Positions 1 to 64,000 of a stretch of 64,000 nucleotides of DNA are shown one piece after another. Source of the stretch: Vicugna vicugna (taxonomy: Eukaryota); the NCBI GenBank assembly GCA_013265495.1, contig MU058009.1, positions 1 to 64,000 on the forward strand, given 5' to 3'. Under the pieces are notes generated by a model. That model saw nothing but the letters and a program-made list of their open reading frames with translations, ran no database searches and had not been told where the DNA came from. Position 1 is the stretch's first letter. The number at the start of each line of letters is the position of its first letter. The translations under genes and the position numbers were made by a program.

Positions 1-400
1 CGGGGCCGAGGCGCGGGCGGGCGGAGCGGGAGCGGCGGGGCCCCGCGGCCCGGGCGGGGCAGGAGGGCGGCAGGACCGGCAGGGGCCCCGCGGGCAGTGG
101 ACCCCCGCGTCCGGTGGACCCCCGAGTCCGATCCCACTAGCGGCCCGAATCCCCCCGTCACCTGTCCCGGACTTGCCCCTCCCTGCGGCCCTTCTGCGCG
201 GCTCACCGCCGTCCTCTCTGCGTCCCTTCACCTGGCTGCCGTGTAGCACCCACAAGGCGGAAACAGGGTGGAAAGGCCCTCGGAGAGACCTGTCACCTTC
301 TCTGTCGCCGAGAAGCCGGTGCAGGGAGCTCTCCTTGAGCTTGAGGAGCCTGGCTCGGCCAGGTGGCTTCTGTCTTGAACTGTAGATTCTTTTCCTCCCA
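1..400 (+). promoter_or_regulatory. TIRAP: CpG island tail at the TIRAP 5' end (promoter/exon 1 probably at or just left of the window edge)
   Basis: Very GC- and CpG-rich with GGGCGG boxes; lies ~6.4 kb upstream of the TIRAP coding exons; 17-bp tandem duplication at 97-113/114-130. Confidence 0.7.
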
Positions 401-1209
401 CAGTCTCCTCGCCTCCTCTGCTCCGGTCGCAGCCTCTCCCTCTGCCCTTCTGATGGCCTTTGTGACAGTGTTTCAGCGAGCACAGGGTTTTATTTAGGGT
501 TAAGGGCCTATCGAGGAATCCTGTACTTAATCATTTCTCGAACATCTACCGTGGGCTGGGCAACGTGTGACAGCAGTGAATAGGACAGTGCGCCCACGTC
601 CTCCTCCTGGAGACGTTAGAAATCACACACACCCCGACAAGTGCGGCTAAGAGACGGGAGGTGTGGACTACAAACCGCGGAGCTGACGCACCTAACCTAG
701 GCGACTCGGAGGGTCAGGAATGACCGATTGTCAGAGGAAGTCACATCTAGTTATTTTTAAAGCCTTTTTAAAAAACTGAACTGCCACCTGTGTCCAGAGA
801 AGTGCGCAGATCTTAAGTGTGCAGCTTACTCAGTATCACACAGTGAACAGTCCCGAGCAGCCGCGTTCAGAGTAAGTAAAACATTACTGGCACTCCAGAC
901 GCCCTCCTGTATTCCCGCTTCCAGAGACTACTTTCCCCTAAGGGTGACTGCTGTCCTGGCTTCTAACAACATAAATAGTTTTAGTTAATGATGAAATTCT
1001 GATACTTGGAATCATACTCAGGTACTTTTTGTGTATGATGTTTTATACTTAATATGTAGATTGCCCCACGTTGCATTTAGCAGTTCATTTCTTTTCACTG
1101 AAGTGTAATTTTGCACTTATGGATAGACCACAGTTTATTCTTACATTCTACTGGATATTTGATGGACTGAGCTTGGAGTTATTTTAAATACCACTGCTGA
1201 GGCATTCTT

Positions 1210-1405
1210 TTTTTTCTTTTTCCCCGACTGTTATGGTTTGTTTTTTACTTTAATTAGGTTTCTTTCTTTATTTATTTTGTTTAGGGGGGAGGGATGTACT
1301 TAGATTTACTTATTTACTTACTTTTTAGAGGAGGTACTGGGGATTGAACCCAGGACCTAGTGCATGCTAAGCACGTGCTCTACCACTTTGAGCTATACCC
1401 TCCCC
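1210..1405 (-). mobile_element. tRNA-derived SINE (camelid Vic-1-like)
   Basis: Reverse complement reads GGGGAGGGTATAGCTCAAAGTGGTAGAG...GGTTCAATCCCCAGTACCTCC plus A-rich tail; 16-bp TSD ctgctgag(g/a)cattctt at 1194-1209 and 1406-1421. Confidence 0.9.
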
Positions 1406-2024
1406 CTGCTGAGACATTCTTATGTTGGTCTTTTGGTCAATATTCATAAGCACTTCTGTTGAGTATATCCCTAGCAGTGGAACTGACCGCTGTGTTTGTG
1501 TTCGGCTGTAGTCTATAATGCCAGTTTTTCAAGCTCCTTGTACCAATTTACACTCCCATGGGCAGCACCAGAGTTCCTCCACTCTCTTACCAATACTTGA
1601 TATTGTCTGTCTTTTTCATTGCAGCCACTCTGCTGAGTGTTTGGGAAGTGGGGTTGCATTGAGGTTTAATTTGCATTTCTCTGATGACTAATAGATTGCT
1701 TATCTTTTCATATGTCTGTTGGGCATTAGGATATCCTTTTGTGAATTATCTGTTCAATTCTTCTGCCCATTTTTCCAAGAGATTGTCTCTCTTTTTCTTA
1801 CCAGTTGATTAGCGCTCTTAAAAATTCTGGATATGGTATACATTGGCTATATATATATTTTAAATATCTTCTCTCTCTCTCAGGTGATTGCCATTTCACT
1901 CTCCTAACAATGTCTTTTGAAAAACAGAAGTTCTTCATTTTAATATTGTCCAATTTATTATTTTTTCCCTTATGGTTCTATTATTTATGGCTAGTTTAAA
2001 AAGAAATCGTTGTCTATCTTGGGC

Positions 2025-2350
2025 GGGTAGGGGGTGGCTGAAATGGGTGAAGGTGGTCAAGAGGTATAAATTTCTAGTTATAAAATATATAAGTCCTGGG
2101 ATGTAATGTACAACATGGTGACAATGGTTAATAATACTCTACTGTATATTTGAGAGTGCCTAAGAGAGTAGCACTTAAAAGTTCTGATGATGAGAAAAAA
2201 ATTCGTAATTTTGTGTGCTAATGGATGTTACCTAGACTTATTGAGATGATTATCTCCCAATAGGTACACATACTGAATCATTGTGTTGTGCACCTGAAAT
2301 TAATGTAATGTTACATGTCAGTTATATCTCAATTTTTAAAAATCTGATAA
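2025..2350 (+). mobile_element. L1 3' end fragment (L1MA-like)
   Basis: L1 3'UTR motifs (gatgtaatgtacaacatggtgac; gttgtgcacctgaaattaatgtaatgttacatgtcagttatatctcaat) followed by an A-rich tail. Confidence 0.75.
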
Positions 2351-3069
2351 ATAATCAAAGATGCTAATCTCCTATATTTTCCTCTAAAAGCTTTATTGTT
2401 ATCCTCACAAATACCTACTATACATTTGAAAAAAAATTTTTTTTGATATAGTGTGATATATGGGTCAAGATTCATAAATAAATAAAAATAAACTAGCTGT
2501 ATTTTAGACACAAGGCTGTCTAAATTGACCCAGCACCATCTATTAAAAAGGCCAGCTTTCCCCCTGCACTGCAGTGTCAGCTTTGTCATAAATCAGGAGA
2601 CTGTATGGAAGGGGTCTGTTTTTGGACACCCTGTTCTTCATCTGTCTGACCTTGTGCACCAGTATCTCTGTGCCTTAATTACTGTTCCTTTAGAGTAAGT
2701 CTTTATTACTTTGGTAGTGGAAGTCCTCTTAAAGTTCCTCTCTAAAAATTGTAGGGTTTAAAAAAAATCTAACCCAGCCCCCAAGGTCATTTTCAAAAAT
2801 ATATAAATAGCAGTCATTTTGTAAGCTCAAAAGGGAACTAATGTATAAAGGCATAATTCGTAAACTGCATCCATCATTAAATCCACTGCTGACACAATCT
2901 ACATGGCATTCAGTGCCTGCGTATATTTATGTGAGACCTGCAGCAAAGTAAATACAAAATAAATTCACACCATTTCAGTTAAAAATGGCCTTGAGTACAT
3001 ATGCAGTTTAAAACAAAGGGAGTTTTTTTTAACTAAAAAACTGTTTTCCAAGATCCAGTTTGCTACTTT

Positions 3070-3856
3070 TTGTCGTTATCTCATAGTTTCTGCGGGTCAA
3101 AGGCCCGGGAAAGTCTTCTGCTGGGGTCTCACCTGGCCACAGTCCAGGTGTCAGCTGCGGCTTCGACGCCATCAGAGGTGCAAATGAGAAAAGATCCATT
3201 TCCAAGCCCCCTCGGGTTGTTTGTTGGCAGAATCCATCACCTTGCAGTTGTAGGACTGAGGTCTGTTTTCTTGCTGGCCATTAGCTGGACACCACTCGCA
3301 GCTTCTGGAGGCTGTCCAAAGTTCCTTGATACCTGGCCCTCTCATGACACGGAAAATTCTTCCAAGTCAGCAAGGGAGTGTCTCTCCAGGCTGCTGAGAT
3401 GGACTTTTACACCCGCATCCACACATATGCACATACATACATATGTACACACTATCCATGTATATATTTTATATATATATAATATATACACATCTTACAT
3501 GGTAAATATACATACTGAATGTATGTATGTATGCATATACATATATACACACATGATCTTATATATATATTTCCAGTTTCTAGAAGCTGCAGCAGTCCTT
3601 GCTCATGACCCCACGTTATATCAACCTCAGCTTCTGCTGTCACATCTCCACTCTCCCTCTTACCCTCCCACCTTCCTCTTCTAAGACTTTTGTGCTTACA
3701 TTTGGCCCACCTGGATGACCCAGGATAATCTTCCCATCTCCAGCTCCTTAATCACACCTGCAAAGTCTGCTTCTGTCAAGTCGGGTAGCTTCTTTTCCCT
3801 GGTTCTGAGGATTAAGAGGTGAACATCTTTGGGGGACCACCGTCCTGTCTACCACA
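3070..3856 (-). mobile_element. MaLR LTR (MLT1-type) with an internal (TA/CA)n low-complexity tract
   Basis: Minus strand starts tgtggtagacag...cccccaaagatgttcac...gactttgcaggtgtgattaag...gatgggaagattatcctgg, like the MLT1D 5' end; TA/CA tract at ~3420-3570. Confidence 0.75.
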
Positions 3857-5740
3857 GACAGTGATTCCGGCTTAACCCAAATGTAATGTGAGTTACACAG
3901 GATACAGATTCTAATCATAGGCCTGCATAGGTTTCAGTACATTCCCTGTATGATACATACTGGAGACCAGTTAGATACTGGAGAATATTTAATACACTTT
4001 GGATTTTACACAGTGAAACCTTATAGTATGTACCTCACGCATGAAGTTCCTTCATATAATATTGAACAAGCATCCCAGGAACACTGAAGGTGACATACTC
4101 TTGCTTGTTTTGAAGAAGGTTTTCACTAATTTTCTGTCAAGTCTTTGTAATTATCTCCAAAGTAGGTATTTAGGTCTCTATCTTCCTGCTGGATGAATTT
4201 CTTTTTAAAGCACAGGGAAAAGTGACTACACGTAAGGCCACACAACAAATCAGAGAACAGACAGAGATAGTGATGGAGATTTGAGTTCATTATCTTCTTA
4301 TCTGCTTGACAGCAATGGCTTCTATAGCTCGATATGTGACTATCATGAAATCTTGTAAAGATTAAAGCACATTTGAGTGCGATCGCTCCACGGCCTCAGC
4401 TGCACAAGAACGGAAAAGCAGCAAGGAAAGTGCAGTAGGGTTGTGGCTTCTAGGAAGCAGGCAGTGTGTATGGTTAATGGCACTTACCCGCACTCTTGCT
4501 CAATTATCCTGTGTCAGACATGCTGTTATTTCCTTTGTCTAAGCTTTTCCGTAACGTCGATCACTAGGGCTTTTACCAAGCCACTTTCAGTGGCTCTTAG
4601 GCAACTGGATTTCTTCTTAACCAAGCAATAAAAAAAGGCAGTTACCAAAAAGCACTGTGTATTGCCAAAAGGGTAAGTCATTTGATAAAATGAGAAACTG
4701 AAACTTTTAAATCTACATCCGTTAAGTGTTATGTTAATTTGGAACCTGTAGGCTATCATTAAAAATATCAAATAATTCTCAGTTTGTGAGTGGCTCAAAG
4801 ACAAATAGTGAATGTTCAAATTTAAATGCAATTAAAAATATTTAAATAATATCAAAAAGTGAGTGACATTATGTCTACTAAGAGGGGGGAGGGGAAAGAA
4901 CATCTTGAAAGGCTGCACTGAAGATATCAAGAGACAGCAACCCCTGAGCAGGAGAAGGATTTCAAAAGCTAACAGTGGTTACCAGGCATTGGCGCAACTT
5001 CACTACTTCTACGGTCTGAGATCCAGAGTATAGGATAGGAAAAGAAACACAGGCTCTTGCTAATGTTCTCCTTTTCATGTCCTTTTTGCTGGCTTGGCAG
5101 CTATCTGCTTTTCTTTTCCAAATATACCTTTGGCCCCATAGCCCTTTCCAATTCTTCCTTCTGTCCCCCGACCCCCACCCTCTGCTGCTGCAGCTTAAGT
5201 TCTCCTTTTTTTGAACTTGGATATGTTTTCGTGAGTCATCAGTATCTCTTGTCTTCTGTGCTTCATCTTGGCATAAGGGTGTTCAGCAGTTAGCAGAACA
5301 AAGCACTGTTGTCCAGCGCTGGTGGACAGCCTTTAAATTTTGGAAAAACTTGTCTCAGTATGTCTGTTCATACCAGTTGTTCTAACTGTTTTGACCTCTG
5401 CAGGTCCATCAAGTCGTGAGGAAGCAGACCTTGCTCTACAGCCAAGTTCTCCACCAGCCCTTCATCTTCAGAAGTGTCACTAGAATGTAGTGGCTTCATC
5501 ACAAATCAGGGCGGGCTCTGCTCCAGGCAGTGTCCTCCCAGAAACCTAGGCTGAAAGAGCCTCCACCATCAGGGACATTGGCTATTGTGGTAGACAGAGA
5601 ACATGGCAGGTTGCCCGTCTAAGGTACTCTTGGTCCTTTGCACTTCCATATACATTTAGAAGCCGTTTGACTATCCCTTCCCTCCAAAAACACAAAAACT
5701 TTCTGAAATTTGGGGTAGCATTGATCTAAAGAGTAGTTTT

Positions 5741-5883
5741 AGGGGGTAGGGTATAGCTCAGTGGTAGGGTGTATGCCTAGCATGCATGAGGTCTTGGGTT
5801 CAATCCCCAGTACCTCCACTAAAATAAACAAACAAACAAACCTAATTATGTCCCCCCTAAAAAAGCAAACAAAATTTTGTTAA
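5741..5883 (+). mobile_element. tRNA-derived SINE (camelid Vic-1-like) inserted in an L1 fragment
   Basis: gggtatagctcagtggtag (A box)...ggttcaatccc (B box); 12-bp TSD aaagagtagttt at 5728-5739 and 5884-5895. Confidence 0.9.
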
Positions 5884-6395
5884 AAAGAGTAGTTTGGGGA
5901 AAACTGATTATAATACTGAGTCTTCTAAACCATGAACATAACATATCCGTCCAATATCTGGATTATTTTAAACACATACTAACATACATAACACTGTTTT
6001 CTGGGCATTGTATGCGATGGACCGCTAGCAGTTTACACAGATCATCTCATGTAATCTCCACAGTAATGCTGAGCAGGCTCTAGCATCATTTCATGTCACA
6101 GATGGAAAATCTAAAGCTTGGCAAGATGGAGTCTGCCAAAAGCCCCGGTTAATAAGAGATCTGGGTGCTCTGCCTGCAGACTCTTCGGTCTTCACCCCTG
6201 TGTGACACTACCTCCCCGCGGACAGCTGAGGGAGATGGGGAGGGAGGGAGGGAGGGGTGGATGGAGGGAGTGATTCAGGGGAAGGCAGACTTGGAGGTTT
6301 CTTTACACATGCCCTCTCTCTACTGCTCAGCCTCTGTCTGCCTCGATACATAATTATTTGACCAAACAGCAATGGACGTTCTTCTCTGATTTCAG

Positions 6396-6519
6396 CATTT
6401 ACACAGGAAGTTCCTATAAAGAGCTGCCTGCTGGCCGCCCTTCCGCAGATCCCAAATGCTCTCCGAGCTGGGTGGAGCAGAGAACAGTCGCTGTCCTGGT
6501 CATGCTGAGTTCATATGCT
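6396..6519 (+). other. TIRAP: TIRAP 5'UTR non-coding exon (124 bp)
   Basis: Acceptor ttctctgatttcag| and strong donor |gtaagt; ~195 bp upstream of the first coding exon. Confidence 0.65.
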
Positions 6520-6805
6520 GTAAGTCTGACCGCTACAGAGGTCGGGGTTTATCTAGAAAGCAGCTCTCATCACAGGGCCATCTGTCCTTAATCCCGTAAG
6601 GGATGAGACTGAGCCTCTGTCAGGCACAAGGAGAGAACGAGCATCCAGAGCCTGTGCGCTGGGGCCGGGAGGAAGGGGAGTGTGGCTTTTGTGATCCTCT
6701 CTGTCTCTTGTAGGATGGCTGTTCCATGAGGTCAAGACTGGGTCCCCTCCCATCTCCCACTTTACCAATGCCTGGTCTCATGGGGTTAGTTTGGAGCCCA
6801 ACACT

Positions 6806-6872
6806 ATGGCATCATCAACCTCCTCCCCAGCTCCTCGCTCCAGGTCCAGGAAGCCTCTGGGCAGGATGGCTG
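6806..6872 (+). CDS. TIRAP: TIRAP/MAL coding exon 1 (exon starts at 6714): MASSTSSPAPRSRSRKPLGRMA
   Basis: Strong Kozak (actATGg); matches the known TIRAP N-terminus (MASSTS...KPLG.MA); acceptor ctcttgtag at 6713; donor G|gtgagt, phase 1, joins the next exon to give ADWFRQ. Confidence 0.93.
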
Positions 6873-7987
6873 GTGAGTGGATGCAGACTCCAAATTCCAG
6901 GAGGCTGCCTGGCCTGCATATGGGCCCTGGAGAGAGGCAGGAAGGCTGACGACAGGGGCTCCTGCCTTGACCTTGGTGCCCAGAGGCTCTGTGGGGAGCA
7001 AGAAGAGGAGGCGTCCATCAGGGAACCTTCAATCCTCTGGCTCACGGGTTTTCCAGGTGTGCTCAGCTCCTCTTCCCAGCCTGGAAACTACTGTGCTGAG
7101 TGCTTTACACTGTGTCTCTTGTCACCCACATCTTCAGAACCATTCCGAGGAAGGAGCCAAGCAGAGAGAGCAAACAAATCCATCTCCAGAACACCAGACT
7201 TTCTATCCCTGTCAGAAGGGGACAGCTGAATTGAAATCATCTAGAGTCCTCACAATATACCCGACACTCCATTATCTCAGTTAATCTTCAGCAACAGCTA
7301 AAATACAGATGAGGAAATGGAGACAGAAACTGACTTGCTTCAGATCATACAGAAAGCAAACAGCAGGTCCACAGTCAAATCTGTGCCCGACTCCAAAGCA
7401 TGGTTCTGAGTCATTCAGCTCCAAGCTCTCCAGGAGCTCTGAGCAGTGGCCGCCTCCCACACTTTACCCATTTAGCCACAAGCTCGGGTTTCTCAGGACC
7501 AAACACATGCCAATCCCTGCCCCTCTCTCCCTCCCATAATGGGGAGCCCCTTAATCGAAATCCATCTCCCCTCAGTGCTGAGAGCGGGTTTGGGAACTAA
7601 TCTTTACCAGCTTTGCGTCGTTCTACTTAACAGTCTCACAGGTGGTTGACTAGTCAGCTCGTGGGAAGTTCTGGTTAGGATAGGCTAGGGTTACCACGAA
7701 TCAAAGGGCCTGGAGCAGGCAGTCATTCTTCCCAGTCAGGCTGGTAAAAACAGCCAGAGTTCTTGTCTTTTTTTTTTTCTTCTCCTCTCTCATATTGTTA
7801 TACTAAAGTTGTTTGTGTGTTTTTTTAATTATTGAGGTATAATTGACATATAACATTCTATTAGCTTCAGATATACAACATAATGATTCCATATTTGTAT
7901 ACATTGTGAAATGGTCACCACAGTAAGTCTAGTTAATGTCCATCATCATACATAGTTACTGACTTCTGTTTCTTCTTGTGATGAGAA

Positions 7988-8112
7988 CTTTTTTTAGGGG
8001 AGGTGGTAATTAGGTTTATTTATTTACTTATTAGAGGAGGTACTGGGGATTGAACCCAGAACCTCCTGCATGCTAAGCATGTGCTCTACCACTTGAGCTA
8101 TACCCTCCCCTC
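7988..8112 (-). mobile_element. tRNA-derived SINE (camelid Vic-1-like) nested in an L1 3' fragment (~7820-8220)
   Basis: Same SINE body; perfect 17-bp TSD tcttcttgtgatgagaa at 7971-7987 and 8113-8129. Confidence 0.92.
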
Positions 8113-8416
8113 TCTTCTTGTGATGAGAAATTTTAAGGTCTACTCTCTTAGCAGCTTTCAAATATGCAATATGGTATTGTTAACTATAGCGGACAGGCTG
8201 GACATGACATCCCCAGCGACTTATAAAACAGCCAGAGTTTTATGTATCCCCAAACCTTTAAAGACAAGGGGGACTTTGGGGCAAGTCCGGAAGACTGTAC
8301 ACACTAGCAGAGCAGCAGGTGTGGAAATAAGGTGGGCAGGGGAGATGGGTAGGGTCCTGCCTGGGTGGCTCCTCCCTGCTGTGCACTGGGGGCCTGAGCA
8401 GTGTTTCTCCCCGCAG

Positions 8417-8587
8417 ACTGGTTCAGGCAGGCCCTGTCCAAGAAGGCCACGAAGACGCCCGTCTCCCCGGAATGCTCCCCCAGTGACATTTCACAGCCGA
8501 GCTCACGGGACAGCCCCTCACCCCTGGGCCCCTGCTCAGAGGCGTCGCCCACCCCCACAGCGACACGCGCAGGCGCCGAGAGCAGCC

Positions 8588-8628
<41 letters not shown>

Positions 8629-9058
8629 AGCGGCAGCAGCAGCAGCAGCGGCCGCTGGAGCAAGGACTACGATGTGTGCGTGTGCCACAGCGAGGAGGAC
8701 CTGGCGGCCGCCCAGGAGCTGGTCTCCTACCTGGAGGGCCACGCTGCCCGCCTGCGCTGCTTCCTGCAGCTTCGCGATGCCACCCCAGGCGGCGCCATCG
8801 TGTCCGAGCTGTGCCAGGCGCTGAGCAGCAGCCACTGCCGCGTGCTGCTCATCACCCCGGGCTTCCTCCGGGACCCGTGGTGCAGGTACCAGATGCTGCA
8901 GGCGCTGAGCGAGGCCCCCGGCGCGGAGGGCCGCACCATCCCGCTGATGTCAGGCCTCACCAGAGCCGCCTACCCCGCCGAGCTGCGTTTCATGTACTTC
9001 GTGGACGGCCGGGGCCCCGATGGCGGCTTTCGCCAAGTCCAGGAGGCTGTCCTGCGAT
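8417..9058 (+). CDS. TIRAP: TIRAP coding exon 2: PIP2-binding region, linker with poly-Gly, TIR domain
   Basis: [10 protein letters not shown]...[17 protein letters not shown]...[17 protein letters not shown]...[19 protein letters not shown]; acceptor ccccgcag|, donor T|gtaagc. Confidence 0.97.
8590..8628 (+). repeat. (GGC)13 coding trinucleotide repeat
   Basis: 13 perfect GGC units followed by AGC/GGC units, giving G13-SGSSSSSG. Confidence 0.97.
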
Positions 9059-9152
9059 GTAAGCTGTGGGGTGAAAGGAAGGGCGGGAAGGGGCTTCAGC
9101 CAGAGCGCCTGCTCTACTTTGGCTCTTAGGGGACGCCCACTGTGGCCCAGCA

Positions 9153-9472
9153 CGGGCGGATCTTGTATTGCACTTTGCTTTATTGCATTTAGCAGATACT
9201 GCGCGTTTTTACAAATTGGAGGTTTGCGGCAACGCTGCGTTGTCAGAAGATGGTTAGCCTTTTTTTAACCGATAAAACATTTTTTTTAAATTAAGTCCTG
9301 TGCATTGTTTAAAAAACATAATGCTGTTTGCATACTTAACAGACTACAGACTAGTGTACGCATCACTTTTATGTGCGCTGGGAAGCCAGAAAGATTTGCG
9401 TAACTCCCTTTACTGCCATGTTGGCTTTATCGCGGTGGTCTGGAACTGAACTCTCACTCTAAGGTGTGCCTG
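9153..9472 (+). mobile_element. Internally deleted Tigger1-type DNA transposon
   Basis: 5' part gctttattgcatttagcagatactgcgcgtttttacaaattggaggtttgcggcaac and 3' part ctttatcgcggtggtctggaactgaac...aaggtgtgcctg(ta) match both Tigger1 ends. Confidence 0.8.
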
Positions 9473-9494
9473 TAGTTCCAAATGCAGACTCTAG

Positions 9495-9690
9495 AAGACT
9501 GTGTTACTTGGGCAAGTTACTTAACTGCTCTGTGCCTGGGCTTTCTCATTGGTTAAATGATAGTGATACTGTATACCTAAATAAGTATATACACTAAGCA
9601 TTCAGAACAGGGCCTGGTACGTGTAAAGTACTCATAACAGGCAGGGCCTAGCGCACAAGTCCTCAATAAGTAATAGCCATTATTATCATT
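9495..9690 (+). mobile_element. MIR SINE fragment
   Basis: MIR core ttgggcaagttacttaactgctctgtgcct... Confidence 0.65.
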
Positions 9691-9985
9691 ATTAGTATTA
9701 ATAGTGTTAGGTTTCTCTCTCTGAGATCCAGTTGGAGATGACCACCAAGAGCTGGGAAGATGCCAGGAGGGACCCTGGTTTAGTATTGGTTTCGTAAGGC
9801 AAACAGGTGCAAAACAGTAGGAAAGACTTGCCTAAGACACACATACCCAGGGAAGGGGCATAATATTACAGTGGGTTTGTAAGTAAAATAGACCAAAATG
9901 TAGCAGAGGCAGGAGCCTGTTGGGGAAAACAGATGCTGGGATTTGAGGAGAGGGACAAGCCCTGTTTCTGTTTGGTCTCTTTCAG

Positions 9986-10005
9986 ATCTGCAGAGCCTCA
10001 GCTGA
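9986..10005 (+). CDS. TIRAP: TIRAP last coding exon (..YLQSLS*), followed by the 3'UTR
   Basis: Acceptor ggtctctttcag|; T|AT CTG CAG AGC CTC AGC TGA matches the human C-terminus YLQTLS; total CDS 729 nt = 242 aa. Confidence 0.92.
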
Positions 10006-10184
10006 CACTTTGCTCACCATGGGACCCAGAAAGTTGGAGCAAAGCAGGAAATGGAGTTAGAGAGCCCAGGGCCTTGCAGGGCTTGGATTCCAGCAGATAT
10101 GCTGAGTTGTAAGGAATGAGTTGGCAGCATGTTGTATGTGACCCTCCCTGGGATCTGATTGCCTATGCCTTCCATTACTGTGGG

Positions 10185-10305
10185 CTCCCAGGAAGGCCCC
10201 GGGGAAACTGGGGACCCTCCCAGGAAAGGCAGTGAGGAAGCTGGGGACTCCCCCAGGAAGGCCTGGGGAAGCTGGGGACTCCCCCAGGAAGGCCATGGGG
10301 AAGCC
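10185..10305 (+). repeat. 31-33-bp minisatellite (~3.5 copies) in the TIRAP 3'UTR
   Basis: Unit ggggaagctggggactcccccaggaaggcc(a)t with copies starting at 10201, 10234, 10265 and 10297 (partial). Confidence 0.85.
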
Positions 10306-11059
10306 AGAAAGCAGAGATGGGAGGAGCTGCTGATACCAAGATGATCACCCATGTCTTGCCTCCTGCCTAATTGGATATGCAGCCTGGCACGTAGTGCCCA
10401 TGGCTTCTTCCCATGGAATCAGGTGCTGGCGAAGGATGCATTCCTCCCAACGACGAGGGGACTCGCCTGCTTAAGAAGCCGGAAGCCTAGACTGCTGGCC
10501 CCTGCTGCGCGGGGCAGCCCTGAGCAGGCGGCAGGAGGGAGCACGGAGTCTTTCACACTCACACTGCTGCTCCCGCTGCCTCCCGGAGGCGGCCTTCGCT
10601 TCCGAAAGCTACGTGGAAGACACACTCAGCACGGTCCTGTATTTCTTTTTACTGCCTGCCTGTCATTAAAGGCTCAAACCTAGAAACCATTCTGAACAGA
10701 CAGGAGAGGGCAGGGAGCAGGCAGGGTGAAGGAGAGGAAAGCTCAGCCCCTTCAGCTGGCCTCAAAAGCCCACCTGCCAATGCTTTGACATCTGGGGGCC
10801 TCATCGGGGGTCTGGCCAGAATTCATGCTTTTCCGGTAGCTCCCTCCCCTCTCGCACTCAGAAGAATCAGCGTACTTCTTCTGGCAGATGACCGTGTACC
10901 TTGTAGGATAGTCAAAATTTCATTCAACTGTTCTCAATAGAAGTTGTTTTGATTGTTGAATTGAAATGAATTTATTAGTGCCCCAACATGTACTTTTGTG
11001 TCTCTTCTCTCATTTTCCCCTACCATTTCTCCTCCTTTGACTGCAAGGAATTTATATAT

Positions 11060-13900
11060 TTTAAAGTGAGATATAATTGACATATTAGTTTCAAGTGTAC
11101 ATGATTCGCTATTTGTATATTTTGTGAAAAAATTTTATTTTTAATTACAAATTATCTTATTACATATGGAAGGACTAAAGAATAGTATAATGTATACTCA
11201 TGTACCCAACACCCAGCTTAGAAGCAAAACCTTACACTCCCCATTCTCTTCCATTCTCCCGCCGGAAGTCACCACTATTCTGAATTTTGAATGCGTCATT
11301 CTTAGCTGTTCTCTAGGAATTTATTACACATGTACGCAGCCCTGACTACATATTTACTTCTACATGGTTTTATACTTTACATAAATGGTGTTATCTTTAT
11401 ATTCTGCAAAATCCTTTTTATAAACCATGTTTGTAGGATATGTGTTGATGCGTGTAGCTCCAGTAAGCTCACTTTGATTCCGTTATGTAAATAGACCACT
11501 GTTTATAGTTGCACATTCTTTTACAAAAGGACACTTGGTTGTTTCCAGTTCTTTTGCTATTAAAAACAATGAGCCTATGAACATTTTTATTCTTGTAAAT
11601 GTTTCCAGGAGCAAGATCTTCTAGAATTTAGTCTAGATAGGGAACAGCTGGGTAGTCAAGAATACACATCTTCGGTTTTGTTAAGACGATACTAAATTTT
11701 CTTCCAAATTGGTTGTGCCAATTTTTGTTCCTACCATTTGTGTATAAGGGTTGCCACTTTTTCATGTTCTTGCTAACACGTAGGATTATCAGATTTTTAA
11801 ATGTTTGCTAATCTGGTGGGTGAAAGCTGGTATCCTATTGTCTTAATATTCTTTTTTCCTTTTGCCTTTTTTATGAAAAAAATTTTTTTTCTACTAAATG
11901 AAAGAGAAAGTTTGATGAACCTTCATATACCTATCATCCAGTTTCAACCATTACCAGAGATAAGTTTGTATTTATTACCTACCCATTCCCTCCCCACCAG
12001 ATCATTTTGAAGTAAATCCCAGGTATTATTTTTCCTAAATATTTAAGTATGTATTAGTAGTTTTTTTTAAATATGACCACAATATAACAGCATATTTTAA
12101 AGAACAGAAGTTTTATTTTTTATATAAAAACTTTTACCTATTACTTTGTAGTCTGTGCTTTTTGTGTGTTCTTTAGCAAGTCTTTCCCTATTCCTGTATT
12201 TTCTTCTCGAAGTATTTCACATTTAGGTCTTTAATCCAACTGGATGTTTTATTTGAGTTTGTTTTTGTTGTTATTCCTCTTGGTGTATGAGTCAGAGAGC
12301 CATTTGTTTTTCCCATTTGAATACCCATTATTTACTGACTAGTCCATCCTTCCCCCCACTGATTGTGATGTCACTGCTGTCACGTTGTCATACTCAGGGG
12401 TCTAATCCTGGGTGTTCAGGCTCCTCTCTGTTCGTGCATCCGTGTGTCAGTGGCTTACTGACGGTGGTGGTTAGTGAGCCTCAATAAACCTGTCAGTCCT
12501 CCCATGCCTCTTACTCATCAAAATCACAGTTTCTTTACTCTTCCATGTAAATTCTTTATTCAGTTTGTCAGTTGCCAGGAAAATGCCAATTAGTGTTTTA
12601 TTGGATTTACATTGAGTTGAGATTAATTTGCAAAGAATAGATGTTTTAATGATACCAGAATCTTTCGCACCAAAAAAATGGTATGTCTCCATTTATATCT
12701 TTAAATGTATTTCAATAAAACTTTGTAAATCTTTTCCATATTGGTTAGTCTCGTGTTTTATGAGATTTATTCCTTAGTACTTCATATTTTCTATTGCTAC
12801 TATAAAGTGTATTTTAAAAATTATATTTTTTGTCTATTACTGGTAGAAAGGATTGCATTTTTCATATTGACCTAAGCAAACTGCTGAATTATTTATTCTA
12901 CAAGACTGTAGGCTTTGTTGGGTTTCTATAAAAAACAATCATATAATTTGCAAAACAAAACAAAAACTATAGTTTCTTGTCTTTTTCTGCTGCCTAGGAC
13001 TGCCAGTAAAATGTTGAAAGTGACAATAGTAGCTATCTTTGTCTAAATCATTATTTTAAAGGAAATGCTTCAAATATTTCACCACTACATGTGACATTTG
13101 TTGTAGATTTTCGGTTTGGTACATGTTTTTCAACAAGTTGTAAGTTTACTGTTGTTCCTAGTTGATTAAGACTTTTACCTATCTTGAATAGGTTTGAAAT
13201 TTAATACAAAATTTCTGCATCTACTGAGATGATGTGGTTTTCCCTCTTTTAAGTGGTTACTGCAGAGAATAACGTTAGATTTTCTTGTGTTAAGCCAGCC
13301 TTTCATTCCTGGGGTAAACACAAACTGACTGTGATGAATTATTACCTTTCTTACAAATCACAGGATTCAGATTGCCAACATGTTCTTTAGGATTTAACAT
13401 CTATGCCCGTATGTAGGATTGGCCCATAATTGTCCTTTCTTGTGTAATCCTTTTCTGCTTTTGTTACCAGTTCTACCAGCTTTCTTCAGAAATAATTTTT
13501 TTTGAGAGGGAGGTAATTAGGTTTATTCATTTATTTATTTTTAGAGGAGGTACTGGGGATTGAACCCAGAACCTTGTGCCTGCTAAGCATGCGCTCTACC
13601 ACTTGAGCTATAGCCTTGCCCCTAGAAATAATTTTTTTTTAGAAATAATATTCAGTGAAGAAGTAAAGCTTGGAATTAATTGTTAGACTCCTCTGTAAAT
13701 CCATTTTAGCCTAGCATTTTTTGCAAAGGGTTGGGGGAGGATTTAAAATCACAGTTTCAGGGTCTTAAAGAGTTATAGATCTATTTAGATTTTTCATTTC
13801 TTCTAGAGTCAATCTGGTATACAGTAAATAGTAAAGAATAGAAGACTACTTTACACAGATTTTTCGGTTTGAATTCGTGGATCCCACAGGCAGTATGAAT
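11060..13900 (-). mobile_element. Old L1 fragments (antisense)
   Basis: T-rich, with L1 ORF2/3'UTR antisense motifs (gtttccagttcttttgctatt; aaaggaaatgcttcaaatatttcaccact; tctgcatctactgagatgat). Confidence 0.75.
13500..13623 (-). mobile_element. tRNA-derived SINE (camelid Vic-1-like)
   Basis: gaggaggtactggggattgaaccc...ctctaccacttgagctata; TSD agaaataatttt at 13488 and 13624. Confidence 0.9.
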
Positions 13901-14513
13901 CTGAATTCTAAACCTGCATGAAGATTGGTCTGTGATTACGGTGATCACAAATTTTAATGGGATTTCTGCTTTCTTCATTTCACAGCCAGATGTTGAGGCA
14001 GATAAGCTTCCTAAATATCTTGTCTCCTTTAGTGGGGCAGCTTTTTTTTTTTTAATAGTTGGCCCTTTCATTGAGGTGGTGGCCCTTTAGAGATCTCGGC
14101 TCTCTGAGAAGTTCTCTCTTCCAGCCCCTCACTTGCACAAGCCCAGGCCTGTGCCTTCAGCATCACAGTTAAAGCCCAAGGCTCTCAAGTCCTAGAAACC
14201 AGCAATCACCCTTAGAACTCCAGCTTCATAGCCACTTACGATGCTATAGGTTTGTGCTCCCACATTTTTCGTTTCTGAAAATTTTATGTTCTTGAGAGAG
14301 CAGAAATGTAACCAGAAGTATGTTTTTAATTTTGCATCTGGAATGTTCAGGTGTTTTTAGCTGACTTGTTTTTAGGATATCATAAAACCTGAAATGGAAG
14401 TGTCTAGACTTTCTTTAAAAAACAAAAAATGGGGGAGAAGTTTTGACATTCCACAAGAAAACGGAAGGATTAAAGCTTAGAGACTAGGGCGTCTCAGTGA
14501 TAACCTTCTAATC

Positions 14514-14718
14514 CAGCAACGTCCAGGGGAACTTTCTGTGGTGATAAAATTGTTCCACATTTGCTGTCCAAGATGGCAGCCATGAGCCATATGTGGCTAT
14601 TAAGCACTTGAAACATGGCTGCATGACTGAGGAACTGAATTTTATATTTTACTTGCTTCTAATTAATGTAAAGGTAAATAGCTGCATGTGGCTAGTGGCT
14701 ATTGGATAGGGCAGTGCA
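14514..14718 (+). mobile_element. MER3-like hAT-Charlie MITE
   Basis: gctgtccaagatggcagccatgagccatatgtggctattaagcacttgaaa...gactgaggaactgaatttt...catgtggctagtggcta; internally palindromic. Confidence 0.8.
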
Positions 14719-15033
14719 GAGCCGTCTAATGCTTCCAAACAAGCTGGACTGAAAAATGATCAACAGACAAACGCCTTTTTCTAGAAAGCAGAGACTTCAC
14801 TCCCCTGAAGTTTCCACCAAAGCCACCATAATTTCAACCGGTCTTGCTGATAGTCCAGCTGGTCACTGAAGCTTTTGCGGGGACTGGGGAGGGAAGCTAG
14901 AGAAAGTGCTAGAAATTGAAGTGGACCACAGCAAGCTCACCCAACAGTGCTTTGAAACCCTTCTCCTCAGTATGCTCCCACCCACCAAATTAAAAAAAAA
15001 AAAAGAAAGGATGAGTAGAAAACACCAATGGTT

Positions 15034-15481
15034 TGCAGACAAAAAATGCTGCCCGTCATTTCAATAAGTAACAAATATTGCCTATCATCAAGCCATCAGC
15101 CATGGCAGCCGCCCCAGTGGAGCACCTTGAGGGGAATTCAGGATGAAGAGAAACAGAGTACTGGCCCCAGATAGTTAAGACACATATCTAAGGAATAATT
15201 TCAGTGAGCCCAGACTCTTGCATCTTCCTGTACATAGAAAAGCAATAAAATCATTAATTCAAGATGTCTATTTTTTGTAATATCTTGATTTTCAAATACA
15301 TGTTTCGTTTTTTGTGTTTTTTTACCAGCAAAAACTCATATATCCTGGCTCCTCCCTTACCTCTTTGGAACAGTTCCTCAGCATTATTTGAGAGGCTGTC
15401 TCCTGGGCTATATTTCTCAGTAAGGTTGCCAAATAAAATATAACTCTCAAATTTTAGGTTGTGCGTTTTTTTCAGTTGGCA
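15034..15481 (+). mobile_element. ERV1-class solo LTR
   Basis: TG...CA ends, near 4-bp TSD ggtt/gctt, AATAAA near the 3' end, terminal ttaggttgtgcgtttttttcagttggca typical of artiodactyl ERV1 LTRs. Confidence 0.75.
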
Positions 15482-15518
15482 GCTTTCAGCAGAGGTGAAC
15501 TGAGTTTTCAGGAGGTGA

Positions 15519-16317
15519 TGTTGATAGGCTGCTGGTCCCTGGAATGGCGTGCTCAAGAACTGGAGGCTGCAAAGAAATAATAAGTAAAAATTTTATATGG
15601 CCAAAAAAAGAAACAAAAGAAACTGATAGATGAATCATATTCATGCTGTAAACCACATCCGCGGGTAGCACGGTAGACACACGGTCAAACTGGTGGAAAC
15701 CACACAGGACACCGTGAGGGGACAGGCACCCCCTCCCTCCAGCCCCCATATTCCCAGCCACTTATACGTAGAAAAGCTTTGGCCTCCTAGGCCCTCCTCG
15801 AGTTCCAAAGAGCAATCTAATCAGAGAAGTGAGAAAATGCTGAAACAAAGGGAAACAGTCAAGCAAGACTAAGTAACAATAGTTTCTCCTCAAGGGCCAG
15901 AGATAACATCCTGAGACATAACCTAGAGTTATTCTGCAGATACGGAAACTTCCAGCAGGTGGAAGAAGTTAACTGCAAACTCGGTGCTGACCACAACCAG
16001 CAAGACCCCAGACTGGCTGTTCCAGCCAGAAGGTTGAGGTTAATTCCTGAAATAACCCCCACTTACCTCACCACCAACCAATCAGAAGAATGTCCACAGA
16101 GCTGATCAGGCACTGGTCAACTGACTCCCCACCTTTTCTTTAAGAACCCTTCCCTGAAAGCCAGCAGGGAGTTCAAGGGTTTTGAGTATGAGCTGCCCCT
16201 TCTTGCTTGGTTCCACCTTAAGAACCTTGCAGTAAAAGCTGTACTTTCCTTTACTACAACCCAGCATGAGTAGATTGGTTGGTTGAGTGCAGAAGACCCA
16301 AGTCTGGTTCAGGAACG
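15519..16317 (+). mobile_element. Second ERV1-class LTR (MER41-like?); 5' boundary uncertain
   Basis: CCAAT box (aaccaatcag), TATA-like tttaagaa, agtaaa polyA-like signal, LTR-type 3' end gacccaagtctggttcaggaac. Confidence 0.65.
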
Positions 16318-16839
16318 GATATAGAGGGGCAGAAGCCTCCAGCCCACACGGAAAGAAGCACGCAATGAATAGAAGCTGTCTCTGTTCACTTACCTTTCTT
16401 TTCAGCATAAAGTACTCAATGTATAAAGAACTGAACACGTTGAAAATTTCTGTAAAATGAAAATGGTTGAAAAATGGGAATGGTTTTACGACCTCTCTCA
16501 AAAAAAAAAACAAACAAAAACAAGAAATAAGATTGGCTGAACACATTTGTTTCAGAAACATTCTTTCCACTGTAATCAATACAGGTACAATTCTGATTAA
16601 AATGTATTCATACAAGGTGTCAAAGCATTCAGAGTCCAAACGGTGTTTTCCAGCTCCGGCCCCCAGGGAGGCTGGGGCTGCCCTCTCTACTGTAGCTCTC
16701 TAGCCCTCCTGTTAAGGGACTTGCTGCCTTCTTCTCTCTTTCCTCAGCATCGACCTCCACGAAGGGACCACAGACAGGTAATTCGAATTAAAATGCTCAT
16801 TCTGGACGGGTCCCAAGGATCAGCCCTGCAAGGCTCCCT

Positions 16840-17005
16840 GGAGCCGGCAGGGCTGCAGGCTCCCGCGCGGAGCACGTCGGGAGTCGTAGTCACGGCTCCT
16901 TCGCGGAGGTGGGAGGAGGTGGCCCGGGGAGGGGCGGGGCCGCAGCCGGGAAGGGGCGGGGCCGCGGCCGGGGCTTGCGCAGGCGCACACCTCGCGCCGG
17001 GCAGC
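16840..17005 (+). promoter_or_regulatory. DCPS: DCPS CpG-island housekeeping promoter
   Basis: ACTACGACTCCC (ZNF143/THAP11-type motif, minus strand, 16879-16890), two GGGGCGGGG GC boxes (~16931, ~16953), NRF1-like TGCGCAGGCGCA at 16976-16987. Confidence 0.8.
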
Positions 17006-17206
17006 ATGGCGGACACAGCGTCTCAACCCAGCAAGAGAAAGCGCGAACTGGACGCCGAGGAGGCCGAGGCGCCCAGCACTGAGGAAAAGGAAGCAGGCGT
17101 TGGGAATGGTACCTCTGCCTCTGTGCGCCTACCTTTCTCCGGCTTTAGAGTGAAAAAAGTGCTGAGGGAGTCTGCGCGGGACAAAATCATTTTCCTACAC
17201 GGGAAG
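17006..17206 (+). CDS. DCPS: DCPS (m7GpppX scavenger decapping enzyme) exon 1
   Basis: [16 protein letters not shown]...[35 protein letters not shown] at aa 10-13; donor AAG|gtacca. Confidence 0.96.
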
Positions 17207-18436
17207 GTACCATTAGGCAGCCCTGGGGTGGTGATGCAGGAAGGAATGATCCAATCGTCGCCTTTGAGGCGGAATTTTTTTTTTTTTTGAGGGGGAGATT
17301 CTTCGGAAAATACCAATCGCGTTACTCGGGGCGGGAGGCAGAGTGCTCCACTAAAATCATAGGGGGGAGTTGGTTCGTGGAGGAGACACGATTACCCCTG
17401 AAATTAAGGGAATTAACACGCGTACAGCTAGTTTTCCTAATTCTTCTCTTACTAAAATAAAAAACTAACACTTGGAGATCTATTGCCAGTGAAAAATGAC
17501 GTTAAATTTCCGAAGCATTCATCATTCATTTATTAAATCTGTAATGGGTAGGGACCCAGTAAATGTTGCTCGGCGGTCTTGCTCACCCAGGCCCCAGGCA
17601 GCGACATGGAGACTGTAAGAGAGATGATCCTGGCTGTACAGGACTTCAACCCTAACAGAGGAGAGAGTTTATTAAATTGGTGATTCATTTCCACATATTA
17701 TGCGCTGCCGGGCCTGGGGCAGGGGTTGTAGAGATGGAAGTTAGCATCCTTGACCTTCTGGAGTGCAGAGTATCGTCGGGTAGACAGGCAGACACAGCTG
17801 GCCCTAAAATCATGTGCTCAGCTCTAGCAGGGGTTAAGGAGAGGCTGGAGACCATCCCAAGAACTTGTGAGGAGGCTATCCAAAAGTTCCCCAGAACTGG
17901 TAGGAGCTCTCACTTTTGGGAAGATCAGGGGGACCTGGGCCGAGGCTTCCATGCCTCTCTCTGTGGCTCTTGTTTTTCGCAAGGTTCTGTCTGGTTCTTT
18001 CAGCCTTACCTGTCTTTAGTCTGCAGCACCTGTTGAAAATTTTAGCCGTGAGAACCTTTGAGCTAGAAGCTAGTTGGGATACCCAGATTCTAGCTTATTT
18101 TGACAGCGACTATTCATGTGACCTTGGGCAAGTCACTTAATTTTCTCTAGACCTCAGTTTCTCATCTGTAAAGTGAGGAGAATTTGATAGAGTCCTCGTG
18201 AGCCTAAAACAGAAGACACCTGAGAAGCTTTGCATCTTTTAGAAAAAAAGATGTGAGAGCTGCCACGAGGATTTGGTTAATGAGATGCCTTCTTTGGGAG
18301 AAGAAACATGAGTGCCATTGACTAGACTTCCCCAGAGGGAAGACTATGGGGAAGAAAAGCCCAAGTATTGGGCTCACAGAGGCCCCAGGAGCTTTTACCT
18401 TTGCTCTCCAGGCCTCACCTATGGCTCTGCCCACAG

Positions 18437-18611
18437 GTGAATGAGGCTTCTGGGGATGGCGACGGAGAGGATGCCATTGTGATCCTGGAGAAGACGCCGT
18501 TTCAGGTGGACCAGGTGGCCCAGGTCCTGACGGGCAGCCCTGAGCTCCAGCTGCAGTTCTCCAATGATATCTACAGCACCTATCACCTGTTCCCTCCAAG
18601 GCAGCTGAGTG
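18437..18611 (+). CDS. DCPS: DCPS exon 2
   Basis: [23 protein letters not shown]...[19 protein letters not shown]; cacag| acceptor, G|gtaagc donor; 175 nt. Confidence 0.96.
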
Positions 18612-18703
18612 GTAAGCGAGTGGGGCTGAGGGGGCTGCCTGTGGGGAGAGTGGGGAGGGAGGGGGCATGGTGAACACTCCCTAACTGATCTACGTATTCT
18701 AGT

Positions 18704-18892
18704 GCAGTAGTTCTCTGTGGAAGGGGGAGCGAGACATTTGGCAATCTCTGAAGACATTTTTGGTGGGCAGCACCGGGGAGGCAGGGGTGCTGCTGGTACC
18801 TAGAGGGTAGAGGCCAGAGATGCTGCTAAATATCCTAGAAAATGTGGGATGGTCCCCACAGCAAACAGTGGTGCTGAGGTTGAGAAAGCCAG
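18704..18892 (+). mobile_element. MER20 DNA transposon
   Basis: gacatttggcaatctctgaagacatttttgg...gtagaggccagagatgctgctaaatatcct...gctgaggttgagaaa. Confidence 0.8.
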
Positions 18893-20359
18893 CTCCGGTG
18901 TGATGTGTTTTGGGGTGGGAGGGTGATTCGTGGAGTAGAACAGTTTCATCTTCTGATTGAATTCTAGGGGTCGTCAGCTATCATACTAGCCGCCATTCTG
19001 AGCATTCTACGTGTGTCATCATATCTAATCCTCAGGACGGCCCTATTGTGATAGGACTTTGCAGGTAGGGAAACTGGGGTTTGGAAAGGTTAAGGAAGTT
19101 GTCCAAGATCAGACAGCAGATAGGTGTCAGAAAAACTGAGAGCTTGAGCAGACTGAGGACTTGCTTACCACGCGGCTGTGGGATGAGCAGTGAGTGTCTT
19201 GGGTGCCGCACGATCACTTGCTTCCTTGGAAGAACTCCCTCCCTGCTGGGGAGACGAGTGTGAGCGAGGGGTGGGGGCTTGAGAAGGCAGGAGTTCGTAG
19301 GTCAAAAGGCAGGGATTTGTTTTTGATTTTAAGTGTCTTTTAATTTATTAAGATGTGGAAGAAGAATGTTCTGTGCCAAAGCCAATTGTGATGTGAGGCA
19401 GTTTTGTGGAAAGCAGGAGGGCGACGGGTTGACACTGAAGGTTCCTTCCAACAAGGAAATGCTGGGATCTGCTTTGCAGCACATGACGGTTTTGTAATAT
19501 CCTTCTGTCTTTATTTGCCCTCCAGCATTTACGAACAGCTTGGCTTTACAGATATCCTGCCACTGTCATTTTGATAGTTTTAGTCTTTTCTGCCCCCACC
19601 CCGCCCCAAGAAAGGGTGCTATTGTTGTCCTTTGGAAACATACGTGAGCGCTGGATGTGAGACAAGTAAACCTTTCACAGCTGAAAGCAAAGCAGCCTGG
19701 TCCTTTATTGAAAGAGAGCCAGATTGATTGATGCACGGTGACAGAAATGGCCAGCTGTATTTGCTTTTCAGGCGTTGACATTTAAGCAATACAGTCCCCA
19801 ACAGAGGTGGCGGAGGCGCGACAGAAGGCGCTGTAGCTACACACGACGTGGAGCCCGTTCTGCGGCAACGCATTCCCCTCACCTTCCCCTCTTCTCTCCC
19901 CACCCCGGCCAGAATTCGGAAGGTTTCAAGGGGCAACCCCGTAGAATTCACAGCCTTTCCTCTTTTTATTTTTCCAGCACGTGTACTTCTGTGTACTGCA
20001 CACAGTTGGTGGTGGCCACTGCTTTGGCCACTGTTTTTGTCATTTTTTCCCAAGATAAGCAATGGAAGAGGCTGTCGGTTATCAGATCGCAGGTCTTCGT
20101 CCCCAGTCAGCACCCCAAATGTCTACCCTTTTCCTCAGGGCTCCCCACTCCCACCTGGGAGTCTGAGCCTTTAGCTCATCGTTTCCAGGGCTCACTGTCT
20201 CTTTAGCATGAGTATTAGCACACAAACAGTGCATTGTGCTTTTATTTTTTCTGCCTGGACGAGGCATGGCGGTAAGGAAGTCATAAATACTTGGCTCAGG
20301 GCTCCGTCCCCAGCCCTGTCCCATTTGGCTATACCCACGTCCCTGGGTGGCATTCCAGA

Positions 20360-20735
20360 TCAGGGTTGGCAGACTCTTTCTGTCAAGGACCTGAGCATAA
20401 ATATTTTACGCTTTGTGAGCCACAAGTGGTCTCAGTCACATATTCTTTTTTTTTAATCCTTTTAAAAATGAAAAAAAAAATACTGCTCTTATCTTGCTGG
20501 ATATAGAAAACCAGGACACAGGCCGGATTTGACCTGGCCATAGTTTGTCAACCTCTGGTCTAGATTTTTCCCACTCAAAGTGTGGTCTGTGGACCAGCAA
20601 CCATTGGTATCACCTGGGAGCTTATTAGAAACGCAGAATCTCAGACCCCACTCCCAACCTCAGAATCAGAATCTGCAGATTAGCAAAAACCCCAGGTGAG
20701 CCATATGCACATTAAACTTGTTGAGAGGCACTGGC
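20360..20735. mobile_element. MER58-like and MER5A-like hAT MITEs in tandem
   Basis: cagggttggcagactctttctgtcaagg...gtttgtcaacctctg; then ctcaaagtgtggtc...atcacctgggagcttattagaaacgcagaatctcag. Confidence 0.7.
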
Positions 20736-23589
20736 CTTTAGACACCATCTGTGTATATGGGTGGTGCTCACTTTCATTCCTTCATCTGCGACCTCTCCAA
20801 GAACTCCAGGCTCATGTTGAAATCAACACCTCTTTGGCATCTCTATTTGGTGATCTCACAGGTCAGGTGTGAGAATCAGATGTGCTGTCTTTAGAAGCAC
20901 TTAGCACATATGATTATTCTGATGCACTGGGTGCTGGGAAGTGCTGGACACTGGAGCTTCAGGCATGAATAAGATGCCATCTCTGCCTTCCCAGTCTTGT
21001 TTGGGGGAGGGGCACCCCCCAAATTATTATGAAAAGGGAGAAGTAAACCTCTCAGGATTGGGTCTCTGCCTGATGGAGGGAACAGTGGACCTTGAACGTT
21101 GGAGCCACGTCAGTCTCATTTCCAGGCCCCAGCAGTCAGCCAGACCCACGTTAGGGGCTCAGTAAATGACCCGTGAAGAGTGAACCCACAGACCTGACCA
21201 CCTCTGTTTTGCCCTGTGGACTGAACATTCCACAGCCACAAGGTGGCAGCAAGGCCAAGGTCTCTTTGCTGCCGGCTCCTTGGCCCTTGTCTGGAGCCTT
21301 CTCAGCCTTGCCTCTCCAGTCTCAGTGGCAGAGTCACCAACTCATTTCTAAGCTGGCCTCTCTCATGATTTCTTTTGGTGTTTCTCCATTCTCTGGCAGA
21401 TTTCTTCTCCTTTAGCCTGAGGTTTTGCAGTCTCCTGACTTACCCCTTTCAGAGTCTCAGCTGACCACCAGAGGCTGTTCAGTGAGGCACTCTCGGACCC
21501 CCACCCTGTTGACATAACAGAGCACAGGCGTCAGAGTTCAGCCCAGCCAAATGCTAACAATTCCTCTTGGTGGGGCCTGGGGCGACGTGCTGTTTCTGAG
21601 CTTTAGCATATAGTGCAGGGGTTAGGAGCAGCCTCGGGTCGGACATACCTGGGCCGGGATCCTTGCTTCGCCATTTACGAACTGCAGAGACTCGGAGTGT
21701 CTTTGTTCATCTAACAAATAGGAAGCGCCCGCCGCGTGTCCGGTGCTGGGTCGGGTGCCATGTGCGCCCCGGTGAGGACGTCACATGTTACCTCTGTCTT
21801 TGGGGGTGCAGTGGGGAAGGCAGACGGCAAACAAGGCGACACACGTCAACCCAGCTGTGAGCAGGAGAGGGGCTCCTCGGGCTCTCTGCACACGTGCCTC
21901 CCAAGCTGTGGCCTAAAGGGTGGAAAGGAGCCAGCTGTGCAGAGAACTGGGTGGGGGGGGTGCGGAGAATGTTCTGGGCTGAGGGAGCAGGACGTGTCCT
22001 GGGGCAGGACAGAGGAATAGAAAGGAGGCTGTTAACCGGAAGCGTGGGTGGGTGGGTGGTGACTGAGGTGTGTGACCCAGATGAAGGTGAGAAAGTGGCT
22101 TCAGTTATTTTCTTATTAAATTAGGTTAGTAACTGAACCTCCATCAGGATGGCTATGAAATAAATGAGACAAGAAAGGGTTTTATACAATTTTTTAGCCT
22201 CTACCCAAAGTGAGAGATGTATTTGACATTGTGACCCAGCAGAAGTGAGTAGATTTACACGAATACACAGGGAACAAAAAGCTCACAAAACAGTACTTAG
22301 CCTTACTTCATGGGACACAATCTAGTATTCTCATCTTAATTCTAGTCTTGTCTGTTTCCTTTTTTATAAATGCTGGTCTTAACCTTCTAAATTAATTTCA
22401 TCACCGCCACCATGGGCTATGACCCACTGAGATAAGGTGTATAAAACACTTTAGGACAGTTGCCATGTGGCGTGCGTTCAAAAAGTGTTAGTCATTTTCT
22501 GTTGTTTTCCCACTGATAAAATTATACGAGCCTTAAATTATATGTAACATATTAAAAAATCCCAGGCCTCAACCACAGACAGGTTATCTTTGTTCTCCCT
22601 GTGACTGTGGCCGAGGTGTGTGAGGGCTGAGGTGGCCAGATGGCTGGCGTCTTCACGCCATCCAGGCAGGGCAGAGCCTGGGTCACCGCCTCCTGCTTCA
22701 GCTCTCAGGCCTGTGGCCTGTCAATGGAGCCCTTTCATTGAGCTCTCTTTCCTCTAACCTGGGGAAGAAGGGGGGAGATAATAGGGAGAGAGGTGTGGCT
22801 CATAAATCCAGACCCTGTCTGAAAAGGCCATTGTTTTCCCTGCAGGGGTGTGGAATCTCAGGTTCAGGGCGGAAGGCTCCTGTGTGTGAGTCAGGCCAGG
22901 CCAGGGAGCAGAGGGACCCTGGGAATCACACCTTCTCTTGGCTGCAGGGAGCTCTCAGTGCTCCCGCCATGCCTGGTGTTCCTCCTGTGCTCCGAGCCGA
23001 GGCAAAGCCGGGGTTCTGGAGCCCCGAGTGAGGCCTTGTCTGGGAGAAGCATTTTGCAAGACTGGCCACTCCCAAAAGAGTTTCCCTGGCAGCATTGTTC
23101 ATGATAGAAGAACTAGAAACAGTCTAGACAACAACTAACAGTAGCCTAGATAAGCAAATCCTGCGCTGGACACCTCTGCGCCGGTGGAAATCAGTGAGCT
23201 ACAGCTGCACACGTCAGGAAGGAGTCCCCCGACGCAGAGCAGGGAAAGCAAGACGTGCAGGGCGCACACTTATTCCGGTCAGGGAAAGCTGAAAAACAGG
23301 CCGACCTAAACAGCACGCTGCTCAGGGACGCACCTGTGCCTGATGAAACTAGGGAGACAGAAAAGGAGTGATTAACCCCAGTTCTGCAGAGGGATTGCTC
23401 GTGGTGGGAGCGGGGCAGAGAGTTCTGTAATACTTCTTTCTTAGACTACACACTCCATGCGTCGCTGTTCTTTTATTTTAGGTCTTTAAAAGGTATATAT
23501 TTTATATTTAAATATGTATATATGTGTATATGTGTATACATGTATGTGTATGTAAACTATGTGTTTATGTGTGTAGACACCCACATTGG

Positions 23590-23727
23590 TTTTTTTGTAA
23601 TTTGTTTTTGTCAGGGAGGGGAGGTAATTAGGTTTCATTTATTTTTTAACGGAGGTGCTGGGAATTGAACCCAGGACCTTGTGCACGCTAAGCACGCACT
23701 CTCCCGCTGAGCTCTACCCTCCTCCCC
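23590..23727 (-). mobile_element. tRNA-derived SINE (camelid Vic-1-like), more diverged copy
   Basis: ggaggtgctgggaattgaacccaggacc...gctgagctctaccctcctcccc; flanked by acattg(g)tttt; adjacent (TA/TG)n at ~23495-23575. Confidence 0.85.
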
Positions 23728-25079
23728 TACATTGTTTTATATGTACAATATGTGTTCCAATTAAAAATTAAGAAAAACTGACAGGTCCTTAGGAAAACTA
23801 AGGACATTCCCCCACTACATTTTGGAGCTCTGCCTGCATTCTCAGGTTTGGTTTCTAGTCACTGTTGCTGAAAGTATTTCATTAAGGCCCCTTCCTTTGG
23901 CTTTTGGGCAGTAGCACACTTTCGTCTCTGCTCCACCTCTTCTCTGGGGCAGAGGGGTGGCCGGGTCTGACCCTTGCTCTCTAGTGGACAGGGGAGCCCC
24001 ATGCTGTGCAGGGACTCAGGACAGTGCCAGCCAGCAGAGTCAGTGGCTTGTGACCTCCTCCAACCACTGGAGGACAGGGCCCGGTACCAGGCTCTGTGGC
24101 TCCACTCCAGCACAGACTGGCACGGCCTCTCACCCCATCCCCTGCCGGTGTCCTCGGCAGCCCTCCCGATGCAGCTGAGCCAAAGGATGCGAGCTGTCTG
24201 AACAGTGACCGGCAGGGCAAGCTTTGCCAGGCAGGTCTCAGCCAGGACACCGCCAGAGCGCCGTCATCATCCAACATGGGAAATACCCCAGGCTTAGGGC
24301 CCACAGACACCACCAGGCCCAGCCATGGCATTGTGCTGGGACTCAGTTTCTTAAATGAAAAGTAAGGAGTTGGGGGCTTCTGCGTCATGTGAGGTCATAG
24401 AATCGTTTCTCAGCTTTGAGTGGAACACAGAGGTGATCTAGTAATGTAGTTCTTACCTAGAATTACTCATCAGAATTGCTTGAGGTGTTTTCTTGAATAC
24501 AGAACCTGGACCGACTGATTGAGTCTCTGGGATAGGCTGGGGCATTTATCAGAGTCACACAGTGATGTGGTCATTTAGTCAAATAGCACGAGGGCTGATC
24601 TGGACGTGTGCAGGCTCTGGTACCACTCTGCCCAGCTCTGGTTCTGCCTTCCAGAAGTAACTGCTATTAGGAAAATTTCTAGTGCTTCTGGTGGTTTCTT
24701 CCAGACACTTAATTGAATAATGTACTTAAGCAACTCTTTCTTGATTTATCAAATTTTGAGGTTATCAGTTTCCCACAGTGGAAGATGAAAGGCTTAGCTG
24801 CTTTGTACTTTTCTCACTCTCCCTCCTCAATTTTTGATGTTTATATTATTATTTTCAATGTTTTTTTTTTAATCGCCTCTGGAATCCTAAATATACTGAA
24901 ACCATTAGTCCTTGTTCCATGTACTCGAGGTCGAATCACTCTGTCCAAGGTGAGTATGGTGAGAAGCCTCCAGTCTTCCCTTTCCAGCGCCTCTTCTGTC
25001 CTTTACTGTCCCCCGGCTTCTCTGTTAGCCATCCTTGTATCTTATAGCTCCCCATCAGCCCTGAGATCATGAGGGCAAG

Positions 25080-25575
25080 TCACTTACAACCGTTCTGTAC
25101 CCAGAAGGCCATTCTGGTTTTCACTTTCAGTAATCAATTACATGAGATACTTGACATTTTATTATAAAACAGGCTTTGTGTTTGATTTTTTTTTCCTTTC
25201 TCTTAATTTCTTTTTAAAAAAATTTTATTTATGTATTTATTTTACAGTATCATCGTTTTTTAAACTGAAGTATAGTTGAGATACAGTATTATATGTTACA
25301 GGTGTACAGTGTAGTGATTCACAATTTTTAAAGGTTATACTCCACTTATAGTTATAAAATATTGGTTATATTCCCCATATTGTACAGTACATCCTTGTAG
25401 CTTATTTTGTGGCTTTGCGTTCGATGACTTTGCCCAGCTGTAGGCTAATGTGTTCTGAGCACGTTTAAGGTAGGCGAGGCCCAGTTATGATGTTCTGTAG
25501 CTTAGGTGTAGTAAATGCATTTATGACTCACAATGGGTTTATGAGCCCGTAACGCCCTCACGAGTTGAGAAAGAG
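25080..25575 (-). mobile_element. MER82-like Tigger fragment split by an L1 3'-end insertion (25187-25410)
   Basis: ttgcccagctgtaggctaatgtgttctgagcacgtttaaggtaggc matches MER82; the L1 insert is flanked by a 15-bp TSD ggctttg(t/c)gtt(t/c)gat at 25172-25186 and 25411-25425. Confidence 0.7.
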
Positions 25576-28376
25576 CGGTTCTGTTTGTGAAATTAGGTAG
25601 TCACTTAGTTTTAATAGTGTGTTATATGATAGTTTCTTCCCTCCTGTAACATTGTTTCCAGAACACTTGTTCCTGCCCCTCCAGATTGGACAGCTGATTC
25701 TTGAGGCCCCCTCTTAACTCTCAACTTGACTTCCCCTCCACAGCTTTCTTGGATGAGAGCCACTATTTTCTGGATGCTGTGTCTTTTTCTTTCTTATTTT
25801 ACTCTCTCATTTAGCTGAAGTGCTTTCTTAAGGACTTCCTCAGAAAGCATACATGAGAGGTAAACTTTGAGTCCTTTCCTTTGCCCTCCCTTTTTATATA
25901 TATATACATATATATATTTTTTTATTGAAGTACAGTCATTTTACAATGTTGTATCAGTTTCTGGTGTACAGCACAAATACTTGAGTCACACAGGAACATG
26001 CAAACATTCATTCTCACGTACTTCTTCACCACAGTTTACTACAAGATATTGAATATGGTTCCCTTTGCTCTACAGTTGCCCTTGCTTTCAGTTGATGGTT
26101 TGACTGAACACAGAATTTAAATTTCTTTTCCCTTCAAACATTAAGGGCATCTGCCTGTTGACTTAAAGCATCCACTGTTGCTAATAAGATATCTGATGCC
26201 AGTTCAGTTCTCATTTCTCTGACTTCATTTTTGCTTTGTTAGTTTCCTTCTCTGGAAGCGTATAGGATGCCCTCTTCATCCTTAGTCTACTGAAGTTTTG
26301 TAAGGCTGTTACTAGGCTGGAATTTTTTTTTTTTCACTCACGCCTCTAGGCACTTTTGGACCCTTTCAATTTAAAGTCTTACATCAGCCTTCAACTCTGA
26401 GCGTTTTTCAATTATTTCTTTGATACCTTCCTTTTCTCGGTTTGTTTCCTCCTACTGGAAATCGTGTTAATTGTTAGACTTTCTAGGGTGATCCCAGGTG
26501 CTGCTTCTGTTTTCTCACTTTTCCCCTCTCTGTCTTGTCTTTCTATGATCTGTCTTGTTGTCTTGACATTGTCCTCCAGACCTTCCAGGGAAGGTTTTAA
26601 TTTGGGAGCCACATTTAGCTTCCTTCCTTCTGGTCCTCTGATTATTTCATTTTCATAGCATCTTGCTCTTGCTTCACAGAGGCCAAATTGGGTTGACTTT
26701 CTCTGAGACACTAATTAGAATTGTTTTAAAAATTATCTCCTGACCCTTAAATGATCCCATTTCTTCTGGGATCTGGTTCTGGTTGTTTATTTTGGTCATT
26801 CTTTTTCAGGCTGCTCGTTTTCCCCTAATGTCTGGTGAATGTTGGTTCATTTGTTTTTTAAAATGAAGCACCAGGCTGAAGGTCTAGCGAGCTGATAGGT
26901 AGGTCTAGCCCCACAGTAGGCCCTGGTGGACAGGTAGCCGCCGGGTGCCGTGCAGACAGGGAGCAGGCTGGTCAGCCGACTGGCCTCGCCTGAGTGTGTG
27001 GTTTGCCCAGCTCTCCGGAGGCACCGGCCGACTCTGCAGCCTGCATGTGCTCCAGTCCACCAGAGCTCACGGGCCGCATCTGCCTGCTTCCTTTTGTATG
27101 GCCCGAAAGATGGGAATAGATTTTTCATTTTTAGAGGCTTATTTAAAAAAAAAAATTAAGAAGCATACAATAACGAGACTATATGTAGCCGGCAGTGCCT
27201 AAAACATTTACTGTCAAATTTGTGCAGAAGAGTTTGCCTACCCCTGCTCCAGTCCAAGGGTTCATATCCCTGGATCACAGCCCTCTGTTTTCATCTGCAT
27301 TAAGTGTTGCCCCTAGGTTCAGGGTCGGGCAGTGGATGGAGCCGACTGGTACATTTCTTCTCCAGAGGGACCCTGTGGTTGGTCCTAGTTTCCAGCTTTG
27401 TTTCCCATCCTGTCCTCTGTCCCTGCTTGTTTGGAGCCCACATCCTCTTCTGGGTTCCCATGGTGATGCTGGTGGTCACCTCCATGTAGCCCACTGGATG
27501 CTCCAAGTCGCAGCTCCCTTCACTGCGGTCTTATCCACTCACACCCTGCCTTCCACTTTCTAACTTCAGGAAATGAATTGCAATCTCTTGTTCTCTGCTG
27601 TCTCCCCAGTCTTGTTCCCGTCACTGTTGTGGATTTGTTCCCCTCTGTCCTTCATTACTGCCACTGCAGTGGGTTTTTGGAACGGTCTGAGAGTTGCTGT
27701 TAAATAGGGGTCGGGGGCCTTCCACTTACGTGTGGATGTGCTGGCCGGGCTTTGTAGGTGTAGGTAGCTTAGACCATAGGGAAGTTACCCCACTGAGGCC
27801 AGACCCAGATGGAGCCGGTGTTGCTGAGCTGAGACAGACCCCTCGTTTCTCCCAAACTCCCCTGCACAGAGAGGGTGCTGGGTGCTCATGTGCAGTGGGT
27901 GGGCTGTAAGCCAGGTAAGGCCAGAGCCGCGGTGGTACAACCTGTGTCCCTCTGACCTAGCATTTCTACCTTCAGGATCTGACTCAAATAATCACTCATA
28001 CATGTGCACAAAGAGGGGCAAGAATGTTCATTACAGCATTATTTGTGATAGAAAAAATGAAAAATAAAGACAAAAACAGTCTAAGGGACTCTGTGTGTGT
28101 AGAGAAGGGGGAAGGTGTAGTGTGTGCATAGCATGGGCTACTGCACAGCTGTTCCAAAGGAGGGTCTGCGTGGACTGTCGTGGGGGGGGTCTCTGAGGTC
28201 CCAGGTAACCCGTAAAGGGTCCTCCCTCTTGTGCTAAAAAAACAGACCTGTATGTAGATATGTTCACATTTAATGTAAATTCATTAAAGAAAAGACTGAA
28301 ATCCTGAGCACCCAACTATTATTAGCTGGGGGGTTAGACTTCTGAATTATTTTGAGAGTATCCTCATGTGATACAT

Positions 28377-28398
28377 GATAGATAGATAGATAGATAGT

Positions 28399-28452
<54 letters not shown>
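28377..28452 (+). repeat. (GATA)n tetranucleotide microsatellite, ~19 units with one GTTA interruption
   Basis: Read directly from the sequence. Confidence 0.95.
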
Positions 28453-31400
28453 TCTTTTAGGATATCAACCTCATCACCAAACAAACAAAACAAAGAAGCA
28501 GATCAAAAGATTAGCCTGAACTGGGGCCTCTGGCTGCTTCCTTACTGCACAGCCTGAATGCGTGGGGCTTGTCAGTTCACCAGCAAGTACTGCGTACCCC
28601 CCAGATACGTGGACCCCAAACTGGAGGTTTACACCTGCCTGCAGAGACATGCCTGTGAGATGCCGATGAAGAGTGCCTGGCCGCGGCGGGTGCTGCTGGG
28701 AGCTAGTGAGGTGGAGTGTGCACACCTGGACACGGGGTGGTAGAGGGGTGTTCCAGGTGAGGGCAGCAGTGTGGACAGAGCTGTGGAGTGGGCTCCTGGC
28801 ATTACCTGGGCGTTGAAATGGGGCTTCACTAATGGGGCAGGGGAAAGATGAGGGAGCCCACAGGGGTCTCCATCGGTTGAAGACACCTAAAGATGGCCAA
28901 TTTCTGTCTACCTTTCTCTCTGGTGCTTCAGAGCTTTCAAAACCAACGAGCTGGGGCCCCTCTGGGGCTTGGAAGGACAGTGGAATAACGACAGGCAGAC
29001 ACTTTAAGGTGGAAATGTCCCTGCCACACGAGTGAAATTCTTGACCCAGAATCTGGGTCCTGCCCCCCTCGGCTGTCTGATTGTCCCGTGCCCTCCTGCT
29101 GCTGCCACCTCAGCTCCGAGAGCCCTTGAGTCCTGCCTCCTCTGTGCCCCCGTCTCCTCCATCACCAGCTGGGAGCAGAGGTCCCTGTTGAGTTCTCCCT
29201 TTAAACGTGTGGCTTTCAGGAGGCCAGGAAAAGGTGTTGCATTCAGAGCTTGTTCGGAAGTGAATGGATCCTGAGCTAGTGAGATGTAGCCGCCACCACA
29301 AGACTAGTGTGTCCTCTCTTTCTCCTTTTGTTTATCTGTTTCTCTTTCTCTCATTCTCTCTCAGAGACGAGACAAAGTCCCAAGACTCTGTGGCAGTCTT
29401 AAGGCTCCAGTCAGCGGGAAGCCAGTTAACTCAGGACCAGTGGGTGAAGGCAGATTAGCAGCAGGGTAGCTGGTTCCACTTCAGTGTTTGGCTCCAGCCT
29501 GTGGCAGCCTGGTTCTGATCCATAGTGAGCGGTGGCCCAGAATTCCAATTGTCCTGGCCCCCCAGGAGGGGAGGTATCCTCTCCCAGTGGGCTCCTCCTC
29601 CCTTGCCGCCGACACACACAGGATGGCGGGCACGTCGGTGTTGCTCTGAGACCTGGCACCTGTGCTCCTTTCAGAGTGAAGTAAGGAGATACCTTTAGAC
29701 GGGAAGTGGAGAGACAGGCCATATTTTGGGCCTCCTAAGTGTTCAGTCTAATATCTCTTCTAGTCTGGTCTGCTTGACCCCAGAACAGTTTATTCTGCTT
29801 GTGGGGATGGGGGTCTCGCAGCTCTAAGGCCAGGACTGTCAGCCAGGAGCCTCGTTATCTCATTAGATGTCACTCTCATCCTTTTGTTCAGATGGAACTT
29901 TGTGGAGAGCGGTGCACCACATAGCCAGCCAGCAGGGGCAGTTCCCATCCCTAGAGGACCACCTTCTATATGAGTAACCCCTGGGCGGGGCTGCTGCATT
30001 CAGAGTTACCACCGGGCTGTCAGTTTCTGGGCCCGAGAGGACTGAGGAGAGACAGGGAAGGAGCCTGTCAGGTCCAAGGTCTTGCTAAAATCAGCATGTG
30101 CCTCTCCGCTGTCTCCAGGGGCATCCCTTTGCTTTCATTGAGACAGGTAATTAGCGGTTTGGAGGTTTGCTGTGGGGCATTGGAGGCTTCCAGCAGGATC
30201 CCGACCGTGCCCTGCAGCCCCATTTATCCTTGATCTGGAGGTCTCTTCAGGCCTCACTTGAGTACTTCCAGCTTCCCGCAGCGTGGGACTGTGGATGCCA
30301 CGCCCTGGCCTCCTCTCCAGCCTCTGGCCTGCCCTCGCTGGTCACCAGGGCTGAGGAGGGTGTCCAGCCAGCCAGGGGAGATTCCCCAAGAAGAGGAAGG
30401 AAAATGCGAGTCCCATGAGACCCTCCGCCAGCCTCCCCCCTTGCCAGCCTCCTCTGAGTGCCGTGATGGGCTGCCCTACCAGCCTGGGTCTCGCAGCCCG
30501 TCCCCCGCATGGCTCTGCTTAGCCTCTGTGGACGGTGGAGGGAGTAGGGTGGCTTCCCACTCCAATCATGCTTTGCTGTCGCTTCTTCCCTGCTCCCCTG
30601 GGACTACACATCTGGGTCAAATAAGTTGAAACTGGCTCATCGTAATGAAGGGAGAGCAAAAGCCACAGGCCGAGCCGTGGAAATGACCTCATCATGCAGA
30701 AGTCCTCAGCGACGGCTGGAAACAGTCTTGTTTGAACATGTGTATGGGAAGCTGAGCAGACTGTCTGTGGTTTGCATTTTCATGTTTCATGTGCAACAGC
30801 ATTTTCCTGGGGATTTGGCTAAGCTAGCTTTGGCAGACAGCAAGAAAGGCAGCTGCTCTTTCCTCTCCACAGCCCTGCCTCTCGCCTCTGGAGGCAATTG
30901 GGCTTTCGTGTCTGGAGTAGGGGGGAGTGGGGGGAACAGAGCTGGCTTCATTTACTGGAGAAGGGTTTCAGAAGACCTTATGAAGGGTCTTGACGGGCAG
31001 GACCGAGCCGTGTGCTAGCCAGCGGCACATCAGCCCTGCGCTTTGGAGGGAGGGACCAGGTGTGGACAGGGCGGCTGCTCATCTGTGGTGTGTTGGTGTG
31101 ACCATTCCTACCTCCAGAACATCCCTGTAGAGAAAGAGCTGCTGCCCCAAGCCCCACAAAGGCTGCCACCGCCCCACCCCAGGCTGCCTGCCCCACGATC
31201 CCGCACTGTTGGATTTGGTGGGGGCAGGGCGGTTGGTACCACACGCCATCGTCAGTACAACAGCCATCGTTCCTTGTTGTGAGAGGCTTGTCTTCTCCCC
31301 TCTGTGCACCCCTCCCGAGCCTGTCCCAGCCCACGTCTGGCTGCAGCGTACTCCGTGCTGCCGCTCCTCAGACAGCCCTCCAGCGCTGAGAGCAGCGGGC

Positions 31401-32899
31401 CTCTACTTCCTGCGCTCCCAGGGGCATCACAGCAAGCATCGTGTTGGCCTCTGCTCGCTCTGGCATCCTCCCGGACCTTTCAGCCTACAACTCTCGTTGC
31501 TCTGGCACCTCATTGTGCTCTTTGGTTTTGCTGATGGCTGTTTATGTGTCTCTGGGAGGGGCTGAAACTAATCATGTTCCTCCTATCTGATAGAGTTGCT
31601 TTTTGGAGGATATGGCTACAGCACAGGTTTCTTAGGGAAAGGCCTGAAAGAGGATGGCTCTGTGGCATGGGAAACTGTTGAGGAGTCAGGTGCAAATCTC
31701 AGCTCAACCACTTACTGTGTGACCTTGGGTAAATTACTTAACCTCTCTGGGCTTCAGTTTTAAGGGGCGGCTTGTTTTCAGTGTATTTGTTATGTAAGTG
31801 ATCCATATTTATTTTAGAAAACGTAATAAACACCCCCCAAAAAACTAACTTAATAAAAATTGTAGTCACAAAGAACTTCACTACCCAGAGATAAGGTCAC
31901 AACATCTTGAAATATGTCCTGAATTTTGGACTTTTTTCTGTGTGTGCTCATGTGTATGCATTTGTACATGCATATACTCTTTTAACAATGAAATGGCATA
32001 ATACATATTCTGTTCTACATACCATATTAGGGCCCATGTGTGGCAGGTGCTGTTTTAGGCATAGCACACCCGCCGTACAAAACACAGCCTCTGCTTTCAA
32101 GAAGCTTACGTCCAGTTGGAGGAGATGAACCATAAATAACAAATAAATAGGTCAAGTGGCAATAAACAGCTGAGAAAGGAGACAGAAGGACAGGGAGCTA
32201 GGCCTCCAGTTAAAAGGGGGCAGTTCAAGTGCTCGCGCACTTCCTTTTAAAACCACTGCTAAAAATGACATGAAAGGAATTACCTTCAAATAAAATGACC
32301 CCGTAAAGACTAGAGGAAGGGAGAGGAGACAAAGCGAGGAAGCGAAGGGAGGAGGAGGGACTGGCTTGGCAGGTCTGAGGTGGGGAACCTGAGCTGGCAG
32401 AGAGGAATCTGAGCCTAAATCCCCTTTGCCACGTCACAGGACTGGAGGCTGCTTTTGCAGAGATGTGGTCCCTGGAGAGGTTAAATCAGAGGGTCTGGAG
32501 ATTCCAGGTGCAGGTAAAGGTGGGGCCACGGTGCTGAAACGTAGGGGCCTAAGTGGAGGTTCACACCGTCAGTGTTGAGCTGACTCTGTGCCCGCCCCCC
32601 GCCCACCTGCTTGTCTTCCTCATCACTCGAATGCAGTCCACCAGCCTCATCCCTTCACATATGATATGACAGAGCCCTCTGTGGGGAATCTGACCAGCCC
32701 AAGGGAAAAGCCATAAGCTCTTGGGGGCTCCGTCACGCAGAGGAGTAGCCTGACCATCCTAGAATGAAGCTCTAGGTGAGCACCCCTCTGTCCATAAGCT
32801 TCCTGTCAGCGTCTTACTGCTGTATTCGTGCATGTGACAGGGGACAGGCCAGGTAGCCAGGCTTTTGAGCAGAGTCTCAGTTGAACAATGAAAGGACCA

Positions 32900-34740
32900 G
32901 AAAAAGGAAGGAAGGAAAAGAAAGAGACTTGGAGGAGATAGAAACCATGCAGGGAGAAGAAATTTTCAAAGACTGTCATTAATCTCAGAGAGAAATTATA
33001 ATACGTGCAAAAGGACAAGATACTATCCATAAGGACTTTTTTTCAGAGCTCTTGGAAATTAAAAATATAGCAGAAGTGAAAAATTCAATAGAAGAGTAGA
33101 AGATGAAGACAGATTCCTGCAAAGTATAGCAGAAAGTCATAGATAGAAAATGGGAGAGAGAAGAAAACTGGAAAGTGAACTGAAGAAGTTACATATCCAA
33201 ATAGTGTTCCAGAAAAAAAGGGCAGAGAGAATGGGGAAGAAAATGATCAAAGAAATAAGAGTCTCAAGGCTGAAGAACATGATTTTCAAGATAGAAAGGA
33301 CCCAACAGTTACCCAGCATGATGGATAAAAATAAACCCACTCCAAGATGCATAAACACAATCAGGACATGGGGGACAGCAAGAAAAAAACAGGCCAGCAC
33401 AAGAGTTTGGGGATCAGAATGACCTCAGACTTCTTAAGAGCAGCATTACAATCTGGAAGGTCATAGAGCAGTGCTTTCAGACTTTGGGGGTCATTGCTTT
33501 CCATCCTAGAACTCTTTAACCAAGCTCCTAATTAAGTGCAACAGTAGAACAAAGACGTTTTCAGATGTTTCAAGTCTCTAAATGTATCTCCCTTGGGTCA
33601 TATCTCCAGAAGTATCTTGAGTTTGTACTTCAGTGCTGTTGGTTCTTGGTGTGTGGTCCCTCGGCCAGTGGCAGCGGCTGCATCTGGGAACTTGTTAGAA
33701 ATGCACTTCCAGGGCTTTACTCCAGACATCCTGAGTCAGGTGGTTCTGACGCATGCTAAAGTTTGAGAACCATGGGTCTAGCAAAATAAAGACATAAATG
33801 TGAAAGAGGAAGATAGTGGATCCAGGAAACGAGGTACCCAGCACAAGAGAGAGGGAGCGGGACCATCCAGGATGACAGGGCCCGGAGCCCCGGGGCACAG
33901 TTCCGCACAGGGCACCTGCTGGCGCAGGTCAGAGGCTCTGTGAACATACCATTGCTCTCGTGCCTGATGAGTTTCAGGACATCCAGAGGAGACTTTTTTT
34001 ATAAAATGGGAAGTGGATGTGGGGATGAATTAGTGACAGGTTTATAGAAAAGTAAACAAAAAAATATATACTACCTTGGTAAACCAACAATTGTGCTAAA
34101 AAGGAAAAATAGTCCTAGTGTACTTTTCAGCAGTAGATAGCATTTACGTCATCAGAATGGTGTTGATGTTGAATATGAATTTATTCAAAATTGTGATCTG
34201 GTTGTGTTGGGAGGGTAGGGGTAGAAAGAGCACACTGTGTGTGTGTGTGTGTATGTATGTACAGATGTACGTACGTACATACTCGTGCTCAGGCTCTTTT
34301 GGTAGAGAGCTGGTAAAAAAAACCCTAAATCGTTATCTTCCAATGAGTAATGATAAAACTGAAAAATCAAGGCGGAACAAGATACAAAAATGTTTGTCAT
34401 TTGGAACTCTGGCAGTGCAGAACCAAAGAAATGGCTGAAAGAGTTGAAAATGGTGCTCAGTTGAAGGAGCAGGGAACATTTTAAAAGCACCTTCATTTCA
34501 CCTTTAACCTATGTGCAAACACACCCTAAACTAAAAATAACAGCAAAGTTTGAAAAAGTATGACAGGTAGGAGGCTTTACAAGGCATGTCAGGGAAGCTC
34601 TCTCAATAGATTGTGAACATTTTTGAGGGACGGGTTTTGGAGTTTTTAATTTTAAGTATGTCAGCAGGTAAAAAATTAATAAAAAATAAAAATAAATAAA
34701 AAATTTAAAAATTAAAAAAAATGCTTTCTAAAAAAAAAAG
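32900..34740 (+). mobile_element. Degenerate old L1 fragments (sense) with a nested MER5A (~33630-33775)
   Basis: A-rich ORF1-like relic (gatagaaaggacccaacagttacccagc; atcagaatgacctcagacttct); MER5A motif catctgggaacttgttagaaatgca...aagtttgagaacca. Confidence 0.6.
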
Positions 34741-37700
34741 CGAGCAAGAGGGGAGGGTCAGGAAGTTCTTGGTGTTTCTCCAGCCACAGAGAAAAGCTTC
34801 TGGGCTGGGAGGTGCCAAGTACTTCTTACCCTGGGTGGGTGGCCCCTTAGGTCAACTTGCTGCCTGGCTTGTTACGGAGAGGGCACCAGGCGGGCCTGCT
34901 GACCGCATGGCTGGACCCCAGTCCTGAGCCTCAGCTTCGTGGGTGACGTGGGGATCATAGCAATACCCGCCCGCCTCACGCTGCAGGTGGAGAGTGAGTG
35001 AGTTACTACACGTACAGGGTTTAGAACAGTGCCCAGCACATCTGCTAGCCATTAGCTCCCAGGGTCCAGAGGGTACTGACACCTTTTTTTTTTTTAACTT
35101 TATATTTTGAAAAAAAACTTTCAGCCTTATAGAAATGTTGTAAGAACAGTACAAAGAACTCCCTTAAAAAGCCTTCACTTCTTGTTAACATTTGGCGTCC
35201 TTTCCTTTTTCTCTCTCCCCATCTACATGTAATAATAATAATATTTTGTTACTATTGTTACTGAAAGGTAAGTTGCAGACATCATAACCCCCATTGCTAA
35301 GCACGTCCTAGGAACCAGAGTAAAATGATCAATTTTAGGAACTTTCATATTTATATAAAACTATTATTTAATGTGGAGAGCATTATTAAATTTTACCAGT
35401 GTTTCAATACCATCTTTCAAGCAGGACCCTCACCCCCCAGTCTCCGCTGGCCTCCCCCATCCTGGATCCAGCCCCGTCTCTGGTGTCCTTTAACCTGGAG
35501 TAGTCCCTCAGCCGTGTCTGTGACACTTTTGAAGAGTTGTGAAGCTACTTGTTGTGCAGAAGTCGGTGTGGGAGGCGGATGTCTCTTCATGATTGGATTT
35601 GGGTTATGCCTTTTGGCCGGTGCACCGTGGCACGTCCCAGGAGGCACGTGATGTCAGTTCATCCCATGAGTAGTGATGTTAACTCCGGTCACTTTGTGTC
35701 TCCCCTCTGTTATTAATAAGTAATCTCTAGGGAGATATTTTTGAGGCCCTGCATGGATATCCTGTTCCCCAACATATTTTCACCCGATAATTTGAGCACT
35801 TACTGGGCATTGACTCCCTTGTGAAGCGCAGTTGCAGGTCATTTAAATAAACACCAGTGTTTGCTTTTGGCTGCCAGTGAGAGCATTGGGAAATATATTG
35901 ACTTTTTTTTCAGAGGTTTTATTCCCATTTGGGACAAAAGCCTCTTCCTTCTTGGGCTTAAAGTCTAAAAAGTCCAGATTCATTTGTTCAGTAAATATTT
36001 GTTGAGGGCTTACTGGATACCATGTGCTATTCCTGTCCTCCTGGAAGGTACATCTAATGGGGGAATCAGACAGTAACTGTCCACTCCATTGTGAAGTAAT
36101 GATGAGTGAAGGAGATGGCGTGATGGGGCTGTCAGGAGCTCTGAGGAGCTGACCTTTGGACAGAGACCTGAATGAAGGAGACAGCAACCATGACTCAGGT
36201 GGGAGGCTGGCCTGGCCCTGGAGTAGCTGGTGCGAGGCCGAGGTGGGCATGTGCTTGATGTGAGTGAGGGGGCGTGTTGGGAGGTCGCTGTGGCTGGAGC
36301 AGAGAGGTCCAAGGGGAGAATGGCGATCAGTGAAGTTGGGGGAGGTCTGGTGCAAGATTGCAGGGGCAGCCCCTCAGGAGGGGACTGTCCCAGCCGGGCG
36401 GGCCCTGATGCTGCAAGCTCCTGGCTAGGGCTTTGTGGTCTGCCGAGGCCGGGCCGGGGAGTGACGGGCTCTGACGGGGCTCAGGGTGCAGCAAGGGGTT
36501 TCTCCTCCGGGCAGGGTTTCTCTGGAAGTGAAGAAGGTCAGCAGGAAGTGAGCAGTTGGAAAGTAGCCTTTTTTATTTATCCCTGCTGCTGTGGGGTGGG
36601 TGGGAGGGGCTGGCCTTGTGAGGGGCCTGTTTCCCCGCGGGTGGCTGGGGCGGGCTTTGACCAGCCTTGGCGAGCGGGCATCCCACAGGCCCAGCGGCTC
36701 TCTGCCCAGAGCAGCCAGGGAGCCCAGGCCGTGAGCCCAGGGCTGGGTGTGCGTGGCCAGTAGGCCAGGCTCTCCTCTGGCGTCCGCTCTGCCATGATCC
36801 CTGCCATCTCCCCCACACCAGTGCTCAGGGCTTTTGTCCCTGCCACCCTGCCCAGGCAACACAGCGACACAGAAAGAGTAAGAGCCAGCATTTGGGGAGC
36901 AATTTTCCATGTGTGTTTGGGGCGGGGTACTTTTTAAAGGCTTCCTGCCTGCTGCTCATTAGCTCCTCATGTGCCCAAGGTCACACAGGCAGGATTTGAA
37001 CCCAGGCTGATTAGGGCTGGAATCTCCATCCGTCCTCCACCAGGCTTCACTGCAGATCCCATGGGATTTCTTAGGGGCCACTGCAGAGGCCAAGGCAGTG
37101 ACATTCCATCTATTTCAGGCAGTTTCCTGCCTCCTGAGCTCTTGGTGTGCTTGACCTCTGACCTCTGGCCTGTGACCCTGGGCTGTTAGAGAGTGGTGGG
37201 GTGAGAAGTGGCCAGAGGGTTGTGAGGAGGCCTTGGTGCCTCCCTTTCCGAGTCAGATCCAGAGATTCCCAGGAAGTGGGGTGACATTTATTTAGCTCCT
37301 CTGGTGGTTCAGATGACACATTTTGTTTAACGTCAACAACTCTTTGGGTTAGATTTTTATGACCACCTTTAACAGATGAGGAAGCTGACTCAGAAGTTAA
37401 AATAACAGACCCAAGGTGGCACAGCCCAGAAGGGGCAAGCCGCACATCCGCCCACATTTCCTCGTGCTGCTTCACCTGCCAGAGCGGGTGAACACCCACC
37501 AGATGTCGTGTGCTTGGCGTCCACCTCTGGACGCCCCCACCGGCTGCTGGAAGACGGCCCTGGGCCTTTAGGCCGGGGTGGAAAGAGCAGAGGCTGCAGG
37601 TGGGGAGGCTGTGGTCCAGTGCTGCCTCTGCCCCGTCCCGCGGCGTGCTGTGGGAAAAGTCTTGAACCCTGTGACCTCTTTTCACACTCACCTGCGAAAC

Positions 37701-38099
37701 GAGCATTAAAATCACCTGTGTCCTTGGACCAACTGCAAGTCTGGGTTAGTGGTTCTGAGCTGGGTCTCGAGGTGTGTAGGCAAACCTGAGAATTTCCCAG
37801 AGTGTTAAAAAGCCCTTGCTCACTGCCCCCCTCTCTCTGGAGGGCACCTCTGAATCCAGAGTCAGGGAGGACGTGGGTCTTTCGAAAACATCCCGACTGG
37901 TTTTAAGACACCGTTTTCCTGTCCTCCTTTCAGGATCTATGTGGAAGCACTGCACAGAAGTACTAGAGTAGTGGTGACAGCTGTAGCAGATGTTGCTGGA
38001 AATTGGGAAAGGGACTTAACCAGAACCGGGTGGTGTTGGATCAGGACCCTCGCCTGGAGGCTGTTTAGGAAAAACTACCTGGTTTCCTGCTGATGAAAA

Positions 38100-38312
38100 C
38101 AGTGGTTCTCGACCAGGGGCAGTTTGGGTTTATCCCCCAGGGGACAGTTGGCAGTGTCTGGAGGCACTTATGGTTGTCACAACTGGAGAGAGGGTTTAAC
38201 GAGCCTTCTAGTGGGAGCCTGTGATGCTGCTAACTCTCCTGCAACACGCAGGACCGCCCCCACAACACAAATGTTGACACGATGTCGATGGTGCCAAGGC
38301 TGAGAAACCAGG
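38100..38312 (+). mobile_element. MER20 DNA transposon
   Basis: cagtggttctcgaccaggggcagttt...ggcagtgtctggaggcacttatggttgtcacaactgg...gtgccaaggctgagaaacc. Confidence 0.8.
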
Positions 38313-38987
38313 GACTGAAAATAGCCAGTACTCAAGTATTCCTACGTGTCAGGTGGTGTTCCAAGAGCTCCGCGGGTATTAACTTGCCAGTCCTCCTGAT
38401 CCTGTGACACAGGGTCTGCCGTTACCCTCAGCTGACAGGTAGGGAAGTAGGGGCCCAGGGAGGTTAAACACGGATTGGGGTCCGTGTCCCAGGGACGGAG
38501 CTGGCAGAGCGAGGACTCGAACTCTGACAGTCCCGCTCCAGAGTCCGCACCTTTAACCACTGTGCTGTTCTGCACTGCTTTGCATTGAGGGAGGCTCCTT
38601 GGCTTTAAACCAGATTCTCAGCTTTGAGTCCAGAAAGCCACAGACCTGGACATTTGGTACATGAGAAGAGCCAGAAACCTTTCATTCCTGTGCCCAGAAA
38701 ATAAGAGGGAAGGGCACGGTGGCGGACGAGGGGCCCAGTGACCCGTCAGGAAGACTGTGTCTTCCAGACTCTGAATGTGGCTCAGCTCACAAATTCGTGG
38801 CCCAAAGCACCTCGTAGGGGTGGGTCACGAGTGAATATAACTTCTTAGCCTTTGGCTCCCTTTGTTAGGGAATCAAAGACGGGATGGGGGCCATCTCCTT
38901 TCTGTGGTGCCTGTGGGGCCAGGGTGTGGCAGGACGGTGCAGGGCCGGGGGCTAACTCTGGCCCCGGGCCATGCTGTGTCGTTGCAG

Positions 38988-39133
38988 ATGTGAAGACAAC
39001 CGTGGTTTACCCTGCCACAGAGGCGCACCTGCAGAAATACCTGCACCAGGACCTCCACCTGGTCCGAGAGACTGGAAGCGACTACAGGAACATCACCTTG
39101 CCCCACCTGGAGTCCCAGAGCCTCAGCATCCAG
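38988..39133 (+). CDS. DCPS: DCPS exon 3
   Basis: [49 protein letters not shown]; ttgcag| acceptor, CAG|gtgact donor; 146 nt; phase compatible with exon 2. Confidence 0.96.
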
Positions 39134-42100
39134 GTGACTGGCCTCAGGGGGTCAGGCTCAGGGGTCAGACTCGGAGTGCTGTCCCCACGGCCAGTGTATC
39201 TTCTCAAGCATCTGTGGAGATGGCACCACAGATGGGCCAGTGCTGTCATCCAGCACAGGTGGGGACACAGCAGAGAGCACAGCCGCCTGTGTCCCAGCCT
39301 TCGTGGGGCTTCCCTCCTGTGCGGGCCGCAGACAGCACGCAGATGTGTGCAACCACCCAAGACGTGAGGCTGTGAGTGCTGGGAGAAGCATGAGCAGGAT
39401 ACGGGGCGTGGAAAGTGCTGGAGCGAGGTCGCTGTTTCACAGAGGAGGTCACCGTCACTGATGAGGGACTTGAGCGCACTGCCAAGGCGCCCTGGGATCT
39501 CCAAGCAGTCTGGTCCGTAGGAGGAGTTTCTGTCTACTCTGTAGTAGCCGTGATGTAGTCTCAGAATGGCTCTGGCTGGGGGTCTGGGAGTGGTAAAGAC
39601 CCTTGCTGGCTAAGTCCACCCCATCCAGACCCTGCTTCCCGGTTTCACGTGCAGCAAACCAGCCTCCAGGAGCTGAGTCCCAGGTAGAAACTTCCCCTTG
39701 CCTCGCTCCCCCCGCATTCGTTCCAGAGGATGGGACCTGGGGGCTTGGTGTGGGGCCTCTTCTTTCAGGGCTGTGCTTGCGAGTTGGAAGCTGCTTCTGG
39801 GCTTCTTCAGCCACTGGGCCAGACACGAGGCCGTTTTGCTAAGAGATCCCACTTCTCCCTGGGTCTGTGCCCAGCGCCAAGCAGAGCCTCTGCCCGGGAT
39901 TGGCCCCACGTGCACGCTCAGAGAGAGTATGATGGATGAGCTGTGTTCTTGCTCACTTGTGGCTTTCGCTGTCTCCATCTCTTCATCGCTCACTCCTGTC
40001 TCTCATGCATTTCACCTGAAATTCAGGCTACAGTGGTGGCAGCTATTCTAACATGGGAGACTCACAGCTCTTTCTCCCAGGCCCAGGAGAAAGGAGGGCG
40101 CCCTGGGGGTGAGGGCACTGGCCGTGGGTTGTACTTGGGAGGAGGAAGTACAGGAGGTTTGCAGGGCTTGCCGGAGGCCCCGTGTGCCAACAGCCCTCTG
40201 TCCCACTGGGGGAGACCCGGCCCGGCTGGGAGCCACAGTCCCCTCTGCAGTATTGCACGAGGCCCCTCTAGCTCACACTGGCTTGATTTTTTTTTCCCTT
40301 TTTTTTAAAAAAGAAATCCTAGCTCTGTCTTCTAAGTGGAAAGGAAGTAAATCTCCATCTTCCTAGACAGTGTCTGCTATTCGGGGTGGCGGGGGATCTC
40401 CTGGAATGTATTGCACTGGTTGCACATATGTGGGACTGAAAAGAAGAAGCCTTTTAATACAGTTGGCATTAGTCACATATAGACCTTCTTATAGACCACT
40501 ATGCAGTTCCTCTTGGAAAATAATAGAAAAAACCCCACTCCTCTTCTAGCTCCTGTCTGACAAGATTACTCATGTATCCTTGCTCGGCTGTCCCTGGCAA
40601 ATTTACAGGTACTCAGTTTAATTGGCAGCAGTCATGTTTATTGGGCATCTCCTCTGCCCCAGCCCTGTGTGAGGCTCTGGAAGGTCAGCAAGGTGAACAC
40701 TGATAACGTCCCCGTAGTCTTGTAAGGAGGCTAGACCTGCAGTCTGAAACTTGCATGATAAAGGGATAAGCACTTCGGTGGTCTGTATATGAGGTACAGT
40801 GGTGACACAAAGGGGGAGTGATCAGCCCAGACTGGGGGGGGGGGCTACACAGAGGAAAGGATCCTCCTGTTGGGTCTTAAGGGACAAAGAGAAGTGTGCC
40901 AGGTGGACAAGGCAGACGGGGCATCCCCAGCAGAGGGGTGGGCAGGAACGGAGGCACAGAGGGCTGGAATCCCTTGATGCATTGGAGAGCTGGCAGGAGA
41001 CGACAGAAAAAGGCAGGCAGGGGCCAGGATTTTAAAATCTGCATTTTTGAAAAAACCTCTCTGTTTCTAACCGTCAGGTTTGAGACCGTTGCTGTAGGTG
41101 ATGAGGGTCCCATACTTGGTTTTAAGCATGTGGGCAACAAGGACCAGTTAGTTGGAAGCAGTGAGGGTAGAAGCAGGGAGACTGAACCAGGGTAGAGGCC
41201 CCAGGGGCTTCCCTTGTGTTGTAAGAGGCAGGGTGTTGACACTGGTTGATGCGGAGCAGCAAGGGCAGGATCTGGGGTGACTCCAGGTCTAGCTTGGGTG
41301 GTGAATGGTGGATAGTGGCATCGTTAACCAGCACAGGGTGGGGACAGCAGGGTGGACGTTCAGTTGGGACTTGCTGAGTACTCACAGGGTGCCAGGGACT
41401 GTTGCAAGCATTTCATGTGCGTCACCTCATTGGATCCTCACAACAGCCCTTTGGAGGCGGATCCAAATCCAGGCGGTCTGGCCCCAGCATCTGTGCCCTT
41501 AGCCAGCTACCCTATTTGTCTTCTCAAATTTGAGGTACTTGTAATTCCCCCCCGCCCCAGTAAATGTGGCAGGCTGCCTGGATGTCAGAGCGTGTCAGGC
41601 TAAAGTGTCGATTCGTGAGTCACCAGATGTTGACTTCAGCGTCAGCCATGTGGACACTCGCCCTGCCATCCTGGAGCATCCTGAGCCCGTTTCCATGTCT
41701 GGAAAATGCCATGACAGCACCTCCATCCTGGGGTCCTAGTGCAAGCTGAGAGAGGTGCCTCCAGTTGGAGGCAGGAGCTGCTTATCTGGGGGCAAAGGAC
41801 AGGGCTCTTCATGGAGAGGTAGCATCCTCTCCGTCCCCTTTATTTTGGGGACGCTTCAGCTCAGGTTCCGGCTGGCGTTTTTCTCCAGCCACACATTCCC
41901 AGAGAGATTTCCAGTCAGAGAGGAAGTGCCTCCTCGGGACACTGACTTGCTGGACGGTCATCACTCTGGCCCCGGTGCTCCTGGGCCTCCAGACTCCGCC
42001 CCGACAGAGGCGCGGCCAGGCTTTCTTGGGAAAGCCCCTCTTTTCTGGGGATCGACTACGTCGTGACTGGCCTGCGGCTCCTACCAGGGGCTCTTGAGGC

Positions 42101-43286
42101 CCTGATATTCCCAGGCAGGTCCCCTCTCCTTCCTCCTTCTCTGATAGTTGCACTTGGTCTTGGCCCTGGTGGCCGAAAGCCAAGCACGTGGACGCGGGGT
42201 GAGTCTCGGCCTTCGCTGGTACTGCTGTCAGCACTCACGGGAGTGGGCAGAGGAGCCCTCCACTCAACTGGCCGTGTCGCTGCCCTGGCCTCCCACCCAC
42301 CCCTCGGTCAGTTCGAGGCCCTGCATGACTGTGAGGCGAAGGCACAGCAGCGTGCGCCCAGCTCCTACTCTCTGTGGTGCTCCAGCGGGGCTCTCTCTCC
42401 TGTGTCGGGCACAGAGTTCACTGACCTGGAGGGAAGTCACGTTTGCAAAGGGCTGTCAGAATTTGGGGAAGCGGAGAGGAGCGGGCCCATGGTTGGAGCC
42501 CAGTGAGAACAGGGGCCTTCTTATCTTAACCCCCTGCAGGCTGGCTTCTTCAGAGAGGCCACCAGGGCCTTAATGATAAAGTGACGTCCTTGGGATCCAC
42601 ACAGCACCCAAGGAAGGGTCCTCAGAAGACTGTTGGCAGCAGCTGATCAAAGGGTGAGAGAGAGCTGGCAGCCCGGGGTTGACAGGAAAAGTCGGTGTCA
42701 TCTCCACGTGGCGTTTGTCGCGCAGGGCCCACATCAGCTGTGTCTCCAAGTGGGGCAGAGGTGCGAACCCCACCACTCACAAGACCCCCAGCAGGCAGAG
42801 AAACCCAACACGTTACCGTCTAGAACCGAGGCCCGCCCTGCCTTGTCCCGTAGCGGGCCCCTCTACAAGAAGGAACTCCCAGCCCGACTCGTTTTGCCCG
42901 TGGTCCTGAATAAGGTGGCACGGGGCCCACGGGGCACTTCTCCCGAGGCCTGTGGGCAGGGAAAGGGGCAGATGCGGACCAGGCCTGTGAGGCCACAGCA
43001 GGGCACAGACACAGTGCTGGCAGGAAGAGTCTAAACAGCCGGCCCCGTCTGAGCTGCAGGGACCCCTGTGGGGATGGCTGTGGTGGGAGAGGGGAGATCT
43101 CTTCCAGACCCCATGAGTAGATCCCTGGACACGAGACAGCCTGAGTGTTGATCCCCCAAGCTTAGTGGCCTTTTGTGACTTGGCTGTCCTTCCTGGGGAG
43201 GCTCGAGAGCCTACATGGCCCAGGGCTGGGTGTCTCTCAAGGGAAGGTGACTGTTGTGTGAACCCTGTCTCTCCCCCTCCTTCCAG

Positions 43287-43400
43287 TGGGTGTATAATAT
43301 TCTCGACAAGAAGGCTGAAGCCGACCGGATTGTTTTTGAGAACCCAGATCCCTCTGACGGCTTTGTCCTCATCCCCGACCTCAAGTGGAACCAACAGCAG
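43287..43400 (+). CDS. DCPS: DCPS exon 4
   Basis: [38 protein letters not shown] (cap-binding W175, E185, D205, K207); ttccag| acceptor, CAG|gtaaag donor; 114 nt; not present in the ORF track. Confidence 0.96.
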
Positions 43401-46400
43401 GTAAAGGATCTTGTGCTGGGCCTCTGTCTCTGAGGACCCTGCTCCAGGCTGCAGGGCCTCCTTAATCCTGCCCTTCTCCCCACGTGGGCTCTCTCTCTGA
43501 GCAGATTATAATTAACCAACAAGGAGGGGCGGGAGGCCCGAGCTGTCTGCGTGGGAGTGCCTACCTGTCATATGCAAATGTTCACACTGTAGTTGGTTCA
43601 GTTTAGAGCCATTTTCTGGCTCTGCTCCCACCCACGGGGTGAGGAGCAAGCCAGCATTTGCCCCCATCACCACTCAGGCCTTTCCTGCCCCAGCCAAATG
43701 CTGGGGCTACCACCCTCCCTCCCAGGAGCACCTGGAGCTCTGAGGTGGACTGCGTGCATCCCCCCGGACACCAGCAGACCCAGGCAGGCCCACGGTCTGC
43801 AGCGCTGGCTGGCAGAGGCCATGGTGACCCCCTGAGGAGTCGCCCACGTGGCCTGAGCTGCAGAGGAGGCGCCCAGGGGCCGCCGGGGCCTCTCAGCTCT
43901 GCTTCCTGGCCTCCAGGGGCCCTCTCCTCTCCTGACCTTGGGAGCAGGTTTCTGGAGGAGCTGTCTTCACTCTCGCTGTCCCTCTCCTGTTCCCTGTACC
44001 CTCTCCTCCCTCCTCACCCTCACGGTGGCCCATCACCACTCACACTTAGCCGTCGCCCCACCCGAGAGTGACAGGAATGGGCAAAGCCCGGTGTGCAGGT
44101 GAGCTGGTCCCACTCAGCCCTGGGCTTGCTGGGCAGGGGTGGGGACTAGATAAATGCCCCGTCCTCCAGCTGAAATCTGTGGTAGTCCAAGCTCAGGTCT
44201 GCCATTCTCTCAGATTTCTGGACCCTCTGGTTTCTGTGTTCCTCTCACGGTCACGTGATCACCCAGAGCCGCTGCTCTGGAGGCCAGGCCCGCCATCTGC
44301 CCAGGCACCTTCTCGTGCGTTCTCAGCTTGGCCTGTCCGTTAGGCCTCTGGGTCCTAAGCTGAGCTCAGCTGCAGTTTGCCTGGTGTGATTTGGTGGTTT
44401 CGCTACCAGCCACATCCCTCCTTCGTTGCCAAAGAAGGGGTGTCCAGAGCCTGCGGTCGGGGTGAGGGGCACAGAATTTTGGCTCAGAGGCTCACAGGCA
44501 GGTGAGTGCCAGCTGTGTCTTAGGGAGGCTCAAGGGAGTTCCTAAACATGGCTCAAGGCGGGTGGGGGATTTGAAGGGAGTTTCTGGGGGCTGCAGCCCT
44601 GAGTGTGATTCACCAGAGGCTGGTAGGCCTGCGAAGACAGCCCTCCCTTCGTGGGGTGCTGCAGGGCAGAGGCGGCCCTCTCCCCTGCCCCGCAGCTTAT
44701 CCCTGCCCGGGGGCGGGGGCGGGGGGCTGGGGAGCCGGCACAAGGCTATGGAATGGGAACACTGGCGGCAACTCTGGGCAGTGCCTTTGTGTGGCTCTGG
44801 GGACTCTGTCTGTCCCCTGGGTGGCCCACACCTGCAGGCTCTGGATTACAGACGGGTCGAAGGAGGTGGGGGATGTGGTAAGAGGAACTTGTGGCTCACA
44901 AGATCCCTGAAGACTGAAGACCTTGTGATCCACGGGGGATGGTGGTCTGAGGGCCATGTAGGACAGCAGGAGCATCCCCATTCAAGAAGCCCTAACACAC
45001 TGGCGCCCGCAGCACCGAGAACGGAAATCCTCTGTCCTTCTGACCTGGTGCTGGCAGGCGTCCTGCCTGGCCTGCCAGGGAGCTGTCCTCTCTCTGTCCC
45101 CTTTAAGACAGGAAAGGCTTCGAGAGCTGCACTGGGCTCCCAGCCATACGGCTGGGCGACTCACCCTCTGGTTGTGAACGAGCCAGCTTAAATGTCACTG
45201 CCTTTGATGGCAGTGCAGGTGTGATTGTCCTTAACCTTTGCGTAATTAGCACTTGCCTCTTTGTACTGCCACCTGACTGTGACAGAGCACTGAGGTTGAC
45301 AGCTCCCTAGAATCACGCAGTGTGTCCAGCAGGGAGATAGGCCAGGCCTGGACCTCTGTCCCTCGTCCTCCTCCTTCCCCAGCAGGGAAGGACCAAAGAG
45401 AAGGGTCTGGCATGTGCTTTGAGGGGTCTTGTAACCACCCTAGAGTCTTGCAGAAGTGTATCTTTTTTCCCCTAGCTGATGGCTCGGGGTCAAGTACCCA
45501 GTCCATCCATCTGTTTCACAGATATTTATCAAATGCCTGATGCCTCCTAGACACTCTTAATTCTCCGGAGGTCTTAGCATCCCTCAGTTCTCTTAAGAGA
45601 GAGCCTGTAGATTCTTTTTTATTTGCTTATTTTGGGAAGTGGGTCTAGTTAATACATGTATGTGGTAAGAAGCAAATAGTGCAAAGAGCGGACAGTGAAA
45701 GTAAGTTCTCTCAGCCCAGTTCCTCCATTTCCCTTCCCCAGAAGAGACTGTATGTCTCCCCTTCCAGAGACAGTCTTTCCGTACTATACGTGTCAGCATG
45801 TATGTGTTTATACAGACACACATCCATTTCAGTTCATGTAACTCAGAATCTTGTGTCCAAAGCACTCAGACAGGAAGCGGCTCCTTGGAGCCTCTCCGGA
45901 GAAGGAGAGGTGGTGCTTCAAAGCTCCAGCCGTTCTCCGCCTCTCTCACCCTTGCTAGGAAGCTGTTACTCTGGTTTTACCATCCTCCCTTATAAAGAGA
46001 TTGCTGGTGTCCCCACTGAGTGATTGATGGGCCGCCTTCGCGGTGCCAGCCCGAGAGCCTGGCCAGTCCCTTGTCTAGCTTTTTTCAGATCCTCTCTCTG
46101 GGCTGGGGGCCCTTTGGCTGCCTGCAGAAAATCTGAGGTCATGTCTGATACCAAAGTCTGGGTTCCTTTCCCTTCCTCACGCAGCCCGTGAGCTGATACC
46201 CAGCCCAGGCGTCGTGCCTCATTCCGTACCAGTGGAGCAGAGAGGTGTGATGTATTGTTGTGGTTGAGACTGGTCAGCAGGGGTCATCTAAAACAAATGC
46301 TCCTGGTATTTGGGAGTCCTGTGGCAGTGACCGTGAGAACAGCTGAAGACACCACAGGCATGCACACATGCTTCCATCTTTAAGCAGTTTTGTTTCCTGC

Positions 46401-47750
46401 TTCTCCTTGGGCCCCTAGCAGGCGGGGGGCAGGCGGAGGAGTAAATGTCGTGGTCTCAGGCCACGAGAAGGAGGAGTCCAGAAGAGACTTGTGGGCACAA
46501 CTGAAGCCCCGGAGGGCACAGCCGGGCCATCAGCTGGAAGGTCCCCACTGGGCTCGTCTGCAGCGGGTCTGGGGCAGAAAGCCCGGCCTCTTAGGGCTGC
46601 GGCAGAGAGGGGTGTGTGTGGCATGAAGAGGCCCAGTTGGACATCGGGCACCAGATGGAAAGTCTCATTTTCAGTTTTTAAGTCAGGGCCTTTGGGGATT
46701 TGGTTGGGTGACTCATGGTCCCCAAATTATCTCCTTGAAGAATCTTAGCAACTCACATGGCAGGGCTGAGGGCTGCTGGATTGTCTCCATGCCTTGCCCC
46801 TGGAGCCCTGGTGTCTGGGGCTTGCCTCACACATGGACGTGGTAACCGGCCAAGGCTGGGTTTGGGTAAGCAGAGACGGGTGGGAGGAAGCATCCATTTG
46901 CTCTTGGCTCAAGATCTTGTTGGCCTTGGGTCTTTGTACTGAGGTGACCTCCGGGTCTTCAGCCAGGCACTGTTTTCAGGAAGGACAGCAGGAAGGGCCA
47001 CCCGTGAGTCCCATGAGATAGGAGAAGAGAGCAGAGGGTGAGGCTGTGCTGGTGCCAAGCTGGCCTCAGGCTCCCTGTCCCCCCTCACATGCCTCGTCAC
47101 CCCTCACCAGCCTCTGACTCTGGAAACGGAGTGGTTTACTCTCTGCCTTAGGTGCCCAATACTTCTTGCCTCCAAGCCTTTGTTTTCACTTGCCTCTACC
47201 TCAGTGCCCTTTATCCAAACCCTACCTCTTCTTCAAGACCCAGATCCCCTGCCTCCTCTTCCAGGAAGCCTCTCTGGATCAGCCTAGCTAGTCTTTCCTT
47301 CTTCCTCCTGTACTTTTTTTTTTAACTGAAGAATGGTCAGTTTACAATGTTGCATCAGTTTCCTCCTGTACGTTTGTCACTTTATGTCTTAAGGCAGTTA
47401 CTTATGTACAGGCAGTTAGACCGTGAGAGTTGACCTTGGCACTTTCTTGAACCTCCTTCCTACCTCCCACTTCCCAGCAGCTGTGAGTATATAAATATTC
47501 TCATAATATTTTTCAGCAGGAAGAATAAACAGAAGCTCCACCTCTTAGACTGTCCCACTCACCTTGGGCACATGGGTGCACACATTGACTGGGGTTGGTC
47601 CAGCCACGGGGTCCCTGGGGTTGGGTGTGGCTGGCTCCGCAGGCCTTGGGTGTAGGTGCTTCCTGGCTCCTGGGAGGAATTCCAGGATTGGCAGCCTCCC
47701 TGGCCCTGTCTCCTGCTGAGCCCGTTTTAACCCTGTCTGTCTCCGCACAG

Positions 47751-47861
47751 CTCGATGACCTGTACCTGATCGCCATTTGCCATCGCCGGGGCATCAAGTC
47801 GCTTCGGGACCTCACTCCAGAGCACCTGCCACTGCTCAGGAACATCCTCTGGGAGGGGCAG
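47751..47861 (+). CDS. DCPS: DCPS exon 5
   Basis: [37 protein letters not shown]; cacag| acceptor, CAG|gtgagc donor; 111 nt. Confidence 0.96.
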
Positions 47862-49663
47862 GTGAGCCACCTTGGCTGAATCCACCCTGGAGCCCAGAGG
47901 AATTACATTCCGATTCCAGTGTGTTCTGGGGCCCCTTTCCTCACCCTTCCCAGACGTCCATCTCTGGATGTCCATGCGGGGGCCCATGAAGGCTCTTGGT
48001 GGACTCGCAGGACCCTTGTCCCTTGTCCTGCCCTGCCCTCCATCTCTACCTTCAGCCCCCTCTCCACCCCACACAGGCCCTCCTCAGCCTGGCTTCCCGC
48101 TTTTGCTCCCTGCCGTTCTCCTGCAGGTTGCATCTGGGATGCCCTCCCATCCCAGGATTACCTGCCCTGCTTGTGACAGCCACGTGGTGCTGGACACATT
48201 TCTTGGTTGATAGTCCACAACCTGACGCATGTCTACACGTCCCTCCTCATCTTCCTGGAGAGCAGAGACGTGAATTATCTAGCACCTGGCATTCTAGGAT
48301 ACTTTCCTCCTGGGGGATTTGCTGAATTGAATGAAATAGCGGGGTGTAAAAGGAGCCCTGGAGGTGAGGGGAGATGGAAGAAGAGAGCCTAGAATCTTGG
48401 ACACTGGTCCTGGTTCTGACACTGTGACCTAGCCCGCCGGGTGCCCTCAGGCAGGGCACTTCACCTCTCTGGGCCTCAGTGTCTGGAAGGGATCCTCCTG
48501 AGCCTGCCATTCTGCCTGGTTGTTCTCAGCCGTGCTTCCGCTCTGAGGAATCAGGAGATGCGGCCCCCGTGCCAGAGCCTGCAGTCACCAGGGTACCCAG
48601 CAGGGGACAGGCTCACCTGTTTCAACCAGGGTGGTTCCAGGGCTCCGACACCGACCTGCCAGTGGGGCTCTGCCCAGGGCGACCCTCCCTGCACCTCCAG
48701 GCCCTTCACCTCTGAGCCACCCTCGTCACTGTGCCTAGCCTGCCTTCTCTCCACTCACCCGCAGCACCGTCTCCCTGGCTGCCTTTGTCTCTCTCTGGAG
48801 TGACCCGTTTCTCCGCTGAAACGGCCCTGGATGGCTGAGCACGGCGTCTTTCTCTCCAGAAGATGCCAGGCCAGCACTCCCACCGGAAGCCCTCTGGGTG
48901 CCCTGGCCCTGGTGTCACCCTGCTGCCAAGACCCCCGGGGGAGCTCCACATGGCAGCATAGGGTACAGTTCTGGGGTGTGCTGAGCCCACTGAGGCCCCT
49001 GTCTTTTTCTCTTCACCTCTGATGGCCTCAGAGGTTTGCTCACAATGGAAATGAGTCTCGTAGTAATCCTGAAGCGGGTTGGGTAGAAACAGCTCTACCC
49101 CTGAGCAAGTTTGGGGTGGGCGGAGGGAGCCGGGGCCACAGTCGATGCTTTCCTTTCCCGCCAGGAGTCCAGCGAGACCTTGCGGCTCACAGTCGCCTGC
49201 CCGAGGCCCCTCCCCTGTCCTTTCTCTTTCCCCAAGCCCCAGGCAGCCCCAGTCCATCTCCTGGTGTCCCTGCTCCACTCTGTTCCGTACTGAGAGGGAG
49301 AACAAGGCTTCCTCCTGCCGTCTGGGTGATTTAAGTGCCGGTAAATCATCCGGGGGAGGACGGGCCCCACGGTCTTGGGAATCTGGGCCTGTCCTAGCAG
49401 TGGGACTTCCTAGATGGCCAGTGGTGACTGTTGAGGTTTTACCATGTGGGAGGCCGGTCCAGGCTGCCGCCCCCTTCCTTTGGGAGAAAGCGCCTCCGTT
49501 TTGCTGCTGTCACCCGCACTTGCTGACTCCCTAGATTGGCAGAGAGCCGTGGGGAGGGCTTTGACTAGATGTCCAGAGGCTGGTCGCATCGCAAGCAGGA
49601 GGGGGTTCTGGTGCTGCTTTACGGGCAGCAGAGTGACCCCCTGTCACTGTCCTCTCTCGCCAG

Positions 49664-49930
49664 GAGGCCATCCTGCAGCGCTACCAGGTGAGGGCTGACC
49701 GCCTCCGTGTGTTCCTGCACTACCTGCCCTCCTACTACCACCTGCACGTGCACTTCGCGGCGCTGGGCTTCGAGGCCCCCGGCGCGGGGGTGGAGCGCGC
49801 CCACCTGCTGGCCGAGGTGATCGAGAACCTGGAGCACGACCCTGAGCACTACCAGCGGCGCACCCTCACCTTTGCCCTCAGGGCCGATGACCCCCTGCTC
49901 GCGCTCTTGCAGGAGGCCCAGAAAAGCTGA
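49664..49930 (+). CDS. DCPS: DCPS exon 6 with the HIT catalytic motif
   Basis: [31 protein letters not shown]...LQEAQKS*; joined CDS 1014 nt = 337 aa. Confidence 0.97.
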
Positions 49931-50047
49931 TTCCCCCGCCCCAGGCCGTCTGGAGAAAAACACTGATGTGGGCGGGGGGTGGGATTTTTAGCACCAAGTG
50001 AATTTTTTTTAAAAGTGTATTTTGTACTGGCTTCTTCCCAGCATGAG

Positions 50048-50053
50048 AATAAA
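50048..50053 (+). terminator. DCPS: DCPS proximal polyadenylation signal
   Basis: AATAAA 118 nt after the stop, upstream TGTA motifs, downstream GU-rich tract (tttggtgtggcc). Confidence 0.8.
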
Positions 50054-50804
50054 GTGTCGGTCTCATTTGGTGTGGCCTGCCGGTGTGGCCTGGGGAGGTG
50101 GAGTGGGCAGAACCCAGCAGGGAAGGTCTTGAGTGGGGGCGAGTGTCTGGTGGCGGCTGCAGCCGGCTGGGAGGATGCAGGGCTCCCTCTGGGTCCCTGT
50201 GCACCTGCCCGTCCTCGCTGACTCCCGCGTCCTGAGTCCGACTACCTCTGCTTTCACTCCTGCTGCCATGGCCCTCTTCCTTCTTCCCACTTGCTGTATC
50301 TTTCTGTTAGTTTTCTGGGTTCCTATATCTGGGAGTTTCCCCAAAAAACCAAAGACGGAAACTTTTTGGAAAAAAAATCTATCAGTTTTTTTTGTGGTAC
50401 TTCCTCTTTCCCTTCCCATTGAGCATTGAGGTCACACTTCCCGCATGTGAGCCAACCCCGCTGATAAACTCCTGTTGACAAGGATGGAAGATCGCCTCCT
50501 GGAAGGAGGAGGGCTTTAATAAGAATCAGGTGACATAAGCCCCAGAAGCCTGCCTTTGCTTCCATTATTTGGTCAGTGAGTCCCTGGCCTTGAGTTCATT
50601 ATCTGGGCAGGAAGACAAAACAAACTCACACGGAGCAACCAGAAGAGCAAATACAAAGTGTCTCAGCAGGGCAAAATGACATGGTTGCAGTGGAGTCCAA
50701 AAGCCCTGAGGGGCAGGGGTTCAAGGTGTGACCAGCGTCATAGGTCCCCGTCCAAAGAGTCTCAAGGCCAGGAAGGGACTTAAAAGTGTCCGAGGCTGAT
50801 GGCT

Positions 50805-53256
50805 GCAGGGAGCCATCAGGGGCTTATCTGGGCAAGGTGACATCTACTACTGCTCCAGCAGAGCAGGGACACGGGCGCGGCGGATGTTGAGGGCACGCAG
50901 TTAAACACGAGGCCCGCTTTCCGGCACCGGGGACAGATGCACGTGCTGGTGGAGAGGGGCTGGCATCTGCTCCTTAGTCAAGGTGGGGCTGCGGGCTCCT
51001 GGGACTGGCTTTCTCATGATGCTCTACTCAGAGGAGGCAGGAGGTGGGGTCTGCAAAATGGAAGCGGGAGGAGAGCTGAGGCGGTGGAGGGGTGTGGCTC
51101 TTCTGCTCCCCTGGACCGAGAGCCAGGAGGCTGGGTTCAGAGCTGAGCTCCGGTCCTTTGTTCCTTACGTGTTTATTAGACATGTACTACAGGTGAGGCA
51201 CCGCCCTGGATGCTGGTCCGTGCTCTCCTCCCGGGGTCGACATTCACCCCAGAACACCGTCCCAGACCCAAGGCATCCAGAGCCTGTTCCTGAGCCTTTT
51301 TCTTTGTAAAGGGGAGCAGGGGTGAGGATCCGTGATCTGCTGGGTAAACATCACGTGGGACCATGTTGCTTCCTCTCACACTTTGACTCACTGGCTGACT
51401 GGTCCTGACAGTGTCCTGAGCGTGGGGTGCAGAGATGACTAAAATGAAGCTCCCGGCCTCCAGGCCAGTGGGCACGCAGACCGGCGAACTTAGGAGTTAA
51501 AGGAGACAACACAGGGGAGGCTGCCCTGCAGACAGGGCTGCCCCAGGCTGATGTCCAGAGTGGGCTTTTGGAATCTCAACAGCATTTGGCACAGTGGCCC
51601 ACCCAGCGCGCCTCCAGCAGGAAGGCCTGAGTGAAGTGGGGTGTCGAGGGTGCTGAGGGGCCAGTTGGAGGGAGAGAGCTGGGAGTGGGGCCCTGAGGCG
51701 GGAGCCAGCTTCCCCCGCCAGGTGGGGATTCCGGCCAGAGAACACCCGGCTGGCTTTGAAGGGGAGCCCTGCTTGTCCTTGTCATCCGTGTATAAGAAAA
51801 ATAAAGAGTTGGGAGGTCTGAAGAGGACCTCCTCCTGAACTATCATGAAAATAAACGAGGCCGATCAGAGGAGTGGAGGGGACACTAACCTAGAGAGGTT
51901 CCTCTTGGCAGAGTGGAGGGACTCCATCCTGGGAGTGTCCTCTCGCCCCTGACAGATCAAGTTCTGTCAGCGAGGGTCTCATCCGGCTTCACACGGAGGG
52001 TGAAAGTTCAGGTAAGACTAACAGGTGGCCAATCCTGGACCAACAGGAGGACAGCCAGGATGGGTCTCTTAACTCCCTGGAGCTGTGCCCTGTGAAGGCA
52101 TCCCCGGCCTCTCCCGCCTTGACTCCCTGGCAGATCAGTGCCTGATCTGCCCCATCTCCCTCCTCACATGTTTGCTCATCCATCCACCAAATACCTACCA
52201 GCGTCTCCATGGACCAGCACTGCAAAGTGCTGATGGGAACAGGAAGGCAGTACGACCTGTGGATGGTACCCTCCAGAGGCGTGGCTCAGTGGGGCTGGTG
52301 AGCAGAGGACAGGACGGGACAGGACGGGAGTTAGGGGCTGATCTAGAGGGAGGCTCGGTTTGCTCCCTTGCAGGACTGGGAGGCAGAGATGATGCTTGTG
52401 TGTCAGGACCCACTCTGCTTTTCAAGGGGAAGAGAGTCAGTTCTCCCCCAGAGCCTGCAAGAGGAGTAACTAAGACCCAGGGAGCACCTGCAAGCCAGAA
52501 ACTGCTCTCAGAGAAGACGTCCGGCTCAGCCTCCTGCCCCCAAAGCCCCCAGCAGTGTCTAGGGTCACTGCCCACAAGAATTGTTTGCATTTACTCTGGG
52601 AAACGGCCAGTTGGATAAAAGGGGCCTTGGTGATGGACCTCGAGACTCTCCGCCTGAGGTAGACTAACTTTGTCACCACTGGGAACCGTTCCTTCACTGC
52701 ATCTCCATCTCACCTGAGTGGTGGGACTCTGGAAGAGCTGCAGGGAAGAACTGGCCGAGTCAGGAGGCCAGTCGCTTTGTTATGCTTCTTCTGAACTTGT
52801 GTCTAGGTAGTCTCTGTCCACGGGGATCCAAAAGCAGCTCCCTCCATCACAGCATCTTGGGCCCGGAGCAGGTGGCGGCAGCTGGACCAGCACCTTTCAC
52901 CTGCAAGCAAAGGAGCTCGGCTCTGAATCCAGTCCAGTCTCCTGGTTCTCAGTCCAGAATAAGAGCCACCCACCTCCTCAGCCTCAGCTCTCCTGCTGCT
53001 TTCGTTTTGCAGAACCCAGCCTCCTCCCTCCTCTGAGACAGCATCGTGAGAAAGCCAGACCCAGGAGCCTGAAGCCCCACCTTGACTAAGGAGCAACCCC
53101 AGCCCCTTTCTGGCAGTGTGTGCATCTGTTCCTGGTGCTGGAAAGAGGGTCTTCCGGGTTTTATTGCGTGCCCTCAGTGTGCCTGCCTGCGGCCCTTCTC
53201 TGCTGGAGCCGTGGTAGATGTCACCCTGCCTGGATAAATCCTGGATGGCTCCCTGC
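50805..53256. repeat. Long imperfect inverted repeat: arms 50805-51151 and 52912-53256
   Basis: Arms align as reverse complements over ~345 bp, including a perfect 23-mer (50968-50990 / 53073-53095). Confidence 0.93.
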
Positions 53257-56200
53257 CACCTTCCCAGCTTGGTTGGGGAGGGGAGGGAGTGGTGGGAGGC
53301 TGGACTCCTGTTGCTTGGCTCCTCTCAGTTTGCCCAAATGTTTCCTCACAGAGCAAAATTGCTGAGAGTTCTACATTTGTCAACATTCCTTCGTGAAACT
53401 GAGAAAAATAACATTTCAGGACAAGTTGGACAGTGAGCTCCACATTGCCTGTTTTTTGTTGCCTATATAGATCCTGGAATGGAGAAAAAAATTAAGAAAC
53501 AATTACATACCAAGTGATACTTGAAAATATTTCTCTTGTAATACTTCTATATCCTAAACATTTTAATGTATCTATTTTCTTTCTGAATAGGTTCATGTTG
53601 GTCTGCTGACTCTTCTCAGAAAGGACTAAATCTTTATTTCAAACATATGTATAGAATGCTAAAATGTCCTTTGTAAGAAGATGGTGATAATTAACAGTAC
53701 TTGTTTTTTAAATAGCTTTGCCTAGCAAAATTAATGTTGCCAACCCTACAGTTGTTCTATATTATTACTGAAATTATATTGGATTCTGAAGTTTATATAA
53801 ATTTGAAGCTACCAAGTTTTAACCACTGATAAAAAAATAAGCATGGGCTGTATTTGTTTAAAGTGTTTCAATTCAATCAGCAGGTTGTAAACATCTACCC
53901 TACTTTTTTTTTTTCGTTTTTTAAGCAACTCTATGGACATAGAACTCTCCTGGAGCTTACCATAGTGAGGAATGTAGGTACAAAGTAATTCCACGAGTGG
54001 AAAAGCACAGGGGGCTGTGGGAGCTTATGCCAAGAGAAGCCAGACTTCTGGGCTAAAACTTGACAGCCAAATGGCCAGCTGAAGCCAAAACCCAGCAGTC
54101 AGGGAGACCATGGCTCAGCATGGCTGGGACCTAGAACTTGGCTTCTAGCAGGGGGCACACACATTGAATAGCACCCTGGCCAGTTTTCTCTTCAGGACCA
54201 TGAGGAAGAAATGAAAGTCAAGGCTAAAGGGGGAAGTTCTTAACTTCTGTTCCACCTCCTTTGGAGAGCCAGCATGTTGTGATGATTCCGGCAGAGGAGC
54301 TGCATCATAACCAGATATGATCTTGGGCAAGTCCCATAACTGCTCCTAAACTAGGAGTGATAGCAGTGCCCACCCTGAGGGGTTTGGCGAGGATTAAATA
54401 AGTGAGTTTTGTGGACATACTAAGAGCTCATAAATGGTAACTGCTATCTTCCTACTGCAAGAAGGGCCTAAAGGTTGCGCCCAGCGATATTTGGGTTAGA
54501 TGTTTAAAAGGATCTCTAGATTAGAAGGCCGTGAAATCCTAGATTATGTAGTGGAGTCATGGCAACCAAGAGACTTTAACGCAAAAAACAAGCCACAAAC
54601 TATCTGTGGTTAATTGCTTATGGCCCCCAAAAGAGACAAGAATTGTGTGCAATGACTTCTCGGGATCTCTTCCAGCCTACAGGCTCCTGGAATGCATTTT
54701 AGGCCTGGCCTACCAGCCGGTTTCTAAGACTACAATAGTGATGTCCACTGCTATTGAGAACCCTGGGAACTGCTCAGTTCCAACGTCCAGCCATATAAAT
54801 CTGATAAAAATAGGAGCTGAAACACCATCCTGGAGTTGCTATTTTTAAAAGCGTTCTGAAATGCCGGATTGGGTCTGTTTCTTCCTCAAACAGCATCCTG
54901 CCGTTCCCTCCTCCTGGTGGGCAGGATGCTAACATGGCACGTGTGAGGGATGGGGGCCAGAAGCCTGTGAGGGACATGTGTCAAGTAGCTCGGCGCCTGC
55001 TACCCACACCCCTGCCTGCCAGGGAGGAGCCGCGGGCCCTGGGCCCCCCAGCTCCAGATGCAACTGCCCCTCCCACGCCCCTTGTCCTCTGCCTCCTCCC
55101 TCTGCTCCAAGCGAGGGCCCTCTGCTGCCCCAGCAGAGCGGTGTCCTCCACTTCCACCACAGCAGAGCCAGAGCCAGAGAGGTAAGGGAGGGGGGCAGAG
55201 GAGGTGGGAATGGAGGCAGCATGGCTGAGAAGGGGACCAGAACCCAGACCATGGACCCTCAGGTAGTCTTCCTGCAACCTTTGCACAGCTCACCTCCGAC
55301 AGGGCGGTCTCAGGAGCCAGAGTCCTGCTTGCCCCACCACATGGCCTCTTGCTGAGCAACTCAAAGTGCCTTGCAGATGGGCTGAAGAGGGGCTGGAGAG
55401 GCAGAAGGGGCTCCAGATGAAAAGTACCAGAATCCTCCTGACCCACGGATGACGGGTTCTAGGCGGCTAGGTCAGCATCTGGCTGTGCCATTGAGAAGCT
55501 GGAGGGGAAAGATCATGAGTCAGCACATTGTGGCCTGAGGGGAGAAGTCAGGATTACAGTTAGCTTCTGGCAACCAGTCACCAGGCCTGGGATAAACTGG
55601 AGGAGGGCGGGGATAGGAGATCTGAATGCAGCTTATAGGACAGAGGGGGGATTCCACCCGTGGAACAACAGCACACACTTACATAGCACCTTGTACTTCC
55701 AGAGCAAATTCAGGTCCACTGCCTGAGTTAATACTTACAACGGCCCTTTATTATTTTTTAAAATTTTTTAAAATTTTAAAATTTTATAAACTTTAAAAAA
55801 TTGAGTTATAGTCATTTTACAATGTTGTGTTACAGCCCTTTAAATTAGCACACTTATTTCATTTTCTTCTAGTAAGAAAATTAAAGTTATTTAGTGACTG
55901 AGGCAGAGTTGGAAATCAGGTCTCCAGGAGCAAAAGTGGACCCTTCTGTTCTGTTTTCCCACAAAGTGACTCTTACATGGTTCACAGCGAGAACTGCCAA
56001 CTGTGTGGAGATCTAGTTGACTGAAGTGCAGACGCTGGGCTGTTTCTCAGCTCAGCACTGCCAGACTCGCCCGGTCACTTTGGGTGGATGCTCACTCCCT
56101 TCAGGCCAGGTTTCCCACCTGTACGACAGGGAAGCGATTCCATCTTCCTCTAGCCTTACCCAGGGCAGGGACTTAAGTCATTGTGTTCTTTCTCCCTAGC

Positions 56201-57072
56201 TTAGTTCCAGACCTGGAGCTGATATACAATAAATATTTGTTGAGCGAATATTTGACAAAGGCACGATTCAAACATAATTAAGTTAGATATGGGTGAAATG
56301 CAGAAAAAGACCTCTGCCCACACAAGGTGTGATTTAGGAGGGAACAGTCACCTATGGAAGAACTTGAGGCTGTCTGTCTTCACCCTGCTTTCTCCACTTT
56401 GCTCATGCAGGGTAGAGCTTTCTGTGTTATCTGTTCTCAGCCGATAAACAGTCCGTCCAGTTTCAGGTGAAATGAATCTTGAACTGACACTTGTGACTCC
56501 TCTTCGGCAGTTACACCTTATACTTAGTCACATCCTGTCTTGCCTTATTGTTGAATGGGAGTCCGCCGTGAGCCTTCTCTCTGTTACTGGATGGTGAGCT
56601 TCCTTGGGTGGTGGTGGTGGTGGTGGGGTGTCTTACACTTTCCTCTTAGCCCTGGAGCCCCCAGCATCAGGCTGTTCACACTAAGGGCTCAGTAAACACT
56701 AACCTATGAAAGAGTCCTGGGTGCTGAGGACTGTTCTGTGGGTGACTTCTGGACTGTTACTGGCCTGAATAGTTCCCAGGTTTGATTGCGGTGCGTGGGC
56801 CCCAGGAACTAGGGTAGCGGCCTGATGGGGTTTCCCCCGGAGACAGGATGCCTGGCGCCTTCAGTAAGGAACAGAAACTGAGACACTTTCTCAAGGCCAA
56901 GAGAGGGTGTGCAAAGAGGGATGTAGAGGGAACAGTGTGGGGGCAGCAGATCCGGAGCAGGGCAGGGGAAGGGCCCAGGTCTCTGTCCAGGGCACCTGGC
57001 CACTGTGCATGGTGGGGTGGCCCTCCCTCTTCAGTGCCTCGCTTTCCTGCGTGAGGGAAGGATGCGGCTCAC

Positions 57073-57410
57073 CGTGTGGGAGAGCGGAGAGCCCTTTGTT
57101 GGGTCTCATTGTTCCCAGGAGGGTGTGCAGAGGCTGCGCTGGGCACATCCATTCTGGTGCCACTCACAGGCTGCGCCCGCCAGAGCTCTCCCCTCACCCC
57201 ACCGGCCTCCTCTCCCGCCCCTCCGCGCCTGCCCGGTCGGTCGACCCCTCCGCGCCCCTGGCTGCCGGGCCCCGCCGCCCGCCCTCTCCCCCGGCCTCCG
57301 CGGCTCCCGCACCATCCCGAGCCGCCCGGCAGCGGCCCCGCCCGCAAGCGGGATAGCCCCTGCCCTTCCTCCTCCTCCACCCCGCCCTTCCTCCTCCACC
57401 CGCCTGCTCC
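57073..57410 (-). ncRNA. Candidate first exon of a divergent GSEC/ST3GAL4-AS1-like lncRNA
   Basis: Minus strand carries a GGGGTGGAGGAGG...AAGGGCAGGGG G-rich motif and a donor ACG|gtgagc at 57073/57072; positional equivalence to human GSEC is inferred. Confidence 0.4.
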
Positions 57411-57800
57411 CCAGTCGGCTCCCTGGCCGTGTGCGCAAGCGTGTCCGGCCCCTTCCCCGCCCCGCGACCGGGCCCGGGCCCGGGCCCCCGCCTCCCAGCA
57501 GGCGGACTCGCCCGCTCCCAGGCCGGCCCCGCGCCCGGGACAGGGACCCGGCCGAGCGGAGCCGCCGCGCCAGCGCCGCGCCTCCAGCGCGAGCGCCTAG
57601 CGGATCGGAGCTGCGCGCGGAACTGCCCTGCCCCGCCCCGCTCCACCCGCGAGGGTGAGTACGCGGCGGCCCGGCCCGTGGGGCCCGCGGGGGAGGGCGG
57701 GGACGGGCACGTGGGCGCCGCGCGGGGCCGGCTCCCGGGGTGGCGGGGGGGGCGGCCACAGCCCCGTATCCCTTTCTCTGGACCGCTTTTCGCGGGAAGC
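57150..57800. promoter_or_regulatory. ST3GAL4: CpG island; probable bidirectional promoter of ST3GAL4 and an antisense RNA
   Basis: Dense CpG, many GC boxes; splice donors point outward on both strands. Gene name is from the known TIRAP-DCPS-ST3GAL4 order; no coding exon is recognisable in the window. Confidence 0.7.
57500..57654 (+). other. ST3GAL4: Probable non-coding exon 1 of ST3GAL4 (start approximate)
   Basis: Strong donor AGG|gtgagt at 57654/57655 inside the CpG island; no ATG upstream within the island core; synteny. Confidence 0.6.
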
Positions 57801-60800
57801 CGCTTCTCTTTGCTCCCTGGGAGTGCGCGAACAGGACGGTCCTCTTCTCTGGAAAGTTTCTAGCCGCTACCCCTGCGCCCAGGCTGGAGAGGCGTCCCCA
57901 CCTTCAGCCGCCTCTGAGCCATGGTTTCTCCCCACAACTGCCCTACCACGTCCAGGAGATCCATGGGCTGGCTCTGCTGGAGGTGACAGGCTTTGCTGGG
58001 TCCTTCTGTGTGCAGGAGTCCCAAGGTCGCCAAGAAGAGCCCAAAGGAGGGGGTTGCTAGCTGAAGGCTGGCCATGTGAGGACACCAGGTCCACGTCGTG
58101 GGGGTCTTTGGGCCTAGGCTACTGTGCCTCAGAGCTGCTTGGCTGGTGGGCAGTGGGGAGGGATGGGGTTGGGGTGAAGGTGGAGTACAGAGGGGCCAGA
58201 ATCCATGGGCGCAGCTGTCTGCTCCTGGTGCCCCTTGGGGGCCCCTGCCGGCAGGGACCTCCCAGGCATCCTAAAGCTTCCAGCACGTCTGCCCCCTCCA
58301 CTCCCAGTCTTGGGGGAGGCTCTGTCTGGGCCATCCGGGGCCTGATCTACTGCTGCTGCTCCCTCTGTCCCACAGACTGGATCCTGAGGGCCAGGGGAGG
58401 GGGCTCCTACCAGAAGGCTGGGGCTCTAGGCAGTGTCCGGGTGCCCAGCTGTGCCCGTCTGACCTCATGACCACCCACGGGCTGGCACCCCTACAGGCTT
58501 CTCAGGGAAGCCTGTGCTTTCCACCGCCAGGGGAGAGGCACAATGTGGAAGCCAAGTTCAGGCTGACTTATTCTTTGCGGAACCTTGGGAACGGGCCTGG
58601 TCTGGCTAGGGTGTCCCAAGAGGCACAAACCAATGCCGCGCTCTCCTGAACGGTGCTGCTGTGCCGCCCACCAGCTCCAGGCCTCGGCCCTGGCATCTGT
58701 GGGGAGATCGTAAACGAGCTGATAGGTGCTGAGCGCTGTGGAAGGTGTCTGCGCCAAGGCAGAGGTATGTGTGTGTCTGCTGTTAGCAGTGTTTCTCTCA
58801 CACTCTCATTCCAGAGCTGCCCCATAATTCTAGAGAGTGTGCCTGGGAGATGCCAGCTGTTTGGGGCCTAGAAATTAACTTCTGGGGTGTTTTCTTGTGC
58901 TGGGAGCTGTGAATACCTCCTACCTGAGCCGAGGTGGCCCAGGTCCCTCCGAGCTGTTCCCGGCCCTGCTTTTGTCTCCACTGGGAGTGCTCTGGTGCCT
59001 CGTCCTTGAGCACCAGTGTGCTAGGTGGGAGATCTGAGGCTGTTCCCTGGGTCCTGGATCTCCCTCTTGCAGCTGAGGGAGAGACAGGAGTGGGGACCAT
59101 CCCCCACCCAGAGTCCAGGTTGACAGGAGTTAGGAGCAGAGGGGTGTTGGAGAAAGGAGTTCAGAAAGTAGAGTGAGTCTCCTGCTTGGGACGCGAGCTG
59201 AGAGGCATCTGTGGTTGTGGTGTGAGCTGCTGCTCGTGGCCACAGGGCCCCTTGCCGGTGAGTGGAGGCCCAGCTAAGGAAGCCCTTGGTGCCTTCTGGG
59301 CTGTCTTCCCTTCCCTCCCCTCCCTTGCCCGCTTCCCTACCCAGAGCACTGCCTCAACCCCCACTCCTCAGAAACGGAGTTCTTTGGTCCTTCCGCCCTC
59401 CCAGACCTTTTAGAGTCCTAGGATCCAGTTTTCTGGGCAGAGCCGAGAATCTGCTTTCAGAATTGTAACAAATCCTGAAAGGACCCTCCCTTCTCCAGCT
59501 GGAGCAGAGTGGCCAGACCTTCCTTCCTGTGTCCCAGCTTAACCTGTGGTCATATGTGGCTAACCGCCACTGGCCTCGCCTCTGCCGTGCACCGGCTGCT
59601 CACCCAGGCCCGGTCTGGGCACATTCTGGGTGAATTCCTCCTCTCAGAGCAGCTTAAAGGTTTGCCCGCGCTGTCTGGGGGAAGGGGGACCCTCCACCTC
59701 AGAATCATACAGAATGGTTCCAGCCCCCGGGGACGCAGAGCCCCTGCCTCCTGAAGGGGACCCTTCAGATCAGTGTCCCAGAGGGTCCCACAGTGTGAGG
59801 CCCAGACCTACAGACTGTGGCCAAGGCGGCCACCAGAGCCCGCTCCTCGGGGGAGCTGGGGAGCAGGGCACCCAGAAAGCAAACAGACCTCCCTCCTGAT
59901 TCCTCAGCTGCCCCGTGGCTACGTGATTCCCTGCAGCCGATTCCCTGCAGCCGCTGGTTGGTTTCTTCTGCCCCTTGCCCTCAGGGTCCTTCTTGCTTCT
60001 CAAGACTCATGGCCTTGCCCTGAAATTTTTGGTTTTCTTGAGGAAATGACTAGGGCATGTGGGTTGCGCTGGCTGTGGTTATTAATTCCCCTCTCTCATT
60101 TGTCACCCCTTCCCAGAGGCCCTCAGCACTTTTGCATGAGTGTTTTGAGTACCCCTGGAAGGGCTGCTGGCCACCTCTGGCCTCAGGTTTGTTTCCTCCT
60201 GACCTCGACTGCATTCCCTGTGTCTGTGTGTGTGTGTGCACGCTGTGACGCACTTTATTCCACAGATGGAGGAAGTGGTCAAACGTAGCTACAAGTAGGA
60301 GCAGCTGTACATGATGCCTGGGCCCCAGGCAGGTGCCATGGGCCCCCGACTGGCGCCCATGAGCCTAGCAGGCGGTGGACTCTGCCAGGGGTGTGCTGGG
60401 TTGATTGCTCTTCAGAGTGAGGAAGGCCATTCAGAGCTGCAGGTTTTCTTTTAGTCTTGGCCCCTTGCCTGGGGACCAGGAGACCTACTGCTGGATCTCT
60501 GCCTCCCCACCCCTTGCGAAGGCACCCTACAGAGACAGGAGGAGACCGCTCTGGAGCCTGAGGCCCTGGCTGCTGCCGCAAGCCCCGCAGGGAGGAGGGC
60601 GCTGCTGCCCGGGCTGTGGGGTGTGCTTCTGGGCTTTGAGGGCGAGGAAGGCCTGGGAGTAGGATGGTCCCTTCTTCCTGCTGGCAGCTTCACTCCAAAA
60701 CCTGAGTGGGTCAGGGGCTCCAGGATCTTACCTTCCCCGGGGAGGTGGGGTGGGGAAGATGGTTGTGCGCAAGAGGACAGAGAGCGGTTTGCAGAGGGCT

Positions 60801-63800
60801 GGGCCAGCGCACCGGAGTGTCTGCTTCGGCTCCAGACCCTCCTGCAGGGTGTGGGTTCCACGGCCCGCAGTGGTGCTCCTAGGGCCTGTGGTCTGACCCG
60901 TGTCCCCTGCCCGGACAGCGGCCGTAGATACCTGTCTTTACAACAGAAGGGACTTGGCAAATAACAGAAGTAGTGAGCATTTAACTATCAAGCTCTTACT
61001 AAAAGCCTGACCCCATAACCTGAAGAAAAAAAAGTGCTGAGCTGTCCACTTATTTACATCACTTCAGGTGAGCTCACACAACCCTTTCTTTAAACCCATT
61101 TGTAAATGAAGACAAGATTAAGCCACTTGGCCAAGGTCACACAGCTCCTAAGGCACTGCGCTGGGACTCACACCTAGGCCTGTTTCCAAAACCTGCACTT
61201 TTCAGCCCCGTTCTCTGCTGCTCCCGAGCTCATCTTACCCTGCCCTGTGATCCGTGAAGAGGCTGAGACCCAGAGGTGTGAAGAGGTTTGCTCAAGGCCA
61301 CAGGGTGGTGGTGACAAAGGGGGAGCACGGCCCTCCTGATTCCCAGCCCGGAGCTCTCTGCAGTCCTGCACCCCACATCTGGCCCTGCCGGTCCTGGCGC
61401 CCCGTCCCCTGCGTCCTGTCCCGGCCTCTCGAGCTGGGCAGGGTCGGGTTTGCCTTCCTCCCTCCCGCTGGGGCCCCTCCCAGCCCCTGCCAGGCCCCCA
61501 CCTCTCCCGCTTTCCCGCCCGTAATTGCTTCCATCTGGCCTGCCCGCCGGCTCCTATTCCTTGGAAAGGCAGCTCCCCGGCTGCCGCCCACAAGGCTGCA
61601 AGGCCTCATCCGGCAACCACGACGACACGTGGGGAAGGGGAGGGGTCCTGCGGGGTCTGTGTGCCAGGGACCCTGGCAAGGTGGCTGCTCTCGGCCCCTG
61701 GCGTCCCCAGGTTCCTGCCAGGTCGCAGCAGCTTTGCTTCCAGGCTCTCCCGGACCCCCGTCCTAGCCTGGCTCAAGGCCAGAGAGGCTCCTCAAAGACC
61801 CTTTTCCGCTCTGTCCCACCCTCAGGCCGCCGCCACCACAGCCCTCTCAGCTCGGGTCAGGGGGTGGGAGGCCTGGTTGGAAGGACCACAGGAGAGACGT
61901 GGGGGCCAGCAGGGGCCAGCTTTGGGAACCCACTGCTCAAGGGTCATGGGAGGGGAGCAAAGCAGGGGACAGACGTGGCAGAGGCCGAGGGACCTAGGAA
62001 CCCTGGGCAGGTGAGCATGGAGCCTGCTTGTTTCCTTTGGTTCCAAGCAATTGACTGAGAACCAGCAGAGCTAGACATGAGGCATTATATTTTGTCATGA
62101 TATAAAATAAAACTTGTAGGTTTAACAGTGCATTCAGTGCTCTGTTGACTCCCTTGCCTCTGCTGGGCGGGGAGGGACCCAGAGGCGCGCCTCTGCCTGT
62201 GGAGGGGCGAGTGCCTGGTTGCTGAAGATGAACAAGCTTAGACCCATGACCTTGACAGGGACCACCAGAGGAGATGCAGGCATTGGAGGGGCATGTTTGT
62301 GGTGTGGGTGGGTTTGAAAACTTTCAGGGCCTTTTCCTTCCTGAGATTTTCGGGTTTGGTGTGAGCTCTGGGAACCTGTTGGTGGGCGCCGTGTTCTTCA
62401 TGCCTGGAACGATGTCTAGCAAAGAAGTGCTCAGTAAACATTTGTTTGATGAACAGAAGGAGGATGTAGATTGGGTTTTCTGACCTTGTCTTCTCTGTGG
62501 CCCTGCCTTGCTTCCCCTTTTTCCTGGGGTGAAGAGAGAGTTTCCCTTCTGATATCCGAGCTGTCTGTCCCAGGGCCCGGCCCCGCAGTCTGTTCAGACA
62601 CCACAGAGGCAGGCAGGAGCCCGGGGGGTTGGACAGGAGTCGGCCCCCCAGGAGGGCATTTCCCCCTTCCCCCCTCTCCAGGCCAGCTGGCCACACTCCT
62701 GCCCCCATCTGTTGCCCTCCTCAGCCCAGCCTTCGGGTCCTTGCACAGACTGGTCCTTACCTCCCCTCCTGTCCTGACGTCAGCTGTCCCCTTATTTGGG
62801 TCCAAGAAAGGCGCCCCCGAGGGGGGGTGTCATCTCAGGAGTGTGGGCTCAGGAGGGGGCGGTTCACGCCTATTCCTGCTGGGACCCAAACAGCTCCACT
62901 CTATTCCTGCTACATACTGGGTTTCCACATAAAATTTCATTTGAAAGTGGGACAGAGGGTGTCTTGGCCTAAAGACATTTTTATTTGAAAACCCCCATTG
63001 GGCTTTGGTAAGGCTGTCCTTACATTCCCCACAGCATGCTCTCAGCTCCCCGCCTCTGCTCCCCTGTCCCCCGAATGGCTTGGGTGCTGTCAGCAGTCCG
63101 CTGTCTGGATTGCATGTCCTTCAGCATCCAGCTCCAGCCTGTTCTGAGGCCTCCCCTACAGCCCTGCACACTTGTCACTTACCCTTGCACCCTCACCCCC
63201 CCAACAGGTCCTAATCTGTCACATCAGGGGACCCTGTTCCCCAGGAGCCCAGAGGGGCACAAGCCGAACCAGACGGGTGGGCGAGGGCAGGGCTCTGAGA
63301 CGGGTCATGTGCTTTGCCAGGCTGCAAGGCCCTGGGTCCCACGTGGAGCCTTGGTTTCCTCCTCTGAGTAAGTGACGCTTTTGAATGAGAGTGCATTTCA
63401 AGTAACATCCCAGCGCCTGGGGCCCAGCTCTGTATATGCGGGTGTGTTTTCTGTGACTCAGGGTGGGCCCAAGGCTGCCTTCCTTCTGGGCCAGGAAGTG
63501 GGGCAGGTAGACTGTCACCTGTGTGTGCTCCCAGCTGTGTGAATTGGGTATGTCTGGGGCTTTATTGGTCTTCCATCAGCACATCTGATAATCGGGCTGA
63601 TAGCACGTGGGTAGCTCATGGGGCCTGGTGCACAGCTGACAGGCATTGCGAAGTCCAGGCTGCTGTTAGACTGCAGGGCAGGACTGGGACCGTCTCAGCC
63701 CCGTCGTATCCCCAGCACCCGGCACCGCACTGGCACACAGCAGCCTCTCAATAACGCTTTCTTTTTGCAAGAAAGGAGCTGAGACTCAGAAAAGTAACTT

Positions 63801-64000
63801 GCTGTTCAAGGTCACAGAGTGACACTCCCCCAGGCAGGGGCTGCCTCAGGAGGAATCCTGGGCCTCCCTGGCGCTCCCTCTCACCCTGCCCCTGTCTGTC
63901 CTTTCTCTGAGGTCCTGCTCTATCCTCCAGGTTCCAAGATCCCCTTCCCTGTCCTGCTGCTCCTGGACCCGCTTGTCCGACTGAGAGGGTGTGTGGGGGC

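Follow-up and report, generated by a model that had tools for sequence, protein, structure and literature searches.

A single-copy inverted repeat downstream of a DCPS-like gene in Vicugna vicugna with an excess of G.U-type over A.C-type differences between its arms

ADAR edits certain inverted repeats in mammalian 3'UTRs, for instance pairs of SINEs in opposite orientation inside annotated transcripts. The inverted repeat studied here resembles them in that its opposite arms lie past a stop codon, within a few kb of each other, and have a predicted long duplex with mismatches. Those repeats, however, are abundant SINE copies, whereas the arms described here are single-copy, and a canonical poly(A) signal precedes them by 757 nt. 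In plants, hairpin transgenes have been engineered with substitutions that reportedly give G:U pairs and keep the RNA duplex. There, as at our locus, one-arm substitutions disrupt the inverted-repeat structure of the DNA, but the plant hairpins are designed constructs, whereas ours is a natural mammalian locus known from sequence (PMC9263138).

The hpRNA and endogenous siRNA loci of Drosophila are likewise described as spacer-separated inverted duplications, a few hundred bases in size, which form a long imperfect duplex on one strand; they are transcribed, cut into siRNAs and match target genes, whereas the present locus is known from DNA alone and has no third copy in the genome (PMC10317233, PMC10292708). 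Transcription-associated mutational asymmetry provides a further comparison. One study reported that the excess of A>G over T>C extends into intergenic DNA downstream of mammalian genes, and explained the excess of C>T over G>A by the single-stranded state of non-template DNA and by R-loops in GC-rich stretches (PMC2927911). The direction (on the non-template strand A>G and C>T are in excess, also past the 3' end) is the one seen at our locus, where the region carries the matching G+T skew, but the asymmetry in that report is modest, with a C>T/G>A ratio of about 1 beyond the first 1-2 kb of transcripts, whereas the arms here differ by 28:5, most strongly at CpG sites (PMC2927911).

Geometry, setting and copy number of the inverted repeat

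The window analysed is a stretch of 64,000 nt from Vicugna vicugna (contig MU058009.1, positions 1 to 64,000 of the forward strand). An open frame on the + strand at 49637..49930, with its stop codon at 49928-49930, is the last coding exon of a DCPS-like gene; its DcpS_C domain (PF11969) was matched at 49664-49792 with 35.9 bits in one search and 37.3 bits (E = 4e-9) in another. The AATAAA at 50048..50053 on the + strand is followed by a GT-rich stretch and is likely the main poly(A) signal of this gene. The left arm of the repeat (50805..51151, + strand) is 347 nt long, with a GC content of 0.63, 136 G against 83 C on the + strand and 14 CpG. The right arm (52912..53256, - strand), the reverse complement of the left, is 345 nt long, with a GC content of 0.59 and 7 CpG. 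Between them lies a spacer of 1760 nt (51152..52911), assigned to neither strand, which is unique in the genome and carries AATAAA on the + strand at 51800 and 51850; these two hexamers and the one at 50048 are where the first-pass annotation had placed them. Sialyltransferase exons at contig positions 84608-89459 belong to the next + strand gene. Its promoter may be a CpG-island-like block without assigned strand (57101..57900), which lies about 3.85 kb beyond the right arm.

The repeat had been described as two arms of about 345 bp, reverse complements of each other and about 1.76 kb apart, and formal alignment bore this out. When 50760-51200 was aligned locally with the reverse complement of 52870-53300, exactly 50805-51151 against 52912-53256 was returned, in 337 columns with 283 matches (84%) and 10 gaps covering 18 nt. 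Gapped blastn gave 79% over 355, the repeat search found six collinear inverted blocks, and the divergence of the arms was about 0.18 substitutions per site. The perfect 23-bp core noted earlier was present both in the repeat search and in the sequence. It is uninformative, because a perfect run of at least 23 arises in 63% of simulated alignments with equal length and identity (P = 0.63).

We then assessed copy number. A search of the whole 2.03-Gb assembly with the left arm returned two candidates, both of which were the arms themselves, with no third copy, and the 3.5-kb unit 50300-53800 had no further match in the assembly. Because the unit occurs at one place in the 2.03-Gb assembly, the arms belong to no transposon family, as had been supposed on first inspection. 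Copies of like divergence would have been seen, because the same search recovered the 79%-identical partner arm; much older copies could escape it. The arms and spacer contain 13 stop-to-stop frames, and Pfam gave no match for any of them at E <= 0.1, neither a transposase nor another element protein. The searches thus showed neither the extra copies nor the element protein expected of a transposon with terminal inverted repeats or of a pair of transposon copies. By eye, no direct repeat adjoined 50798/50805 and 53256/53263, where the arm ends are blurred by divergence.

The Rfam search gave no match above threshold in the arms or spacer; a pRNA match at 52468-52554 on the - strand was taken as noise (24.4 bits against a gathering score of 34, E = 0.1). 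No target gene with homology to the arms was found, either as a third copy in the assembly or as coding similarity in the Pfam search. We looked for orthologues in metagenome contigs: an exact scan with the 23-nt core yielded 0 stretches, and a scan with the C-terminal peptide of the DCPS-like protein yielded 597 pattern-matched stretches, none of them confirmed. A literature search on DCPS, ST3GAL4 and inverted repeats gave nothing relevant among the matches listed.

Mismatch bias and its comparison with other repeats and the region

To classify the differences, we read the left arm against the reverse complement of the right arm. The results showed that 28 transitions were of the type that would pair as G.U in a + strand RNA (G/A 19, T/C 9) and only 5 of the type that would give A.C (A/G 3, C/T 2), together with 21 transversions. 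Among the 33 transitions, 28 vs 5 departs from equality with a two-sided binomial p of 6.6e-5, close to the manual count of roughly 25 vs 3 in the first-pass annotation. Four scoring schemes gave 28-31 G.U-type against 5-9 A.C-type differences (p 6.6e-5 to 6.8e-4), and removal of three gap-adjacent sites left 25 vs 5 (p = 3e-4). The bias peaked at CpG sites (17 vs 2, p = 7e-4) and was 11 vs 3 elsewhere (p = 0.057). Thus 17 of the 28 G.U-type differences stand at sites where CpG is the inferred ancestral state, whereas C precedes only 14 of 135 G of the left arm. By hand tally, the CpG-site bias was found in both arms (right 10 vs 1, left 7 vs 1).

The predicted duplex was more stable by 69 kcal/mol on the + strand (-584.9) than on the - strand (-516.1). 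When the whole 2452 nt were folded at minimum energy, the arms paired together, with 309 pairs in the + strand fold and 285 in that of the - strand. An asymmetry of G.U pairs is reported as an accepted indicator of the reading strand in structured RNAs (PMC1892782).

We compared the arms with other inverted pairs. Seven same-locus pairs had z between -0.9 and 1.7, and 50 cross-locus pairs reached a maximum |z| of 2.98, against 3.9-4.0 for the arms here, so that 0 of the 57 pairs reached |z| = 3. The z-scores of repeat pairs in the genome are over-dispersed (sd 1.26), and for this reason the nominal p rises to about 1.5e-3.

The regional strand asymmetry was next considered. The composition of the window is typical of a coding strand for the + strand, and the DCPS-like gene and the next gene both lie on that strand. 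The gene region had a GC skew of +0.022, a TA skew of +0.062 and a TG/CA ratio of 1.12; the downstream region had a TA skew of +0.079 and a TG/CA ratio of 1.25. The spacer showed no TG excess (TG 138 vs CA 131), unlike its two flanks (74 vs 54 and 138 vs 111). By our own calculation, the regional skews give a combined rate asymmetry of only about 1.2, against 5.6 in the arms; the chance of at least 28 of 33 would be 3e-4 at p = 0.55 and 2e-3 at p = 0.60.

Neighbouring repeats leaned the opposite way, with + strand C>T plus A>G at 16 and G>A plus T>C at 32, in a control that is weak: five of its six SINE copies point the same way, and the majority pile-up does not retain the CpG sites. This control comprised 8 copies in 84 kb of the contig, all outside 26.1-68.7 kb, and was read against a majority pile-up made with 200 kb of randomly drawn genome. 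SINE subfamily states, for example the common CATGCAC form, blur its CpG sites. At three CpG-derived positions of the control, a count by eye gave + strand TG 8 vs CA 3, a count that is unreliable. The share of sampled words from 49500-54500 (24 runs found) was 0.96-0.98 in six DNA-type runs and 0.21-0.32 in five runs recorded as RNA; these shares carry no weight on transcription, strand or editing.

Constraint on pairing and explanations of the bias

If the duplex were maintained, changes that break it should be scarce. The transition/transversion ratio of the arms was 33:21 = 1.57, against 1.47 in neutral repeat pairs of the genome (1100:747, pooled over 60 cross-locus inverted repeat pairs passing filters) and 2.0 in the local repeat control. 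Pair-breaking changes were not depleted, with 21 transversions and 10 gaps in 337 columns. Because the total ratio is neutral-like, transitions look redistributed between strands and not filtered. A model with a neutral ratio and a free strand bias fitted better, by 2.5-4.9 lnL, than a filter acting equally on A.C mismatches and transversions, the best version of which keeps 0.39-0.54 of disruptive changes. Given 21 transversions, the 5 A.C-type differences are too few for such a uniform filter (P = 0.012 at a ratio of 1.47, 0.0012 at 2.0). No pairing constraint on the arms was detectable.

Our leading explanation, which we hold tentatively and to which we give slightly less than an even chance, is that the repeat is an old, neutral, single-copy local inverted duplication with a + strand transition bias that chance has inflated. 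A local event would have left the two arms of about 345 nt and the 1.76-kb spacer in the intergenic gap, after the poly(A) signal of the DCPS-like gene and ahead of the CpG island of the gene that follows. The arms would then lie in the termination zone of the DCPS-like gene, where + sense transcription probably continues past the poly(A) site and through both of them. Cytosines on the non-template (+) strand would be more exposed and the template strand better repaired, and C>T and A>G would fall preferentially on the + strand. Such unequal transitions would leave an excess of G.U-type differences without selection on pairing, and the size of the excess is probably exaggerated by chance and by the choice of a locus that looked biased.

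The direction agrees with this explanation, since both genes lie on the + strand and the regional skews run the same way. The neutral-like ratio, the better model fit and the lack of visible constraint also argue for it, and the make-up of the G.U-type class, 17 of 28 at inferred CpG sites in both arms, is that of ordinary methyl-CpG decay. The size of the bias does not agree: it is far past known asymmetries, with 17 vs 2 at CpG sites, whereas C>T/G>A is reported at about 1 outside the first 1-2 kb of transcripts (PMC2927911). The modest regional skews, the spacer without TG excess, the opposite lean of the neighbouring repeats (a weak and confounded control) and the lack of any comparable pair among the 57 point the same way.

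Strand-biased mutation was weighed against selection on an RNA hairpin. Here, as the first-pass annotation proposed, the arms would pair in a + strand RNA, selection would tolerate G.U and remove A.C, and the duplex would serve as a substrate of a dsRNA-binding protein; a read-through transcript of the DCPS-like gene, a long 3'UTR isoform or a separate hairpin transcript could be the carrier. This is possible, though we judge it rather improbable. It would account directly for 28 vs 5, for the peak at hypermutable CpG sites, where a filter would show best, and for the bias in both arms, which is unmatched in the 57 inverted pairs and unexplained by the regional skews. The more stable + strand duplex, the pairing of the arms in the minimum-energy fold, the single-copy, non-transposon nature of the unit and the use of G.U asymmetry as a strand indicator (PMC1892782) are also consistent with it. 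Against it, the 21 transversions and 10 gaps are undepleted, though they disrupt a duplex no less than A.C does, the uniform filter fits worse, and the total ratio is neutral-like. A canonical AATAAA with a GT-rich downstream element stands upstream of the left arm, no third copy offers a possible target in the assembly, and no Rfam family matches. The within-sequence evidence for a + strand duplex maintained by selection is thus split. In its specific form, a read-through hairpin of the DCPS-like gene that a filter open to G.U and closed to A.C would have preserved over tens of millions of years and that poly(A) choice or read-through would switch on and off, the proposal is unlikely; judged from the hexamer positions, a switch by alternative polyadenylation is only a possibility.

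It is also doubtful that chance is the whole cause, that is, that 28:5 is the tail of a near-symmetric process in a neutral relic, noticed for being striking. The statistic was picked after the locus had been seen, the over-dispersion of genomic repeat pairs weakens the nominal p, and the transition/transversion ratio, gaps and 23-nt core all look neutral. Nevertheless, the nominal p lies between 3e-5 and 3e-4, the lean is shared by CpG and non-CpG sites and by both arms, and 0 of 57 comparison pairs reach |z| = 3.

Damage at the birth of the duplication is very unlikely. In such an event, a template switch or break-induced synthesis would have kept one strand single-stranded for long enough to be deaminated in a burst that was then fixed; break-induced replication is reported to make such clusters via single-stranded DNA (PMC6765108, PMC13438675). 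The largest class does consist of a single type (19 differences with left G and right A, against 3 of the reverse), which is what would follow from a strand-coordinated cluster of C>T changes in one arm. However, reading CpG as ancestral puts + strand C>T in both arms (right 10, left 7), the changed G is followed by G in 8 cases, by A in 3, by T in 4 and by C in 4, as composition alone predicts and with no APOBEC-type context, and subtracting a burst of about 14 leaves a transition/transversion ratio of about 0.9, too low against 1.47.

Three further candidates were rejected. An ADAR-edited retrocopy is contradicted by the 5' neighbours of its 19 candidate A>G positions (C in 11, G in 5, A in 3, T in 0), since the 5' preference of ADAR runs in the reverse order. 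APOBEC-type editing was set aside because a GG/GA context, present at 11 of 19 sites, shows no enrichment over the roughly 58% expected from composition. Arm-specific GC pressure (biased gene conversion, or one unmethylated arm) does not suffice by itself, as it would make left G/right A and left C/right T similarly common, where 19 vs 2 was seen.

Were the bias mutational, the locus would still be of use: in an inverted repeat the ancestral composition of one arm cancels that of the other, so that strand-asymmetric mutation can be measured with an internal control. If chance made the bias, the locus is an ordinary relic. If selection made it, the locus would be a rare single-copy long hairpin RNA in a mammal that was not built from transposons; tied to read-through of an mRNA-decay gene, it would offer a concrete place for testing how endogenous dsRNA is used or tolerated. 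If the strand-biased mutation that we favour made it, the 17:2 at CpG sites would be a strand bias of CpG decay in a termination zone, far past published averages, and would point to long-lived single-stranded non-template DNA in that zone.

Inverted repeat downstream of the DCPS-like gene

The window spans the opening 64 kb of a contig 4.7 Mb long, which belongs to an assembly of 2.03 Gb and 12,405 contigs. Local alignment of 50760-51200 with the reverse complement of 52870-53300 paired 50805-51151 with 52912-53256, exactly the arms proposed in the first-pass annotation, with a spacer of 1760 nt between them. In this alignment 283 of 337 columns match (84%), and 18 nt fall in 10 gaps. The arms were 79% identical over 355 columns by blastn, gaps counted, and a repeat search returned six collinear inverted blocks across them. 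The perfect 23-nt core described in the annotation is present, and carries no weight because a run of at least 23 nt occurred in 63% of 20,000 simulated alignments of the same length and identity (mean longest run, 25.6). Arm divergence was ~0.18 substitutions per site (JC 0.180, K2P 0.183), which marks the inverted duplication as old.

A whole-assembly search with the left arm gave two candidates, the left arm itself and the right arm, in agreement with the annotation, which did not recognise the arms as a transposon. The 3.5-kb unit 50300-53800 had no further match in the whole assembly. Since the search found a 79%-identical partner, it would also have picked up other family copies diverged to about that degree. 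A transposon origin was rejected, as neither the arms nor the 3.5-kb unit has other copies in the assembly. The arms and spacer contain 13 stop-to-stop frames, and none matched Pfam. For the inverted-repeat region Rfam gave only a sub-threshold match to pRNA (NoRC-associated RNA) at 52468-52554 on the - strand (24.4 bits, below the gathering score of 34; E = 0.1), which is most likely noise. On sequence grounds, this is an old inverted duplication, local and present in a single copy.

We then placed the repeat in its genomic setting. An exon matching DcpS_C (49664-49792, + strand) stays open in frame until the stop codon at 49928-49930. The N-terminal DcpS family (PF05652) had no match in the genome and none in 14 control genomes, so it is uninformative. 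The AATAAA hexamers reported earlier were all located on the + strand: that at 50048, followed by a GT-rich stretch, is likely the main poly(A) signal of the DCPS-like gene, and those at 51800 and 51850 lie within the spacer. The left arm begins 757 nt past the hexamer at 50048, and polymerase usually goes on transcribing beyond a poly(A) site. A CpG-island-like block, a possible promoter for the next gene, lies at 57101-57900 (200-nt windows, CpG observed/expected > 0.6, GC > 0.55), 3.85 kb downstream from the right arm. Beyond the window, the same contig has three exon-sized + strand matches to Glyco_transf_29, a sialyltransferase domain, at 84608-89459; beside the DCPS-like gene, they fit the DCPS-ST3GAL4 neighbourhood of other mammals. 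The inverted repeat occupies the ~7-kb gap between two + strand genes. TTTATT, AATAAA on the - strand, occurs inside the right arm (53160-53165) and 21 nt beyond the left arm's end (51172-51177), so a - strand transcript from the CpG island could end before spanning both arms.

Strand bias of the arm mismatches

Mismatches were scored by reading the left arm against the right arm in reverse complement. Transitions that remain G.U or U.G in + strand RNA comprised 19 G/A and 9 T/C (left/right) differences, those giving A.C comprised 3 A/G and 2 C/T, and 21 transversions gave non-pairs. G.U-type differences therefore numbered 28 against 5 A.C-type (two-sided binomial p = 6.6e-5), and the annotation's count of ~25 against ~3 was essentially right. 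The counts were 28-31 vs 5-9 under four scoring schemes, and 25 vs 5 once three gap-adjacent sites were left out. In folding predictions the arms paired on either strand, with a more stable duplex on the + strand (-584.9 vs -516.1 kcal/mol); when all 2452 nt were folded, the minimum-energy structure joined the arms by 309 pairs on the + strand and 285 on the - strand.

The bias sites were sorted by context, with CpG assumed ancestral. Six sites had CG in the left arm and CA in the right, a + strand C>T on the right side; three had left TG and right CG, a + strand C>T on the left; and four adjacent TG vs CA doublets were read as CpG lost to + strand TG in the two arms alike. Two events ran in the opposite direction (+ strand G>A, one per arm). 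CpG sites thus held 17 + strand C>T (10 in the right arm, 7 in the left) vs 2 G>A (p = 7e-4), and non-CpG sites 11 vs 3 (p = 0.057). CpG-linked sites made up 17 of the 28 G.U-type sites, whereas of 135 G in the left arm only 14 come after a C; this class therefore resembles ordinary methyl-CpG decay in its composition. The oddity is the near-absence of the mirror class.

Candidate causes of the bias

A putative selected + strand hairpin RNA, as the first-pass annotation proposed, is an unlikely cause. Pairing selection is disfavoured on the arm comparison because a filter protecting the duplex should remove every non-pair, yet 21 transversions and 10 gaps remain. The arm ts:tv of 33:21 (1.57) is close to the pooled 1100:747 (1.47) of 60 cross-locus inverted repeat pairs passing filters in this genome and to the 2.0 of a local repeat control; transitions look redistributed between strands rather than thinned. 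Given 21 transversions, a uniform filter would be expected to leave more than five A.C-type differences (P = 0.012 at ts/tv 1.47, 0.0012 at 2.0). In a three-class likelihood, a uniform A.C/transversion filter beat plain neutrality by 2.6-5.7 lnL and was itself beaten by neutral ts/tv with free strand bias by 2.5-4.9 lnL.

Pure chance is improbable as the cause. Seven other same-locus inverted pairs gave z from -0.9 to 1.7, and among 50 cross-locus pairs the sd was 1.26 and |z| peaked at 2.98. The present arms reached z 3.9-4.0, or p ~1.5e-3 after scaling for over-dispersion (sd 1.26). This empirical null also tells against regional mutation as the source of a bias of this size, and is more telling than the local control of eight neighbouring repeat copies, which leaned opposite to the arms (16 vs 32) and is distrusted because five of six SINE copies share an orientation and subfamily states blur CpG sites. 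These ~130-nt tRNA-derived SINEs lie at 1260-1408, 5733-5873, 7985-8115, 13493-13636, 23588-23738 and, beyond the window, at contig positions 71745-71885; a 200-kb sample of random genome had ~15 copies of the family. Recognisable interspersed repeats are almost lacking from 40-64 kb of the window.

A deamination burst on single-stranded DNA when the duplication arose would fit the largest class (19 G/A), and such clusters are reported for break-induced replication (PMC6765108, PMC13438675). CpG-polarised + strand events in both arms, and a ts/tv of ~0.9 once the burst is removed, make such birth-time damage very unlikely. Also unlikely is an ADAR-edited retrocopy, since the bases immediately 5' of its 19 candidate sites (C 11, G 5, A 3, T 0) run opposite to ADAR preference; APOBEC-type editing was rejected for lack of context enrichment at changed sites, and GC pressure on one arm alone was rejected as the sole cause because it predicts G/A about equal to C/T (observed 19 vs 2).

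Possible strand-asymmetric mutation in the region

Our tentative preference, held at a little under even confidence, is for a neutral old inverted duplication whose bias would reflect + strand (non-template) transitions in the termination zone, with a size that chance and post-hoc choice of the locus would have inflated. The direction fits regional mutation because both neighbouring genes are on the + strand and the window has a coding-strand G+T excess. Skews across the gene were +0.022 (GC) and +0.062 (TA), with TG/CA 1.12; downstream of 53257, TA skew was +0.079 and TG/CA 1.25. TG exceeded CA in the flanks (74 vs 54 and 138 vs 111), and the spacer had no such excess (138 vs 131). According to PMC2927911, A>G over T>C continues into downstream intergenic DNA in mammals, and C>T over G>A, which it ascribes to R-loops and single-stranded non-template DNA where GC is high, is found only within 1-2 kb of transcript starts. 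The magnitude does not fit regional mutation, because the skews imply a combined rate asymmetry of only ~1.2 and at least 28 of 33 is improbable (3e-4 at p = 0.55, 2e-3 at p = 0.60). Across the whole window T exceeds A and TG exceeds CA on the + strand (TA skew +0.06 to +0.08), which suggests that + sense transcription may run through the intergenic gap into the upstream region of the next gene.
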